A stretch of DNA of 64,000 bases, taken from positions 1 to 64,000 of the forward strand of contig JAFGKV010000036.1 in the NCBI GenBank assembly GCA_016928395.1. Direction: 5' to 3'. This document shows positions 1 through 64,000 of the stretch, piece after piece. Positions within the stretch are counted from its first letter, which is position 1. Every line of letters begins with the position of its first letter. This stretch comes from Candidatus Fermentibacterota bacterium. Its GTDB lineage: Bacteria > JAFGKV01. The position numbers were made by a program, and so were the translations under genes. The notes beneath the pieces were generated by a model. That model saw nothing but the letters and a program-made list of their open reading frames with translations. It did no database searches and was not told the DNA's origin.

Positions 1-238
1 CGTTGCCCGCTCCCGGCGGGCGACGGGAGACGGTCGCCCGTGCGGCGATGGGGGCACGGTGCGCGAACCCCATGGGGGTGAACTCCTCGCAAAGAGAGCA
101 CGGTCTGCAGTCGAGGCTTGACAAGAGAGACCTGCCCATCCTGAATCCTGCCTCCATGGCCCAAGCCGCGGCGCCTCCGGCGCCCTGGCATGCTCTCCCC
201 CACTCGGCACGGCACTGTGATCGAATAGGAGCGCTCCC

Positions 239-2359
239 ATGCCCGAGAGTCACTCGCAGCCCGCTTCGCAGGCTCATTCTACCACGCCCTCCCCCCCGAT
301 GAAGACTATCTTCGGCTGGAACCCCTTCAAGGTCTTGTTCGCCATGGAGTATGTGCTCCAGGGACTGGCGAATCCCTTCCAGGGCATCACCTATCAGTCG
401 TTCTTCCGCCACTTCCGGTTCACCTACGGCATGTCGGAAGCAGCCACACAGAGCTTCTTCTCCCGCTCCTATCTCGCCTGGAGCTTCAAGCCCATCATCG
501 GCTTCCTCATGGATGCTTTTGGTAAGACGAAAGTCGCGTTGATCCTGCTGCTGGCCTCGGGCTCGGTCTTCTATGTACTCACCCCGTTCTTCGACACCTC
601 GGCCATCGTGTTCTTCTGGCTCATGTTCGTGCTCTCGATCTTCTTCGCGTGCACCGATGTGGCGGTGGATCGCTCGACGGTCATCACCGGAGATGAGGAG
701 AGCAAGAGCACCGGGCGGTCCAAGGCTGCCACCGTCGGGCTGAACCAGGCCATCTGTTGGGCCGCCATCTACGGCACCAGCATCATCGGCGGTGCCTCGG
801 GAGGCTGGATCGCCGACAATATTCCCATCAAGTACCTGTTGTTTGGGCTCGCCGCCGTGCCGCTCATTGTGCTCCTCGTCGTGCTCCGCCTGCCCAAGGA
901 CACCGCCCATTCCATTCCCATCAAGAACTCCGTGCGCAACTTCTGGGACGGCCTGAATACCGGCCCCATTCTGTGGATCGTGGTCTTCTACTTCCTGTTT
1001 CACTTCCAGCCGGCCCTGGGCGCCCTGTGGACGAACTACTTGATCACCAGCATCCACTTCTCGCAAACGAACATCGGCTATGCCGACGGCATCTCCTACT
1101 TCGGCTACTTCTTGGGTGTGCTCTGGTTCGCAAAGCATGGCATCAAGTGGCAGGACAGGTTCGGTATGAAGGCCGTGTTTCGAGTCTTCATCATCCTGAG
1201 CATCTGCGCGAATCTGACCCAGTACGCGCTGGTCGAACCCTGGTTCTCCAAGATCACCACCACGATCCACTCGGTGTTGCCCGGCACGGGCTCATGGTCA
1301 GGGGAACGGGAGTATGAGCAGTTTCCCGATATCCCTGAAGGATTTGGGGCGCGTCACTACTGGCTGGAGCGAATCGGGATCGATGGCACTACGCAAACCT
1401 TCGGGCCCCTCACGGTCATGTCGGCTTCTGCCGACGAGGCAGCAGCCTCCGATCCCTCGATGGAGGAGTCGCAAGAGATAACGGCAGCGATGCCGGCTGA
1501 CTCCGGCTCGGCCGCAATCCCGTCGCCCGTGGTGGGGCAAATTCAGGCGGAATTCCTGCAAGGCCAGGGCCTCCCCCTCACGGTTACCGTTGCGCCGGGT
1601 GCGGCCCAGCCCGATACGGTTCGCTGGACGACCGACGGAGAATCCGGCCTGTATGGCTTCCGCCTACTCCGGCAGGTAGATGGTGAGGACGAGCCGACAA
1701 GTCTGACCGACTGGGTCATCCCCGGCGGCAGACTGGGCGCGGTACGCTGGGGCTACTATGCCGTGTACAACTTCTTCATGTCCATCGTCATCTCATTCAT
1801 CCGCATGAGCACGTTCAGTCTCGTGGGCGCGGTGATTCCGGTCGCCGCGGCAGGATCGCTGTTTGCGGGCTTCATGTCAGTCGCCAACCTCGCCTATTCG
1901 TTCTCCTATGCCAGCGGTTCCTGGCTCTACGACAACGGCCTCAACCTGGGCATCTTCAGAACCCTGCAGGGCACCCTGTTCGGTATACCGTCGGCTCCTG
2001 GGGACACAATGTCCATCGCCTTGCTCATCTTCATCGGGTCCATGGCCTACCTGCTGAGTTTTGTGGCGGTTCGAATGCTGCCGGATAGGCGCCATACCCA
2101 GGCCGCGGAAGATGCGGGCGACTACCTGGTTGGGCCTGAGCACTTCAAGGTCTTGGGCGATAGGCTGCTACGCTGGATCAACCGCGTGACCCTTGTGGTG
2201 GCCATCGCGTTGTTCGCCGCGCTGGTGTTCGTCGCAGGCCTCGATGTGATCGCCGGCGCTATCGTGAGCTTCTTCCTGGCGACCTTCATGCGGAAGGTTT
2301 ACCTGGATATGCGCCACACGCAGTACGTGCGAACCCACGGACCTCGTGCGCGCGCATAG
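239..2359 (+). CDS. MFS transporter, folate-biopterin (BT1)-like, with a ~150-aa soluble insertion
   Basis: Many hydrophobic helices; motifs WSFKPIIGFLMD and DVAVD typical of BT1/MFS; AGGAG RBS before ATG 239 (alternative ATG 299); hydrophilic insert at about nt 1277-1730. Confidence 0.75.
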   Translation: MPESHSQPASQAHSTTPSPPMKTIFGWNPFKVLFAMEYVLQGLANPFQGITYQSFFRHFRFTYGMSEAATQSFFSRSYLAWSFKPIIGFLMDAFGKTKVALILLLASGSVFYVLTPFFDTSAIVFFWLMFVLSIFFACTDVAVDRSTVITGDEESKSTGRSKAATVGLNQAICWAAIYGTSIIGGASGGWIADNIPIKYLLFGLAAVPLIVLLVVLRLPKDTAHSIPIKNSVRNFWDGLNTGPILWIVVFYFLFHFQPALGALWTNYLITSIHFSQTNIGYADGISYFGYFLGVLWFAKHGIKWQDRFGMKAVFRVFIILSICANLTQYALVEPWFSKITTTIHSVLPGTGSWSGEREYEQFPDIPEGFGARHYWLERIGIDGTTQTFGPLTVMSASADEAAASDPSMEESQEITAAMPADSGSAAIPSPVVGQIQAEFLQGQGLPLTVTVAPGAAQPDTVRWTTDGESGLYGFRLLRQVDGEDEPTSLTDWVIPGGRLGAVRWGYYAVYNFFMSIVISFIRMSTFSLVGAVIPVAAAGSLFAGFMSVANLAYSFSYASGSWLYDNGLNLGIFRTLQGTLFGIPSAPGDTMSIALLIFIGSMAYLLSFVAVRMLPDRRHTQAAEDAGDYLVGPEHFKVLGDRLLRWINRVTLVVAIALFAALVFVAGLDVIAGAIVSFFLATFMRKVYLDMRHTQYVRTHGPRARA

Positions 2360-2386
2360 CCGACCGTTTCTGAGTAGCCCTACCCT

Positions 2387-2421
2387 GCAGTTGTGGAGCC
2401 CTGGACGGGCTCCACAACTGC
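2387..2421. repeat. Perfect 15-bp inverted repeat (REP-like or terminator-like hairpin)
   Basis: GCAGTTGTGGAGCCC-TGGAC-GGGCTCCACAACTGC just after the MFS stop; no U-tract follows. Confidence 0.7.
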
Positions 2422-2508
2422 CCTCGGGCATGGAGCCGGCACGAGCTTTCCTGGCTTTGGGCATGGCCACCAGAGCCGTGTTCGCATATCACCCGGCGGG
2501 CAACTCCG

Positions 2509-5500
2509 GTGAATGAACTCGAGAACCTGACCAAGGCCATCGCCGCCCTGGAAGCCCAGCGCCGGGCGCTGGGCGACGACGTGGTGGAGTCGGCCCTGGT
2601 GCCCCTTCGGGCGGAGGTCACACGCCTTCGAGGAAATCACTCCGCGGAACAACGACGCCTCGTAACCGTTCTGTTCGCCGACCTGGCAGGCTTCACTGAG
2701 ATGTCCGGAAGGATGGATCCGGAGGACCTTCAGCAGATCATGAGCGCCTATTTCGGTCGCTGGAAGGCCGAGATCGAGCATCACGGCGGCCGTGTCGAAA
2801 AGTTCATCGGCGATGCGGTCGTGGCAGTGTTCGGCCTGGCTGTGGCCCGGGAGGACGACGCGGAATCCGCCGTTCGTGCCGCTTTGGCCATGCGACAAGA
2901 CCTGCATACGCTCAACCACGGATGGCAAAGCCAGGGCGTCCATCTGGCCATGCGCGTCGGTATCCATACCGGCATTGTGATGGTGTCATGCGTGGGGGAT
3001 CAACATGATGGAGATTTCATCGCCGTTGGAGATGCGGTGAATGTGGCCAGTCGTCTCCAGAGCGCCGCCCCCGTTGGCGGGGTTCTCATTTCTCATGAGA
3101 CCTTCACCCACGTGCGCGGCCTCTTCGAGACTGAGGAACTGCCGCCATTGTCGATCAAAGGCAAAGACGAACCCATTCTGGCTCATCTGATCCACGGAGT
3201 ACGGCCGCGCGCCTTCCAGTCTGCATCAAGGGGAACTCCCGGCCTGAACACACGTTTCGTTGGACGAGACGCGGAGCTCGTCACGATGCATCAGGCATAT
3301 CGGGACACGTGGGAACGCGGTGCAAGACTCGTGTTCATCGTGGGGGACGCGGGTGTGGGCAAGAGCCGGCTGCTTCTGGAATTCACCCGCGAGATCACCC
3401 AGCACGAGCCGTGCGTCCAGTATCTCAGAGCGAGGGCGTTTCCCCACACCAGTGAAGTCCCCTCCGCCGTGCTGCGCACCGCGTTCGCATCCCGTTTCGG
3501 GATTCTTGAGAACGACTCATGCGCGGAGGCCCAGGCCAAGTTCGAACGCGGAGCTGTCCCGTACTTCACGCAGCACGGAACGAAGAAGGCGTCTGTGCTG
3601 GGCTCCTGGCTGGGTTTCGAGTTCTCTCATCCCCACCTCGCTCTCCTTCGCGATGATCCCGGACAGCTTCGAGATCGTGCATCCGCGCATCTTGTGGAGC
3701 TCATGCGCGGCATGGCCGCCTCATCCCGCATGGTGGTGCTGCTTGACGACACTCACTGGGCCGATGCCCAATCCTTGACCATGATCGCGCACCTCCTCGC
3801 TCATGTAGACGTTCCTTTCCTCGTACTCGCCGGCACCCGGCCTCCCGTACCGGGGCAGCAGCCCCGGTGGGCCGACAGCGGGGAACTCCCCTCGGACCGA
3901 CTCGTCCGAATCGATCTGGCGCCCCTTTCCGGCGAAGCCACCCGGGCTCTGGCCTTGGACATCGTCAGACACGTTGCACCCATCGCTGAACCCCTGCTCT
4001 CTTTGGTGATCCGTCGTGCTGAAGGCAATCCGTATTTCCTCGAAGAGCTTCTGAGAATGCTTCTGGAGCACAGAGAGACGCCCCGAGCCGAACGTCTCGC
4101 ATCGGATTCCCTGCCGACTGCCATTCCCTCCACACTGGCGGGGGTCCTTCAGGCCAGGCTCGACAGTCTCCCCCATGCTGAGAAAACCCTGCTACAGCAA
4201 GCCTCGGTCATCGGAAGAGTCTTCTGGCGCAGCGCCCTGATCCACCTTTTATCAACCGAGGAAGCTCCCAGCGACGAGACACTGGATGGGATTCTGCGGT
4301 CTCTTCTGGATCGCCAACTGGTATTCCACAGGCCGCACTCCACATTCGCAGGAACTGAGGAGTTTGTCTTCAAGCACGCGCTGCTTCACGAGACGATCTA
4401 CGAAACCGTGCTGAAGCGCCACCGCGTGATCCTGCATGAGCGAACCGCCCGGTGGCTCGAGGAGGTCGCCGCGGCCGGCGGACGCAGCGACGAGTATGCC
4501 GCAGTCATCGCCCAGCACATGGAACGGGCCGAAGACCCTGATGCCGCCCGGTGGTATGTGCGGGCAGGAGGACACGCCGCGGCTCGCTTCGCCAATGCCG
4601 ATGCGCTCCGGCATGTGAACAGAGCCCTTCAGCTTGCCCCTCAGGATCTTCCCCTGCGTTTCGATGCGCTCCTCGTCAGGGAGAGCGTGCACAAAGTGAC
4701 CGCGGATCGACCCGCCCAGGCCCAGGACCTGGCACTCCTCGCTGGAGTGGCTGAAGCCCTGGCGGACCGCCGCCGCATGGTAACCGTGGCCATCCGTGCG
4801 GCCCATCACGCCTATGTGTCCGCCGACTTCGACGCCGCCCTGACCTCTGCCGAGGAAGCCACGCAGTTGGCCTCGCTGCTCGATCTGCCTGCAGCACAAG
4901 GAGAAGCCTGCGTCGTACGCGCCAAGGTTCTATGGCGACGGGGCGAGTATGTCGAATCACGTTCCGCTGCGACTCGGGCTCTGGAACTGGCTGAGCTGAG
5001 CGGCGAGGCCAGTCTCAAGGTGAAGTGCCTGGAGGCGATGGCTCACGTCGACGCCCATGAAGGCCGATATATGGAGGCCATGAACCTGGAAGAAGAAGCC
5101 TTGTCGCTGGCCAGAACCAGCGGAGACCTTGCCCGGGAGGCGTCGGCACTGAGCAATATGGGAAACCTTGCATGGTACATGGAAGACACCGAGAGTGCAC
5201 AGAGATATCTCCTGGAATCCCTGCGTCTGCGCAGCGAAATCGGTGATCGTCGTGGCGAGAGCCGGGTGCTCACGAGTTTGGGCAATGTGGCCCGCACCCG
5301 CTGGGAGCTGGAAGCATCGGTCGGCTATCAGGAGGAGAGTCTCCGTCTCTCGCGCAGTATCGATGATCTCGTGGGAATCAGTACGGCGCTGGCAAATCTC
5401 GGGGAAGATCTCCGGCTCCTGGGGCTCTTCGATAGGGCCCGCCCGTGTCTGGAAGAAGCGTTGGCCATGAACCGGCAGTTGGGCAACCGCAACGCGGAGT

Positions 5501-6081
5501 GCATCGTGCGGGGAAACCTGGGGCTGCTCTGTCTCGCAGAGGGGTCGTTGGAAGAAGCGAAACAGTGTTTTGAGGAGGGTCTTCGGGTGGCCCGCCAGCT
5601 CGCCACTACCGGCATGGAGATGTACTTCGCTCCATACCTGGGGAGGACGCTTCTTGATCTCGGGCACTTCAACGAAGCGCTCCCCTTGCTCCAGCAGGCG
5701 GTCTCCACAGGCGATGCGGCCGTCGTGCCGGAGGCGTCGGCCTCGCTTGCCCTGCTGCACCTGGCTCTGGGAGATCGGGTGCAGGCGCGATTCTGGGCGG
5801 ATCGAATCGCCTCAATGGACGAACACGCCATCAGCCGGGCTGATGACCCCGCGTGGGTGATGCTGGCCCGCTATGAGGCAATGAAGGCCTGCGGACAGCC
5901 CGGCGCGGAGGCGGTGGCGGAGGCCGGGTGGGGGTGGGTTCAGGCCGTTGCGGCCCGCATCGGAGACAGTGCTCTCCGGACATCGTACCTTGAAGCGATC
6001 AAAAGCCATCGCGTGCTGGCCGCCCTGCACAAGGCCCAGAGCTCAGGAACAGCGGACCAGGAAGAGAGCGCTCATGGGTAA
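2509..6081 (+). CDS. Class III adenylate/guanylate cyclase + AAA/STAND ATPase + TPR protein
   Basis: FADLAGFT, EKFIGDA and GDAVNVASRLQ cyclase motifs; Walker A GDAGVGKS; Walker B LLDDTHWAD; GNPYFLEE; C-terminal TPR repeats; GTG start. Confidence 0.92.
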   Translation: MNELENLTKAIAALEAQRRALGDDVVESALVPLRAEVTRLRGNHSAEQRRLVTVLFADLAGFTEMSGRMDPEDLQQIMSAYFGRWKAEIEHHGGRVEKFIGDAVVAVFGLAVAREDDAESAVRAALAMRQDLHTLNHGWQSQGVHLAMRVGIHTGIVMVSCVGDQHDGDFIAVGDAVNVASRLQSAAPVGGVLISHETFTHVRGLFETEELPPLSIKGKDEPILAHLIHGVRPRAFQSASRGTPGLNTRFVGRDAELVTMHQAYRDTWERGARLVFIVGDAGVGKSRLLLEFTREITQHEPCVQYLRARAFPHTSEVPSAVLRTAFASRFGILENDSCAEAQAKFERGAVPYFTQHGTKKASVLGSWLGFEFSHPHLALLRDDPGQLRDRASAHLVELMRGMAASSRMVVLLDDTHWADAQSLTMIAHLLAHVDVPFLVLAGTRPPVPGQQPRWADSGELPSDRLVRIDLAPLSGEATRALALDIVRHVAPIAEPLLSLVIRRAEGNPYFLEELLRMLLEHRETPRAERLASDSLPTAIPSTLAGVLQARLDSLPHAEKTLLQQASVIGRVFWRSALIHLLSTEEAPSDETLDGILRSLLDRQLVFHRPHSTFAGTEEFVFKHALLHETIYETVLKRHRVILHERTARWLEEVAAAGGRSDEYAAVIAQHMERAEDPDAARWYVRAGGHAAARFANADALRHVNRALQLAPQDLPLRFDALLVRESVHKVTADRPAQAQDLALLAGVAEALADRRRMVTVAIRAAHHAYVSADFDAALTSAEEATQLASLLDLPAAQGEACVVRAKVLWRRGEYVESRSAATRALELAELSGEASLKVKCLEAMAHVDAHEGRYMEAMNLEEEALSLARTSGDLAREASALSNMGNLAWYMEDTESAQRYLLESLRLRSEIGDRRGESRVLTSLGNVARTRWELEASVGYQEESLRLSRSIDDLVGISTALANLGEDLRLLGLFDRARPCLEEALAMNRQLGNRNAECIVRGNLGLLCLAEGSLEEAKQCFEEGLRVARQLATTGMEMYFAPYLGRTLLDLGHFNEALPLLQQAVSTGDAAVVPEASASLALLHLALGDRVQARFWADRIASMDEHAISRADDPAWVMLARYEAMKACGQPGAEAVAEAGWGWVQAVAARIGDSALRTSYLEAIKSHRVLAALHKAQSSGTADQEESAHG

Positions 6082-6138
6082 CCCGCCAGTTCGTTCGGAC
6101 GTGGACCGGCTACGGTCTGACTACCCTGGAGGATAGAA

Positions 6139-6903
6139 ATGCAGGTACTGGGAATCGACGTTGGAGGCTCCGCTGTCAAAGGGCTTCCGGTGGACACGGA
6201 TGCGGGAGCGACCCTCGCCGAGCGAGTGCGCATTCCCACGCCCGAACCGGCAACGCCCGAGGCCGTGGCGGAGGCAGTCAAACAGGTGGCAGCCTCATTC
6301 GGGTGGAGCGGTCCCATGGGGTGCGGATTCCCGGCGGTGGTGCAGAACGGCATGGTGCGCACCGCGGCCAATATCGATCCTGGGTGGATCGGTGCCGATG
6401 TCGCCGCCTTGCTCTCCACGGCAACAGGCTGCCCAACGACGGTGCTCAACGATGCCGACGCCGCGGGCCTCGCAGAAATGCGGTTCGGCGCCGGAAGGAA
6501 TGCCAGCGGCGTGGTTGTGGTAGTGACGGTTGGCACGGGGCTGGGTACTGCGGTCTTCACCAATGGAAAGCTCCTGCCCAACTCTGAACTCGGCCACCTT
6601 CTCCTCCACGACATGAAGGCCGAACACTATGCCTCGGACGCCGCGCGCAAGCGGCTCGACCTGTCGTGGGACGACTGGGGCGGCCGGTTCAACGAGTACC
6701 TCCGGCATCTGGAGAGCCTGTTCTGGCCGACCCTCATCATCATCGGCGGCGGCGCCAGCAAGAAGTTCGACAGGTTCTCAGGATCCCTGGTGCTCCGCAC
6801 GCCGGTGGTGCCTGCCTTCCTGCGCAACGATGCCGGCATGATCGGCGCCGCGGCGGCCGCTGCGGAGCGACGGGCGGGAGGAACATCGCGGGGTGAAGGG
6901 TAG
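6139..6903 (+). CDS. ppgK: Polyphosphate/ATP glucokinase (ROK family)
   Basis: [41 protein letters not shown] motifs; GGAGG RBS. Confidence 0.88.
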
Positions 6904-6906
6904 CCC

Positions 6907-7851
6907 GTGAGCCGCCGTGTACACATTCCGCTGCTGGTCAGGCTCCTCGCGAGCCTCTTCCTGCTGACGACCCTCCTCCCCCTGGGATACCTCCGGTGGA
7001 TGCCGCCTCCGACCTCATCCTTCATGCTGCAGCAGAAGGCCGCCGCCCGCAAGAAGGGCGACACGTCCTTCAGGCTGGAGTACCGCTGGGTCTCCTGGGA
7101 CAGAATCGCTTCTTCGGCGGCCGTGGCGGTTGTCGCCGCCGAAGATCAGAAATTCAAAGATCACAACGGATTCGACACGGAGTCCATCGAAGAAGCCTGG
7201 GACAGCCGTCATACGACGAAGCGCCCCCGCGGCGCCAGCACCATCTCCCAGCAGGTGGCCAAGAACCTGTTCCTCTGGCCTGGAAAGACATTTCTTCGCA
7301 AAGGGCTGGAGGCCTACTACACGGTCTTCATCGAGCTACTGTGGCCGAAGAGGCGAATCATCGAGGTCTACCTGAACATCGCCGAGTTCGGCAGGGGCAC
7401 CTTCGGCGTCGGCGCGGCAAGCGAGCGGTTCTTCGGCAAGCCGCCCTCCCGACTCACTGATCGCGAAACCGCGCTCCTGGCCGCCGTGCTTCCCAGCCCG
7501 CTGCGCATGCACGCCGACCGCCCCTCCGCCTATGTCGAGGGGCGGGTCGCCTGGATCCTCGGCCAGATGGCGCAACTGGGTGGCGCGGGGTATCTGAAGG
7601 GTTGGGGATACGAACGCGACCGGAATTGGCCGCGCACCAGGAAGCCGCCGCGAACTACGGCCGCACCCTCCGCTCCCGACGCAGACGGGGCGGCGGCTGC
7701 CAGTCATCCGTTACGAGCCCTCGAAACAGTGACAGGCCATTGCGCTTCAGGATCTCGGAATACTCCCGCACCATCGCCGGGTTGGGGAACACCCTCTGCA
7801 GCAGGGCGTCCGAGGCTGTGCCGTCCAGAAGGCCCTCCCGAACGTTCATGA
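6907..7851 (+). CDS. mtgA: Monofunctional biosynthetic peptidoglycan transglycosylase, with a low-complexity C-terminal tail
   Basis: GT51 motifs [38 protein letters not shown]; the recognisable domain ends near nt 7600. Confidence 0.9.
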
Positions 7852-9124
7852 GTACGTGGTGCCGTCTTCTGAAGTGCTCGATCGACTTTGCGGAACCGCA
7901 CGCTGCCGAGCCAGCTATGGCGACTACCACGAGCCCTGACAGCAGATTCCGCAAGACCCGACTCACACGTGGCTGAGCCTGCCCCGTCTGCATGGCCGCC
8001 CAGAGTATGCTCAGATTCATGAGCCAAAACGGGATGGACATCGTTGCGTAACGAGACTGGAGGGCGCCCTCAGGCCCACCCGCTATTCGTCCGTACGCGG
8101 CCAGGCTCGCGCTGCCGAGGGAATAGACGCCAATCGCCAAGAATGGTGACAGCCGACGGATCGCCATCCTTCCATCCTTCGATGCACGAAGACCGACAAT
8201 GCCCCAGACAGCGATGAGCAGGCCAAGAAGTCCGGCAAAGCGCACGTGTTCTGATGTCAACGGCGCTCCAAGGAAGGTCAGAACGAAGCCCCCGTAGGCC
8301 GCCGGGTCCTCAATCACGTGGCGAAGAGGAAGCCGCAGGCCCGTGGAATGGTGGCCCTCCAGATGGAAGTTGTCGAAGTATGACAGGATAACCAAAGAGG
8401 CGACGCTCAACCAGATCGTCGCCGCCCCAACGCGCCTGGCCTTCGTCGCGCCCGGCGCGAACGCGATCAGTGCGGCGCCCAGGGGCCACACCAGCAGACC
8501 ATTCCCCATGGAGTACGAGCTGATGACCCCTGCCACCACTGCACCAGAGAGAGCGCCCACGGCTAGGCCCGAACTCGAAAGAAAAACCAGAGCCACTACG
8601 GCTGAGAGAGCGTTCAGGAAGAAGGTCGGCCCCATGAGCCAGTTCTGGTACTGCACCAATGAGAACACCAGCAGCGAATAGCACGGCACGATCGGGGGGG
8701 GTCGACCGGCGATGGTACGGAGTGCTCCGGAGTAGCTGCCAAGGACCAAGAGCATGCCCCCTGCCAGTGCAACGTTGAGCCGCATTTCCCAGATCAGGTT
8801 CCACCGCGTCAGCCGCCCCATCGCTACCATGACGATTCTGGGGAAAAGTGGCCGATGCTCGCAATGCTGGGACCGCAGATCGACGAGCCGAGGGCCGCCC
8901 TCATACTCAAAGGCAAGCTGCATGGTCGGCACCATGTCCCACTGATCCATGTAGGGAACATCCACACCGTAGCGCTCGATCATTGCGACAAGAAAGACCG
9001 CCGGCAGTGCAGACAACAGAATCAGGCTGGTCGCACGCGCGCGGCGTGCAAGCGCACGACCCCGCAAGAGAGGATCCCCGGCGCGGTCTCGGAAGTCACC
9101 CGAACCCTCTCCGAGATCGTCCAT
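7655..9124 (-). CDS. Polytopic membrane protein, probable GT-C-fold glycosyltransferase
   Basis: N-terminal DVPYMDQWD...QHCEHRPLFPR loop, many TM helices, late SRY motif. Start uncertain (ATG 9124 or 9160). Confidence 0.6.
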   Translation of the reverse strand: MDDLGEGSGDFRDRAGDPLLRGRALARRARATSLILLSALPAVFLVAMIERYGVDVPYMDQWDMVPTMQLAFEYEGGPRLVDLRSQHCEHRPLFPRIVMVAMGRLTRWNLIWEMRLNVALAGGMLLVLGSYSGALRTIAGRPPPIVPCYSLLVFSLVQYQNWLMGPTFFLNALSAVVALVFLSSSGLAVGALSGAVVAGVISSYSMGNGLLVWPLGAALIAFAPGATKARRVGAATIWLSVASLVILSYFDNFHLEGHHSTGLRLPLRHVIEDPAAYGGFVLTFLGAPLTSEHVRFAGLLGLLIAVWGIVGLRASKDGRMAIRRLSPFLAIGVYSLGSASLAAYGRIAGGPEGALQSRYATMSIPFWLMNLSILWAAMQTGQAQPRVSRVLRNLLSGLVVVAIAGSAACGSAKSIEHFRRRHHVLMNVREGLLDGTASDALLQRVFPNPAMVREYSEILKRNGLSLFRGLVTDDWQPPPRLRRERRVRP

Positions 9125-9239
9125 GGGGATACCGTGCGCGTTGCGGGACCAAGCGTTCATGCCATCACTGACTCTTCGACGAACCGCGCAGCCTGACTCT
9201 GAGTCGCCGGGTTCCAGCGCCGCGGAAAGTGACCAGGCC

Positions 9240-11270
9240 TCACTCCGCCTCCGACGGGACTCCCTCCGCCGGATACTGGAACCGCCAACAGCAGTTCCAG
9301 CCGGGCGTAATCCACTGACCGCCACTCTCGATCGGAACGGATGATTCCGCAGTGATCTTGTACTGATCGCCTGGCATCCACCTGTCGTCGGTGTAAGAAG
9401 GCAGATTGCCCACTGAATCAATGGTCGCTATGCAGGTGCTCAAAGCGCCTCTCTTTCGATACACCTTGAACTGAGCGAACTCACCCCAATCGTCCCAACG
9501 AAAGTGGCGATCCTCCCAAATGCTGTCCGACCAAGCCAGCACCGCCACGGTGTCGCCCCTGATCACCTCCAGATGCGCCGCTGCGTGCCCCACCGGCGGA
9601 GGCTCGTAGTCGACCCAAGACTCATTGAAGTAGGGGTTGTCGAACGCCTGGTGCGTGGGGTCGTCTGATGCCTCGCGATCCATGAACTTCCGGAGGAAGT
9701 GACGCCCATCCCCAGTGACATCGAAGTACACGGAATCTGTGGTGATGACCTCGAAGTACAGGAACCCCAGATAGTGCGCCCGATACACATACGCCGTATC
9801 AAGGGCGGCCTGAATCCTCTCGTGAACGAGAGCCAACGTATCAGGATTGGAAATGTGCCTGAGGAACCCAGACTGGGTCGGGTCATACTGGAATGTCCCC
9901 CAGTCGTTCCCGAAGGAGGCAATCAGACTGATGATCCCATTGCAATTAACTGTCATGGAATCTAGCAGGGTGCACCCGCTGCCGTACCCATCTACCACAT
10001 AGACCCAATAGGGGGATCCCGTCGGTAGACACCCATTGGCAATACCATGCGAGAAGACCATCGCTTCAGGAACGCCTGCGGTCGATCTGCTGTCATTGCA
10101 TGACTCCTGAGCCCAGTTGATGAGTTTCGGCCGGAAACCGACCCCGGCAGAATCCATCTCCGTCCACGCAGAGAAGTAAAGGACATCGCTGTCGCTCCCG
10201 GCTGGGGGGTAGGGAGGAGCAACCCCCCCCGCCACGTACCCCGAGTCCCCTGGCGAAGGCTTGCACTTCGCGGGAAGGGTGTCGCCAGCCACAATGTAGA
10301 CAAGGCTGTCGCAGTACACCCAGCGATATCCGTATGGGGAGGTGCTATCAGGAATGGCGTACTCCTCGAACGCCCAGGCCAGCCGACCTTGCCAAAGCTC
10401 AGGATCCCAGTACCTCAGGTTCCAGGTGGTGAAGTCGGTGCCGAAGAGCTCATTGAACGTGACCTGTCGTCTCGGAAAGGCCTCTGCCGGGCTCGGATCA
10501 TCCGAAAACTGGGCTCCTCCAGGATACCCCAACCCCGCGAAGACCCCAGTGTCGGCATACGCGCCGCGGTGCGTCAGGTAGTCTCGAAACTCCTCCACCA
10601 TCGCGGGCTCATACCCGCCGAGCTTGCAGCTCTGGCCTGCCCAGTGAAAGCCAAAAATGGGTTCCTTTGGACCGTTCACAACGACCAAGTTGTCGTGTGC
10701 ACTGAGACACGTCATGATCGCCAGTGAAACCTCGTCATGGATTTCGCGAATCCGCTCTCGAAAGTTCACAGCCTCATCCCATGCGTACCTGGAAAAGGTA
10801 GGGAAATGCCTGTACGAGTGATAAGTGCTGTCCATATCGGCGATCGTACCGCCGTCCTGCATCCATTGACAAAGGACGGGGTTACTCCGGATTCGATCGC
10901 GGATCTCGGGATAGTCGACGCCCATGTAGGACACGTCACTGACCCCGGAGATCGCTCCGAAGGCTAGATCATATCCCTCAAGGCGAGTGGCGATGCTGTC
11001 GAGTTGACCGGGGCTCTGTTGCTCCTGGTGAAGGTCATGTATGACGTCGAAGCCCAGCCTGCAGTACAGCCGGTCCCGACCAAGTGTATCACGGAGAATC
11101 GTCGAGAGTGAATCCCAATCAGGTGGATACTCTGAGCCTTGGCCAAATAGAACGTACATCGTGTTGGTCTGGTCAGGCTCTGGTAGAAGTTCGTACGCGG
11201 AGACGCCCAGAGGCAACCACACGAGTATCACCAGAAGCCATCCGCACGAATAGGGCCGCGAGTGATGCAC
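9240..11270 (-). CDS. Secreted GH-A-like (GH42-related) TIM-barrel protein with C-terminal FN3-like domain; paralog of 15885-18611
   Basis: Signal peptide (WLLVILVWLPLGVSA); segment YEPAMVEEFRDYL...FNELFGTDFTTW resembles the GH42 F-x-x-W-L...LN-x-x-W-G-T region. Start uncertain (GTG 11270 chosen; ORF open to 11429). Confidence 0.55.
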   Translation of the reverse strand: MHHSRPYSCGWLLVILVWLPLGVSAYELLPEPDQTNTMYVLFGQGSEYPPDWDSLSTILRDTLGRDRLYCRLGFDVIHDLHQEQQSPGQLDSIATRLEGYDLAFGAISGVSDVSYMGVDYPEIRDRIRSNPVLCQWMQDGGTIADMDSTYHSYRHFPTFSRYAWDEAVNFRERIREIHDEVSLAIMTCLSAHDNLVVVNGPKEPIFGFHWAGQSCKLGGYEPAMVEEFRDYLTHRGAYADTGVFAGLGYPGGAQFSDDPSPAEAFPRRQVTFNELFGTDFTTWNLRYWDPELWQGRLAWAFEEYAIPDSTSPYGYRWVYCDSLVYIVAGDTLPAKCKPSPGDSGYVAGGVAPPYPPAGSDSDVLYFSAWTEMDSAGVGFRPKLINWAQESCNDSRSTAGVPEAMVFSHGIANGCLPTGSPYWVYVVDGYGSGCTLLDSMTVNCNGIISLIASFGNDWGTFQYDPTQSGFLRHISNPDTLALVHERIQAALDTAYVYRAHYLGFLYFEVITTDSVYFDVTGDGRHFLRKFMDREASDDPTHQAFDNPYFNESWVDYEPPPVGHAAAHLEVIRGDTVAVLAWSDSIWEDRHFRWDDWGEFAQFKVYRKRGALSTCIATIDSVGNLPSYTDDRWMPGDQYKITAESSVPIESGGQWITPGWNCCWRFQYPAEGVPSEAE

Positions 11271-11785
11271 CAATCGGGGCAGCTGAGCTGCGGTCGTTTG
11301 AGAGCGAAACACGTTGACATCCCCTGCAAGAGTGAAAACAACAGTGCTTCTGATGCATGCAGATTGGATGAGGAGGACAGAGCCATGGCCGCGTCCACCG
11401 CATCCCCCTTTCCCAGCACGCGCGCCCACGAGGCATCTGCTCCGCTCACCCCGAACGAGCCCATTAACCGCCTGGAGTCTTCAGATGTCAAGGGCGTTGC
11501 GCTGACTCCGCGGAAGACCCCGACCAGATGTCGCTGAACAGCTCCACGATCCCCGGTTCACGACGTGTGGGTTTGCGGGCACGGCGAGTCTCGAGGACGT
11601 GCCCGTGGGGCGAGTCAGGCTCGATGCCTGGACTGTCGACCTTGATGACTACTCAGTCCATCGCCTCGCCAATTCTCGCCCGTTCATCAATCGACCTGGT
11701 GCGCATTAACTCCCTATTCCCCTCGACAGTCGAATCCACCGACAAGGCGGCCGTTCAGAACTCAAGCGCGGGGCATCGTGGGGCG

Positions 11786-11807
11786 ACTATTCTCATATTA
11801 GAATAGT
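11786..11807. promoter_or_regulatory. AT-rich 8-6-8 inverted repeat, candidate operator in a divergent intergenic region
   Basis: ACTATTCT-CATATT-AGAATAGT between divergently oriented genes. Confidence 0.4.
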
Positions 11808-12056
11808 GCGGGAATGACCATTCGCGACCCCTCCTGCGGGCACACGGCGAGGCTGCCTGCCCCAACTCCTGAACAGACCAAGAGCCAGGCCCACGGGAGG
11901 TAGGTGGGCGGCACTCGGTAGCTACGGTGGAGTTCGCGCCGGGTACCCCGTCGCCGTACAGGATTGCACAACAGAAACACTGTACTGGACAGAATCACGG
12001 GTTCTCCTCCATACTGTCGAGGATGAGGCGCCCCGAGACATCCATGGAGGTGATGG

Positions 12057-12824
12057 ATGACGACCCTTTTCTTCATTCATGGTATGTGGGCTGCGTCGTG
12101 GGTGTGGGAGCCGTTCTCGCGGGTGTTCGAGGAGAAGGGCTTCTGCTGCATCCGCCCGACGCTTCGGCATCATGTCGACGGTCCCGCCACGCCCGACCGG
12201 GGCCTTGGCACCACGAGCCTCCTGGATTATGCCGCGGATTTGCAGCGGGAGATCCGCGCTTTGCCTGATCCTCCCGTGGTGATCGGTCACTCCATGGGAG
12301 GCCTGCTGGCTCAGATACTGGCGGCCCGGGGGCTGGCCCGCGCGGCCGTGCTTCTGACGCCGGCCTCTCCCCGCGGCATTGTCGCGCTGCGGCCTTCGGT
12401 GATGCGCGCCTTTGCCAGCATCATGTGCCGCCCCGGTGTCTGGAAGCGCCCCATGCGCCCGACCTTCAACGAGGCCTCCTATGGCATCTTCAACATGGTG
12501 CCCGGGGAGCAGAGGCGAGCGTTGTTCGACAGGTTCTGCTTCGAGAGCGGCCGCGCCGCAGCCGAGATCGGCTTCTCGTGGCTGGATCCCGCCAGGACCG
12601 CCGCCGTGGACGCCCGGGCAGTCACCTGCCCCATGCTGGTCATCGGCGCCCAGCACGACAGGATGACACCCGCCCCAATCGTGCAGAAGATCGCCCGCTG
12701 CTATCCCACCGCGACCTACCGCCTCCTTCCCGGCTTTGGCCACTGGCTTATCGGTGAGCCTGGCTTTGGGGAGGTTGCTGCGCATATCCTGGAGTGGCTC
12801 AGGGAACACGAGTCGAAGCCGTAG
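12057..12824 (+). CDS. Alpha/beta fold hydrolase
   Basis: FIHGMW oxyanion motif, GHSMGG nucleophile elbow, Asp in AQHDRM, His in GFGHWL; GGAGG RBS. Confidence 0.9.
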   Translation: MTTLFFIHGMWAASWVWEPFSRVFEEKGFCCIRPTLRHHVDGPATPDRGLGTTSLLDYAADLQREIRALPDPPVVIGHSMGGLLAQILAARGLARAAVLLTPASPRGIVALRPSVMRAFASIMCRPGVWKRPMRPTFNEASYGIFNMVPGEQRRALFDRFCFESGRAAAEIGFSWLDPARTAAVDARAVTCPMLVIGAQHDRMTPAPIVQKIARCYPTATYRLLPGFGHWLIGEPGFGEVAAHILEWLREHESKP

Positions 12825-13037
12825 GTCAAGCGAAACGGGCGCCCCCTGAGCGTCGGGGTTGCGGGGAAGAGAGTGTTGCCTCGTGACGGCCTCGCTGCAG
12901 CACACACAAGCTCCGTCAGGCGCAGCCAAGGCTGCTCTCGTGGCGTGCGTGGCTCTGTCTGGGCGCAGGCCCACCGGAGACACCATCGGAAGCCCCACAC
13001 ACTCACGCTACTGCACCCTCCTGCTGAGCGATCGCTG

Positions 13038-13087
13038 TTGCGGTGGTGTCGGTCGCGGCTATATTGGCCCCATACATAATTCTATGT
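13038..13087 (+). promoter_or_regulatory. Candidate sigma70-like promoter and overlapping operator for the RHH-cysDN operon
   Basis: TTGCGG-N16-TATATT (13038-13065) followed by the inverted repeat ACATA-ATTC-TATGT (13074-13087), then GGGGAG RBS. Confidence 0.4.
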
Positions 13088-13107
13088 CATCCGATGGGGA
13101 GAGACGC

Positions 13108-13440
13108 GTGGAACAGCGTACGACAATCCAGGTAAGCGAGCCGCTTCGGCGGGCGCTGCGCCAACTTGCGGCACGCAGCGATTCATCCTACGAAGGCCTC
13201 CTCTGGGCGATGGTGGAGCTCTTCCGGGAACTTGAACCCGGGCGCACGCTCGTATCTATCCCCAGTGACCTGGCCCGTAGGATGTCTGATCTATCCGCGG
13301 GCACCGATTGCCGAACCCTGAGTGAATACGTCACCTTTCTCCTCAGGCTTGTCCTCTACGAGTCGCCCGGGGGTTCACCACCGGCCTCGGAGGTCAGCGA
13401 GCGGATGCGGGAGAAGCTTCAGCGGCTCGGATACCTCTAA
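13108..13440 (+). CDS. Ribbon-helix-helix (CopG-like) regulator with two RHH-like units and an LGY tail
   Basis: RTTIQVSEPLRRALRQLA...SYEGLL and TLVSIPSDLARRM...TLSEYVTFLLR; ends EKLQRLGYL; GTG start after RBS. Confidence 0.7.
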   Translation: MEQRTTIQVSEPLRRALRQLAARSDSSYEGLLWAMVELFRELEPGRTLVSIPSDLARRMSDLSAGTDCRTLSEYVTFLLRLVLYESPGGSPPASEVSERMREKLQRLGYL

Positions 13441-13456
13441 CCACGAAGGAGCATGC

Positions 13457-14260
13457 ATGGACCGGCTCAGTGCCCAGGAGAGCAAGAGTATCTACATCAT
13501 CCGGGAAGCATACGCCCGTTTTCCAAAACTGGCGATACTATGGTCGATCGGCAAGGATTCGACGACCATGCTGTGGATGTGCCGCAAGGCCTTCTATGGG
13601 GAAATCCCCTTTCCGGTCATCCACATCGACACAGGCTACAAGTTCCCTGAGATGTATGAGTTCCGCGACAGGTATGCAAAGGAGTGGGGGCTGAACCTCA
13701 TTATCGGACGAAACGAGGAGGCTATCGCGGGCGGGATGGGGCCGACTGTGGGAACCAAGCTCACCTGTTGTACCGAGTTGAAGACCAATGCCCTGAAACA
13801 ACTCCTGGCCGGCATGGATCTCCAGGCCATCATCCTCGGCATCCGACGCGACGAGCATGGCATTCGCGCGAAGGAGCGCTACTTCTCGCCCCGGGACGAG
13901 CAGTTCCAGTGGGACTACAAGAATCAGCCGCCAGAGCTGTGGGATCAATACAAGTCAACATCGGAAGACGGCACCCATCTCCGCATACATCCCCTCCTGC
14001 ACATGACGGAGCTGGAGATCTGGGAATATGTTCAGAGAGAGCGGATCCCGATCAGCCCGCTGTACTTCGCACGCAACGGCAAGCGGTTCAGGTCTTTGGG
14101 GTGCGTGCCATGCTGCGCGCCGGTGGATTCCACGGCGGCAACGGTCGACGACATCGTGACCGAGCTGCGCACAACGAAGGTCGCCGAGCGTTCAGGCCGC
14201 GCGCAAGACAAGGAAGATGCCTACACCATGCAGAAGCTGCGCGCTTTGGGCTACATGTAG
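13457..14260 (+). CDS. cysD: Sulfate adenylyltransferase subunit 2
   Basis: PP-loop [24 protein letters not shown]...[26 protein letters not shown]. Confidence 0.93.
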
Positions 14261-14273
14261 AGGAGGCTCACTG

Positions 14274-15506
14274 ATGAACCGCGAATCACTGCGCATCGTA
14301 ATCGTCGGTCATGTGGACCACGGCAAGTCAACCCTCATCGGCCGTCTCTTCTACGATACCGGGTCGCTGCCGCCGGAGAAAATGCGGGAGATCGAGCGCA
14401 TCTCGGAGGACCTCGGGCACGATACCGAGTTGGCGTTCCTGATGGATCATCTCCAGGAGGAACGCGACCAGGGCATTACCATCGACACGGCCCAGACCTT
14501 CTTCAAGACCGCCACACGAGACTATGTCATCATCGACGCCCCGGGGCACCGCCAGTTCCTCAAGAACATGATTACCGGCGCCAGCCAGGCCGAAGCCGCC
14601 CTTCTCGTAGTCGACGCGGAGGAAGGCGTCAGGGAGCAGACGCGGCGGCACGCCTACCTCCTGAGCCTTCTGGGGCTGCGGCAACTGGTAGTCGCGGTCA
14701 ATAAGATGGATACGGTGGAGTTCTCAGAATCCCGTTTCCGGGAGGTAACCGAGGAACTGGCGGCATTCCTATCGGGGATCGCTTCGGCCTCTACCTACAT
14801 GGTCCCCATATCCGCACGGCGCGGTGACAATGTGGCCCGACGTTCCCAGGATCTGCCGTGGTACGAAGGCCCCACAATTCTGGAGGCCCTGGATCGCTTC
14901 CAGCCCGTTGAACCGCAGCTTCGTCCCTTCCGGTTTCCCGTGCAGGGCATCTACCCTCGGGATGGAACTGAGATCGTCGCGGGCAGGGTCGAGTCAGGAA
15001 TGGTGCGGTCAGGAGATGAACTGCTCGTGCTCCCCTCCGGTGTTCGCACCACGGTCACCGGTGTGCACGAATTCCTCGCCACGCCAACGGTGCTGGAGCC
15101 CGGTCAGAGCGGAGGGATCACAGTGTCGATCGCGAAGCCGGCACGGGGCGACATGCTGGTGGCGCTTGAAAACCCGCCCACAGCGCGCACCTCGATCCCT
15201 GCCACGGTGTTCTGGATGTCCCGCCAGCCTCTCTCGTTGACCGAACCGCTGACCTTCCGGTGCACGACCCAGGAGGTGCCCTGCCGGGTAGCCAGAATCA
15301 GGCGGCGGCTTGACAGTTCCACGCTCACGGTCATCGATGAAGATGCCGATACCTTGGCAGATACTGAGGTGGCCGAGCTGGAACTGGAGACTGGACGGCC
15401 CGTCGTCGTCGAAGAACACGCCTTCCTCCCCGAACTCGGCCGCTTCGTGTTGGAGCGAGGCTACGACGTCGTTGCCGGTGGGATTGTCACGAGTCTTCCC
15501 GCCTGA
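14274..15506 (+). CDS. cysN: Sulfate adenylyltransferase subunit 1 (EF-Tu-like GTPase), no fused APS kinase
   Basis: [24 protein letters not shown]; directly downstream of cysD; ends after domain III. Confidence 0.9.
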
Positions 15507-15519
15507 ATCGATTCTCATC

Positions 15520-15553
15520 GGCGCTGGGGTCGCAGACCCGAGGCCCCAGCGCC
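15520..15553 (+). terminator. GC-rich hairpin just after cysN (possible terminator)
   Basis: GGCGCTGGGGTC-N10-GGCCCCAGCGCC, 13 nt after the stop; no clear U-tract. Confidence 0.4.
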
Positions 15554-15884
15554 ACGTGCCGGGGAGCGGGGCTCAGCCTGGCCACCGAGGGCGGTTGCCA
15601 TCACAGCGAGGGCAAGTCGACTCACCATCCGCGGGTCATTGCCGCTTTCAAACGAGGAGGGCGTTCCATACCCTCGACACCATCGAGGGGTCGCCGCGGG
15701 GGGTACACGACTCATGCTGGCCACTCGATTCCCCATGGCCAGAATCCCGTGCACATCTATTCTGGACTAGTCCGTGAAGATCCATCATCCTCTGCCCAAC
15801 CCATGGGCGTGGGAAGCGCCGTGCCCGCGGCAGGGAGGTCGTTTCTTCACCCCACACGGGTCACGTCACGCTCACCGCCAACCA

Positions 15885-18611
15885 TTATCGAAGGATAACC
15901 ACTCTCCGATGCATGGTCAGACCTGGGGCTGAAGCGCGGGCCACGTACAGACCGCTTGGAACGGCGCCGTCTAGCTCGAGGCGGGCCTCGAAGACCCCGC
16001 TGTCGTGAGTGAAACCTCCGATGGTGTGCACGACGCGACCGGCAATATCCACCAACTCGAGAGTAACCGGGCATGCCGGGAGACCGAGACGCCACTTTAC
16101 CATGACCCGATTGGACGCCGGCTGAGGCGTAATCATAAGCGCACCTGGAAGCGCCGCTGCGTCGGCCGGAAGGGCCTCAATTTCCATCGAGACTGCGATG
16201 GACGTGACGGGCTGGAACGGGTCATTGGAGTATACAAGAAGATCTCCGTTGTACGTGCCGGAACCCATGTCGTCGCTTTCAAGGGCAATCGAAAGCCCGG
16301 CAACGTCGTTCGGAGCGATGGAGAGGGGGAACTCCGAGACGGACAGCCACGGACTGGGGGCCGCCACCGAGTCGATGTAGAGGGGCTTCAAGCCCGTGTT
16401 GGCCAGTAGCACTGTCGTGTCCAGTGCTGCATGTTGTTGCAGCGTAACATGGACGGAGTCCGGCGCGATGATCTGAGGTGCGACCCAGATGCGCGCAGGA
16501 TCGCTCATGTCGCCTCCGTTGTCCACCGCGACCACCGCATAGAAGATCGAGCCGGCGACAGGAAGTACGGAATCCACCACAGAGAACGATGGCACCATCA
16601 GCGTGGTCAGCACATTGAGAGCCGAGGGCTCAAACGCCGGCACGGTATCTCGGTGAACAACAAAACGGCCGTTGGAGAACTCCGGCCAGCCATAGGTATT
16701 CTGCAGGCCCGGCCACATGTCGTGCGCTTCGGTATCGTACCATAGGAGCCTCTCACATCCCCGGTAGATCGCAGGGTCAATCTCGAAGGAGACCATCTGG
16801 ACCCGGGCCTCGTAGTGCAGCCTCCCCAACCGAGGAGAAGGGGGCAGGTAATCCAGATCGTCGGTTAGGGATGCGTCCGGAGACCAGGGGCGGAAACGGA
16901 TGGCATTGTCGGAAACGAAGTCGTGGGTGGCCCGAAGCCTCGACTCCCACTCAATGGCAGGATCCCCCCCCTGCTCAGGAGGCCGGTGGAAGTCAGGGCG
17001 GATATTGGCCCACCAGGTCGGTGTTTCCGGCGGCACCCACCACCGGAATCCACACAGAAGATGCGCGCCCATCTCCCAGTTCATCCGATAGGCGGCAGAC
17101 CACAGGTCATAGTCTGAGGAATACTCCTCGCAGCAGCTGTGCTTCAGCGGATTGAACTCGAGGTTGGCCCACTGGCCGTCTTGAGCGAGCTCTCGGAGGG
17201 CCTCAAACAATCGCATGTTGACCGTAGTCTCCCGGAAGCCGGTAATCCCCGGACGGCCATTGGTCACCGCGCAGGCTGCCAGGGTACACAACCGGTGGCC
17301 GTAGCCCCAGTAGGGCACGTCCTCTGGGTTGAGTGCATCGTCCACAAATCCGCCAGGCACCTGATGGGTGAAAATCTGAGTCGGGCTCCATCCGGCTGGT
17401 CCGGCTACATCCCACAGAAGGTTCACCGAGTCCTCACATCGGTGCTGCACCATGATCTCGCCCCAACCTTGGACATGGCCGGATCCTTCGGGATTGACTG
17501 ACTGCCATTCCCCGTCGCCGTCACCTCCATCCACGTACATATCCCACACACCGGGACCAGCCTTGGGGCTCCGCGGGTCAACCTCGTCCCATGTTGAGAA
17601 GCTGGACCCTGTCGCCGCATTGAAATCGAACACGCTTGGATACCATGGATCGGCCCCCTGCCCCTCGAACGCCCCGCCCGGGCCATAGATTCCCGTATGC
17701 GCGAGCCACTGACGCCACTCCTCCATGGCGAGGGGAGAAAAATCCGCGTAGTGCGCGCAGTCGCCCTGATAGCAACGGACATGGTTCATGTCATTCTCGG
17801 GCTCGATGCTCACGGCGACCACCAGACCGGGATACAGGTCGTTGATGGCCAGCACATGCGCCATGGCCGCCTGCATGTTGCGGTTCCAGTACCCCATGAC
17901 AGAATCGGGATTGAGCCGCGAGAAGCCCAGCATTGTCCCCAAATTGGCGTTGCCCCAGTCTCCACCCTCGACATAGTCTCTAGGCTCATGGATGCCATCG
18001 AGGTTATCACCCAGGCTGATTCTGTCGTCGTCGTAGCGCTGCACAACCTCGGGGAACCCCTCGAGAAACGCGGTGAGGTTCCCGGGAACGGCCAGCGTAT
18101 CCTCCATCGACGTCCACACCTGCCGCACCAGGTTCCCGGAGTTCAAGAAGAGCATGCCCGGCACGCCGACTTGTGCCCATGACCTGATGATAGTGGTGTT
18201 GAAGTAGAGATCTGGCCCTCTGGGAATCTGCTCGTCTTCGACAGTTGCGGGACCCGTCTGCCCCAATCCCTCTAACCCTTGATACTCCCAGCCGTTCGAC
18301 GAGTTGACCGTTTCTGTGGGCCAGAGGCACTCGCCCACTCCCAGCCTCAGGTATGGGCCATCAGGCCCAACACGGGCGATCATGTCGTTCAGCTTCGCCA
18401 CCTGGAACGCGTAGGGGAGCGGCCCATGAGGCCAACCCTCATCGTAGGGCGTCTGTCCCGTCGGCGAACCCCGGTAGCCGTCGTTCATGAACAGATAGAA
18501 CGTATTCTCGTAGGAGGGCTCCGGCAGCACCTCCTTAGCGTGAACACACCAGACACCACCGGCAGAGAAGAGCAGAATCGCGCCCAGCTTGAGGCCTGTG
18601 CTAAAGAGCAT
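15885..18611 (-). CDS. Secreted GH-A-like glycoside hydrolase with FN3/Ig domains and a T9SS/FlgD-like C-terminal sorting domain
   Basis: Signal peptide; SIEPEND (putative acid/base), DFSPLAMEEWRQWL, WANLEFNP (putative nucleophile); Ig module NTGLKPL...SNDP; CTD PQPAS...LVDIAGRVV...PSGLY...RRVVILR. Confidence 0.65.
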   Translation of the reverse strand: MLFSTGLKLGAILLFSAGGVWCVHAKEVLPEPSYENTFYLFMNDGYRGSPTGQTPYDEGWPHGPLPYAFQVAKLNDMIARVGPDGPYLRLGVGECLWPTETVNSSNGWEYQGLEGLGQTGPATVEDEQIPRGPDLYFNTTIIRSWAQVGVPGMLFLNSGNLVRQVWTSMEDTLAVPGNLTAFLEGFPEVVQRYDDDRISLGDNLDGIHEPRDYVEGGDWGNANLGTMLGFSRLNPDSVMGYWNRNMQAAMAHVLAINDLYPGLVVAVSIEPENDMNHVRCYQGDCAHYADFSPLAMEEWRQWLAHTGIYGPGGAFEGQGADPWYPSVFDFNAATGSSFSTWDEVDPRSPKAGPGVWDMYVDGGDGDGEWQSVNPEGSGHVQGWGEIMVQHRCEDSVNLLWDVAGPAGWSPTQIFTHQVPGGFVDDALNPEDVPYWGYGHRLCTLAACAVTNGRPGITGFRETTVNMRLFEALRELAQDGQWANLEFNPLKHSCCEEYSSDYDLWSAAYRMNWEMGAHLLCGFRWWVPPETPTWWANIRPDFHRPPEQGGDPAIEWESRLRATHDFVSDNAIRFRPWSPDASLTDDLDYLPPSPRLGRLHYEARVQMVSFEIDPAIYRGCERLLWYDTEAHDMWPGLQNTYGWPEFSNGRFVVHRDTVPAFEPSALNVLTTLMVPSFSVVDSVLPVAGSIFYAVVAVDNGGDMSDPARIWVAPQIIAPDSVHVTLQQHAALDTTVLLANTGLKPLYIDSVAAPSPWLSVSEFPLSIAPNDVAGLSIALESDDMGSGTYNGDLLVYSNDPFQPVTSIAVSMEIEALPADAAALPGALMITPQPASNRVMVKWRLGLPACPVTLELVDIAGRVVHTIGGFTHDSGVFEARLELDGAVPSGLYVARASAPGLTMHRRVVILR

Positions 18612-18655
18612 GACGTTGCGCAGCGTTCGAATCCGGCAGTTCAGGTGCCGTGGCC

Positions 18656-19192
18656 TTACCACGTCATACCTCGGATAACTGGGTCGGCCCACCCGGCGAA
18701 ATCCCAACCCGGATGATCAGAAGGGCCGGAATCGGTGGCAAGGAGCAGTGAGACTCGCTGACCCTCGTACAGGGAGAGGTCAACTTCGGCCTCAAGCCAG
18801 ACTCGGTCTTCATTCACCGCCTTGGGATTCACGTAACGGCTGAACGCAACGGTCGGATCGCTCGTGCCGTCGGCGATGCTGACGTGAAAGGTGACACCGT
18901 CGCCCGGCTTGTTCCAGACATCCTGGGGCATGCCCACTGCGAAACTGAGCTTGGCTTTGGCGGGCACAACCAGATCGAATCGGGCCGTGCTGACAGGATG
19001 CATGAAGATGCACTTCCTGGTGTCACCGCCGACATTGAGCACGGACTCCGAGACGAAGCTTGGCTGCTTGGCCGAGATCTTCGCCCGCGGCAGTTCGTCG
19101 ATAAGGGGAATGGTGATGACCTGCCGTTCCTTGGTGCAGGCCACCCCAAGCAGGGTGGCTGCAAGGGCTGAGATCACCGTGCATCGAATCAT
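18656..19192 (-). CDS. Lipoprotein with a beta-sandwich (CBM/NPCBM-like) domain of the kind often fused to sulfatases or GT-C proteins
   Basis: Lipobox LGVAC; GDGVTF...WLEAEVDLS...AGWADPVI; GGAGG RBS. Confidence 0.6.
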   Translation of the reverse strand: MIRCTVISALAATLLGVACTKERQVITIPLIDELPRAKISAKQPSFVSESVLNVGGDTRKCIFMHPVSTARFDLVVPAKAKLSFAVGMPQDVWNKPGDGVTFHVSIADGTSDPTVAFSRYVNPKAVNEDRVWLEAEVDLSLYEGQRVSLLLATDSGPSDHPGWDFAGWADPVIRGMTW

Positions 19193-19242
19193 GGAAATAG
19201 TACACCTCCGCACACGCGCAGACTCACATCCTCAGAAGAACC

Positions 19243-19292
19243 GGGGCTTTGAGCAGGCCAAAGGGCTAACTATGCGGATTGCTCAAAGCCCC
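19243..19292. repeat. Perfect 13-bp inverted repeat with 24-nt spacer
   Basis: GGGGCTTTGAGCA...TGCTCAAAGCCCC, extendable by GAAGA/TCTTC. Confidence 0.6.
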
Positions 19293-19440
19293 AGTCTTCG
19301 GGAGACGGACGATGATGAGGGCTTGCCCGCTGCCACCGATCGGAACGCGCTCCTATGCCCTCAGGCCCCCGGAGACAGACCTTCTCCCAAAGGTGAAGGA
19401 TGATCTATGCGCTGTCAATGCCTCGGTGAGTGACGGTATC

Positions 19441-20808
19441 CTACTCCACATATCCGAGTCTCTTGAGCAATTGCACAGTTTCGGCATCAATCGTGGCCCC
19501 CTCGGCCTCGGACGCAGGCATGGGGGGGCGCACCAATCCGCGGTACCATGCGTGCACCTCATCCGTCAGTGCGGCCAAAGTATCGGGATACTCGGCAGCC
19601 CTGTTGACGGTCTCTCCCGGGTCGCCATCCAGATCGTAGAGCCTTATGTCACCATTGGGACGCTGCCAGAGCTTCCACCGGCCTCGACGCACCGCGAAAC
19701 CCTGAGTCTGGCTGAACACTGGACCCTGGGGGATCGTTCCACGGAATGCCCGCACGAGACTCGTTCCTTCAATCCCCGCCGGGGGGCGTATTCCGACAAG
19801 ATCAAGCACAGTCGGGACAATGTCGACATTGGACACGGGAGTTTCCACGAGCAGCCCTTGCGGCACCTTTCCCGGCCACCACAGAATCAGTGGACATCGA
19901 AGCAGCTCATCGTGCAGGCTCTGACCATGCCCCATCGAGCCGTGCTCCATAAACTCCTCCCCGTGATCCGATGCCACCACAACCAGAAGATCACGGGTTC
20001 TCTCTTCAGAGGCCAACACGTCCAGGAACGCGCAGATCTCATGGTCCAGATAGGCAATCCCCGCGTCGTACATGGCGACGATATTGCCGAATTCCGCCGG
20101 GCTCGGCCCTCCCCGGCGCACAAGCTCGTTCATCCATGGACGGGTCGGTTCCGGGAACTTCTCGAAACTGGGTGCGAACCTCCGTGCGAACTCGGCAGGA
20201 GGGTAGTAGGGATCATGCACGTCCATATAGTGGAGGTAACAGAACCACGGTGCATCGCCGAGTGACCGTATCCATTGGTGCGCCAACCGGTTCAGATTCT
20301 GAGCGGAGTCAAGTGTCCATCGATGCCGAAGCTGGTCGTCGAAGTGATCAAAGTGGGCTCTGATGCCACGAATCTGGTTGGCGACCACGGGATTGGCAGT
20401 AAATGCGCCGGTCGTGTAGCCGCGGCGATAGAGGTAGGCAGGCAGCAGGCCAATGCCCTCGCCCAACACCACCGCGTTCTGCATGCCGAAATCGGCCAGT
20501 TCGATCCGTGTCCACCGGAACGTCGATCCCGGATACCGCCCGCTGAGCAGCGAAGGCATCGACGTCATGGTGAACGGCGCCTGTGCGGTGGCCGTAGTGA
20601 AGGCGGTGCCTTCTGCCGCAAGGATATCAAGGCACGGGCTGGTTGGGTGCTGGTACCCTGCAAACCCCAGATGATCGGCGCGAAGCGCGTCGATTACGAT
20701 GAAGAGCACGTTGGGGCGCACCGGGGGTATCATCGTGCAGCCGCCCAAGATCACCCAAAGGAGGGCACTCACTCGAAGACCATATGCGCGGGCACGGTGT
20801 GCGGTCAA
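19441..20808 (-). CDS. Sulfatase/alkaline-phosphatase superfamily lipoprotein with Thr at the nucleophile position
   Basis: PNVLFIVIDALRADHL, QAPFTMTSMPSLLSG, HYMDVHDPY, SDHGEE, LYDL..DPGE; lipobox LGGC; ends LKRLGYVE; TTG start. Confidence 0.85.
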   Translation of the reverse strand: MTAHRARAYGLRVSALLWVILGGCTMIPPVRPNVLFIVIDALRADHLGFAGYQHPTSPCLDILAAEGTAFTTATAQAPFTMTSMPSLLSGRYPGSTFRWTRIELADFGMQNAVVLGEGIGLLPAYLYRRGYTTGAFTANPVVANQIRGIRAHFDHFDDQLRHRWTLDSAQNLNRLAHQWIRSLGDAPWFCYLHYMDVHDPYYPPAEFARRFAPSFEKFPEPTRPWMNELVRRGGPSPAEFGNIVAMYDAGIAYLDHEICAFLDVLASEERTRDLLVVVASDHGEEFMEHGSMGHGQSLHDELLRCPLILWWPGKVPQGLLVETPVSNVDIVPTVLDLVGIRPPAGIEGTSLVRAFRGTIPQGPVFSQTQGFAVRRGRWKLWQRPNGDIRLYDLDGDPGETVNRAAEYPDTLAALTDEVHAWYRGLVRPPMPASEAEGATIDAETVQLLKRLGYVE

Positions 20809-20965
20809 TGCTCAGACCTCAGGGTTCGGGAGCAGCTTCAAGTCTCATGGCCGGATGGATTCTGGTGTGTGCCACCCAACCATTCATAGTCGAGGCGGCG
20901 CACCCGCAGATCAGGGCCTTCAGAAATGACAACACCTGGGCAGCCGCCCAGCACAGATGTCGGTA

Positions 20966-22141
20966 TCAGAAGCTCCAGCGGTACACAACGTAGGGCTTGA
21001 GATCTACCTCCCCGCGGAACACGTTCAGGCCCGCCACATCCACCCGTACATTGGCCTTGGCGGGCCGTACTCGAAGTTCCATGGAGCCCCGCGGCCGGAT
21101 TTCCGCCGTGAACCGATGCTTCTGCGCGATGCTCCCTGACTGCACCCACCCTTTCAGGCCGGCCACCGACACGAGTCGGTAGTCTCCCTGTTCTTCGATA
21201 ACGATGACCGACGGCGATCCCTTGAGCATACCCACCGACGGCGCCGCAGGCGATGGGTACTGGAGCAAGGACACCCGCTCACCTACCACAGTGTGTTGCG
21301 GCGATTGGGCGGGAAAATCCATGGCGATGTCCGCCGACTTGGTCTCGTCGCATCGGAATTCGATGCGGGGGTAGAAGCTGCACGTGTCTACCGTCGCGTC
21401 GAACCGTGCGCCGGGCCATGGCGAGTAGGTCCGAGCCGCCGCGAGGGCTTCCTCCTCCCGGGCAAGAAACTCACGGCCTCGCTCGCCGTGCTCGCGCAGC
21501 CGATCCTGCACCGAGGGAAGCAACCGCATGTCGCTGCACAGAGTGATGATCTCTCGCAGAGGCGCCAGTCTCTCTGCCGCCGTTTCGCCACGGCGTGCCG
21601 CCCCGAACAAGGCCAGGCACAAGGCTTCCCGAAATTGCGAGCCGCCCGCGTCAAGGGCAGCGGCATCCCGCAACGCCTTTAGCCCACTCCCCCACTCCGC
21701 CCCGTGAAGCATCGCCTGTCCGACAGCCATGATCGACTCGGCTCGTTGTACCTGTAGCGACCATAGCTGGTGACGGTCTGCTCCGACCGCGTGGCCAGGT
21801 GGCGCGGCCGTGCCAATTAGTTCCAGAGCAAACGATGGAGCGGGCAAGTCCTCGACATAGGCGATCAGACGCTCCCACGCCTCGGTGTGGGTTGCCTCCA
21901 CATTCACCACCGAATGCCAGGCCGCGGCGGCTTCGCCGACGCGGCCGAGTGTATCAAGCGCCCGGGCGCGAGCGACGAGGCAGTCGAGACGCTCCGGTGC
22001 GGATTCCAGGCACTTCGCACTCTCTCGGAGGACGTCGTCCAGCCTGCCTTCGGCCAGCATTCCGTCCAGATTTCCGCTGCCGTGGCCGCACGCCGCCACG
22101 GCACACATCATGGCACAACCCATTACGCGTCGGTATCGCAT
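20966..22141 (-). CDS. TPR lipoprotein with a C-terminal SH3b-like segment
   Basis: Lipobox VAAC; TPR-like helices; [31 protein letters not shown] resembles bacterial SH3; GGAGG RBS inside the tdk 3' end. Confidence 0.6.
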
Positions 22142-22728
22142 GATTCCTCCTGATACGGTGCCTCCCACGGGCGGAAGCACTTGCGGCATCTCGGCTCGTA
22201 CGCAGCCTCCGCGCCGACAAGCACACGTTCCCTGCTGGGCACCAGCCGTTGAGAGCGATTGGCCGGGGCCCCGCACCGTACGCACACGGCCATGGTCTTG
22301 GTGATGGACTCGGCTACCGCAAGAAGCTGAGGTATCGGTTCGAAGGGACGGCCGAGATAGTCTTGATCCAGCCCTGCGACCACGACCCGTAGCCCGCGAT
22401 TCGCCAGTTCTTCGCAGACCTCGACCAAGGAGAGATCGAAGAACTGGGCCTCGTCGATTCCCACAACCTGGGTATCCTGTTCCACCTGCGAGAGAATGTC
22501 GGCCGGCGTCACCACCGCAACACCCGCGACCCGGTTCTTGTCATGGGAGACAATGTGGTCCTCGGAATAACGGTCGTCGGTGGCGGGTTTGAACGCCTGT
22601 ACCTTCTGCCGTGCGATGACGGCACGCCTGAGACGCCTGATGAGTTCCTCGCTCTTGCCACTGAACATGCTGCCGCAGATCACCTCTATCCAGCCGCATT
22701 CCCTGGGGGGATGCACTCCATCAGGCAT
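22123..22728 (-). CDS. tdk: Thymidine kinase
   Basis: [26 protein letters not shown], Zn-binding CVRC...RCRKC. Confidence 0.96.
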
Positions 22729-23263
22729 TGGCGTATACGCGCTCCCTCAGGACGCAGATGTCAGGCAGGTTCCGGTACTTCTCGCCGTAGTCGAGACCGT
22801 AGCCGACAACAAACTCATTGGGAATCTCTATCCCCACATAATCCAGATGCACTTCCAGCTTGCGCCGGGAGGGCTTATTCAGCAACGTGCATGTCGCCAG
22901 AGACCGTGGTTCCCTCACGTGCAGCAGGTCCTTCAAATAGGCCAACGTGAGCCCCGTGTCCACGATGTCCTCGACAATGATGACATCCATACCTTGGATG
23001 TTCTGCCCCAAATCGGAGTTGATCTTGACGATCCCCGTGGATTGCCGCGATGTGCCGTAACTGGAGATTGCCATGAAGTCCAGAGCAACCGGCAGTTCGA
23101 TGGCTCGAACCAGATCCGAGAGGAAGACGACTGCGCCCTTGAGTATGCCGACCAGGTACGGTTCCTTCCCCTGGTAATCTCTGGTGATCTCCTGCCCCAA
23201 CCGCCGTACCGCAGTCTGGATCTCCTCGGCACCGACCAAGACGCGATCAATGTCGTCCATCAT
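22721..23263 (-). CDS. hpt: Hypoxanthine phosphoribosyltransferase
   Basis: [42 protein letters not shown]. Confidence 0.96.
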
Positions 23264-23265
23264 GA

Positions 23266-24222
23266 TCAGAGCCCTGGCTCGTCAGGCACGATGTGGGTTC
23301 CGACACCGGGTTCCAAGGCGGAGTCTACCAAGTCAGGGGAGGTAATGATCACCTCCTTACCACCGCCGGCGAGGAACCGAAGCGCCGCATCGATCTTGGG
23401 GCCCATACTTCCCGCAGGAAACTCCCGCGCAGCCAGGAGTTCCCTCGCCTCGCTGGCGGTCATGCGATCCAGCCCATACTGCGCGGGGGTGCCATAGCCC
23501 CGGCACACCTTGGGAACGGCGGTGATGATGATGATCCTGTCTGCCTTGATGCGAGTCGCCAGCACCTCGGAAGCCAAATCCTTGTCGATCACCGCCTCGG
23601 CTCCCTCAAGCCAGCCTCCCGGCAGGCCATACACCGGGCATCCGCCGCCGCCGACGGCGATGACGATGATACCTTCGCGCACCAGTGCTGCGATACTGCT
23701 GCTCTCGACCACATCGATGGGGCGGGGAGAGGCCACGACCCGGCGGTATCCTCTCCCGGCATCCTCCACGATGTTCCAGCCGTCATGATTCCGGCGCTCC
23801 TCGGCTTCTGCGGCGGTGTAGAAGGGGCCGATGGGCTTTGTCGGGTTCCTGAACGCAGGATCTCCCCTATCCACCAAAACCTGGGTCACCACGGTGACGA
23901 CTTCCCGCTGTACACCGAGTTTCTGTAGCATATTGTGGAGACACTGCTGGATCATGTAGCCCATCCCCCCCGCGGAATCGGCCACGCAGATGCCCAAAGG
24001 CATAGGCGGGACGACGCTGCGGGCCATTTCATTGCGAAGGAGGATATTGCCCACCACCGGACCGTTGCCGTGGGTTATCACGATCCTGTACCCCTTGCGC
24101 ACAAGCCGCGCGACGCCCAGCATGCTCTGTCTCGTCACGGCGAACTGCTCCCCGATGGTGCCCTTGCTTCCCACGGGGATGATGGAGTTGCCTCCCAGGG
24201 CAATAACGATGGTTTCGCTCAT
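23266..24222 (-). CDS. arcC: Carbamate kinase
   Basis: IALGGNS, THGNGPVVG, PTKPIGPFY, GYRRVVASP, AVIDKDLAS, GSMGPKI. Confidence 0.94.
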   Translation of the reverse strand: MSETIVIALGGNSIIPVGSKGTIGEQFAVTRQSMLGVARLVRKGYRIVITHGNGPVVGNILLRNEMARSVVPPMPLGICVADSAGGMGYMIQQCLHNMLQKLGVQREVVTVVTQVLVDRGDPAFRNPTKPIGPFYTAAEAEERRNHDGWNIVEDAGRGYRRVVASPRPIDVVESSSIAALVREGIIVIAVGGGGCPVYGLPGGWLEGAEAVIDKDLASEVLATRIKADRIIIITAVPKVCRGYGTPAQYGLDRMTASEARELLAAREFPAGSMGPKIDAALRFLAGGGKEVIITSPDLVDSALEPGVGTHIVPDEPGL

Positions 24223-24231
24223 GTACCCTGC

Positions 24232-25236
24232 CTACCTGGTATCGGTGGAGAGGCGGAATCGGACTATGCGGTCATTTCCGGTGTCCGCGACGAACACGGT
24301 GCCATCGAACTCCGCGATGCCGCAGGGGTCCATGAACTGCTTCTCCCCCACCCCCCGCTCGCCGAACGACTGATACTCCTTGCCGAAGCCGCTGAACTTG
24401 AACACTCTGCAGAGATCGCTGTCCACAATGTAGAGGAACCCGTCGCCGTCGATGTCGACATCCTGCGGCCGCTCGAACTTACCCAAAGTGAACAGATCGC
24501 CTCCGGAGGAGGGGTCAAGCAAGGGTTTCCACCCATACGCATCGACGGTCACCATCTGTACCTTGTAGTAGTTCTCCCCGCGCTGGCAGTACGCGAAATC
24601 CACCGATCTATCCCGCACGGCGCATATTCCGGAAGGATCTGCCACCGCGAACAGGCCAGTGCCTCCCGGAGTCAGATTCAGAGGGCCCCGCACCGTGCCG
24701 TCCTCGCGGATGAAAAGGATCTGATTCGCATTCCGCTCATCGCCGCCGCAGGTCACGAGGTAGTAGATGCCACCCTCGGACGGCACGTAAAAAGCCTCGA
24801 CCCCATTGAAACGCCACGTCGGATGATCGACGGCCTTGTACAAGGTATCAACTGCGGCCGACTCGATACGGTGGGCCGCGGCGAAGAGGTCGATCCGGAG
24901 CAGGAAGTTCTTCCCGGTGGCCACCAGAAGCCTGAGCTTGGCGTCCTCCGCCACAGCGACCGGCGAATCGATGGGGGCCGAATACCCAAGACTATTGCCT
25001 ACGAGATCCAGCATGGCGACCCGGTTGTTGCCCGTGTCGGCCACAAACACCAGAGTCTCACGGCCAATGAGCACGTCGTGGGGTCTCGAAAACCCCTCCC
25101 ACACGGGCCGAAGCTGCAGGTAGGTCGTATCATCCACCGCGGTAGACCCATCATCCAGGGTCGGCTCCGGGGGCGTGAACTTGGCGCCGCACGAGGCCAA
25201 CCCGAGGAGTATCGCACCACACACTACCCAGCGCAT
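24232..25236 (-). CDS. NHL-repeat beta-propeller lipoprotein
   Basis: Lipobox LASC; repeats FSRPHDV..VADTGNNRV, FERPQDV, FMDPCGI..VADTGNDRI. Confidence 0.8.
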   Translation of the reverse strand: MRWVVCGAILLGLASCGAKFTPPEPTLDDGSTAVDDTTYLQLRPVWEGFSRPHDVLIGRETLVFVADTGNNRVAMLDLVGNSLGYSAPIDSPVAVAEDAKLRLLVATGKNFLLRIDLFAAAHRIESAAVDTLYKAVDHPTWRFNGVEAFYVPSEGGIYYLVTCGGDERNANQILFIREDGTVRGPLNLTPGGTGLFAVADPSGICAVRDRSVDFAYCQRGENYYKVQMVTVDAYGWKPLLDPSSGGDLFTLGKFERPQDVDIDGDGFLYIVDSDLCRVFKFSGFGKEYQSFGERGVGEKQFMDPCGIAEFDGTVFVADTGNDRIVRFRLSTDTR

Positions 25237-26219
25237 CAGAATCGAACCTCCATCGAGAGCCTGCTGGCGGAACCCAAGTCACCCATGAAGGTGTAGGCGT
25301 AGTCCGCTCTGAGCTGCCCGGCAACGGGGAGAAACACCCCGGCGCCGAGCACCGATGACTCAGCATCCGAGTTCAGCCTCAGGCCTGCTCGGACGAAGAC
25401 CATTTCGTTCATCGCGTATTCGAGACCCACGCCGAGATTCTCCGCATTGTCGTTCGGATGATTGAGTTGGGCCGAGGCCGTCAGGCGATGGCGAGGAGTG
25501 TCGACGATCTCATCCGCGAAGCCCAGACGAAACTCGGTCGGCGGACTGAACGATTCGAAGCTGGTGAGCGCCTCTCCCGTGGCAAGATCATACCTGCCCG
25601 ACGGCGAGGCATCGCCGCCGAAGTTGCTCACCACCACCGCAAACCTGGTGTTCCCCCACCCGGTTCGGTAGTAGGTTCCCATGTCGAATGTCACGGCCCG
25701 CATGTGGAGAAGATCGAGAGATTCTTCTACGTAGCGGGCGGTGAGTCCGAAGGAAAACCGGTCGGTCATGCTCCTGGCCAAAGTGACCGCGATGGCGAGG
25801 TCGCCGTACCGCCAGTACTCGCCCGTCCCTTCGGGCTGAAGCTCGGTGGTGACGGGCGTCTCGGGGCAGGCGAGCTGGCTCAGGGAGATGCCGACCGCGT
25901 TGGCGCCAAAAGGAATGGCGACGCCCACGAAACGGTGGGAGAGATCAACCGGCCAGTCAGTGTAGGAGGCCACGGCTGCACGGCCCACCATCACAATTCC
26001 TGCCGGATTCCAGTACAATGCCGAGGCATCATCGGCAATGGCGGTGAAGGCCCCCCCGAAGCCCAGCGCCCTGGCGCCCACCCCGATCTTGAGAAACTGA
26101 AACCCGCTGATGCCGACCCGCTGGCCGCCCAAGACGGGGATCAAGTCTGCCCTAACCGGGTATACCGAGGCCACAATCAGGAACGCCGCGGACACGAGTG
26201 CGACCTTAGAACGCCACAT
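25236..26219 (-). CDS. PorV/PorQ family (UPF0164-like) outer-membrane beta-barrel
   Basis: FLKIGVGARALGFGGAFTAIADDASALYWNPAGI signature; C-terminal Phe (MEVRF). Confidence 0.88.
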   Translation of the reverse strand: MWRSKVALVSAAFLIVASVYPVRADLIPVLGGQRVGISGFQFLKIGVGARALGFGGAFTAIADDASALYWNPAGIVMVGRAAVASYTDWPVDLSHRFVGVAIPFGANAVGISLSQLACPETPVTTELQPEGTGEYWRYGDLAIAVTLARSMTDRFSFGLTARYVEESLDLLHMRAVTFDMGTYYRTGWGNTRFAVVVSNFGGDASPSGRYDLATGEALTSFESFSPPTEFRLGFADEIVDTPRHRLTASAQLNHPNDNAENLGVGLEYAMNEMVFVRAGLRLNSDAESSVLGAGVFLPVAGQLRADYAYTFMGDLGSASRLSMEVRF

Positions 26220-28998
26220 TGAAGCCTACCCTGATATTGCGCGGGCTCAGATACCGCGCCGGGTTGAAGGGGTACGGCTGCACGGGGTCCTGACGATCGG
26301 GATAGAGCGGATCATTCCACCCCGGTGGTGTCGGATCTCCAAGCTCGTAGGCGCGGCCGGTGACCGGGTTAATGATGTTTGAGTTCCGTCGGTCAAGGAT
26401 ATTGAGGATCTCCAGCTCCACGGACTGTTTCATGCCGCCGAAGCTGAAGTACTTGGTGAGGTTGAAATCGACCCAGTGCCAGTGTTGCCCCAGCCTGCTG
26501 TACGGTCGAGTGTAATCGCTCACGTAGTTGGGGCGGCCATCAGCCAGAGAGTCGCCGGTGGCGATATACGGGGTGTAGCGCTTGCCCGACTGCAAAAAGA
26601 GCCGAAGCGACGCGCTCCAGTCATCCGGTAGCGTCAGGCCGAAGAAGCCCGGCGCATCGCCCGCGGGCACATTGAAAAACAGATCCGCGGAAAGCTGCAG
26701 AGGCCGGTCCCACACCAGAGTTGTTTCCTTGATGGGTTTCTCGTCCAGTTGACCGCGTGCAACCAGATACGCGTCGTCACTGGAGGAGCTCTTGCCCGTG
26801 GCCAGAGAGTAGCTCCCCGAGAGTCGTCCGGTGAGATAGCGCCCCGCGCGCTTCTTGTACTCCAGCTCGAGGCCCCGGACCCGGGCATAGTCCAGATTCA
26901 CGTAGGTGATGAAACTCTTGCCCGAGAGTCGTCCCTCGCCCTTCACCGAGATCGTGGTGACATAGTCGAAGATATCCTTGTAGTACGCGGTGACGCTGAG
27001 CACATCATCCTGAGTGAACTTCTGGCGGACGCCCAGTTCGTATGCCACCGTGGTCTCAAGATCCAGGTTCGGGTTGCCGAACTTCTGGAATGTACTCTGG
27101 GCGCTGTTCGGCCCCAGTTTCGCGTAGATGAACTGAGGCTTGGGCCGCTTGTTGAAGTGGCCGTAAGAAAAGAAGAGCATCTGGTTGTCACTCACGGGGT
27201 GGCTGATGCCCACGCGAGGCGAGATCCTGCCCTTCCACCGTCGCCCGAAGAAACCGTAGGTATCCTTGTTGAACCTGTCGCGGGCCTCCTGAGGAATGGT
27301 AGCGATGGTCGTATCGTCGACCGCGCGCTCCACGAAGGCGCCGGGGAACCACCAATCGAAGCGGAGCCCCAAATTGGCCAGCATGCCAGAGAAGGTGATA
27401 TTGTCCTGCAGGTAGGCCGCGCCGAAGCTGGGGTGTACGGTGTAGATGTCGTTGTTGAGGCCCAGATCGCCGTACCACGGGGCGTAAATGTCCACCAGCT
27501 GCATCTCCTGCGCGGTGGCCTCTATGCCCGCCTTCACCTTGTGCCCACTGCCACGGTTGCTGGAAATCGAAGCCTTGGCGGTGTACTCCTCCACGTGATG
27601 GTCGTGCCAAGTGAACCCATTGCCAAAGTCGTAGAACCCGTCACCGGGGATCACCATGATCAGCGAGTCGCCGGTCATGTAGTACTCCAGGGGCAAGGTC
27701 ACGATATCCTGAGGCTCGGTATACTCCGTCCAGTGCTTTCCTGCCACGTCGGAACGCAAATGCGTGAAGAACCGGCTGAGCCGCACATCGTAGAAGGTAC
27801 TCTTGCCCAGCGTGTGAATCCACGTGAGCGCCGTCAGAACATTGTCGTGGGTAAAGGTATCGAAGTTGTCCAGGTTGTACTGGAACTCATAGGGGTAGCC
27901 CGGCCCCGGCGGCACATACTCAAGGTTCGTCTGCAGCGACTGGGTGTTCTGATTGATGCGAATGGAGCGGTTGTAGGAAGCGATGAGCTTGTGGGTCGGG
28001 TCGATCTGCCAGGTGGTCTTGAACAGCCCCGACCAGTCATTGTCCTGACGAGGCGCATATGTCGACCCGTGGAAGATGCTCGACCTGAGCTGATCCGCCG
28101 TGAACCCCGCGTAGGAATCGGTGACAAACAAATGACCGGAGAAGAACAGGCTGAACTTGCCGGGCGGGCGAATCCCGAGCGCAGGCAGGGCGTACCGCGT
28201 GAGGGGCTCGGCGCCCTGCAGTGTGAACTCGAACACATCTGTGTTGAAGTTCGACTTCGCCTCGCCATTGAATCCGAAGTGATCGAGCTTGTAGCCCAGC
28301 GAACCCCGGTATCGGGTTCCCCCTTCCTTCGTACTCACGTTGACCACGCCGCTCATGGCCTGCCCATACTCCGCATTGAAGCCCCCGGTGATGACCTCCA
28401 TCTCTTCGATGGCGCCCGCGGCGACCCGAAGCCCGAAGCCGGTGCCCGAGAGCGGATCCTGCACGTTCAAGCCGTCCAGCAGATAGGCCGCCTCGTAGGA
28501 GCGGCCGCCCCGGATATGGATTTCGTCGTTCTGGGCCACCACACCCGCTTGGGACGACACGATATCTTCAACGTTCTGCACGATGGAGCCGGCGATATCC
28601 TCCGCAGTGAAGGCTTTGCGGCTGGCGGTCTCCTCAATGTCGAACAACGGTTGCTCGCCCACAATGACAATCTCCTGACCCAGGGCAAGCACCGTGGGTT
28701 CCAGCCTGGCCGCCACCGGAGTCGCCGCATTGGCGCTCACCTTCACGCCGGTCATCCGGGTTACCTTGTAGCCGATCATGGTGATCTCCAGCGTGTAGTC
28801 GCCGGGATTGAGATCGGGTATGAGGAACGAGCCGTCCAGATCACTCACCGCCCCGCTGTAGGTGCCTTGCACCAGAATGTTGACTCCGGGGAGGGGATCG
28901 CCGGTTTCACTGTCTTCCACCGAGCCCCTGATGGACCCTGGCTGTGCCGCCGCGGCGACGGTGAGGCACCCGAGGAGAAACATCGTCGCTCTCATCAT
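26206..28998 (-). CDS. TonB-dependent receptor with N-terminal carboxypeptidase-regulatory-like domain
   Basis: GDPLPGVNI...MIGY; plug HIRGGRS..ITGGFNAEYGQAMSGVVN; GNPNL..ETTVAYELG; C-terminal GFNVAF; ATGA overlap with the upstream stop. Confidence 0.92.
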   Translation of the reverse strand: MMRATMFLLGCLTVAAAAQPGSIRGSVEDSETGDPLPGVNILVQGTYSGAVSDLDGSFLIPDLNPGDYTLEITMIGYKVTRMTGVKVSANAATPVAARLEPTVLALGQEIVIVGEQPLFDIEETASRKAFTAEDIAGSIVQNVEDIVSSQAGVVAQNDEIHIRGGRSYEAAYLLDGLNVQDPLSGTGFGLRVAAGAIEEMEVITGGFNAEYGQAMSGVVNVSTKEGGTRYRGSLGYKLDHFGFNGEAKSNFNTDVFEFTLQGAEPLTRYALPALGIRPPGKFSLFFSGHLFVTDSYAGFTADQLRSSIFHGSTYAPRQDNDWSGLFKTTWQIDPTHKLIASYNRSIRINQNTQSLQTNLEYVPPGPGYPYEFQYNLDNFDTFTHDNVLTALTWIHTLGKSTFYDVRLSRFFTHLRSDVAGKHWTEYTEPQDIVTLPLEYYMTGDSLIMVIPGDGFYDFGNGFTWHDHHVEEYTAKASISSNRGSGHKVKAGIEATAQEMQLVDIYAPWYGDLGLNNDIYTVHPSFGAAYLQDNITFSGMLANLGLRFDWWFPGAFVERAVDDTTIATIPQEARDRFNKDTYGFFGRRWKGRISPRVGISHPVSDNQMLFFSYGHFNKRPKPQFIYAKLGPNSAQSTFQKFGNPNLDLETTVAYELGVRQKFTQDDVLSVTAYYKDIFDYVTTISVKGEGRLSGKSFITYVNLDYARVRGLELEYKKRAGRYLTGRLSGSYSLATGKSSSSDDAYLVARGQLDEKPIKETTLVWDRPLQLSADLFFNVPAGDAPGFFGLTLPDDWSASLRLFLQSGKRYTPYIATGDSLADGRPNYVSDYTRPYSRLGQHWHWVDFNLTKYFSFGGMKQSVELEILNILDRRNSNIINPVTGRAYELGDPTPPGWNDPLYPDRQDPVQPYPFNPARYLSPRNIRVGFNVAF

Positions 28999-30407
28999 CC
29001 AAGGCCCTCCACAAGCAACGCTAGAAGCTCGGCAGCACGGTTGTCCTTGTTGACCTGGTGGAGCGGAAACTCCAAAAACGCCAGGCGGTTCGAGCTGTGC
29101 CACACGCCCAGCACCGGCCGGCCGGTCCAGAACGTCGAACCCTCAGGGAGCCGGTAGAGCACCCGCGCGCTGGGCAGTGGTTCCAGGCCCCACACGAAAA
29201 ACAGGGCGCCGGTGGAACTCTGAATCTCCAACGGAGGCAATGGCGGAAGCTGTGGCAGCCCTAAGGAATCAGCCGGCGTCGCTTCCAGTGGCGTGCCGTT
29301 GAGGATGATGGAAATCACTTGGCACACACTGTCCACCCCGGCGAAGCCCAGAGGATCGCCCTGATTGGAGAAAGTCTCTGGCAGCGTCACGCTCATGATC
29401 ACCGTGCCCCCACTCTGCACATAGTCGGCCACCGAAACCTGAGCCTCCTCCAGATGCCAGCCTGAATCCCCGTACCAAATCACCATGTCGAACAGGTCGA
29501 GTGTCGCCGTCAAGGTAACCGTGGAGAAGGGGAAGAGGTCGGCCCTGCGGTCTCCGTTGTGGTCGGAACGGATGTCCCACGCGCTGTAGGGGCCGTACTC
29601 GACCAGTACCTCGTGGTAGAACGAGGGCGCGGCATCCGAGGTGGCATAGTCATCCACCAAGAGAATACCGCCCACCGGTTCACGCACATGCCACACGTCC
29701 GAGTCATCGGATGGCATCCTGGCCAGGGGCGACACGGCCCCGGCCACGTCGCGTGCCAGGAGGTAGAATACGTGATCGCCGGCCGTGAGGCCGCTGTCGG
29801 CGGTAACGGTCAGGCTGGTCGTCGTGGGAGGAAGAGGCCGCCACTGGGTCAGCGGCTGAGTTGAGTCGTCCAGGGTCCAGAAGAACGATTCGATGGTGTC
29901 GTCACCATCATAGTCGGTGCCGTTCCAGAAGAAGGAAGCTACGGTAAAGGTTGTCTCCGGAACATCGGATCCGACGACAAACTCCACCACCGGTGGGGTA
30001 TTGTGGACCGGGAAATGCTGGAAGGCCGGAGTCGGATCCACGTCGCCGGCATCGTCGACTGCGCTGATCCTGAATGTGTAGATCGTGTCGGTGCCCGAAA
30101 TGGCCAAGGCAAACACGCTGTCGTACCGGGTCGTGAACTGCCACGCGGAGGGATCGGGGTCGTCGTCTTCCCAGGAGAAGATGAAGCCCTCTACCGACCC
30201 GTCGGGATCATCTCCCCACCAAAAGAGGTGCTGCTGGCTTACGGTGGAAGCCAGCGCCGTATCGGGGGCCGAGGTATCAGGGTAGAGAGAGAGAAACGTT
30301 TCGGGAGGCCGGTTGGCCAGAAGGGTTCCGCCTCGCTCTGCCTCGCATCCTGCCAGAAGGGCCAGGCCCGCGGCCACTGTCGCGAGCCCGGCCACGCGCC
30401 TCGTCAT
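28995..30407 (-). CDS. Surface lipoprotein with two FN3/Ig-like repeats and a C-terminal alpha/beta domain
   Basis: Lipobox LAGC; repeated W-x-G-x-D-x-D-G modules (NRPPET...WWGDDPDG; NTPPVV...WNGTDYDG); TGATG overlap with the upstream gene. Confidence 0.7.
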   Translation of the reverse strand: MTRRVAGLATVAAGLALLAGCEAERGGTLLANRPPETFLSLYPDTSAPDTALASTVSQQHLFWWGDDPDGSVEGFIFSWEDDDPDPSAWQFTTRYDSVFALAISGTDTIYTFRISAVDDAGDVDPTPAFQHFPVHNTPPVVEFVVGSDVPETTFTVASFFWNGTDYDGDDTIESFFWTLDDSTQPLTQWRPLPPTTTSLTVTADSGLTAGDHVFYLLARDVAGAVSPLARMPSDDSDVWHVREPVGGILLVDDYATSDAAPSFYHEVLVEYGPYSAWDIRSDHNGDRRADLFPFSTVTLTATLDLFDMVIWYGDSGWHLEEAQVSVADYVQSGGTVIMSVTLPETFSNQGDPLGFAGVDSVCQVISIILNGTPLEATPADSLGLPQLPPLPPLEIQSSTGALFFVWGLEPLPSARVLYRLPEGSTFWTGRPVLGVWHSSNRLAFLEFPLHQVNKDNRAAELLALLVEGLG

Positions 30408-32443
30408 CAATGCAGCACCACCACCCGTTCGCTGCGCTCCTGGTCGTCGGCCTGGAGCCGGAGCAGATAGGTGCCCGCGGAAACCCGCCTGCCTTCGCCG
30501 TCGTGCCCGTTCCACACCATGCGGTGGGTCCCCGCAGCCTGGGCGCCCACATCGAATCGATGCACCTGGCGGCCGGCCAGGTCGAACAGGCCCAGCGTCA
30601 CATCGGCGGCGGCAGGCAGCGCATAGGTCAGAGTAAATGACGATCCGCCGGGGTTCGGGAAGGGAGACAGGAGCCGCACCAGGTCGGCTTTGGCCGGGTG
30701 GACAGGCGTGCCCACGCCCAGTTCCACATCCCACGGTCCGCGGGGCGCCAGCTTGTAGTTGTAGAAGGCGTAGTATTGGAACCCCTGCAGGAAGTTGAAC
30801 TTCATGCCTTCGGTGTACAGCGTATCGAGCTGGGCATCGAAGGAAAGGGCCAAGTCATCAACCCGATACTCGCCGCTCCCGTCATCCACGGCGAATTCAC
30901 CATAGTTGCCCGGTGCATCGGGGAACGCATTCGTGACCGTGGCGTTCTCGACCCTGACCAGCATGCTCTCCCAGGATTCGGCGGTGAGCCCGGCCGCGGT
31001 GTTCAAGGCGCCGGTGGTAAGCACTACGGGATCGTAGACCGGATTACCGGTCGATAGGATGCGCACGTCAACGGCTGGATTCTGGGGCGTAATGCGCGTC
31101 ACATAGTACCACTCGTCAATGACACCCGTGACCTCGACCAAATCCCCGGGGTTGGGGACCGTGTAGCTGTCCCAGACCACGATGCCATTCCAGGGATCGG
31201 TGCCCGAACTCTGGATGAAGTAGTATGAGCCGGCAAAGGGCAGCGTGTCGTTCATCACCGTCCCAGTGACGGTGACGGTGTAGCCCACATAGGGCGACTC
31301 GCTGTTGTAGACACCATTGCCGTACGGCGTCCACTGGGTGTGGTAGATGCCGAAGCCCTCATCCAGCACATGGTAGAGATAGAGATAGGCGCTGGAATCA
31401 GGCCAGTTCACGGTATTGCCGGAATTGTCGGTGGCCTGGATGAGGAACTCCACCACGGAATTGTGCGTCTGCGGTGGAATGATGCCTGCATAGGTGCTGT
31501 CGTCGGCGCCGGAGTACACCATGGGCGTGCTCTGGAAAGGGCTGCCGTCGACACGATAGAGCAAGCTGGCCGTCTCTACGGTTCCGTCGATGTCGTAAAT
31601 GAGCGCCGACACATTGACGGAAGTTGAGCTTCCCGGAACCGCCACATCGCGGACCACGTCGCCTATGACCGGCGCCAGGGCATGCACACTCAGATCATCA
31701 GGCGCCCGTGGCGAGACGCTGTAGCTGCCGGTGCCGTTGGCCATATCCTTGACGAATCCCACGACGTCAAGCCGGGAGCCATTGGGAGGCCAGGAGTACT
31801 GCCCACTGGTGAGCAGCGCATACATGGGATTCCACCAGGTATCGAGGGTCACCTGGAATCCGGTCTCGTCCTGGACCAAAGCCCGGTAGCCGCCCAGGTT
31901 GTTGTTGATCATGGTGGCGTTCTCGATCTTGACCAGAGACGCTTCCCATGGCTCCCCGAGGACCCGGGTCGAAAAGTCTTCACACGTCAGCACCGTGGGT
32001 TCGGGAACGGGCTCGACCCCGAGGACCGTAATCGGGACCAGAGGATTCAGCATGAGGTTGACCTGGGTCCTCGATTCGCCGCTCGTGGGATACTCGCTTA
32101 CTATCCCGGAATAGCGAACGAGAAATCCCGGCTGCACAGCCGTGATATTCGTCGCTCCCATGCCGGCCGAAGTCGTATCGTCTTGCACGATCTGCACGGT
32201 GCTCCACGGCCCACCCGTGGTATCGGCGATGAGCACCGACCAACGTGCCCCTATGTAGATGGACCGGGCATCGGTCTGGGCAACACCGACAACCTGTACC
32301 GTATCGCCCAACATGGGGCTGTCGTCATCAGTCGCCGGATCGGGACAGATCTGAATGTCCTGCACGGTGACCTCGGGCCACTGGGCCTGCAATGGCACGG
32401 CCAGAGCCAGGGCAAGAAGTGCGGTCAGAAGAAAGCGTGTCAT
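30407..32443 (-). CDS. Secreted protein with duplicated OB-fold modules (extracellular-nuclease accessory type), Ig domain and FlgD/T9SS-like CTD
   Basis: Signal peptide; internal duplication SPMLGDTVQVVGV...EPWEASLVKIENAT vs SPYVGYTVTVTGTV...ESWESMLVRVENAT; CTD PFPNP...FDLAGRQV...WNGHD..G..VSAGTY; AGGAGG RBS. Confidence 0.7.
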   Translation of the reverse strand: MTRFLLTALLALALAVPLQAQWPEVTVQDIQICPDPATDDDSPMLGDTVQVVGVAQTDARSIYIGARWSVLIADTTGGPWSTVQIVQDDTTSAGMGATNITAVQPGFLVRYSGIVSEYPTSGESRTQVNLMLNPLVPITVLGVEPVPEPTVLTCEDFSTRVLGEPWEASLVKIENATMINNNLGGYRALVQDETGFQVTLDTWWNPMYALLTSGQYSWPPNGSRLDVVGFVKDMANGTGSYSVSPRAPDDLSVHALAPVIGDVVRDVAVPGSSTSVNVSALIYDIDGTVETASLLYRVDGSPFQSTPMVYSGADDSTYAGIIPPQTHNSVVEFLIQATDNSGNTVNWPDSSAYLYLYHVLDEGFGIYHTQWTPYGNGVYNSESPYVGYTVTVTGTVMNDTLPFAGSYYFIQSSGTDPWNGIVVWDSYTVPNPGDLVEVTGVIDEWYYVTRITPQNPAVDVRILSTGNPVYDPVVLTTGALNTAAGLTAESWESMLVRVENATVTNAFPDAPGNYGEFAVDDGSGEYRVDDLALSFDAQLDTLYTEGMKFNFLQGFQYYAFYNYKLAPRGPWDVELGVGTPVHPAKADLVRLLSPFPNPGGSSFTLTYALPAAADVTLGLFDLAGRQVHRFDVGAQAAGTHRMVWNGHDGEGRRVSAGTYLLRLQADDQERSERVVVLH

Positions 32444-32497
32444 TGGATCCTCCTTTGGCGAGGCCGAAACCGGCCACGCCCGTGTACGTACCCGTGT

Positions 32498-34561
32498 CTA
32501 CTTGATGATTAGGAACCTGCCTCGCTGCACATCGCCGCTGGCTCGATCCTCAACGGTGAAGAGGTAGAGGCCCGTGGCGACGGCTTGATCACTGCTGGAT
32601 ATGAGATCCCACCCATGCTCCCCCCCAGAGAACACGGCGTCGGGCTTAGAGAACTGCTCAAACCACCGGATACCCACACCCGAGTACCCCGCGGCATCGT
32701 GTTCGAAACTGTCCACCAGATCCCCGGCCACGGTGTAGATTTTCACTCTGCACCGTGCCGGCAGGTTACGGAAGTAGACCTTGCGCTCCCGTTCGAGCCT
32801 GCCGTCCCACAGGGCTCGCACGACATACGGATTGGGATACACCGACACCGCGGCCGCATCGGGCGATGCGGGTTGAGTTCCCGGAAACACCCGAATCAGA
32901 TTGCTCAGCCGGCTGGATTCCAGGCTCTCCAGACCATAGGTGGGATCACCCGTATCGTAGGCCGTGACCGAGTAGGCGTATTGCCACCCGCTGTGCACCT
33001 GCGAATTGATGAACCGGTAGGTGCAGACCAAGGTATCGGGCTCTCCCGTCCGCTCGTCGGTGCCGATGAACACGACGGGTTCGTCTAGCCGGGCCAGTTC
33101 GAATCCGGTATCGTAGCCGAGGCCATTCACCGAGTCATACTCGGCGACCCGCACCATGGAGCTCAAGAGATCACGACCGGGCAGGTCTTCAAAGAGCCTG
33201 CTACGATAAATGCGATACCCTTCGAAATCCTTCTTCCCGCTGATGAAATCGATAGACTCCTCCGCGCGAGAGTCCCAGTAAAGGGTCACCTCCGCGTCGC
33301 CGGGAACAGCCCTTACCCGGGGTGTTGTCGGCGGCGTCGGCAAGATGTAGCGATCCAGCATACCGTCGCCGTTGAGGTCTTCACCGGGGTCGAGGATACC
33401 ATTGCCGTTGCGATCTTCGCCGTCATAGGCGGTCTGGGCCCAGAATGCATTGTTGTAGAGGTTTCTCTTGGCCAGCTCAGTGTCTTCGGTGTTGGGATCA
33501 TTGCCGAACTTCTTCGCGCAGACCACCGCGAAGACGATATTCATGGTGCTGTCGGGATCCAGGCGCTGGAACGGCCCCGTAGTAATCAGGGTCATCCGGT
33601 TGGACGGACTCCGGTAGATCGCTTCCAACTGGGGAGGCGTGAGTGGAACCGACATCTTCTCATACCGTTCGCGGTCGTTCTGGGGCGAGAAGTACACCGG
33701 GTCGCTGGTATTGCGGAACGCCCACACATGCATGTGCGTGAAACCCTGGTAAAGGCTGTCGCTGCTCTGGGGAGTGACGCCAAGGAGCTTGAGGCCGATG
33801 TAGCTCTCAGTGAACCCCGGATCGCCATCGTAGTCATAGGCGTAGGCGATCCGCAACGAATCGACCCACCCGTTGCCGACATGCTGGTAGAAGGGCGAGC
33901 CGACCCGGGGCGGCGTGATGCTGACATTGCGGACAACCAAATCGGCCCAGAGGCCGAGCCACAGGTCATGGAGAGGCTGGCGCCCGGTGTTCTTGATGGT
34001 GTAGTTGAAGATCACGAACGCATCGGCGAAAGAGTAGTTCCAGGCATAGGTCTCCATGTTGACAGAGACATTCATGGGCGTATGCTGCGGAATGGTGATG
34101 CTCGTGCCCGGCACCACGGTATTCGAGTCGGTGAAGCTGGCAACGAAATCCTGATGGCTGATGGCTTCCGGATGGTAGAAGCGACTATCCAAGAGGCTGG
34201 AGCGCTCGATCACGACGTCGGTGGGATCGGCGGAGTTGGTGAATTCAAAACCGGCCGCCACATCCTGGAGGTAGGCGACGTCCAAAGCGCCGGTGGTGAC
34301 CCTGATCTGTCCATCGGGCAGTTTGGCGCCGATCCAGAGTCCCCCGTCGAACATATGTTCGACATGCGACCCCGTCGGATACTCGCACGATGGCTGATCA
34401 TTGGGGAACTGAATCAGGAACCCGTCGCCGAACGTGCCATAGTTGGAGATGGTAAGGTTGACATTGCCGACGGTGGTGTACTTGCTGGCGTCGTCGATAG
34501 CGCCTGACGGCGTAGGCACCGTGAGCAGGAGTGCCGCCAGAGCGGCGAGTCTCGTTCGCAC
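32498..34561 (-). CDS. Secreted hypothetical protein with Ca-binding DxNGNG repeats, FN3-like domain and VYPNPY-type CTD
   Basis: Signal peptide; GEDRNGNGILDPGEDLNGDG; VTLYWD..DFEGYRIYRS; VYPNPY...IYTVAGDLV...WDL...VATGLY...GRFLIIK; GTG start. Confidence 0.75.
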   Translation of the reverse strand: MRTRLAALAALLLTVPTPSGAIDDASKYTTVGNVNLTISNYGTFGDGFLIQFPNDQPSCEYPTGSHVEHMFDGGLWIGAKLPDGQIRVTTGALDVAYLQDVAAGFEFTNSADPTDVVIERSSLLDSRFYHPEAISHQDFVASFTDSNTVVPGTSITIPQHTPMNVSVNMETYAWNYSFADAFVIFNYTIKNTGRQPLHDLWLGLWADLVVRNVSITPPRVGSPFYQHVGNGWVDSLRIAYAYDYDGDPGFTESYIGLKLLGVTPQSSDSLYQGFTHMHVWAFRNTSDPVYFSPQNDRERYEKMSVPLTPPQLEAIYRSPSNRMTLITTGPFQRLDPDSTMNIVFAVVCAKKFGNDPNTEDTELAKRNLYNNAFWAQTAYDGEDRNGNGILDPGEDLNGDGMLDRYILPTPPTTPRVRAVPGDAEVTLYWDSRAEESIDFISGKKDFEGYRIYRSRLFEDLPGRDLLSSMVRVAEYDSVNGLGYDTGFELARLDEPVVFIGTDERTGEPDTLVCTYRFINSQVHSGWQYAYSVTAYDTGDPTYGLESLESSRLSNLIRVFPGTQPASPDAAAVSVYPNPYVVRALWDGRLERERKVYFRNLPARCRVKIYTVAGDLVDSFEHDAAGYSGVGIRWFEQFSKPDAVFSGGEHGWDLISSSDQAVATGLYLFTVEDRASGDVQRGRFLIIK

Positions 34562-34618
34562 GGAGCTCTCCTCGGTTCCCTGTGTGAGTGATTGGGTGAG
34601 ACCTCACAGGAGGTATGC

Positions 34619-35155
34619 ATGAATGACGCAGGATTAGCGGATGCATCGCCGCTTGTCAAGGCGTTCGCGACATCCCCCCGTTTCGCGGCTGATATGATGC
34701 TGGGCAGCCTTGCCAGATGGCTGAGAATCCTGGGATTCGACACGGTATTCGGGCCCGACTTTGATGACGATGCCCTCATACGCCAGTCCAATGCCTCGGG
34801 GCGGATCCTTCTCACGGCTGACCGCGCCCTGGCCTCCCGGCCCATCGCACGACGCGCCGTTCTGCTTCCGCCATCGCGCCTCCCGGAGCAATGGCAGGCA
34901 CTGGTACGGGCCATGCCCCTTCTCCCGTGGGTTCGGCCCTTCACCCGTTGCGGCACCTGCAATGACCCGCTGCGATCTCTTCCCCGGGACCGGGCCCGTG
35001 ATCGAGTACCGCCGCACATTTTCGACGTGCATGGTTCCTTTCTGGCCTGCCCGTCCTGTCGCCGCGTGTACTGGCCGGGAACCCATCGCGATCACATCCT
35101 GGGACGGGTGCAGCGGCTTGGGGCTGCCATCGGGCAGTGCCCGGAGCCAAGATGA
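34619..35155 (+). CDS. Mut7-C RNase domain protein (PIN-like + Zn ribbon)
   Basis: FAADMMLGSLARWLRILGFD, RILLTAD, TRCGTCN, CPSCRRVYWPGTH; AGGAGG RBS. Confidence 0.88.
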   Translation: MNDAGLADASPLVKAFATSPRFAADMMLGSLARWLRILGFDTVFGPDFDDDALIRQSNASGRILLTADRALASRPIARRAVLLPPSRLPEQWQALVRAMPLLPWVRPFTRCGTCNDPLRSLPRDRARDRVPPHIFDVHGSFLACPSCRRVYWPGTHRDHILGRVQRLGAAIGQCPEPR

Positions 35156-35337
35156 GGGGCACGCTGCCGCCGGACGAAACTCCCACGTGACACGAACGAA
35201 TCCCGCCTAATCGCCACCGTGGCTCCAGCCCGGAACACATCACTCCTGTCTCCCAAAGCCCACGGGGGCTTCACTCTGCTTGACAGACCGGGAACATCGT
35301 GCACACCCTATGGACTCATGCCAGAAGGGTGGTTGTG

Positions 35338-37380
35338 ATGACTCGGGCCCCCATGACACGCGCGCCACGCACACGTAGCGACTATGGTCGTGGGCTGCTG
35401 GTTGTGCTCGGGCTCGCACTGGGGATACGGCTCATCTACATCCATCAACTCTCCGCCAATCCGTTCTTTGAGTATCCCATTGTCGACTCAGCCACCTACG
35501 ACGGCATGGCGCAGCGGATCGCCCGCGGCGAAGCGCCCTGCGACGAACCGTTCTTCCAACCGCCACTCTACCCATACTTTCTGGGGCTTCTGTATTGGCT
35601 GCTGGGCAGAGACTTCTTCGCGGTTCGGTTCGCCCAGATGCTAATGGGCGTTGTCAACTGCGGGCTGACGTATACCCTTGCCCGGCGGGTGTTCGGGCGG
35701 CGAATCGCGATATGGTCGGGCATAGCCGCTGCCCTGTACGGCACCGGCCTATTCTTCGAAGGGGAGCTGTTGGCTCCGGTGCTCATCGTGTTCCTGAACC
35801 TGCTCCTGGCACAGGCCATACTCGGCGTGCTCGATCGGCCATCCCCCGTGCGGGCTGCCGTGTGCGGGCTTCTCCTGGGTCTGTCCGCCATCGCCATGAC
35901 GGTCATCCTCCCGTTCGCCCTGGTGATCGGCATCTACGGGTGGACCAGGCTGCGCACGGTCGTGCCTCGCAGGTCCCTGATGAGTCTCGGTGCCGCCTTC
36001 ATCCTGGGAATCGTGATGCCGATCATGCCTGTCACGGGCTACAACTTCGCCCATGGTGACCCTGTGCTGATCAGCACAAATGGGGGCGTCAACTTCTACA
36101 TAGGCACGGGCAAAGACTACGATGAGAAGGTGGCCATCCGCCCGGGATTTGCCTGGCAGGCCATGGGGCAGGAACCCATGAAGGCAGGCTACCGCACGCC
36201 GAGCCAGCAATCGGCATACTTCACGAAGAAGGCGCTGGGCATCATTGCCGATGATCCAACCGGCTACGCCGGCCTTCTGGTCAAGAAGCTGTACCTCTAT
36301 GCCCATGGGAATGAGGTGCTTCGGAACCAGGAGATCTACCCGTTCCGGCACTACTCATGGCTGCTTGCGCTTCTCCTTTGGAAGTCCGGCATCGCATTCC
36401 CCTATGGAACCGTGTTCCCACTGGCGATGGTGGGTATGGCCCTGGCGATCCGACAACGAGTCTCGTCAGCCATACCAATGGTGCTGTTCATGCTGAGCCA
36501 CATTGGCGCCCTGCTGCTCTTCTTCATTGCCGCCCGGTACCGCGGCAACATCCTCCCCTTCCTGCTGATTTTCGGCGCGCATGGCATCGCGACCCTCGCT
36601 GAGATGGTGAAGGTACGAAAGTGGCGCAGTCTCGCGGGCTACGGCCTGCTACTGGCGGCCATACTCGTGATCTCCAACTGGCGGGTGGGCCCCATGCCTT
36701 CCATGTTCAACGCCGATGCCTACTACAATCTCGGTGTCGCCTACATGAAGGAGGGTCGGCCTGAGGCCCGTGAGACCTACGAGAAGGCGCTCATACTCGA
36801 GCCCGACTATCCCGAGGCCAACAGCAACCTGGGCGCTATGTTGGATCAGGCAGGAGAGCACCAGCGGGCCATCGAGTGCTTCAACCGCGTGCTGATACGG
36901 TATCCCGATGACGTGGAAAGCAACCTCAATCTCGGCAACGCCCTTTTCAATCTCGGGGACATCGAGGGAGCCCGGGCGCAGTTCCTCAAGGTGCTGGCGC
37001 TACAGCCTCGGAACCAACTGGCGCTCAACAATCTTGCCGTGCTGGCCAGACGCCGGGAGCAGCCTCCGCCAGCTCTTCCTCCCCTCCCCTTCCCGGGCAT
37101 GCCAACCCCGATGGACGAGGCGGCCTCCCTCACGAATCGCGCCGCGGAACTGCTGAAACGGCAGCAGTACGCGGAAGCGGCAGAGCTGCTCCACGACGCA
37201 GTGCAACTTTGCCCCGACCTCCCCCAGGCCCACAACAACCTGGGCATCGCCCTGGCCGAGTTGGGCGATCTATCCGGGGCTCGCCGTGAGTTCGAAGCCG
37301 TGTTGCGGCTCGACCCGACAAACCGATCCGCGAGAGCGAACCTGACGCGAATGGACAAGAGGGAGGACGAAATGGAATGA
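35338..37380 (+). CDS. GT-C (PMT/ArnT-like) glycosyltransferase fused to C-terminal TPR repeats
   Basis: VDSATYD...PPLYPYFLG, many TM helices, ARYR, then TPRs (YYNLG, NSNLG, NLNLG, HNNLG). Start uncertain (35338 or 35353). Confidence 0.82.
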   Translation: MTRAPMTRAPRTRSDYGRGLLVVLGLALGIRLIYIHQLSANPFFEYPIVDSATYDGMAQRIARGEAPCDEPFFQPPLYPYFLGLLYWLLGRDFFAVRFAQMLMGVVNCGLTYTLARRVFGRRIAIWSGIAAALYGTGLFFEGELLAPVLIVFLNLLLAQAILGVLDRPSPVRAAVCGLLLGLSAIAMTVILPFALVIGIYGWTRLRTVVPRRSLMSLGAAFILGIVMPIMPVTGYNFAHGDPVLISTNGGVNFYIGTGKDYDEKVAIRPGFAWQAMGQEPMKAGYRTPSQQSAYFTKKALGIIADDPTGYAGLLVKKLYLYAHGNEVLRNQEIYPFRHYSWLLALLLWKSGIAFPYGTVFPLAMVGMALAIRQRVSSAIPMVLFMLSHIGALLLFFIAARYRGNILPFLLIFGAHGIATLAEMVKVRKWRSLAGYGLLLAAILVISNWRVGPMPSMFNADAYYNLGVAYMKEGRPEARETYEKALILEPDYPEANSNLGAMLDQAGEHQRAIECFNRVLIRYPDDVESNLNLGNALFNLGDIEGARAQFLKVLALQPRNQLALNNLAVLARRREQPPPALPPLPFPGMPTPMDEAASLTNRAAELLKRQQYAEAAELLHDAVQLCPDLPQAHNNLGIALAELGDLSGARREFEAVLRLDPTNRSARANLTRMDKREDEME

Positions 37381-37420
37381 TGGAACGGGGGAATGATGGA
37401 ATGGGGATGCACGGATGCAC
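37374..37420. repeat. Short direct repeats
   Basis: GGAATGATGGAA x2 (37374, 37390) and GGATGCAC x2 (37405, 37413). Confidence 0.55.
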
Positions 37421-37757
37421 GCCGCTGCGGTCCCGGCGGCACGGAAACCAGGGCGAAACCTCTCCCACAGCGACTATCCCCCTGCCCTGCTGCCGTGTAG
37501 CCGGCAGCCGATAGCCGACAACTCCCCCATGCGCTTTTCTCTCAAGGTTCTCGCGACTACGGTTGTGCCCTCGGGCCGCTCTTGGGAGAAGCCGGTCCCA
37601 CAGGTCGGCGGCGCGTCATATGCACGGGGCTTGCCGTCGATGCCCGGCCATGGCATGTTCGTATCCCTTCGTTTCACCACGATCGAAGGAGAGATGGCCA
37701 GGTCGAACACGATAGAACGGCACCTTTAGCGAACAGCACAACCGTAAGGGATACTAC

Positions 37758-38486
37758 ATGAGCGATACGCGAGTCACCAGCGGGCAGTTGCAGAGGCATG
37801 ACGGCCAGGAAGGGCGGCCCACCTGGGTTGTCATGCACGGCAGAGTGTACGACGTGAGCGCCAGCCGTATGTGGAAGGGTGGTACCCATGTGAAGCGGCA
37901 CAGAGCGGGAAGGGATCTCACCGCAGACATCGCGGCGGCCCCGCACGGCCCGGAGGTATTCCAGCGGGAGGGAATCCAGTTGGTGGGAACACTGGCACAC
38001 GAGCCGGCCACGCCCCGTGGTCCCTCCTGGCTCAGCAGGCTTCTAGACCGGTTCCCTATGCTTCATCGCCACCCCCATCCTATGATCGTGCATTTCCCGA
38101 TGGCATACCCGGCCGCGGCCGCCCTGTTCACGCTGCTGTCATTCTTCGGGTGGGCGCCCTATCTCTTCGAGCGCATGGCCTTCGCTATGCTGGTTCTCGG
38201 CGTGCTCTCCACGCCGGTCGGTATCGCCACGGGCTTCTTCACCTGGTGGCTCAACTATCAGGCCCACATGGTCCATCACGTGAAATGCAAGATCGTGTGC
38301 TCCCTCGTCCTGTTCGCCGTGCAGCTCGTGCTCATCGGGCTCAGGCTGGGAGGCCTGGCGTCGACGGGCATAACCCACTGGGTGTACGCCGCGCTGATGC
38401 TTCTCCTCCTGCCCAATGCCCTGCTTCTGGGATACCATGGCGGGCAGCTAACCTTCCCGTATTCGCGGCCAAAGGTGATGACATAG
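37758..38486 (+). CDS. Cytochrome b5-like heme/steroid-binding domain fused to a DUF2231-like membrane domain
   Basis: DGQEGRPTWVVMHGRVYDVS..W..G.H...H.AG.DLT....APHG; HPHPMIVHFP; four TM helices; YHGGQL. Confidence 0.85.
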   Translation: MSDTRVTSGQLQRHDGQEGRPTWVVMHGRVYDVSASRMWKGGTHVKRHRAGRDLTADIAAAPHGPEVFQREGIQLVGTLAHEPATPRGPSWLSRLLDRFPMLHRHPHPMIVHFPMAYPAAAALFTLLSFFGWAPYLFERMAFAMLVLGVLSTPVGIATGFFTWWLNYQAHMVHHVKCKIVCSLVLFAVQLVLIGLRLGGLASTGITHWVYAALMLLLLPNALLLGYHGGQLTFPYSRPKVMT

Positions 38487-38552
38487 GCATTCAGCCGCCG
38501 ACACAATCCCTGCGCGTCGGTTCACCGGGACACGGCACCTTAGGAGGAGAAG

Positions 38553-40982
38553 ATGACTGATCGAAGACGCAAGGAGAGGCACCCGCAGCCTGCGGCCGTT
38601 CCACGGCCGACGGGGTTTCATCTTCGCGGGGATCCATCCTGGTGGCTCACGGCGCTTCTGATCCTCGTGCATCTGGTGTTCTTCCGGGAAGTAATCTTCG
38701 GAGGCAAGAGCTTCGTCAGCGCGGACACCCTGCAGGCTGCCACGCCCTCACATCGCTACGCCGAGCTGTATCGAAGTCGCCACGACCAGTGGCCCCGGTG
38801 GATACCCCACGTGTTCTGCGGCATGCCGGCCCAGGGCAGCATGATGTATGCCGCCGAATATCCGCCGAACCGCCCGCTCCGATGGGTGCTGGGACCTGCC
38901 TTCGATCCTGATACCGCCAAGGTGTTCCATCATATCCTGGCCAGCCTCGGCATGTTCCTGCTGCTTCGGTCCTGGGGCGTGGGCAGGGCGGGAGCCCTGA
39001 CTGCGGGCGTGGGCTTCTCCCTGGCCACCGGACTCGTGTCAGTGACGGCGGCGGATCACGGCGGCAAACTCTATACCACTGCCTATCTCCCGATCATCCT
39101 CCTCGTGGCTACACGACTGCTGGCGCGGCCGACCCTGGCTGTCGTGAGCCTCGGCGGTGTGAGCGTCGGCCTGATGCTGCGCGCCCAGCATCCCCAGATC
39201 GCCTACTACGGTTTCATTGCCTTCGCCCTCTTCGGTCTATGCGCGCTTCCCGGCATCATCCGGCGGGGATATCGGCAGGTGGCCATCGTCGGAATCGGAG
39301 TTCTTGCCCTAGGGATCATCGGCTCCCTTATCGCCGCTCCCCTGGCACTGCCGGCGGCCGAGTACGCTCCCCATAGCATCCGGGGCGCAGGACCCGGCGG
39401 CGGCCTGGCCTATGAGTATGCGACCCAATGGTCATTTCATCCGGCCGAGATCATGACCCTGCTGGTGCCGGGCTTCTTCGGGTTCGGCGGGGCATCCTAC
39501 TGGGGCCACATGCCATTCACTGATGCGCCAAACTATGCGGGGATTCTGATCGTCGCACTGGCTGCCATGGGTGCCGTGGCCGGCATACGCACGACGAGGG
39601 TTCGCTTTCTCCTCCTCATGGGGGCGACAGCACTTCTGGTAAGCATGGGCAGGCACTTCTCGCCTCTCTACAACCTCTTGTTCACCCATCTGCCGCAGTT
39701 CAATCGATTCAGAGTCCCCGTACTGATTCTCGTGCTTCTTCAGCTTTCGCTGTGCGCTCTGGCGGGAATGGGATTGGATGCTGTCCTCCGGAGTACGTCG
39801 CTGTTTCGCAGGCGTGCGGGGGTGGCCCTGGCTGCAGCGGGGATCGCCTTGCTCTTGGTAGCACTCGCGTCGAGGGGAGTGGCGCGCGACGCACGTCGAC
39901 CCGGGGAGGACCGGATGGATCCCCGGCAGGTATCAGCCCTGCAGGATGAGCGGGCGTCCAAGGCCGCATGGGATGGGGCTCGCTCCGCCGGGTTCCTGCT
40001 GGGGGCGGCAGCGCTGATCCTGCTCTGTGGCGCTGGCTCGGGGATGAGATCGCCGCGTTCGGCCATGGTGGTTATCGCGGTGGCCGCAGTGGTTGACCTG
40101 TGGGGAGTCTCGGCCCGTCTTGTTCATCCTCAGTACCGCAAGTCGGCCGTGGATGAGTATCTGCGACCAACGGCGGCGGAGCGGTGGCTCTCGGAGCGAG
40201 TCGGCGCCGAGGATCCCTTCAGAGTCCTGCCCGCGGATTCCAGGGCCAACTCGAACCGTTTCATGACGTTCGACGTCAGCAGCGTGCTGGGCTACTATCC
40301 CGCCAAGATCGCCCGGTATGCATCGCTGATGGAAGCCGGGGGAATCCAGTCGCTGAATGTACTCCAGATGTTGAATGCCCGCTATGTCCTCAGCCAGAAT
40401 CCCCTCCCGACATCGCCCTTACTCCATCAGATCAGCGCCCATGGGGGCGAGATTCTCTACGAACTTGCGGGAGCATTGCCCCGGGCGTGGTTCGTATCCG
40501 ATTGGAGGGTGATGGATGAAGCCAGCACCCTGGCCGCAGTGATGGACCCCGGCTTTTCCCCTGCGATGGAGGCGGTTCTCGAGGAAGACCCCAAAATTGC
40601 GCCGGGAGGAGCCGCGCGAGTGCGCCGGATTCAGCGACCCACTGCCGAGCGAATGATCATCGAGGTGGAGGCCGAGGGCGATGCGCTCCTGGTTATTTCT
40701 GAGATTGGGTATCCACCCGGATGGCATGCTGAGGTCGATGGAGTCGCCGTCGAGGTGATGCGTGCCAATCACGTGGTGTCCGCCGTGGGAGTTCCCGACG
40801 GAGCTCGTTCGGTCGTGTTCTTCTACGAATCTCAGGCGGAACGTTGGGGCGCCTTGTTGAGCACCATGGGGTGGATCGTGGCTGCTGCTCTGCTCTTGGG
40901 AGCAACGGCGCGATCGGCTCGCGTGCGCCCCCTCGCTCGACGGTTCGGGCTCGATCGCAGGGCCTCGACCCCGAGGGGATGA
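38553..40982 (+). CDS. YfhO-family membrane protein (GT-C fold)
   Basis: WIPHVFCGMP, HPQIAYY, YATQWS..P.E, YWG.MPFT..PNY.G, FNRFRVP, LPRAWFV, YPPGWHA.VDG; AGGAGG RBS. Confidence 0.85.
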   Translation: MTDRRRKERHPQPAAVPRPTGFHLRGDPSWWLTALLILVHLVFFREVIFGGKSFVSADTLQAATPSHRYAELYRSRHDQWPRWIPHVFCGMPAQGSMMYAAEYPPNRPLRWVLGPAFDPDTAKVFHHILASLGMFLLLRSWGVGRAGALTAGVGFSLATGLVSVTAADHGGKLYTTAYLPIILLVATRLLARPTLAVVSLGGVSVGLMLRAQHPQIAYYGFIAFALFGLCALPGIIRRGYRQVAIVGIGVLALGIIGSLIAAPLALPAAEYAPHSIRGAGPGGGLAYEYATQWSFHPAEIMTLLVPGFFGFGGASYWGHMPFTDAPNYAGILIVALAAMGAVAGIRTTRVRFLLLMGATALLVSMGRHFSPLYNLLFTHLPQFNRFRVPVLILVLLQLSLCALAGMGLDAVLRSTSLFRRRAGVALAAAGIALLLVALASRGVARDARRPGEDRMDPRQVSALQDERASKAAWDGARSAGFLLGAAALILLCGAGSGMRSPRSAMVVIAVAAVVDLWGVSARLVHPQYRKSAVDEYLRPTAAERWLSERVGAEDPFRVLPADSRANSNRFMTFDVSSVLGYYPAKIARYASLMEAGGIQSLNVLQMLNARYVLSQNPLPTSPLLHQISAHGGEILYELAGALPRAWFVSDWRVMDEASTLAAVMDPGFSPAMEAVLEEDPKIAPGGAARVRRIQRPTAERMIIEVEAEGDALLVISEIGYPPGWHAEVDGVAVEVMRANHVVSAVGVPDGARSVVFFYESQAERWGALLSTMGWIVAAALLLGATARSARVRPLARRFGLDRRASTPRG

Positions 40983-41139
40983 TGGCCGCCGGTTTGTGAC
41001 GGCAGAGACGCAACGCGACACCAAGAACTGGAAGGATGGGGTGCGAACGAGTGGTTCAGGAACAACGGCTCGTTCGCTTGACGCACCCTGAGAAGCGGGC
41101 ATTCCCCCGCAAGGCATCGCCCTACCATGTGTTCGAGAA

Positions 41140-41173
41140 TATAGGACGAATCACATATGTGACTCGTCCTATA
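41140..41173. repeat. 34-bp near-perfect spacerless palindrome
   Basis: TATAGGACGAATCACATATGTGACTCGTCCTATA; differs from its reverse complement at one base pair only. Confidence 0.85.
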
Positions 41174-41239
41174 CCAGACAGTCGACTTCGCATGCCGAAA
41201 TCTGCCCTGTGCGGCTATTCGTTCGGGGATCATGCTCTC

Positions 41240-41325
41240 TGGTGCCGGGAGCGGGGATCGAACCCGCATGGGCTAAGCCCGCGGGATTTTAAGTCCCGTG
41301 CGTCTGCCAGTTTCGCCATCCCGGC
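41240..41325 (-). tRNA. tRNA-Leu (anticodon UAA), CCA encoded
   Basis: Reverse complement GCCGGGATGGCGAAACTGGCAGACGCA-CGGGA-CTTAAAA-TCCCG-CGGGCTTAGCCCAT-GCGGGTTCGATCCCCGC-TCCCGGCACCA: acceptor stem, long variable arm and TTCGA T-loop. Confidence 0.97.
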
Positions 41326-41432
41326 TCGACAGCAGTCGACGTTCAACCGCTGTCCCTATGGAAGTCTGAGGCGTCACGATCGAGGCAACGGCCGCTGAAT
41401 CCACGCCTTCCCGCCTGGCACCTTCGCGCTAC

Positions 41433-42527
41433 TCACCCTCCCGCAAACAGGCTCTGAAAGGCCTCACGCACCGCATCAGCGGGAGGGTCGCGTACCACCC
41501 GGCACGAGCCCCGCCCGGTGGGTACAACCACGACCCAGCCCCCATGGGTGTGCTTCTTGTCGCTTTGCCATGCGGAGAAAAGATCGGGCGGCGGCGCTTC
41601 CACCCACGCTGAGAGGCCGAACTTCCGTACCACATCCACCACCGCCCGCTCCAGCGAGGGGTCGCACAGTCCCAGGCGAATACCCAGTCGCGTGGCCGCC
41701 ACCAACCCAAGTCCGACCGCGACGCCGTGCGTAGCGCATATCCCCTCACCCTCCAAGACATGGGCAAAGGTATGGCCGAGGTTGAGAAGGTGGCGCACAC
41801 CCTCGTCCCGTTCGTCAAAGGCCACACACCGAGCCTTGATGTCAACACATCGCCCGACAATAAGAGACACGTGGGGGCAAGAATACGCGAGGGGCCCCTC
41901 CATGGCGCCGAGTATCTCCCAAAGGTACGGGTCAAACCCCAGTGCATATTTCACGACCTCGGCCATGCCGCACGCCAGCTCCGCCGCCGGCAGATGCCGC
42001 AACCAACCCATATCTGCAACGACCGCTCTGGGCTGGTGGAATGCACCGACCTGGTTCTTCAGGCCGTGGATATTGACGCCCACCTTGCCGCCGATGGAAG
42101 AGTCCACCTGCGCCAGAAGGGTTGTGGGAAGCACCACCCAGGGTGTTCCCCGATGCCACGTGGCCGCAGCGAATCCTGTCAGATCACTGATCGTCCCACC
42201 GCCTGCAGCGAGAATCACCCCGTCCCGCCGAATACCGGCCCGCCCACAGGCGTCATACACACCCGACAGGGCCTCGAGCTGTTTCAGCGATTCTCCACCA
42301 GGAATCGAATCGACCGAGAGACGGGACCCGAAACATCCTCCTATCTCCTCTTCAATTGCGCCCCGCACCTCTGGCGGCAAATGAGCATCCATGACCAGTA
42401 GCGCATTGCCCCTGCATCGCGCGAGGCAAGGGATGCGGTGCGACCACCCCGGCGCAAGGTGCCCGAGCATGACCTGGTAGGTCTCAAACGGGTGGCGGCG
42501 AACCACCACACTACGTTCGAAAGGCAT
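41433..42527 (-). CDS. aroB: 3-dehydroquinate synthase
   Basis: GGGTISDLTGFAAA, PTTLLAQVDSSIGGK, KNQVGAFHQP, EVVKY, LNLGHTFAH, DKK. Confidence 0.88.
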   Translation of the reverse strand: MPFERSVVVRRHPFETYQVMLGHLAPGWSHRIPCLARCRGNALLVMDAHLPPEVRGAIEEEIGGCFGSRLSVDSIPGGESLKQLEALSGVYDACGRAGIRRDGVILAAGGGTISDLTGFAAATWHRGTPWVVLPTTLLAQVDSSIGGKVGVNIHGLKNQVGAFHQPRAVVADMGWLRHLPAAELACGMAEVVKYALGFDPYLWEILGAMEGPLAYSCPHVSLIVGRCVDIKARCVAFDERDEGVRHLLNLGHTFAHVLEGEGICATHGVAVGLGLVAATRLGIRLGLCDPSLERAVVDVVRKFGLSAWVEAPPPDLFSAWQSDKKHTHGGWVVVVPTGRGSCRVVRDPPADAVREAFQSLFAGG

Positions 42528-42528
42528 G

Positions 42529-44634
42529 TTAGGGCCGTCGCCGATCCCGGGAGCGCTTTCCTCGGCTCCCACGGTTCGCCTCGCTACCAAACCTCCCCCT
42601 GCCCGGGCGGGATGCGGTATGCTCATGGGCCCGCACCACGGCGGGGTCATCCATCGAAAGGGTGTAGCTGAGACCATTGCTCGTCACGATCTGAGGTTCC
42701 TTGCGAAGCATCCGGTCCTTCAGTAGCATGGTCAAGAGCTCCCCCGCTTCGTCGTCGCGTACCCGCAACGACTCGACGAAGGCACTGCGGATGCGCGCTT
42801 CTCCGATGGGTTGACCCATGGGCGCCATGTGTTTGAGCATAGCCACGGCTTTATTCTTCCGGGCCACCACCAACCGAACGAACTTGGACTGGTGATTGAG
42901 GGCCAGACTCCCGGGACTCCCCTTGGATGCCTGGAGATCACCGGACCGGGCGGCCTCCCGCACTGCAGCATCAATCAGAGCTCCGCCGTATTCGGCCAGT
43001 GATTTGCGCACTGCACCCAGAGGCGCTACGGGCTTTCCATGTCGAACCGCGTAGTTATCCACCGCGACGATCAGATGCTCCCGCAGTCGGGGAGGCACCC
43101 TGACGGGAGTCGGTTTCTGCGGTCGTGGGTGACCCCGTTCCTGCCCACGCGAAGGCGCCGGAACCTCCACTCCCCTGAGCGGTGAGGGGGAAAACGCCAG
43201 GCACGCCAAGGGCTGACCGTCTTCTCCCGATGCTCCTTTGAACCGAACCAAAAGACCTTCGTCGACCAAGAAATTCAACCACGCCTGCAAGGTTCGCCGA
43301 TCCTGGGGTAACTCCTCCGTGGACGTGCATCGTGATACAAGACCGTCAACCACGAGAGACACAGGCACACCGGTCCCCTCACCCGGGCCATCGCCCAGCA
43401 GCTCCAGAAGCGCCTTGATGATGTCCCGCATCAATGCGAGACCACGATCCCCCTCATTGATGCGGTAGCGTTTCCCACCACGGCTTTCGTCTCCCGTTTC
43501 CAGGAGCGTCCCCCGTGATGCGGCCGCACGGACGAGAGCGAAGGCCTGATCCGCACGCCTGACGAATGTAGCGTCGCTGACCAATGCCGCCACCAAGTCT
43601 CCTTCGCCGATGCTGTCACCCCCCCGTTCGGCCACCACTCGGTCAGTAAACAGCCCGATTCGCGACCAAAGCCCCGGCATCCTCTCACTGCCCACCGAGG
43701 AGGACACACGCGCCATCGGCTTCGACAGCTCGGCACCGATGGGATGCCAGGCAACCCATGCGGGTAGATCCGGCTGGGCATCGCACCAGAGATGAATGTG
43801 GCCGGCGTGCGGCTCCAATAACCGCGCCAGTTGTGCTACAACCTCCGTACGCCCCACCACGACGAGCTCGCTCACTGGGCTCATACGTTCCATGGCCTTG
43901 GCTACCTCATCGGGAAGCGTAGTCCCGGGAACGATCGGCGGCACCAAGGGTGTGCTGTAACCGGCCTTGTGAAAGAGCGTCTCAGCCTCATGGGTGATCG
44001 GCTCCCCAGCCTTGTTGCGCATGACCGGCAAGGTATGCCAATCGGCCAGAGCCGTGCGCCACGTCACCTGGCCCAGATGGCACAAGGCAGCCTCCAGCCT
44101 CTCGATTAGCGAGTCCACGTCAACCGATGTCTGCACGGTCCACGAGGATGCGACCAGGCCCTGCACATCAACCACCACCGCCACCCCGCCCTCACTGAGG
44201 CCCAGGACCCTCGTCAGGGAATCCACCCGATGCCAGCCAGCTACTTTGTCTGACTGCGGCTTCGCCAGCCACAGCACGACCTCGGAGGCATCCTGCCGGA
44301 GATCACTGGCACGACCCGCCAATGCTCTATCCGCCGACACCATGACGACCGTGAGATCCTCGGCCATGGCACGATCCCGCGCCAGTTGGGCCTTCATGGC
44401 ACGCCACCCTGCAGTGGAGGTGAGCGGTTCGCCACATTGCCATCCTTCGGTCTCGAAGGAATCGCGGACCGAGGCGGGATGGTTCGTCCATTCCGCGTGG
44501 CACCACGTCGCCCCCCTGTGTCCAAGTACGGAAGCCGCCGAGACGATGCGTTGCGCGAACAGAGAAGGCGTAAGGCCCTGGTCCAGGATATCGTGGATCG
44601 TGTCGTAGTCAACGAGGAGCGAAATTCTCTTCAT
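42529..44634 (-). CDS. Tandem degenerate NYN/LabA (PIN-like) domains followed by winged-helix-like repeats and a basic tail
   Basis: LLVDYDT..HAEW..VVMVSAD..VVLW and VVVDVQG..LADW..LVVVG..IHLW; helical modules ending L..L..EG.L; Arg-rich C-terminus. Confidence 0.6.
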   Translation of the reverse strand: MKRISLLVDYDTIHDILDQGLTPSLFAQRIVSAASVLGHRGATWCHAEWTNHPASVRDSFETEGWQCGEPLTSTAGWRAMKAQLARDRAMAEDLTVVMVSADRALAGRASDLRQDASEVVLWLAKPQSDKVAGWHRVDSLTRVLGLSEGGVAVVVDVQGLVASSWTVQTSVDVDSLIERLEAALCHLGQVTWRTALADWHTLPVMRNKAGEPITHEAETLFHKAGYSTPLVPPIVPGTTLPDEVAKAMERMSPVSELVVVGRTEVVAQLARLLEPHAGHIHLWCDAQPDLPAWVAWHPIGAELSKPMARVSSSVGSERMPGLWSRIGLFTDRVVAERGGDSIGEGDLVAALVSDATFVRRADQAFALVRAAASRGTLLETGDESRGGKRYRINEGDRGLALMRDIIKALLELLGDGPGEGTGVPVSLVVDGLVSRCTSTEELPQDRRTLQAWLNFLVDEGLLVRFKGASGEDGQPLACLAFSPSPLRGVEVPAPSRGQERGHPRPQKPTPVRVPPRLREHLIVAVDNYAVRHGKPVAPLGAVRKSLAEYGGALIDAAVREAARSGDLQASKGSPGSLALNHQSKFVRLVVARKNKAVAMLKHMAPMGQPIGEARIRSAFVESLRVRDDEAGELLTMLLKDRMLRKEPQIVTSNGLSYTLSMDDPAVVRAHEHTASRPGRGRFGSEANRGSRGKRSRDRRRP

Positions 44635-44780
44635 ACTCTACTCCCATGTGGCCAAACCGGGGTCGAATGCGGCGGATCTCTTGTCGCACGCCGCAGTCGA
44701 CCGTTCCGCATGGGTGGCCGCTGACACCTGGGCCCACCCGATGCTGCCCCCGAACAGACATAGTGAATTGCAGTACAAGC

Positions 44781-45533
44781 TCATCCCTTTCCACCCTCGA
44801 TGAAGTCTTCGCGTGGATACGCCAGCCGATCCATGGCATCGGCCAGCCGGCAGAGATCCAGTCCGGTTGCACGACACGGCTGCTCCCCCCGGATGTTCGG
44901 CAAGACCAGCACACAGGGAACCCTGCCGCCGAGGCTCATCATCCCATTCAACAGATCACGCTGACACGCGACTGCCAGCAGCCCATCCGGTTCCGTGGAG
45001 GTCACCACATGCAGTGCCTCCGTGCCACCCTTGACCACATGCCACTGGCAGCGGTAGCGATTCAGCAGTTTCTCGATGCGTTCCTGCACGCGGGCTTCGA
45101 GGCAGTGCGGGAGCAACACCAGGAGAGTGCGAGGCCTGCGTTCCTGCAGCCAGGCCAGCGTCAGCCCATTCTGTACGGTGAGAAATGCGCACCCGAGCGC
45201 ATCATCGCTCCAGCCGATGAGCCGAGCTCCCGTTCTGGCCAGGCGGAACACCCCGCAGGTCATGACACGGACCAACCCGATTGGCAGAGGAAGCAACCGT
45301 CGCTCGGTCAAGCCCGATATCAGGGCGAGAACTGCGCACATTGAGACCACACTGCCAACCACGCACGGCCCTACGACCGTCACACCGTCGCGTTGGATGC
45401 CCAAAATGGAGAGGGCCAGGACGGCGATCCCGCCCAGTGCTGCTCCCAGCGCGATCGCCGTCACACACCACAGCAGAATGAACCACACGCGGAACCCTTC
45501 CTGCCTGCCGTCCGCGGGAAGGCAGGGGTTCAC
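44781..45533 (-). CDS. DUF116 domain membrane protein
   Basis: Two N-terminal TM helices; LLPHCL, GGT.A, AVACQRDL..G, PC..T. Confidence 0.75.
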   Translation of the reverse strand: MNPCLPADGRQEGFRVWFILLWCVTAIALGAALGGIAVLALSILGIQRDGVTVVGPCVVGSVVSMCAVLALISGLTERRLLPLPIGLVRVMTCGVFRLARTGARLIGWSDDALGCAFLTVQNGLTLAWLQERRPRTLLVLLPHCLEARVQERIEKLLNRYRCQWHVVKGGTEALHVVTSTEPDGLLAVACQRDLLNGMMSLGGRVPCVLVLPNIRGEQPCRATGLDLCRLADAMDRLAYPREDFIEGGKG

Positions 45534-45548
45534 AGGGCCTCCTTGATA

Positions 45549-47225
45549 TCAACCCCCCAGGCGGCGATCCACGGCCTCGCTGAGCCGCCCGATTCTGTCT
45601 CTGACCAACGCAATGGAGTCCTTGGCCCGTTGCAGCGTGGCCGCGGCCCACTCCTTGTCTGTCAGGCCGGGGAGATTGATCAAAACGTTCAGGTAGGCTC
45701 CTTCGGCCCCTGCGGCCGCCATGAGGCCTCCCACCGCCGCATCCGACAGGCTGTTGGGATTCCCCTTCTCCGCCATCTCCGCGGCCAGTTCCAATGTTGT
45801 GAGGGATTTCTCAAGCACTCTCAAGGGGACCAGGGTCGCTCCCTTGGTCGCCTCCTCCACGGCCTGCGCCTTCATCACCCGTTCAGTCTCGTCCTTGGGC
45901 TTTCCCCGTCCAGCCTCCAGCACTCTGTTGAACGCCTTGGTATCCTCATCCAGGTCCACCAGCAGAGCATCCTTCAGAGCCTGCGCGTGGGTACCCAGCC
46001 TTTCCATCTCGGCCATGTGGTCTTCATACCCCTTCTTCGAGGCGGTCAGCGCACCCACCATGGCAACGAGAGCCGCGGCAAGGCTGGAAGCCAGGGCGGC
46101 AACGGTCCCCCCACCGGGCGCCGGGGAGTCAACGGAAACCTCGTCCACGAAGTCAGCCACTGACAGCGAGGCCAGGCATTTCTCCCGGGGAGCGATCAGG
46201 TACTCGATGATCCGGTCTTTTGGCGTGAAAGGCGTAATCTCGGAAAGGCCGAGACTCCGCAGGGCCACATGCACCAATTCCCGTTCCGGCACCCCGGTCG
46301 TCTTTCCCTGGCGATTCAAATAGAACTCTCCGGCCGTCAGGATGGCCTCCCTGGGAATCAGGCCGACCAGCTCGCTGCCGGTGACCCGGAGCCCCAATTC
46401 AGACGCCTGGCGGCAGACCTCCTCGAATGCAGCATGAACGGGCGTAACCGTGTAGTCCAGCAGATTCATCGAGATCTGAGCGCACCCATACTCCTCGATG
46501 TACCAGCCTACGGCCCGCACCGCCTTCAAAGTCCCGGGGGTCCGCACAGCTTCCCCGCGCTCATCTCGCAGGATGGCACCCGATGTATCCTTCTTCACGG
46601 TGCCGGTCTCGCGGATCCTGAAGGCAATACGGTTTGCCAGACGTTTGTCCCGCGTGTTCAGGTTGACATTATAGGCGATGAGAAACTGTCGCGCCCCGAT
46701 GGCCGTAGCGCCGGACTTGGCATTGAATCGCGCAGGGCCGAAATCCGGCTTCCACACCGGATCACGCAGCTTCTCAGCCAAGCCTTCGTACTCACCTTTT
46801 CGTATATCAGCCAAGCTCCTGCGCGCCTCCGCCGTCGCGGCGTGCTCATACAGGTAGACAGGTATGCCCAGCTCCGATCCCACGCGATTCCCCAGACTTC
46901 GGGCGATCTCGACGCACTCTTCCATGGTCATGTCCGATACCGGGACAAACGGGCACACGTCGGTGGCTCCCATCCGCGGATGCTCTCCGGAATGGGTCGA
47001 CATGTCGATCAGTTCAGCCGCTCTACGAATGGCCCGGAAGGCCGCCTCCTCCACGGCATCGGGCGGACCTACGAAAGTCACCACAGTTCGGTTGGTAGCA
47101 GCCCCAGGATCGACATTGAGGAGGCTGACGCCGGCAATGCCGGCGATCTGGTCTGTAATGCTTGCTATTACCTCTCTGTTCTGACCTTCACTGAAGTTCG
47201 GTACGCATTCCACGAGCTTCGCCAT
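45549..47225 (-). CDS. ftcD: Glutamate formiminotransferase / formiminotetrahydrofolate cyclodeaminase (bifunctional)
   Basis: LVECVPNFSEG, HPRMGATDVCPF, IRKGEYEG, QISMNL, SPAPGGG, NVLINL. Confidence 0.93.
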   Translation of the reverse strand: MAKLVECVPNFSEGQNREVIASITDQIAGIAGVSLLNVDPGAATNRTVVTFVGPPDAVEEAAFRAIRRAAELIDMSTHSGEHPRMGATDVCPFVPVSDMTMEECVEIARSLGNRVGSELGIPVYLYEHAATAEARRSLADIRKGEYEGLAEKLRDPVWKPDFGPARFNAKSGATAIGARQFLIAYNVNLNTRDKRLANRIAFRIRETGTVKKDTSGAILRDERGEAVRTPGTLKAVRAVGWYIEEYGCAQISMNLLDYTVTPVHAAFEEVCRQASELGLRVTGSELVGLIPREAILTAGEFYLNRQGKTTGVPERELVHVALRSLGLSEITPFTPKDRIIEYLIAPREKCLASLSVADFVDEVSVDSPAPGGGTVAALASSLAAALVAMVGALTASKKGYEDHMAEMERLGTHAQALKDALLVDLDEDTKAFNRVLEAGRGKPKDETERVMKAQAVEEATKGATLVPLRVLEKSLTTLELAAEMAEKGNPNSLSDAAVGGLMAAAGAEGAYLNVLINLPGLTDKEWAAATLQRAKDSIALVRDRIGRLSEAVDRRLGG

Positions 47226-47390
47226 GCAGAAATCCTCCTCAGGCTTGTCTGCCCACGATGGTTTCATGAGGTCTGGGCAACGATGCAGTCAGGTACACGC
47301 TGTGTCCCGTAATGGTGCAACGCACACACATTGCCATGCCCGACACCCCTCGACAACGGGGACGTGCCCCGGAGACACAGGGTACGCGGG

Positions 47391-47768
47391 CTACGGATCC
47401 GTGCCGCGCAGAAGTGTCTTCGCCGCCTGCCTCAACCGTCTCGGTGTGACCGGTTTCGCCAGTATCCGATCCACGCCCATCTCGCGGATGCTGCCTGCTT
47501 CGGCGCTCTCCGGGTATCCCGTGACCACGAGAAGGGGTGTACTGCTGAGGCGTTCGGTGTTTCGGATCATCCGGCACAACTGCGGGCCGGACATGCACGG
47601 AAGGCGGACATCCAGCACCACCAAATCGGGCGTGATCTCTTCCAGCAATCGCTGGGCAGACACGCCGTCGAACGCGACACGAGTCTCATACTCGTCGCTC
47701 AAGGCGGCCTCAAGAAACGACGCCACGTCAGGATCGTCTTCTACAATGAGCACCAGCGCTCTACTCAT
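47391..47768 (-). CDS. Single-domain response regulator (receiver)
   Basis: VLIVEDD, PDLVVLD, VVTG, KP; GGAGG RBS before ATG 47768. Confidence 0.88.
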   Translation of the reverse strand: MSRALVLIVEDDPDVASFLEAALSDEYETRVAFDGVSAQRLLEEITPDLVVLDVRLPCMSGPQLCRMIRNTERLSSTPLLVVTGYPESAEAGSIREMGVDRILAKPVTPRRLRQAAKTLLRGTDP

Positions 47769-47794
47769 GGGTTCCTCCGCCATGAACCCCATGG

Positions 47795-49117
47795 TCAATC
47801 GTCCGCAGGTGACAAGATACGGGCCGCGGAGTCCGGGGACAACTCCCGACGCATACGCCAGGCAGCGATCAATACCCCCCATGAGAAACCCACGGCCAGC
47901 GCCAGCGCCACAGCCTGTCCAATCCCCCCTGCACCCAGCACCGTCCCGCGGAATCGGCCGGCCAGTATCCGGGGGACGACGAAGTGTGCCAAAGGAAATG
48001 CGACATCCTCGGGCATCTCCGGCTCCGTGGCGGTGAATCCTATCTGGGCAACCCACGACATGGCGGCCAATACCAGAAGAAGACGGCGCCAGCGCCCGCC
48101 CAGTGTACCCACCGCCCATGCCATCAGCGGGAGCACTATGATGGCATGACGCACGGTGCAGCTTGCGCCGCCCCACCACGCGGGAAACCCGGAAAGAAGC
48201 ACAAGGTAGAAAACGGGAACCGCAACCGTCATGATCAGCTCATGCCGCGACCGCAACTTCAGCGCAGCCACAGGCCAGAGCAAGAGCCAGGGACTCAGGA
48301 GAAAGAGGCCGCGATAGGTCCCGAACAACATGGGCACCAAGGTCCGGAGGGCTGGTGCGCCTATGCCTCGATACCCGTGGGACATCGCCTCGGCAAAGCC
48401 CTCATCCGCCAAGTTCTCGTACCCCGTGGCCAGGGGGGTGCCGAAGGATGCCAGATTGTAGCCTGCCACCAGGGCCGCGCCGGGAAGCATGCCGAAGACG
48501 AGCCGCACCGCACCCCGCCGGTCCTCCAGGGCTACTAGCACCACCACTCCGACAATCCCCAGAGCCGTAAGATAGTCTATGGCGCAACCCAATCCCGCGA
48601 CAACTCCTGCCCAGAGGTGGCGCTTCTCTCTGGCCAGCATCCACGCGGCCATGAGACACAAGGCGGAGGGAACATGGCCATAGAACAGCGTCGCGTAGGG
48701 AAGCACCGGGCTTGCGACGCAGCAGGCAGCCGCGGTCAGAGCAGCCGACGGGGTGTGAGCCATGCAAAGAAGCACGGCCAGCATCGCGGCGGGCACTGAC
48801 ACCAGAATGACCCGGACAAGAAGACGTTTCGCAGCGTCGCCGGTAGGATCCCCCGGCGCTACGATACGATCCCCGAGCCACACCACAGGGGCACCCAAAA
48901 TACCCATACCCGGGGCCTTAGCAGCGTAGAGACGCCCCCCGGATACGCTAACATCCCTGCTCTCGCCTATGAATTCATCCACCGCGGTGGTACCGCGACG
49001 AGCCAGGGCCAGACTCAGAGCCCACCTGCTTTGCCCGTTCCACCCCTCAGAAAAGGTGAAGAACAAGGAATACACCACAAGAAGCCCGCACCCCATCAGA
49101 ATGCATTGCGCCTTCAT
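47795..49117 (-). CDS. Polytopic membrane protein, probable GT-C glycosyltransferase
   Basis: SRWAL...KAPG, YATLFYGH, YNLASFGTPLATGY, RGLFLLSP, WWGG...RH; ATGA overlap with the upstream gene. Confidence 0.65.
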   Translation of the reverse strand: MKAQCILMGCGLLVVYSLFFTFSEGWNGQSRWALSLALARRGTTAVDEFIGESRDVSVSGGRLYAAKAPGMGILGAPVVWLGDRIVAPGDPTGDAAKRLLVRVILVSVPAAMLAVLLCMAHTPSAALTAAACCVASPVLPYATLFYGHVPSALCLMAAWMLAREKRHLWAGVVAGLGCAIDYLTALGIVGVVVLVALEDRRGAVRLVFGMLPGAALVAGYNLASFGTPLATGYENLADEGFAEAMSHGYRGIGAPALRTLVPMLFGTYRGLFLLSPWLLLWPVAALKLRSRHELIMTVAVPVFYLVLLSGFPAWWGGASCTVRHAIIVLPLMAWAVGTLGGRWRRLLLVLAAMSWVAQIGFTATEPEMPEDVAFPLAHFVVPRILAGRFRGTVLGAGGIGQAVALALAVGFSWGVLIAAWRMRRELSPDSAARILSPADD

Positions 49118-50607
49118 CGCGCCTCCCAGAGATCATAGCTTCCGATGGAGAATGGCCCCCGGTACTCCCGCCGAAGCACCGAGGCAAATTCGGTGAACTC
49201 CCTCATCTGCCCGTACGAGTCCATCGCCTCCACCGGGTTGACATCTCCGTGCACGATTACCACACACCCGGGGCGCTTCCTGATGAACTCCTGGATGAAG
49301 CGTGCCCGATGGCCTTTCTGCACCGAGACTTCGCGGGGCGAAGTCGTCGGGAACGTCAGGGGAAAATCGGCAACATAGCGCATGGGATTGGGGGTGCGGG
49401 AAAGATAGTTCAGACCCGGCTCAAACCCCCATACCAGAGCCGTGCCGCACCCTCTCCCGATGATTTCATCGGCCGCGCGCCTCTGTTCCGCAGCAGAGAA
49501 ATCTGCGCCAGACGCCTTGTCGCCGAATCCGGCAAGGTAGATGTCGGACGAGATAGCCCCACCCAGGTAACGGATCCCGCGCCACGCTTCGTACGCCGCC
49601 GGGTACCAGGCGGCAGAGAGCAGCCCGGGCGAGGCAAGCCATGGGCCGATTGCCATGAAGAGCACGATCACGCGAAGCACCGATCCCATGGCGCGCAGTT
49701 CGCCGACTCCCCGGCCGAACAACGCCATAAGCGGCGCCAGCACGATAATCCAATGGTAGGTGAAGAGCTTACCCTGCAGAATCACCGCACCCAAAGCACA
49801 CAGCAGCCACAGTCCCATGAAGCCCTTGCGCCGCACCACGGCGCTACCCGCAATGACGACTGCGGGCCACAGGGGCGCACCCCATCGCGCCACGCCGCGC
49901 ACCACCCTGCCCGCCAATTCCGCCTTCCACGTGCTGGCACCATACCCGGCATTGAAGATCACCAAGTCTTCCCAGACCCTCAGGAGGCCGCCACTAACCG
50001 CGTACAACCCCAACCACAGGGTAAGGGGAATGGCTGCTCCCAACGCAACACCCCCCACGCACCGGCATGTGTCCGCACGCCCGAGACCGCTCCTCCACGC
50101 CAGAATCGGCGCGAAGAGCAGGGCAACGGGCTTGGAAAGAATGGCTGACCCCAGCAGCACGCCTCTGAGCAGCGCCCTCGGGGTGCGCAGGCCCGCGGCG
50201 ATGAAGAGGTTCACGAGGTGCTCCGCCTGCCCTATGTCCCAGAAACGATGGAGGAGAGGGCACACGACCCCATAGCCAACGCCCGCCCACAGACCCCCTC
50301 GCCGTGTGCCCAGGTGGGACAGCAGCACCGATGTCACGCCGATGAGCACGCCGTTCCACGCCGCCCGGGGCACCACTGCCACACCTTCCATGAGCATGTA
50401 CCACCAGAACACTCCAGGGAACGTATTGGTCCAGAAATCGCGATGGGGCAGCTCACCGTGGAGCATCCGCCAGCCCCCGTAAGAGAAGTATCCCTGGTCG
50501 CGACCCACGGGCATCGCCCAGAACGGGACCGACAGCACGACCGGCAACAGGAGGAGTAGCCCATCCCGAGCCAGCCTCGAATCTAGAATCCCCCGACCGC
50601 GCGTCAC
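49114..50607 (-). CDS. GT-C (PMT_2/ArnT-like) glycosyltransferase
   Basis: GRDQGYF...GELPHRDFW..FPG, QAEH, SKP, FTYHW; GTGA overlap with the upstream gene. Confidence 0.72.
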   Translation of the reverse strand: MTRGRGILDSRLARDGLLLLLPVVLSVPFWAMPVGRDQGYFSYGGWRMLHGELPHRDFWTNTFPGVFWWYMLMEGVAVVPRAAWNGVLIGVTSVLLSHLGTRRGGLWAGVGYGVVCPLLHRFWDIGQAEHLVNLFIAAGLRTPRALLRGVLLGSAILSKPVALLFAPILAWRSGLGRADTCRCVGGVALGAAIPLTLWLGLYAVSGGLLRVWEDLVIFNAGYGASTWKAELAGRVVRGVARWGAPLWPAVVIAGSAVVRRKGFMGLWLLCALGAVILQGKLFTYHWIIVLAPLMALFGRGVGELRAMGSVLRVIVLFMAIGPWLASPGLLSAAWYPAAYEAWRGIRYLGGAISSDIYLAGFGDKASGADFSAAEQRRAADEIIGRGCGTALVWGFEPGLNYLSRTPNPMRYVADFPLTFPTTSPREVSVQKGHRARFIQEFIRKRPGCVVIVHGDVNPVEAMDSYGQMREFTEFASVLRREYRGPFSIGSYDLWEAR

Positions 50608-52088
50608 CACGGCATCGCTCCGGGACCATCTTCGTCCAAGGATGACCTCTCCAGCACGGCCAGCTCGGTGGACCCCGAACCCGAGACCCGTCGTGTAATC
50701 CTGGTATAGGTCACTCCCTTCATGAGCCAGCCCTTGAACTGGATGGTGGCCCGATACGGGGAGTAGATGAGATGAATCCGTCCGCCGGGAGGCACCCGTG
50801 CCCAGCATTCACTGGCCAAGAGTCGCGCCTCGTCCTCGCTGGCCCAGCGCCTGTCATAATGCGCATAGTCCACGCGATCCACCGTGCCGAAGCTGGGCGG
50901 AACCAGAACGGGGAGATTCCCTCGGTAGTAATAATGCAGCACAGGCGCTTCGATTTCGGGCGCCACCACCACCACGTCGTGTGCCTGCTGATTCTCCTCG
51001 ATGAGGGCAGCCAGTTCCCTCAGTGACCCCTTTTCATAGGCGGTGAAGTAGTAGAAGACGCCAACGGCGCAACCAGCCATCAGCAGGGCGGAACTTGCCC
51101 ACCGGATAGCCCTTCCGGCGCGACGCCACCCCGCGGCCAGCACCAGCAGGAAGGAGGGCAGCACCACGATGTCGTACCGCCCCGGCACCAGAGCCGGTAC
51201 CATCCGAGACACGATCCATGCCAAGGCCAGGGTGCCTCCGCACAAGGTGGCCAGCATCCTGCCCATCGAATCGCGCAGACCATGCATCAGTAGGGGAAGT
51301 GCACCCAGCACCACCGTCGCCAAGCCCATGGGGATGCCCAGGATGCACGAGTGCTCGGCAGCATCGATTCCGGCGAGCCACAGGCCGATGCTGCGCAGCG
51401 GCGCATCCAGGGACGGCGGCGGAAGCCAGGTGCCCGTGCGAAACACGAACACCTGCCTCCAAAGAAGCACTGCCGCCGGCAGCCACCCCACCGCTACTAC
51501 CAGAGCAAATGCCAGCAGCCTGCGCCAGGGCACCGTGCGTGCCGCCCCGATGATGCACCATGATACGGCGATGGCGAAGGAGGAAAAGTGGTGGGTCCAC
51601 AGGAGGAGGATCTGCACGGCGGCCAAGGCAGCCAGCCCCCGGCCTTCGCGCCGTGATCTGATGGTGAGGCATGCCAGTGCCACTCCCAGGAGACACACCA
51701 AGGCATACATCCGCGCTTCCTGGCTATGCCACAGATGCAACGGCGACACCGCCAGCAAGGCGCCCGCAACGACGCCGGGAGGCCCCATCAACCATGCCCC
51801 GCACAGGCCCAGCAGTGGAGGCGTCAATAGCCCGAAGGCCGCGGACAATGCTCTCGTGCGGGCCTCGCCCGGATCATCCCCCGCAACACTGCCAAGCAAC
51901 CAGTAGTACAGGGGAGGAGAGCAGTCATGCTCCAGGGCATGCCAGGCCGCCGCAGGCTTCAGGCGGGCAATGGCCAGGCAGTTGGCCTCATCCGTCCACA
52001 ATGGCTGGGAGCCCAACCCCGGCATCCGGATGATGGCGGACGCCACGAAAATGCCCGCCAGGGCCCCGGCTACGTACCGACGATCCAT
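50604..52088 (-). CDS. GT-C (GT39/GT83-like) glycosyltransferase
   Basis: LWTDEA, PPLYYWLL, SQEARMYAL, THHF, GRY. Confidence 0.82.
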   Translation of the reverse strand: MDRRYVAGALAGIFVASAIIRMPGLGSQPLWTDEANCLAIARLKPAAAWHALEHDCSPPLYYWLLGSVAGDDPGEARTRALSAAFGLLTPPLLGLCGAWLMGPPGVVAGALLAVSPLHLWHSQEARMYALVCLLGVALACLTIRSRREGRGLAALAAVQILLLWTHHFSSFAIAVSWCIIGAARTVPWRRLLAFALVVAVGWLPAAVLLWRQVFVFRTGTWLPPPSLDAPLRSIGLWLAGIDAAEHSCILGIPMGLATVVLGALPLLMHGLRDSMGRMLATLCGGTLALAWIVSRMVPALVPGRYDIVVLPSFLLVLAAGWRRAGRAIRWASSALLMAGCAVGVFYYFTAYEKGSLRELAALIEENQQAHDVVVVAPEIEAPVLHYYYRGNLPVLVPPSFGTVDRVDYAHYDRRWASEDEARLLASECWARVPPGGRIHLIYSPYRATIQFKGWLMKGVTYTRITRRVSGSGSTELAVLERSSLDEDGPGAMPW

Positions 52089-53743
52089 ATGGTCGGACAG
52101 TGGTAGCGCATGTCGTGCGGTAAGAGAACCCTACCCCAGGATACGATGAGCGGGGGCGTGGGGGCGGAAGAGAACGTCATGACCGAATGCGAAGCACCGA
52201 GCAGATTGCTGAGTGCCTCATGGGCAACGGGCAATGCCTGGGGAAAGCGGAACACGGGCTCGGTGTCATAGTCGCTGAGAATCACCCATTGAGGGCTCGC
52301 TTTCTTTAGAGCATCGAGATCCAAAGGCGCGATCACGATGCCGAACCGTTTCTGAGACAGTGGCGGTGTGGCAAAGTAGGGCTTTCCGAACACTGCTACC
52401 ACATCGCCGGGTGCGCCATGAGATGCAAGCCATGCCGACGCCCTGTCGCGCACGTCGGGCTCCCGGAACACCCCGGCATGCCCCGCCGCCAGCATGGCTT
52501 CAGACGCCAGCGCCGCCAGCAAGAGCCCAATGCCAGCTCGCTGAACGAGCCTTGACCGCGCCTCCGCCAGGAGCCAGGCGACCAGAAGAAGCTGCAGGGG
52601 AATGATCGGCAAGGCGTATCGAGCGAATTTCAACGGTGAACGCGCCAGTTGCAGCCAGAAGAGCCCCAGGAATGCCACGACGGGTAGCCTCGCCGAACGC
52701 CAGCGCACCAGCGCACCAGCCAGGGCCAAAGCCATGATCACCGTGGTGAGAGGGGAAGTCGCGGCCGGCAAGGTCTCAAGCCAGTGATGGAGAAAGCCGG
52801 GCCGCGTGCCCAGAAAGGCCATTCCATGCCCCTGGTGCATGTGATTCCACTGCCAGGCAAGATCGGCCCTGAATGTCGGCCAGTCTAAGATCACATAGGG
52901 CGACCCCGCCACAAAGGCCAGCCCGGCGCATAGCAACCCCGGCAGCAAGGCGCTCCGTGACCGTACCGCCTGGACAAAGGGAAACGCTATCGCCGCTCCT
53001 CCATACAGCTTCACGGAACCTGCCGCTCCTGCCGCCGCGAATGCCAGGAGCAGCCCGAGGCGGCCGGGCTGCCTCTCATGCCCGACACCGGCCAGTACCG
53101 CCGAAACCAGCACCCAGAAGACAATCGCCATGTCGGGTGTCCCGAAAGCTCCGTAGAGGACTACCAACGGGGAGACCGCAAACATGAGCAGCGTTGCCGC
53201 AAAAAGTGCGAGGCTTCGGGTGACCCTTCGCAGGAGCACGGCACACAACACCAGCGATGCCAGGCCCAGTGCCCAGCTTACCCAGCGCACGATGAGATAG
53301 ACCGTGGCCAGCTCTTCGGGATTGCCGAGGTAGAACTGCCTGCTGGCCGTCAAGGTTACCACGCCCAAGAGCTGTGCGGCCCACAGTACCACGCCTATGA
53401 CATAGATATGCAGTGTGCCCCAGTGGAACCATTTGGGGTTCAGTTGCAGCCGACGGGGATCCATGCGCGAGAGCGGAATGAGCACCGAGCATTCGTCCAC
53501 CTGGTAGCTCTGGAGCGGCCCGGTCACGAAGAGGCGATCCTCGCCGCTGCCCACCACCTCACCGTAGGACGCATCGTACAAGGCCAGACGTTCCCGGGAG
53601 GGAAGGCCCCACTGTATGCCAGCCAGACTCAGCACGGCGTACACCGTCATCGACGCGAGCACTACACCCATCACGGCGCGGCAGCTGGGCTGCGGGACCT
53701 CTCGTCTTCCCGTCTCGCGTCCTGCGGCACTGTCGGGAACCAT
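52070..53743 (-). CDS. GT-C (GT39/GT83-like) glycosyltransferase
   Basis: WGLP...VDE...LNPKWFHWG, TPD, KLYG, FARYALP; TGATG overlap with the GT2 gene. Confidence 0.78.
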   Translation of the reverse strand: MVPDSAAGRETGRREVPQPSCRAVMGVVLASMTVYAVLSLAGIQWGLPSRERLALYDASYGEVVGSGEDRLFVTGPLQSYQVDECSVLIPLSRMDPRRLQLNPKWFHWGTLHIYVIGVVLWAAQLLGVVTLTASRQFYLGNPEELATVYLIVRWVSWALGLASLVLCAVLLRRVTRSLALFAATLLMFAVSPLVVLYGAFGTPDMAIVFWVLVSAVLAGVGHERQPGRLGLLLAFAAAGAAGSVKLYGGAAIAFPFVQAVRSRSALLPGLLCAGLAFVAGSPYVILDWPTFRADLAWQWNHMHQGHGMAFLGTRPGFLHHWLETLPAATSPLTTVIMALALAGALVRWRSARLPVVAFLGLFWLQLARSPLKFARYALPIIPLQLLLVAWLLAEARSRLVQRAGIGLLLAALASEAMLAAGHAGVFREPDVRDRASAWLASHGAPGDVVAVFGKPYFATPPLSQKRFGIVIAPLDLDALKKASPQWVILSDYDTEPVFRFPQALPVAHEALSNLLGASHSVMTFSSAPTPPLIVSWGRVLLPHDMRYHCPTIWIVGT

Positions 53744-54585
53744 CACGACGACCCGGCCACTGGTTCGAGGAGGCGGAAGGTGTCGGGCCTGCGCCACAGC
53801 AGAGCCCAACCATGTTTGTCATGGAACGCAACGAAACTGGCCAGATGCGCCAGTTTCTGACGGTTCAACCCGCTAACCGCGCTGTCTCGCTTGTGAAGGT
53901 GGATCATGGTGGCGCCCGGGAAATAGACGACATCCCACCCCCCCTTGTGCATCCGATAGCACCAGTCCACATCTTCGAAGTAGAGAAAGAAACGCTCATC
54001 CATCGGCCCAATGTCGGCCACTGCCGTTGCGCGAACCAGCATGCAGGACCCCAGGACCCAGTCCACATTGGCAGAGGCGCTGTGATCGTAGTCTTCCATG
54101 AGATGATCCGCATTGATCGTCGTGGCCGGCAGCACCCTCCCCAGGAAGGTTCGACGGACCAGTGCGTGCTTCAGGGTATAGAAACGGCGACAGGAAAGCT
54201 GCAGCGTTCTATCTCCGTTCTCCAGACGGGCAGCTACAATGCCACTGTGGGGATGGCTATCGGCGAAACAGACGAGGGAGCGAATGGACTGGGGCGTGGC
54301 CACCACATCGGGGTTGAGGCAGAGGTAGTAACGCCCCGTGCATCTTCTGAGCGCGAAATTGGTTGCCCGGGCCAAACCGGCATTGCGCCCCAGGGAGACG
54401 ACCGATCCCGCAGGCATGTCGGGCAAAGGGGACGATACCAGCTCCTGCGACGGGGAATTGTCGACCAGGACAATCTCGTAGACCAGGCCCGCGCACCCGC
54501 TGCCCAACGATGCGACACACCGGGCCGTTTCTGCGACGTCTTTGTAGTGTACGACAATGATGGAGACATCGGACCCGGCGCTCAT
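53743..54585 (-). CDS. Family 2 glycosyltransferase (WbbL/rhamnosyltransferase-like)
   Basis: SIIVVHY, VDNS, NAGLARATN, LNPD, DWVLGSCML, DERFFLYFEDVDWC. Confidence 0.9.
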   Translation of the reverse strand: MSAGSDVSIIVVHYKDVAETARCVASLGSGCAGLVYEIVLVDNSPSQELVSSPLPDMPAGSVVSLGRNAGLARATNFALRRCTGRYYLCLNPDVVATPQSIRSLVCFADSHPHSGIVAARLENGDRTLQLSCRRFYTLKHALVRRTFLGRVLPATTINADHLMEDYDHSASANVDWVLGSCMLVRATAVADIGPMDERFFLYFEDVDWCYRMHKGGWDVVYFPGATMIHLHKRDSAVSGLNRQKLAHLASFVAFHDKHGWALLWRRPDTFRLLEPVAGSS

Positions 54586-54592
54586 GGGCTCA

Positions 54593-56053
54593 CTACCAGG
54601 GCCGGGTGAAGCGGGTCACGGTGAGGGCTGCTTCGGACGGCTCTCTGCGAAGCACAAGCCGACGGACCTGCCGCTCCAGAGAAGCAAGTCGCACGAACTC
54701 GTGCTCAGGTCCCGTGTCATAGTGCTCCCTCAACCATGCCTCCGCATCAAAGGTGATGTCGTGCCGCTGCTGGTCGGCCCGGTCTCTCTGGACGAGCCAC
54801 ACGACGGCGGCAGCCTTCCCCGCCAGTTCCTCGGTGGTGCGTTCACCGGGGCGGACAAGCTGGAAACGTAATCCTTGGCCGTAGTGCAGCAGCGGATACT
54901 CCTCGGTGGTCACCACCAGCTTATCGGGTTCAGTGTCATCGCGGATAAGCTGCACTACTTGGCGCCACGGCACCACATAGGCAGGGTTGTGGAAATCGAC
55001 ACCTCTCACGAGATTCACAATCCCACCGGCGTATCCCAACGCTACTCCCGCCAGAGCGACGACGCCCCACTTCCCCACCCGCTGGGCACCGGCAGCCAGC
55101 AGAACTGCCCACACCGGTGCCAGGAAGAGAAGCCTGCTGGGCAAATAGGCCAGGGGAAGAGACCGTGCTACGAGGGAAACAACCAGCAACGATACCACCA
55201 CGCCGGAGGCCAGCGTTACCTGGAGCAAGGGTGGCCTGCGGGCTCGCAAAACCAGAAACCAGGATGAGGCCAACAGCGGCACGCTGAACCACCAGTGCCA
55301 CGGCAGAATGGTTTCCGAGGCAGCCAGCACATAGAGCGGATAGCACGCTCCCCATACGGCCGTACGCCAATCGCCGAAAAACGATGCACGCTCCCCCCAG
55401 AGGATCATACCTCTGGTCTGGTGCAGCACCAAGGCCGCCAAGGGCGCCAGGAACACAGCAGCCAGCATGGTCGCGGCGGCCCATCGCAGAACGCATCGAC
55501 GGTGGTACGCCACCACCCATACCATCTGCGTCACGAACGCGGCAGCAAGCGTGAGGTAGTTGGTGTACCCGGCTAAGGCCAACATGAACCCGTTGAGCAC
55601 CCACCGCGTTGCACTGTCACGGCGAAGGGCAAAGACAAAGGTCAGCAGCGTTGCAACAAAGACAAGTGCCGAGAGCCCGTAATACCGTGCCATGCCGCAG
55701 AACAGCAACCAGAATGGAGACAATCCCAGGAACACGGCCGCAGTCCCTGGACGGGTAACTCCCACCACCCGAGCCAATGACACGGTCAAGAGGATCGTGG
55801 CAGCGGCTGCCAAGACAGAAAGACTGCGCACCGCATATTCACCATAACCGAACAGCCGGATCCACCCGTGGAGTATGAGGAAGTACAACGGCGGATGGAA
55901 ATCTGCGCCTTTGCCGCGGAGAATGTCGCCCGTGGATTCCGACGCACCCTCCAGGCTCCCGATCTCGTCACCCCAGTAGTCCAGGCGTCCTGCCTGGATA
56001 CAGGTCAAGACAGTCCAGACCACCAGGAGAAGAAGACCACCGCGCACGTTCAC
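54593..56053 (-). CDS. GT-C (GT39/GT83-like) glycosyltransferase
   Basis: YWGDEI, HPPLYF, GEYAVRSLS, MARYY, YTNY; GTGA overlap with the radical SAM gene. Confidence 0.8.
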   Translation of the reverse strand: MNVRGGLLLLVVWTVLTCIQAGRLDYWGDEIGSLEGASESTGDILRGKGADFHPPLYFLILHGWIRLFGYGEYAVRSLSVLAAAATILLTVSLARVVGVTRPGTAAVFLGLSPFWLLFCGMARYYGLSALVFVATLLTFVFALRRDSATRWVLNGFMLALAGYTNYLTLAAAFVTQMVWVVAYHRRCVLRWAAATMLAAVFLAPLAALVLHQTRGMILWGERASFFGDWRTAVWGACYPLYVLAASETILPWHWWFSVPLLASSWFLVLRARRPPLLQVTLASGVVVSLLVVSLVARSLPLAYLPSRLLFLAPVWAVLLAAGAQRVGKWGVVALAGVALGYAGGIVNLVRGVDFHNPAYVVPWRQVVQLIRDDTEPDKLVVTTEEYPLLHYGQGLRFQLVRPGERTTEELAGKAAAVVWLVQRDRADQQRHDITFDAEAWLREHYDTGPEHEFVRLASLERQVRRLVLRREPSEAALTVTRFTRPW

Positions 56054-57519
56054 CCGCCGCGAATCGCCCGCAGTTCGTTGATGATGATCTTGACGCCCTT
56101 TTTGGCCACGTAGCCCAGGTCGCCGAGGTTCAGGTGGCCCGACCGGAGCATGAGCTTGGCGCGCAGAAGGGATCCTCTGCTCTTGGCGTGGGCCATGTCG
56201 GCGTCGCTGACCCCTGGAAGCTGCATGACGAAGGAATCGTCGGTGAGCCACTTGGACCACGCTCCCCGGAGATCGGGCTTGATCAAGTTATGGCGCAGAG
56301 CGATATCGTAGAGCTTCGATCCGGGGTACGGCGTGGTCACCGACCAACCGATGTAGTCAAGCAGTCTGTCGTCTGCCAGGCGTGACACAAAGTCCAGCGT
56401 GGCCTGTGTCTCCCTGACACCCTCATAGCACAGGCGCCCGTGTTCCTCCCACACATTGAACAGCATGAACAGGCCGTGAACCCTGATGCCGTGATCCTTG
56501 AGAACCGAGCATGCTGCTCTGACCTGGTCCAGGGTAATGCCCTTTCCGATACCCTGAAGGGTCCGCTCGTTGCCGCTCTCTATGCCAAGATGCACATACC
56601 AGCATCCCGCCCGCGCCATAGCGGCCACCAAGTCGGGCGGGAGTGGGTGGGCTCGCACCTGGGTCTTCCAGGTCATCCCCAGGCGTCGGTCCGCCAGCGC
56701 GGAAGCGATGCCCATGGCCGCGGGTATGTTGGCATTGAACTCGTCGGCATGGTCGAAGGTCTCGCGGATGCCAAAATCCTCGGAGAGCCGCTGAAACTCT
56801 TTCACCACATTGTCCGGAGATCGAGTTCGGACAGAGGGACGGCCGAGCTTCCAGACCATGTTGGAACAGAATGTGCACGAGAAGGGACACCCCCTGCTCA
56901 GCACCATCGAGGTCTCCGGCCTCTGCTTGGCCAGATAGAACCCCCGATAGCGGCGGAGGTCGACCAGATCGCGGGCCGGCGTGGCGACGTCGTCCAGCGG
57001 CGTGATATGGGCCCTGGGCTGGTTCACCACCGCAATCCCGTCTTGACGCCACGCGATACCGTCTATGCGTGGCGCCACCGTGCCCCACGGGGCGCCCGAC
57101 AACCAGGCCTCGGTAACCTCCACCAGTGTTCTCTCGCCCTCGCCCCGTACGACAACGTCGATGCTGCCGGTGCCCAATGCCTCTTCAGGAAGGGCCGTGA
57201 CGTGGGGACCACCGGCGGCTATCTTCACGTAGGGAAACGCCTCCTTGGTGCATCGAGCCATCGCGTAGGCACCCTCGGCAGCCGTTGTGTAGAAGGACAA
57301 TCCCAAGAAGTCAGGCCTGAAATCCTCCACCGCTCGCCACGTGTCATCGTAACCTTCCCGGAGACCGTCGATCACGGCAACCTCCAGGTCGGGAAACGCG
57401 GCCCTTAAGGCCGATGCAAGATACAAGACTCCAAGGGGAGGGGCCATTTCCTCGCCCAGCTCGCCCAGCCGGGGGATCTTCACCGGCGGAGCGAACAGCA
57501 GCAAGAAACGTTTCGCCAC
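56050..57519 (-). CDS. B12-binding domain radical SAM protein (class B methyltransferase-like)
   Basis: PPLGVLYLAS, GGPHVTALP, RGEGE, SRGCPFSCTFC (CxxxCxxC), GIESG, PYPGS; GGAGG RBS before GTG. Confidence 0.92.
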   Translation of the reverse strand: MAKRFLLLFAPPVKIPRLGELGEEMAPPLGVLYLASALRAAFPDLEVAVIDGLREGYDDTWRAVEDFRPDFLGLSFYTTAAEGAYAMARCTKEAFPYVKIAAGGPHVTALPEEALGTGSIDVVVRGEGERTLVEVTEAWLSGAPWGTVAPRIDGIAWRQDGIAVVNQPRAHITPLDDVATPARDLVDLRRYRGFYLAKQRPETSMVLSRGCPFSCTFCSNMVWKLGRPSVRTRSPDNVVKEFQRLSEDFGIRETFDHADEFNANIPAAMGIASALADRRLGMTWKTQVRAHPLPPDLVAAMARAGCWYVHLGIESGNERTLQGIGKGITLDQVRAACSVLKDHGIRVHGLFMLFNVWEEHGRLCYEGVRETQATLDFVSRLADDRLLDYIGWSVTTPYPGSKLYDIALRHNLIKPDLRGAWSKWLTDDSFVMQLPGVSDADMAHAKSRGSLLRAKLMLRSGHLNLGDLGYVAKKGVKIIINELRAIRGG

Positions 57520-57531
57520 AGCGGACCTCCT

Positions 57532-57566
57532 GCACGGGGACCCCTCGAAAGGAGGGGTCCGCGTGC
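57532..57566. other. Strong intergenic hairpin between the cyclophilin and radical SAM genes
   Basis: GCACG-G-GGACCCCTC-GAAAG-GAGGGGTCC-G-CGTGC fills the gap between the stop codon and the next RBS. Confidence 0.7.
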
Positions 57567-58181
57567 CTATTGGGCGACTACCGTCGCCTTCTCGATCACC
57601 ACAGGTGTCACCGGCACATCCCTGTGTCCGCCCACGCCATGAGTCGGCACGGCCCGAATGGCGTCGACCACGTCCATGCCGTCCTTCACCCTGCCAAACA
57701 CGGCGTAACCGTACTGGTCCGGCCCCTGGTAGTCGAGATTTGGATTGTCCACAACATTGATGAAGAACTGACTCGTAGCGCTGTCGACGACATTGGTGCG
57801 GGCCATGGCGAGGGTCCCCCGCACATTCGACAGGCCATTGGTCGCCTCGTTCCGAATCGGAGGCCGGGTCGGCTTCTGGCTCATGTCTGAAGTGAAGCCA
57901 CCTCCCTGGATCATGAAATCTCTGATGACGCGGTGGAATACCGTGCCGTCGTAGTGGCCGCTGGCGACGTAACTCAGGAAGTTCTCGACGCAAAGCGGTG
58001 CTTTCTGGCGATCCAGTTCGATGGTAATGACCCCCATGGTGGTAGCCAAGGTCACCACCGGACGTGACACACCGGCAGCCAACGGCTCCGGGGCAGGACG
58101 ATCGGCGGTCGCCGGGGGTTGATCCTTCGGACAGGCGGTCACCAGAACCACCAGAATGAGCGCGTACCAAAGGTGTCGCAT
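57567..58181 (-). CDS. Cyclophilin-type peptidyl-prolyl isomerase, lipoprotein
   Basis: Lipobox [49 protein letters not shown]. Confidence 0.94.
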
Positions 58182-58232
58182 ACGACCTCCTCTGTCATGT
58201 GAGTGCCACGCACCACGATTCTCGTGTGCATA

Positions 58233-59459
58233 CTATGTCCCGCCGGCATACCGGCGAGTTGCCAGGACAAACGTCTCGAGATCCGCCAGACTCGGTGCCT
58301 CAATGCCCCGATGGCCAAGCGCCGTGAGGTCGGGCACCGTGCCCTGGAACACACCGGGACACCCGAAATGTGCCAACCACTCGCTGAGGGTCCGGTCCCA
58401 TGCGCCGACCCGCCACAGGAGGGTTGCCGAACTGAGCAGCGCCGGGCCGTGCAATCCTGCGGCCATGCTCTCACCGGCATGGCGTGCCCAGCGGGTCAGC
58501 GTCACACAGGAACCGCGCCTCGTGAGAGAATCCACATCAGCCATGGCGCCGACCAGGAGGGCCGCCGCCTGGGGACGCAGATGCTCACCCAGGGTATCCA
58601 CCATCGTCAGTACCGTTGCCGTCATGGCCTGGGGAGACGACAGCCAGGACAGCAGATCGCTGTCCTTGTTCCAACCCACGGCCAAACGGTACGTGGTCAG
58701 AATGTCCATGCCCGTCCCATCACGGCAGCGGTACCCTCCCGTTGCCGCGTCCAGGAGATGCTCATCACAGACGAGACGAAACTCCCTGTCCCATTCGGGC
58801 TCCCACCCGATGAGATCGTGGGTGATGAACCGAAGCCACGGCAGCCAGGCCGCATCTCGAACGGGCCACGCAAGGCCTGCGCGAGATGCGGCGTCATAGG
58901 TCGCAGCCATGACCGATCGGGCCGCTTCCTTTCGATGCACGATGGTCAGGAAGATCAGCGGATGAACATCCTCCAAGAGGGAACGGTCCCACCTCAGAAT
59001 GCGAAGGGCTTCCGCAGTCTCACCCACGGCAAGCCACAACGGTGCCTCGGGGTGAACCCATGCTCCTGTAACATCATTCTGGCGTGCGGCCAGCCATGCG
59101 GCCAAATCCTCCAGTGTCTGGGGCTGTCGCCGCCGCGCCGTGCGCGCCCTAGAATACTCCTTTCGCCACAGTGTCAGGACATGTTCGGTCATGACCGGAT
59201 CATCATCCGCCAGGCGGGACCATTCCGCCCACCGGCCGAATTGCCTTGCTGCCAAGTCGCCGTGCACCGTACCCAGCGCTACGCATGACGCATGGAGCCG
59301 ATGCGCCCGGCGTCCTTGCGCGTGAAGATACTCACTCCTGAGCACTTCCCGTTCCTCGGGGGGGAGCTTTAGGAATGCCTCGGTACCGAACCGCGCTCTC
59401 TCAGTGGAGCACCCCATGGCCAAGGTTGCAGCCAAAACTCCCGTGGCAATCGCTCTCAC
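58233..59459 (-). CDS. Hypothetical lipoprotein, predicted helical
   Basis: 408-aa ORF filling the gap, co-oriented with neighbours; lipobox LAMGC; no family recognised. Confidence 0.55.
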   Translation of the reverse strand: MRAIATGVLAATLAMGCSTERARFGTEAFLKLPPEEREVLRSEYLHAQGRRAHRLHASCVALGTVHGDLAARQFGRWAEWSRLADDDPVMTEHVLTLWRKEYSRARTARRRQPQTLEDLAAWLAARQNDVTGAWVHPEAPLWLAVGETAEALRILRWDRSLLEDVHPLIFLTIVHRKEAARSVMAATYDAASRAGLAWPVRDAAWLPWLRFITHDLIGWEPEWDREFRLVCDEHLLDAATGGYRCRDGTGMDILTTYRLAVGWNKDSDLLSWLSSPQAMTATVLTMVDTLGEHLRPQAAALLVGAMADVDSLTRRGSCVTLTRWARHAGESMAAGLHGPALLSSATLLWRVGAWDRTLSEWLAHFGCPGVFQGTVPDLTALGHRGIEAPSLADLETFVLATRRYAGGT

Positions 59460-59519
59460 CGGGTTCTCCCCACGCGTGCCATTGTCTCTCGGAAAGCGGT
59501 GCCGCGACAGACGAGAAGC

Positions 59520-62024
59520 CTATGCGCTGACAAGGCTCAAGAGCCTGTCCTGAACGTAGACCACCCGTGCCGGGAGCGCACCGCCCATGTAGCGCGCCAC
59601 CGTGGGGAGAAGCAGTGCCTGGGCCACCACCTCCTCCTGTGACGCGCCGGCGGGAACCTGCAGCTTGTCACGGATCTTGCCGTTGACCTGCACCATCACC
59701 AGCGTCATGGCCCTGACCAAGGCATCTTCGTCCCACTTTGGCCACGCCTGGCGGTGAACACTGCCGGACCTGCCCATGTACTCCCAAAGCTCCTCGGAGA
59801 TGAATGGCGTCATGGGAGAGAGCAACCTGACCAAAGACTCGATGGCGAAACCCCACGTCGAGCCCAGGGCCGTTCGTCGTTCTCTCAGGGAGTAGAGATA
59901 GTTCAAGAACTCCATCAAGGCTGCCACCGCGGTATTGAACTCGAAGTTGTCGATATCGAGGCTCACCTTCCTGATGGTCTTGTGAACATGGTAGGCCAAA
60001 TCCCGTGCGTGTTCGTCGTAGGGTTCCGGCCCTGGCACGCCGTCATCTGCAGATTCCACCACTAAGGACCACACCCGTTTGAGAAACCGGTGCACACCCG
60101 CAATACCGCTCTCCTGCCATGCCACATCGGTTTCAAAAGGCCCGATGAAGAGCAGGAACAGACGCAGCGCATCCGCTCCGTAGCGCTGGGCCATCTGGTC
60201 CGGCGTGACCACGTTGCCCAGAGATTTGGACATCTTCCGGCCGTCCTCCCCGAGCATCATTCCCTGATTCTTCAGCACCGTGAAAGGCTCATCAAAATCG
60301 ACCAGTCCCGCATCGTACATGACTTTTGTCCAGAACCTGGCATACAACAGGTGCATGACGGCATGCTCGGCCCCGCCCACATACAGATCAACCGGGAGCC
60401 AGTAGGCCAGGGCCTCTGGGTCAACCGGGCCCTCGCTGTACCCGGGGGAGGCAAAGCGGAGGAAATACCACGATGAACAGGCGAAACCGTCCATGGTGTC
60501 GGTCTCGCGAGCCGCGGGACCCCCGCACGACGGACACGGGGTGCGCACCCATTCCTCGCACCGGGCCAGAGGAGAACGCCCGCTCTCGTCGGGCTCGAAG
60601 TCTACGAGGTCAGGCAGGTGCACGGGAAGCTGCTCTTCGGGAACCGGGACAGCGCCGCAGGATGGGCAGTGGACGATCGGGATGGGCGCGCCCCAGTAGC
60701 GCTGGCGGCTTATGAGCCAGTCGTGAATCCGGTAGTCCGTGGTCAAGCACCCGAACCCCTCATGCTCGGCATAAACCCCCATGCGCTGCATGGCCTCATG
60801 GGATTCTAGGCCGCTGAAAGGGCCGCTGTTCACCAGGACTCCCGGCTCCTCGCTGGCGTGATCCAGATCGCCGTGGACCACTCCGTCCGGCGAGATGACC
60901 TCTCGAATGGGGAGAGTGTAACGGCGAGCAAAGGCGAAATCACGACGATCATGGGCAGGCACCGCCATGATCGCACCGGTGCCATAGTCGGGAAGCACAT
61001 AGTCGGCCACGAAGAGGGGAATCCCCTCCTGGTTAAAGGGGTTTATCGCGTAGGCACCGGTGAAGACGCCGGTCTTCTCCCTGTCATCCGCAGCCTTGCG
61101 CTCGGTGTCGGTCTTCTTGACTGCCTGGGCCACATAGCTGCGCACGGCAGCGTCTTGATCAGCGGTGGTGGCAATCTCCACGACCGGGTGCTCAGGAGCC
61201 ACGACGCAGAAGGTCGCGCCGTAGATTGTGTCAATCCTTGTGGTGAACACGGGCAGGTCGTGCTGCCTACCGTGCACATCGACAACCGTGAAGACGATCC
61301 GTGCGCCCTCCGACTTGCCGATCCAGTTCCGCTGCATGGCCTTGATGCCTTCAGGCCAGACCACGCGATCAAGCCCTTCCAGCAACCGGTCGGCGTAGCC
61401 CGTGATCTTGAAGTACCACTGCTTCAATTGCTTGCGCGTGAGCTCTGTCTCACAGCGCCAGCACTGACCCGACGATGCCTGCTCGTTGGACAGCACGATC
61501 CTACACCGGGGGCACCACCATTGCGGATGAACATCTTGGTATGCCAGCCCGCGCTTGAACAGGAGCAGGAAAAACCACTGCGTCCAGCGGTAGTAGGCCG
61601 GATCACTGCTGAAGACCTCCCGGCTCCAGTCGTATGAAAGCTCGAAAACGTCCATCTGGCGGCGGTAGTTGGCCGCGTTCCGTGCGGTGGTGACCGCAGG
61701 ATGCTGGTGTACGCGTATGGCATATTCCTCAGCCGGCTGCCCAAAGGCATCCCACCCCATGGGATGCAACACATTGTAGCCCTCCAGGCGCCGTTTCCGG
61801 CAGACCACATCGGTGGGCACATAGTTCTTTCCGTGGCCAACCGACAGCCCCGATCCCGAAGGGTAGGGGAAGAAGTCCAGGCAGTACAGCTTCGGCCGGT
61901 CTGGCTCGCACGGGGTCGAGTAGAGTCCGGCTTCTCGCCACCGCGGGCGCCACTTGGCCTCCATGGCCGCGAAGTCATAACGCGGGGACACTACGCTAGG
62001 CCTCGTTTGATCTGCACAGTTCAT
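59520..62024 (-). CDS. leuS: Leucine--tRNA ligase
   Basis: FPYPSG.GLSVGH, PMGWDAFG, MQRNWIGKSEG, editing domain VFTTR...YGTGAIMAVPAHD.RD, DWLISRQRYWG, KMSKS, VQVNGK. Confidence 0.96.
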   Translation of the reverse strand: MNCADQTRPSVVSPRYDFAAMEAKWRPRWREAGLYSTPCEPDRPKLYCLDFFPYPSGSGLSVGHGKNYVPTDVVCRKRRLEGYNVLHPMGWDAFGQPAEEYAIRVHQHPAVTTARNAANYRRQMDVFELSYDWSREVFSSDPAYYRWTQWFFLLLFKRGLAYQDVHPQWWCPRCRIVLSNEQASSGQCWRCETELTRKQLKQWYFKITGYADRLLEGLDRVVWPEGIKAMQRNWIGKSEGARIVFTVVDVHGRQHDLPVFTTRIDTIYGATFCVVAPEHPVVEIATTADQDAAVRSYVAQAVKKTDTERKAADDREKTGVFTGAYAINPFNQEGIPLFVADYVLPDYGTGAIMAVPAHDRRDFAFARRYTLPIREVISPDGVVHGDLDHASEEPGVLVNSGPFSGLESHEAMQRMGVYAEHEGFGCLTTDYRIHDWLISRQRYWGAPIPIVHCPSCGAVPVPEEQLPVHLPDLVDFEPDESGRSPLARCEEWVRTPCPSCGGPAARETDTMDGFACSSWYFLRFASPGYSEGPVDPEALAYWLPVDLYVGGAEHAVMHLLYARFWTKVMYDAGLVDFDEPFTVLKNQGMMLGEDGRKMSKSLGNVVTPDQMAQRYGADALRLFLLFIGPFETDVAWQESGIAGVHRFLKRVWSLVVESADDGVPGPEPYDEHARDLAYHVHKTIRKVSLDIDNFEFNTAVAALMEFLNYLYSLRERRTALGSTWGFAIESLVRLLSPMTPFISEELWEYMGRSGSVHRQAWPKWDEDALVRAMTLVMVQVNGKIRDKLQVPAGASQEEVVAQALLLPTVARYMGGALPARVVYVQDRLLSLVSA

Positions 62025-62034
62025 ACCCCCCACG

Positions 62035-63801
62035 CTATTCACCAGCATAGATAACGGCGATCTTTGTCGCCTCAAGACGTTCAACCTCCGAGTCCATCTG
62101 CTTGGACTTTTTCTCGACATACTGGGCACGTTCGGTATCATTGCCGGCGCGGAAGAGCTGACGGGCCCTCTCGAAGTAGTCCTTCGCCTGCCGCACCATG
62201 ACGATGGCTTCGTCGAACATCTTCTCGGCTTGGTCATACCTCAAAACGTAGTCGATGTTCTTGTCCTTCACATGGTCCCTGGCGGCCTGTTCCTTCCTTT
62301 CGGACTCGCGCTCCTTGATCTCTCCCGCGGCCATGAGCACGATGGGTTCGGAGGGGCCTTTCCGGAGAGCGTCTCCGATCTGATTCCGCGCCTGGTCCAG
62401 CCTTCCTACATCCGCCAGGGCCAAGGCCAAAAACGCCATGGCATTCACGTTGTCCGGGCTGCGCTTGACCACGTCGTGCAGCCGCTTGATGGCCTGTTCC
62501 TGCCTGCCTGCCCGGGCAAAGATGGGAACCTGGAGCTGAATGGGCTCGATGTTCTCAGGATCGAGCCGCTCCCATTCCTGGTAGATTTCCAATGCCCCCC
62601 TATCGTCACCGGTGTCTTCCAGAGCCTTGCCCAGGTACTTGTACACCGATGCGCCGGCCACGCCGGTCTCGTCTATCACCACGCCAATGCCCCGGCGAAC
62701 AAGATCAACAATCTGCGGCCGGGTGAATCCCATGGTATCCTGTCCTGCCCTGCCGAAATCACCAACCACAAGGTAGTCGGAGCCGGTGGCGACTATCCGG
62801 CGCCACGCAAAGGAATAGGTCGAATCCCTTTCGACCACCGACACATAGATCTTGAACGCGTCACCGATCATGCCCAAGTCTTCATACAGCCTGGCCAACG
62901 ACGCGACATACGCAATATCGTCAGTATAGGTCATGGCCTGGTGAAGCAAGTCGGTGGCCTCATCCGAACGGCCGAGGGACCTCAGGCACTGCGCCCAGTT
63001 GAAGTAGACCGGCGTGTAGCTGCTGTCCGCGGCCAAGGCCTTGCTGAAAAACGGCAGGGCCTCTTCGCAGCGATCGCGCTTCTGCAACAGCACGGCCTTG
63101 TAGTAGAACGACTGGCCAAAGGACGGATCCATGGCGATGGCGGAGTCAACCAGTGCCTCGGCCTGCGTCAGGCTGTCGAGGCTGTAGTGGCAGGTCACCT
63201 CGCCAACCAACGCCGCGACATAGCTTGGATCTATGGCCGAAGACTGCTGAAACCCCCGCAGTGCATTGACATAATCACCCGACTGGAGGTACTGCAGTGC
63301 CATCTGGTAATGCCGTTCCGCCTGGAATCTGGTGAAACCACGATACTCGTCCGCCACCTGCTGGGCGAACTGCGCCTTGGACTTCTTGCTGTCCTCGACA
63401 TCCCCCTTCGTCGTCCCCGATTGGGCGGTGCCCACCTGCAAGAAACGAACGGTAACCTTGTGGATCTTCCCCACCCGCACGGCATTGCCCATGACGAGGA
63501 AGTCCACCTCAATCTTCTTGCCCAGCTCCGCAGCGGCGGTATCCACGTCGGCATATGCGGGGTCGAAACCCATGCTCTTGGCCGATGCGGCCAGCTGCTT
63601 GTCAGTCAGCACCGCGGTGCTTGGGAGACGGCCCAGCGAAACTCTGATCTCCTGGGCCAGTTTCTTGGCAAATGACCCACTCTGCGGAGTCGAAACCTGC
63701 ATCTCCATCACGGCGATGCGCGTGGGCTCGTCTGCCGATACGAACAAGGGAACAGCGACGAGAACACACAGAGTCAAGAGCCCACGGAAATGCCGATTCA
63801 T
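62035..63801 (-). CDS. Secreted TPR protein with N-terminal CsgG/TolB-N-like domain
   Basis: Signal peptide; RIAVMEM...ELGKKIEVDFLVMG...VTVRFL; many TPRs; GGAGG RBS. Confidence 0.75.
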   Translation of the reverse strand: MNRHFRGLLTLCVLVAVPLFVSADEPTRIAVMEMQVSTPQSGSFAKKLAQEIRVSLGRLPSTAVLTDKQLAASAKSMGFDPAYADVDTAAAELGKKIEVDFLVMGNAVRVGKIHKVTVRFLQVGTAQSGTTKGDVEDSKKSKAQFAQQVADEYRGFTRFQAERHYQMALQYLQSGDYVNALRGFQQSSAIDPSYVAALVGEVTCHYSLDSLTQAEALVDSAIAMDPSFGQSFYYKAVLLQKRDRCEEALPFFSKALAADSSYTPVYFNWAQCLRSLGRSDEATDLLHQAMTYTDDIAYVASLARLYEDLGMIGDAFKIYVSVVERDSTYSFAWRRIVATGSDYLVVGDFGRAGQDTMGFTRPQIVDLVRRGIGVVIDETGVAGASVYKYLGKALEDTGDDRGALEIYQEWERLDPENIEPIQLQVPIFARAGRQEQAIKRLHDVVKRSPDNVNAMAFLALALADVGRLDQARNQIGDALRKGPSEPIVLMAAGEIKERESERKEQAARDHVKDKNIDYVLRYDQAEKMFDEAIVMVRQAKDYFERARQLFRAGNDTERAQYVEKKSKQMDSEVERLEATKIAVIYAGE

Positions 63802-63880
63802 GATTCCTCCTTCTGAGGGAAAGACTCTTTGAAAACCGTTCACAACTCGCCCCGTGGGGAGCCGTAGATCCGTGCACTAC

Positions 63881-64000
63881 ATACACATCCAGGACCGCTG
63901 AACGGGCCCATCCTCAATGATGCACCCCGGTTTCCACCCGGTGTACACCGAGAGACGGCGCGCAACAGTGTTCCTTTGCAGCGGCCCTTCACGGATGTAT
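63881..64000 (-). ncRNA. Candidate structured RNA (long interrupted hairpin), cut by the window end
   Basis: Nested pairings on the minus strand: ATACATCC/GGATGTGTAT, AGGGCCGCTG/CAGCGGTCCT, GCCGTCTCTC/GAGGATGGGC, GGTGTAC/GTGCATC, CCGG/CCGG; most non-Watson-Crick pairs are G-U on the minus strand. Confidence 0.35.

Follow-up and report, generated by a model that had tools for sequence, protein, structure and literature searches.

The Bacteroides thetaiotaomicron DNA-utilisation locus ddbABCDEF encodes a CarboxypepD_reg TonB receptor together with a DUF5689 protein (Sharan et al., bioRxiv 10.1101/2025.03.18.642099; PNAS PMC12478041), and DNA binding by DdbD is a prediction only in that work (bioRxiv 10.1101/2025.03.18.642099). 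In the accessible part of its description, the Riemerella anatipestifer pair RA0C_RS04915/RA0C_RS04920 is an outer-membrane pair needed for natural transformation (PMC8459023). Placement of T9SS cargo on cognate PorV-family barrels is likewise described, in the accessible part of the source, for PorZ-PorQ, PorU-PorV and type B C-terminal sorting domains (CTDs) with PorP/SprF (PMC10202324).

We analysed a 64,000-nt stretch of DNA from Candidatus Fermentibacterota (GCA_016928395.1, contig JAFGKV010000036.1; hereafter the window, to which all coordinates refer), in which an earlier note had read ten co-oriented genes (Table 1) as a PUL-like system for nucleic acids of a kind that it did not know to have been described. 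That claim of novelty is outdated in part, as TonB-receptor plus DUF5689 DNA loci have been published (Bacteroides ddb, Riemerella); our literature search found no description of a CTD-protein/PorV-family pair embedded in TonB-receptor operons.

The locus shares with ddb a PUL-like logic without SusD, a CarboxypepD_reg TonB receptor, a link to base metabolism, an extracellular OB-fold protein (DUF5689/HIN-like in ddb) proposed to hold DNA, and further surface proteins. However, ddb encodes three nucleases whereas none of the six conserved genes described below encodes one, and DdbD is a lipoprotein adjoining the receptor whereas g9 is a T9SS-CTD protein with four OB folds encoded apart from it; the PorV-like barrel, the supersandwich CTD protein and the NHL lipoprotein are additional to the ddb set. 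A profile search found no nuclease domain with a signal peptide in the ten window proteins. The Riemerella pair, as presented in the accessible part of PMC8459023, similarly joins a CarboxypepD_reg outer-membrane barrel to a surface protein and is proposed to carry DNA across the outer membrane, but consists of two genes, includes a DUF5689+DUF5017 protein, serves transformation and is described there without CTD proteins or a PorV-like barrel. With SusC/SusD PULs and utilisomes the locus has in common a CarboxypepD_reg TonB receptor, surface binding proteins and lipoproteins in one putative operon, as well as a multi-copy unit in the genome with varied accessory enzymes; unlike them, it has no SusD in the locus or the genome, its receptor falls below the TIGR04056 cut-off, and the receptor is partnered by a T9SS CTD protein that comes with a PorV-like barrel of its own. 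As in PorZ-PorQ and PorU-PorV, a CTD protein is encoded with a dedicated PorV-family barrel to which the CTD is predicted to bind; the known pairs, so far as the accessible part of PMC10202324 covers them, serve secretion/attachment machinery or gliding adhesins, whereas the present pair lies inside TonB-receptor operons.

Table 1 Genes of the locus, with coordinates in the window
Gene	Position	Strand	Features
g10, secreted protein, 687 aa	32498..34561	(-)	SPI signal; beta-supersandwich 22-408, FN3-like 416-540, T9SS-type CTD 573-687
g9, secreted protein, 678 aa	30407..32443	(-)	OB-OB-Ig-OB-OB and T9SS type A CTD; without catalytic domain
g8, FN3 lipoprotein, 470 aa	28995..30407	(-)	two FN3 domains and a ~240 aa C-terminal domain
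g7, TonB-dependent receptor (TBDR)	26206..28998	(-)	CarboxypepD_reg N-terminus, plug and barrel
g6, PorV/PorQ-family (FadL-like) outer-membrane barrel	25236..26219	(-)	NF033709
g5, NHL-repeat beta-propeller lipoprotein	24232..25236	(-)	last of the conserved six
arcC, carbamate kinase	23266..24222	(-)	NF009007; clade-specific, starts 9 nt past the NHL gene
hpt, hypoxanthine phosphoribosyltransferase	22721..23263	(-)	TIGR01203; clade-specific
tdk, thymidine kinase	22123..22728	(-)	PF00265 / NF003296; clade-specific
g1, lipoprotein, 391 aa	20966..22141	(-)	lipobox AVAAC; clade-specific
Mut7-C RNase-domain gene, divergent from g10	34619..35155	(+)	PF01927; clade-specific neighbour

Gene order and the conserved six-gene cassette

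All ten minus-strand genes are present as single open frames, co-oriented and tightly packed, and re-reading every junction from the sequence confirmed the overlaps and short gaps of the earlier note. Briefly, a 54-nt gap separates g10 from g9, the g9/g8 and PorV-like/NHL junctions both read TGATG, the g8/TBDR junction reads ATGATGA, and the TBDR and PorV-like genes overlap by 14 nt; further downstream follow gaps of 9 nt (NHL/arcC) and 2 nt (arcC/hpt) and overlaps of 8 nt (hpt/tdk) and 19 nt (tdk/g1). The ATG of the Mut7-C gene at 34619 leaves a 57-nt divergent gap to g10. Three short metatranscriptome contigs (three runs, one study) matched the locus at ≥99% (21398-21591, 23245-23395 and 34067-34238), for which DNA carry-over is possible, and none of the three crosses a gene junction by at least 31 letters. 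A promoter/terminator scan, whose consensus may not be that of the lineage, gave counts at chance (5 vs 4.1 ± 1.9; 11 vs 9.2 ± 3.2).

The conserved unit is the six genes g10-g9-g8-TBDR-PorV-like-NHL, not all ten: homologous loci outside the close clade show no arcC, hpt or tdk neighbours in the stretches visible past the NHL gene. Of the 80 genome loci surveyed, all yielded g10, 78 yielded g9, 57 g8, 54 the TBDR, 48 the barrel and 44 the NHL gene, with order and strand constant, and 80 metagenome loci show the same gene order. The six-gene order is kept in genomes labelled Calditrichia, KSB1, Neomarinimicrobiota, Ignavibacteria and Eisenbacteria, and from phylum to phylum g10 and the receptor retain 50-60% identity. 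In each of three other genomes searched, one orthologue stands well above the paralogues. The phylum-level genome set comprised three genomes, and the wider synteny is taken from the related-locus survey. In Ignavibacteriales, a conserved upstream set of 2-oxoacid dehydrogenase complex and lipoate genes was judged to be made up of unrelated neighbours.

Several degradative-type genes adjoin or interrupt the cassette in some lineages. Where genome loci have room past the NHL gene (41 loci), the gene directly after it is of DUF5689+PLDc_2 type in 25 and of EEP+CTD type in four; the PLD association comes mostly from one clade (Ignavibacteria) and therefore reflects few independent events. Among metagenome loci, a PLD/DUF5689-type gene lies directly past NHL in 7 of 37, neighbours there having been typed by local BLAST and PDB sequence search, by which nuclease families beyond PLD/EEP could be missed. 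An M4 peptidase+CTD gene is inserted in the cassette at three loci (L065, L070 and L072), beta-lactamase-fold (S12) genes occur at two (L059 and L079), and a PlpD-like patatin lipase follows NHL in five metagenome loci; the downstream gene at L171 had no PDB match. No glycoside hydrolase was found beside the cassette among the accessory genes scanned. Against the own genome, the Pfam DUF5689 model gave 0 matches at E ≤ 0.01, and the N-termini of two PLD proteins there resemble DUF5689 below threshold (the copy on contig C200 scores 21.5 bits).

Receptor, barrel and putative surface proteins

Profiles agreed with the labels Hpt, Tdk, carbamate kinase, NHL, PorV/PorQ, TonB receptor, g9 CTD and Mut7-C given in the earlier note; its 'TPR' label for g1 fell, as the sole match was a sub-threshold one to SH3_3 (19.9 bits vs a cut-off of 27). 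The description of g8 as an FN3 lipoprotein holds, with an LAGC lipobox (LLAGC in full), a profile match to titin FN3 in the PDB (E 1e-10) and an fn3 domain in 6 of 28 orthologues. NHL repeats in g5 were recognised at E 1.4e-10, next to an LASC lipobox, and among solved sequences the NHL domains of TRIM71/TRIM2 come closest to it.

The receptor g7 matches the CarboxypepD_reg, Plug and TonB barrel families of Pfam and is 50-62% identical across the sampled phyla. Paralogous receptors of its own genome align with it full-length (E 1e-91), and phmmer found no solved structure at E ≤ 1e-5. In comparison with DdbC-like receptors it reaches 21-23% identity in the N-terminal part only and is not a close relative; BLAST alignments with five receptors adjoining canonical DUF5689 genes covered just 170-250 N-terminal residues at 19-24% identity (E 4e-7 to 4e-4). 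The SusC model TIGR04056 matched only its N-terminal 200 residues (66 bits vs a cut-off of 368). The absence of a SusD-like gene beside the receptor, remarked on earlier, extends to the genome: family search found no SusD-like match in any of the ten proteins, and PF07980 had 0 matches in the 94%-complete genome.

The barrel g6 belongs to the PorV/PorQ family (NF033709, 177 bits, cut-off 90), shows a weak FadL/Toluene_X match (18.5 bits) and is distinct from the genome's best canonical PorV candidate, on contig C97 (124 bits vs a cut-off of 250). SprA is present in the genome (463 bits summed, above cut-off), and PorU-like matches remain below theirs (218 bits vs 420). The receptor/CTD-protein/PorV-like trio occurs in five further copies in this SusD-free genome, where sister trios adjoin GH31 and a CBM20-CTD protein, and a Melioribacteraceae chromosome has the same trio at 7 of its 8 paralogue loci. 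Modelling the g10 CTD together with the g6 barrel gave ipSAE values of 0.92, 0.93 and 0.92 (0.00 for the best of three controls; the mark is one that 58 of 80 solved complexes attain, compared with 2 of 110 mismatched pairs), with at least 89% of contacts shared between runs and a partner pLDDT of at least 65. The g10 CTD is thus predicted to dock on g6, a result that may reflect solved PorV-CTD structures; together with the recurrence of the trio, it favours the earlier suggestion that CTD cargo would be held on a dedicated PorV-like barrel.

Within the cassette, conservation is highest for g10, which matches no Pfam family and whose homologues (at least 1875, 52-85% identity) are every one annotated 'hypothetical'. 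In its AF2 model (pLDDT 83.1), the N-terminal domain is a supersandwich of the galactose-mutarotase/glucoamylase-N type, a fold typical of carbohydrate-active enzymes (9ju0, Z 19.3, rmsd 3.4, 261 aligned; 1lf6, Z 18.3), and the CTD is a C-terminal beta-sandwich with a weak PorZ-CTD match only (E 7e-5). For g9 (AF2 pLDDT 84.4), the model bore out the tandem OB folds, which match the AspRS/AsnRS anticodon-binding OB (Z ~11) in structure comparison, and the CTD matches that of PorU (Z 11.9) as well as FlgD_ig (54.8 bits) and TIGR04183 (33.1 bits vs a cut-off of 23). Whole-chain Foldseek searches with either model returned mostly generic multidomain proteins of the Ig/FN3 kind; among the rows used was, at rank 15 for g9, the p204 HIN-dsDNA complex 5z7d (E 8.9e-6).

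On profile evidence, g9 shares homology in its four OB folds with the OB region at the N-terminus of ExeM/NucH (NF033681) and, remotely, with DUF5689/DdbD, in line with the earlier view of g9 as an OB-fold protein of the extracellular-nuclease kind. The window protein matches NF033681 over residues 400-526 (E 8.6e-9), and 31 of 32 g9 orthologues match its N-terminal OB part only (best E 1.7e-17), all far below the 300-bit cut-off; 13 of the 32 also match the nucleic-acid OB family PF01336. The KSB1 orthologues of g9 have an additional Lamin Tail Domain (LTD), a domain also present in ExeM/NucH nucleases. Unlike ExeM/NucH, however, g9 and its 31 orthologues have no Exo_endo_phos catalytic domain in family profile searches, and g9 is probably a binding module only. 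The path to DdbD runs through Ignavibacteria DUF5689-PAP_N-PLD proteins, which hhalign relates to g9 (Prob 99.2, E 6.8e-20) and to canonical DdbD-like lipoproteins (Prob 88, E 2.8e-6); compared directly, the profiles of g9 and canonical DdbD-like proteins match only weakly (Prob 24, E 8e-4). None of the 32 orthologues reached the Pfam DUF5689 threshold, one longer orthologue scoring 23.5 bits vs a cut-off of 28.6, and a search of proteins 1188-3390 residues long gave no fused long form of the OB pair at E ≤ 1e-5 (weak evidence). The OB pairs are strongly acidic in 32 of 32 orthologues (median net charge -15.5 and -17, pI ~4.3), a composition that is unusual in a module binding a polyanion, unless cations form a bridge; acidity is shared by the DUF5689 region of DdbD-like proteins (pI 5.0).

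Salvage genes, substrate and function

Salvage-gene assignments are above cut-off for arcC (NF009007, 360 bits vs 266) and hpt (TIGR01203, 214 bits vs 150), tdk matches PF00265 (179 bits) and NF003296 (263 bits), and the Mut7-C gene matches PF01927 (139 bits). The coupling of the surface genes to arcC-hpt-tdk proposed in the earlier note is a real linkage but specific to the close clade, all members of which, where room allows, have arcC, hpt, tdk and Mut7-C on the flanks of the cassette. The three genes lie past the cassette in one related genome (G002) and in 4 of 4 close metagenome loci with room (L166-L169), compared with 0 of 37 more distant metagenome loci (0.6-9 kb visible beyond NHL) and 0 of 78 other genome loci (only ~0.3-1.5 kb visible beyond the NHL gene); outside the close clade, this is the outcome that the earlier note had set as refuting its reading. 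Five other cassette-bearing genomes were checked, of which four gave tdk and four an hpt match above cut-off; these genes sit on a different contig or ≥70 kb from the cassette. Downstream of tdk, g1 is kept in G002, L166 and L167, and Mut7-C adjoins g10 in L001, L048 and L168 only and in none of the 78 other genome loci.

We tentatively favour, at somewhat under an even chance, reading the cassette as a six-gene outer-membrane capture-and-import system, probably for extracellular nucleic acid, which the salvage genes joined in this clade. In this model, g10 and g9 would be exported by Sec/T9SS and displayed at the surface through their CTDs, with at least the g10 CTD predicted to remain on the barrel encoded after the receptor, like PorZ on PorQ; the CTD proteins and the FN3 and NHL lipoproteins would surround the TonB-dependent receptor as a capture assembly that does without SusD. 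The OB folds of g9 would most likely hold extracellular nucleic acid or oligonucleotides, a plausible substrate, and g7 would bring fragments in. In the close clade alone, where the cassette stands in one tight, possibly co-transcribed gene string with arcC-hpt-tdk, imported bases and thymidine could then be salvaged. Of the PUL-like nucleic-acid system first proposed, the SusD-less surface-capture and TonB-import architecture is thus supported, and the salvage linkage is specific to one clade.

The same architecture might instead serve other cell debris (phospholipid/phosphodiester, peptides/muropeptides or glycan), with the OB folds as generic ligand-binding modules and the FadL-like barrel passing hydrophobic products, which we consider rather unlikely but the most serious competitor on substrate. 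The carbohydrate-enzyme fold of g10 (Z 19.3), the GH31 and CBM20-CTD neighbours of sister trios, the peptidase, S12 and patatin genes at the cassette in some lineages, the acidity of the OB modules and the weak FadL/Toluene_X match of g6 (PorV being a FadL homologue) all fit it, and the PLD and EEP superfamilies contain phospholipases too. Yet the OB modules are specifically homologous to ExeM/NucH and DUF5689, with an LTD in KSB1 orthologues; the PLD-type neighbour itself bears a DUF5689 OB module; the clade-specific neighbours are all nucleotide- or RNA-related; and the accessory genes scanned include no glycoside hydrolase, all of which speaks against this alternative. DNA uptake for natural transformation rather than nutrition seems very improbable: it would accord with the essential role of the CarboxypepD_reg barrel and DUF5689 pair in Riemerella, in the accessible part of PMC8459023, and with ComEC in this genome (209 bits), but ComEC also matched in 10 of 14 control genomes and is therefore uninformative, g7 is not close kin of DdbC/RS04915-type receptors, and the cassette is joined to base/nucleoside salvage genes in the close clade and to degradative-type enzymes elsewhere.

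Scarcely more probable is a role in adhesion, surface-layer display or export through a TonB receptor in place of nutrient import; the genes would then make up a conserved apparatus of the surface or envelope that merely uses T9SS cargo and has salvage genes as incidental neighbours. Such a role would suit the cross-phylum identity of g10 and the receptor, the single orthologue well above paralogues in each of the three other genomes searched and the lack of an enzyme among the six genes, and TonB-dependent receptor-like proteins can serve export, as Oar does in Myxococcus. However, the trio is multi-copy and lies beside GH31 and CBM20 genes like utilisation loci, degradative-type enzymes recur by the cassette, and one clade has the tight operon-like string with salvage genes.

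More broadly, and held with greater reserve than the capture-and-import reading itself, receptor/CTD-protein/PorV-like trios may be a general T9SS-dependent alternative to SusC/SusD in SusD-poor Bacteroidota-related phyla, in which the surface lid or binding protein would be no lipoprotein but a secreted protein, its CTD left uncleaved and seated on a PorV/PorQ-family barrel of its own next to the receptor; the six-gene cassette would be the oldest, most conserved, nucleic-acid member, and its fusion with arcC-hpt-tdk a complete capture-to-salvage operon. If true, the ddb idea of DNA utilisation would extend from gut Bacteroidales to many environmental phyla dominating sludge and sediments, habitats in which much nutrient is stored as extracellular DNA; there would be a second way of making an outer-membrane 'utilisome', from T9SS cargo on PorV-like barrels rather than SusD lipoproteins; PorV-family paralogues would gain a role outside secretion; upwards of 1800 conserved proteins annotated 'hypothetical' would receive a family name; and metagenomes would offer a marker cassette for nucleic-acid scavengers. 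Even with the wrong substrate, the receptor/CTD/barrel architecture is a testable structural prediction. As a minor observation, the closest named Atlas cluster of g8 is DUF4960 (0.91), which we take as a lead only.

A six-gene cassette and its clade-specific neighbours

Ten co-oriented genes lie on the minus strand of the window (contig C293 of a 4.79 Mb metagenome-assembled genome, 94% complete), encoding a supersandwich-CTD protein (g10; CTD, C-terminal sorting domain of T9SS cargo), a CTD protein with four OB folds (g9), an FN3 lipoprotein (g8), a TonB receptor, a PorV-like barrel (g6), an NHL lipoprotein, ArcC, Hpt, Tdk and g1. Every junction listed in the earlier note is present in the sequence: the gaps measure 54, 9 and 2 nt and the overlaps 14, 1, 8 and 19 nt, with TGATG and ATGATGA at the other two junctions. 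Family scans upheld most of its gene labels, including the thymidine kinase, HGPRTase and carbamate kinase identities, the NHL repeats, the PorV/PorQ family of g6 (NF033709, 177 bits against a cut-off of 90), a CarboxypepD_reg-Plug-barrel receptor of TonB type, a FlgD_ig/T9SS CTD in the 678-aa g9 and the Mut7-C gene in divergent orientation from g10. Lipoboxes are borne by g8, the NHL protein and g1, the last of which found no family-scan support for its TPR label. The receptor proved to have no SusD-like neighbour: SusD families were matched nowhere at the locus, and PF07980 (SusD_RagB) gave 0 matches across the whole genome, although CTD proteins and CarboxypepD_reg TonB receptors are numerous in it.

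Species-representative genomes were scanned with g10 as anchor (562 relatives confirmed), and the best 80 loci were typed by tblastn of the ten window proteins. Among these best 80 of 562, matches were obtained for g10 at 80, g9 at 78, g8 at 57, the receptor at 54, the PorV-like barrel at 48 and the NHL protein at 44, and for arcC, hpt and tdk at one each (all at L048, a same-family relative labelled Candidatus Fermentibacteria). Matched cassette genes kept the window's order and single strand in all cases, and missing ones were mostly at loci that end early; L053, L077 and L082 gave no g8 match despite at least 2 kb beyond g9, and L065, L070 and L072 have extra genes after g9 (below). Locus labels include KSB1, Calditrichia, Neomarinimicrobiota, Ignavibacteria and Melioribacteraceae, among others.

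Because the genome flanks reached just about 0.3–1.5 kb past the NHL gene, a second, metagenome scan was anchored on the PorV-like gene (289 contig loci confirmed, best 80 kept). Among the five closest loci (g6 identity 64–76%), those with room carried arcC straight after the NHL gene (4/4), then hpt and tdk (3/3) and g1 (2/2); arcC, hpt and tdk were found in none of the 37 remaining loci (g6 identity at most 54%) with at least 600 nt after the NHL gene. Across five other cassette genomes, tdk was found in four and hpt above cut-off in four, either on a different contig or at a distance of 70 kb or more, and on a complete Melioribacteraceae chromosome (G007) the distance of both from the cassette exceeds 0.7 Mb. 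Mut7-C adjoins g10 only in L048, L168 and L001 (labelled Candidatus Eisenbacteria), and the PMT_2/TPR gene next outward of it is not conserved in G002, the genome that carries L048. From these synteny counts in genomes and metagenomes, the conserved unit is six genes, from g10 to the NHL gene, and Mut7-C with arcC-hpt-tdk-g1 has been stably added in a single family-level clade. The interpretation in the earlier note is partly supported: its architecture and probable substrate class stand, whereas its ten-gene unit and its general coupling to nucleotide salvage do not, salvage neighbours being kept in the close clade only.

Other neighbours were also recorded. Downstream of the ten genes lie a sulfatase-family gene and a large ORF (table); no sulfatase match above 60 bits was found in the 80 metagenome loci, close-clade L166 and L167 included, and the G002 contig stops there. 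Within one lineage (L065, L070, L072), a small ORF of roughly 160 aa and an M4 thermolysin-like peptidase-CTD protein of roughly 1040 aa stand between g9 and g8. Five loci (L210, L235, L238, L240, L243) have, directly after the NHL gene and on the same strand, a gene of about 920 aa resembling patatin-like PlpD, a type Vd autotransporter (5fqu, E 2e-56, on L238). A 2-oxoacid dehydrogenase complex with lipoate ligase/synthase, conserved just upstream on the same strand in related Ignavibacteriales, was judged an unrelated neighbour.

Coordinates of the cassette region, g9 domains, receptor/CTD-protein/barrel trios and other loci
Feature	Location	Strand	Remarks
Ten co-oriented ORFs	window 34561 -> 20966	minus	
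Sulfatase-family gene (alkaline-phosphatase superfamily)	window 19441-20808	minus	just downstream of g1; weak Phosphodiest match
940-aa ORF	window 15885-18707	minus	without Pfam family
g9 OB	residues 22-150		Asp/Asn-tRNA synthetase anticodon-binding OB, Z about 11
g9 OB	residues 149-259		Z 10.8
g9 Ig-like	residues 256-362		Z 13
g9 second OB pair	residues about 385-578		ExeM/NucH match at residues 400-526
g9 CTD	residues 586-678		PorU CTD, Z 11.9
Trio, same genome	contig C55		L043
Trio, same genome	contig C151		L044
Trio, same genome	contig C135		L045
Trio, same genome	contig C159		L046
Trio, same genome	contig C240		L047
Protein with PLDc_2 domains, same genome	C200:13730-17776		L148
Protein with PLDc_2 domains, same genome	C93:55970-58384		L147
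2-oxoacid dehydrogenase complex, lipoate ligase/synthase	L125:2758-9723		judged unrelated neighbour

Cassette proteins and the receptor/CTD-protein/barrel design

The AF2 model of g10 (pLDDT 83.1, pTM 0.77, from 40 sequences) comprises a 390-residue beta-supersandwich of glucoamylase-N/galactose-mutarotase type (Z 19.3, 261 aligned, rmsd 3.4 against 9ju0; Z 18.3 against 1lf6), an FN3-like domain and a C-terminal beta-sandwich. This last part carries PNPY- and K-terminal motifs, which we take to be T9SS type A motifs, and its weak PorZ-CTD match is the sole database support for T9SS CTD identity. Homologues number at least 1875, the best 120 at 52–85% identity, and none has a Pfam family or informative name. 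Many polar residues are invariant in the 40-sequence alignment (e.g. E68, H69, R120, S121, H136 and Q137, and further D138, E170, D207, R211 and N212), which hints that the supersandwich may have a defined ligand or catalytic site. A conserved acidic segment at residues about 381–404 (consensus GEDRNxNGxLDPGEDxNGDGxLD), which resembles a calcium-binding motif, precedes the FN3-like domain.

The AF2 model of g9 (pLDDT 84.4, alignment of 32 sequences) resolves into the domains listed in the table; KSB1-type orthologues at L052 and L053 are longer (about 950–1000 aa), with an extra N-terminal Lamin Tail Domain, and that of L053 has a DUF5689 match below threshold. Profile search placed two FN3 domains in g8, which resembles DUF4960 lipoproteins in Atlas, a lead only. 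The closest solved sequences to the NHL protein are the TRIM71/TRIM2 NHL propellers, which bind RNA, and this proves nothing for the protein here.

The earlier note had CTD proteins held on the PorV-like barrel, and structure prediction agreed for g10. The complex of g6 (residues 25–327) with the g10 CTD (residues 556–687), predicted from own-built alignments and hence with rough calibration, gave ipSAE values of 0.92, 0.93 and 0.92 in three runs against 0.00 for the best of three controls, with at least 89% contact agreement and partner pLDDT of at least 65; among solved complexes 58 of 80 reach the ipSAE mark, among mismatched pairs 2 of 110. Since structures of PorV-CTD complexes are already solved, the pass shows likeness to that known binding mode and is not proof. 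According to PMC10202324, PorZ and PorU keep their CTDs uncleaved and stay bound through them to PorQ and PorV, respectively, and type B cargo has cognate barrels of its own, PorP/SprF; by analogy, these cases lend support to CTD retention on a dedicated barrel.

The same arrangement recurs beyond the cassette. Five good paralogues of the barrel occur in the window's genome, each preceded by a g10-like protein (700–1280 aa, 24–34% identical, matching g10 best over the C-terminal 120–150 residues) and, upstream of that, a CarboxypepD_reg TonB receptor, all three tightly packed; none of the five large g10-like proteins has a Pfam family. A GH31 glycosidase gene follows the C135 trio and a CBM20 + FlgD_ig CTD protein the C151 trio, as would be expected if the trios were utilisation loci for different substrates. 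On the G007 chromosome, the same trio was found at seven of the eight barrel-paralogue loci fetched (L157–L164). The genome has SprA, and its best candidate for a canonical PorV is found away from the trios, on C97, so the trio barrels form a subfamily of their own. The barrel family has 10–14 members in each of three other genomes, and g10-like ORFs also occur on C22 and C172 of the window's genome, with a PorV-like match on neither contig. In literature full text we found no account of PorV in the cassette-bearing phyla, nor of a TonB receptor operon that combines a PorV-family barrel with T9SS-CTD proteins; the design is widespread and apparently undescribed, and it is directly testable.

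Putative substrate and relation to known systems

The belief that nothing similar had been described falls, because a SusD-less, PUL-like DNA-utilisation concept is in print for ddbABCDEF of Bacteroides thetaiotaomicron (2025; 10.1101/2025.03.18.642099) and a DNA-uptake pair for Riemerella (2021; PMC8459023). The general DNA-utilisation idea is thus already known, and the substrate of the cassette remains putative. By its receptor and its nuclease content the cassette falls outside the ddb family, and g9 does not adjoin the receptor; the cassette would at most work like that family by analogy and through a remotely shared OB module.

As the earlier note had it, the g9 OB folds are of the extracellular-nuclease kind: 31 of 32 orthologues match the ExeM/NucH endonuclease model in its OB part, and 13 of 32 match PF01336. 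The Lamin Tail Domain added in KSB1 orthologues points the same way, as do the nucleotide-related neighbours at both cassette ends in the window's clade. Furthermore, the first OB pair matches the N-terminus of DUF5689 + Pur_ac_phosph_N + PLDc_2 proteins (Prob 99.2, E 6.8e-20), which in turn match (Prob 88) seven canonical DUF5689 lipoproteins from Bacteroidota loci with a receptor of roughly 940 aa directly upstream. According to the two reports, DUF5689 has two characterised members: DdbD, which is proposed to bind DNA as partner of the receptor DdbC (10.1101/2025.03.18.642099), and RA0C_RS04920, essential for Riemerella transformation (PMC8459023). At 25 of the 41 genome loci with room, the NHL gene is followed on its own strand by a DUF5689-PLD gene, and at four by an EEP+CTD gene (one on the opposite strand); a PLD/DUF5689-type gene lies within 4 kb at 7 of 37 metagenome loci.

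Against nucleic acid, some PLD and EEP enzymes are phospholipases, and the PLD association is mostly in one clade; at the cassette, other lineages encode an M4 peptidase, enzymes of the S12 fold or a patatin lipase like PlpD. All g9 orthologues have very acidic OB pairs, g9 compared directly with DdbD gives a weak profile match (Prob 24), the receptor is DdbC-like at its N-terminus only, and none of the conserved six genes encodes a nuclease. Taking the points for and against together, we consider nucleic acid the single most likely substrate, at slightly below even chances; with a transformation variant included, it becomes roughly an even bet.

Away from the cassette, the window's genome also encodes two proteins of about 805 aa (L147 and L148) that combine a DUF5689-like OB N-terminus, FN3/PAP_N and two PLDc_2 domains, and at L148 the gene before it encodes a secreted OB-like protein of 330 aa, and the one after it a Macro domain.
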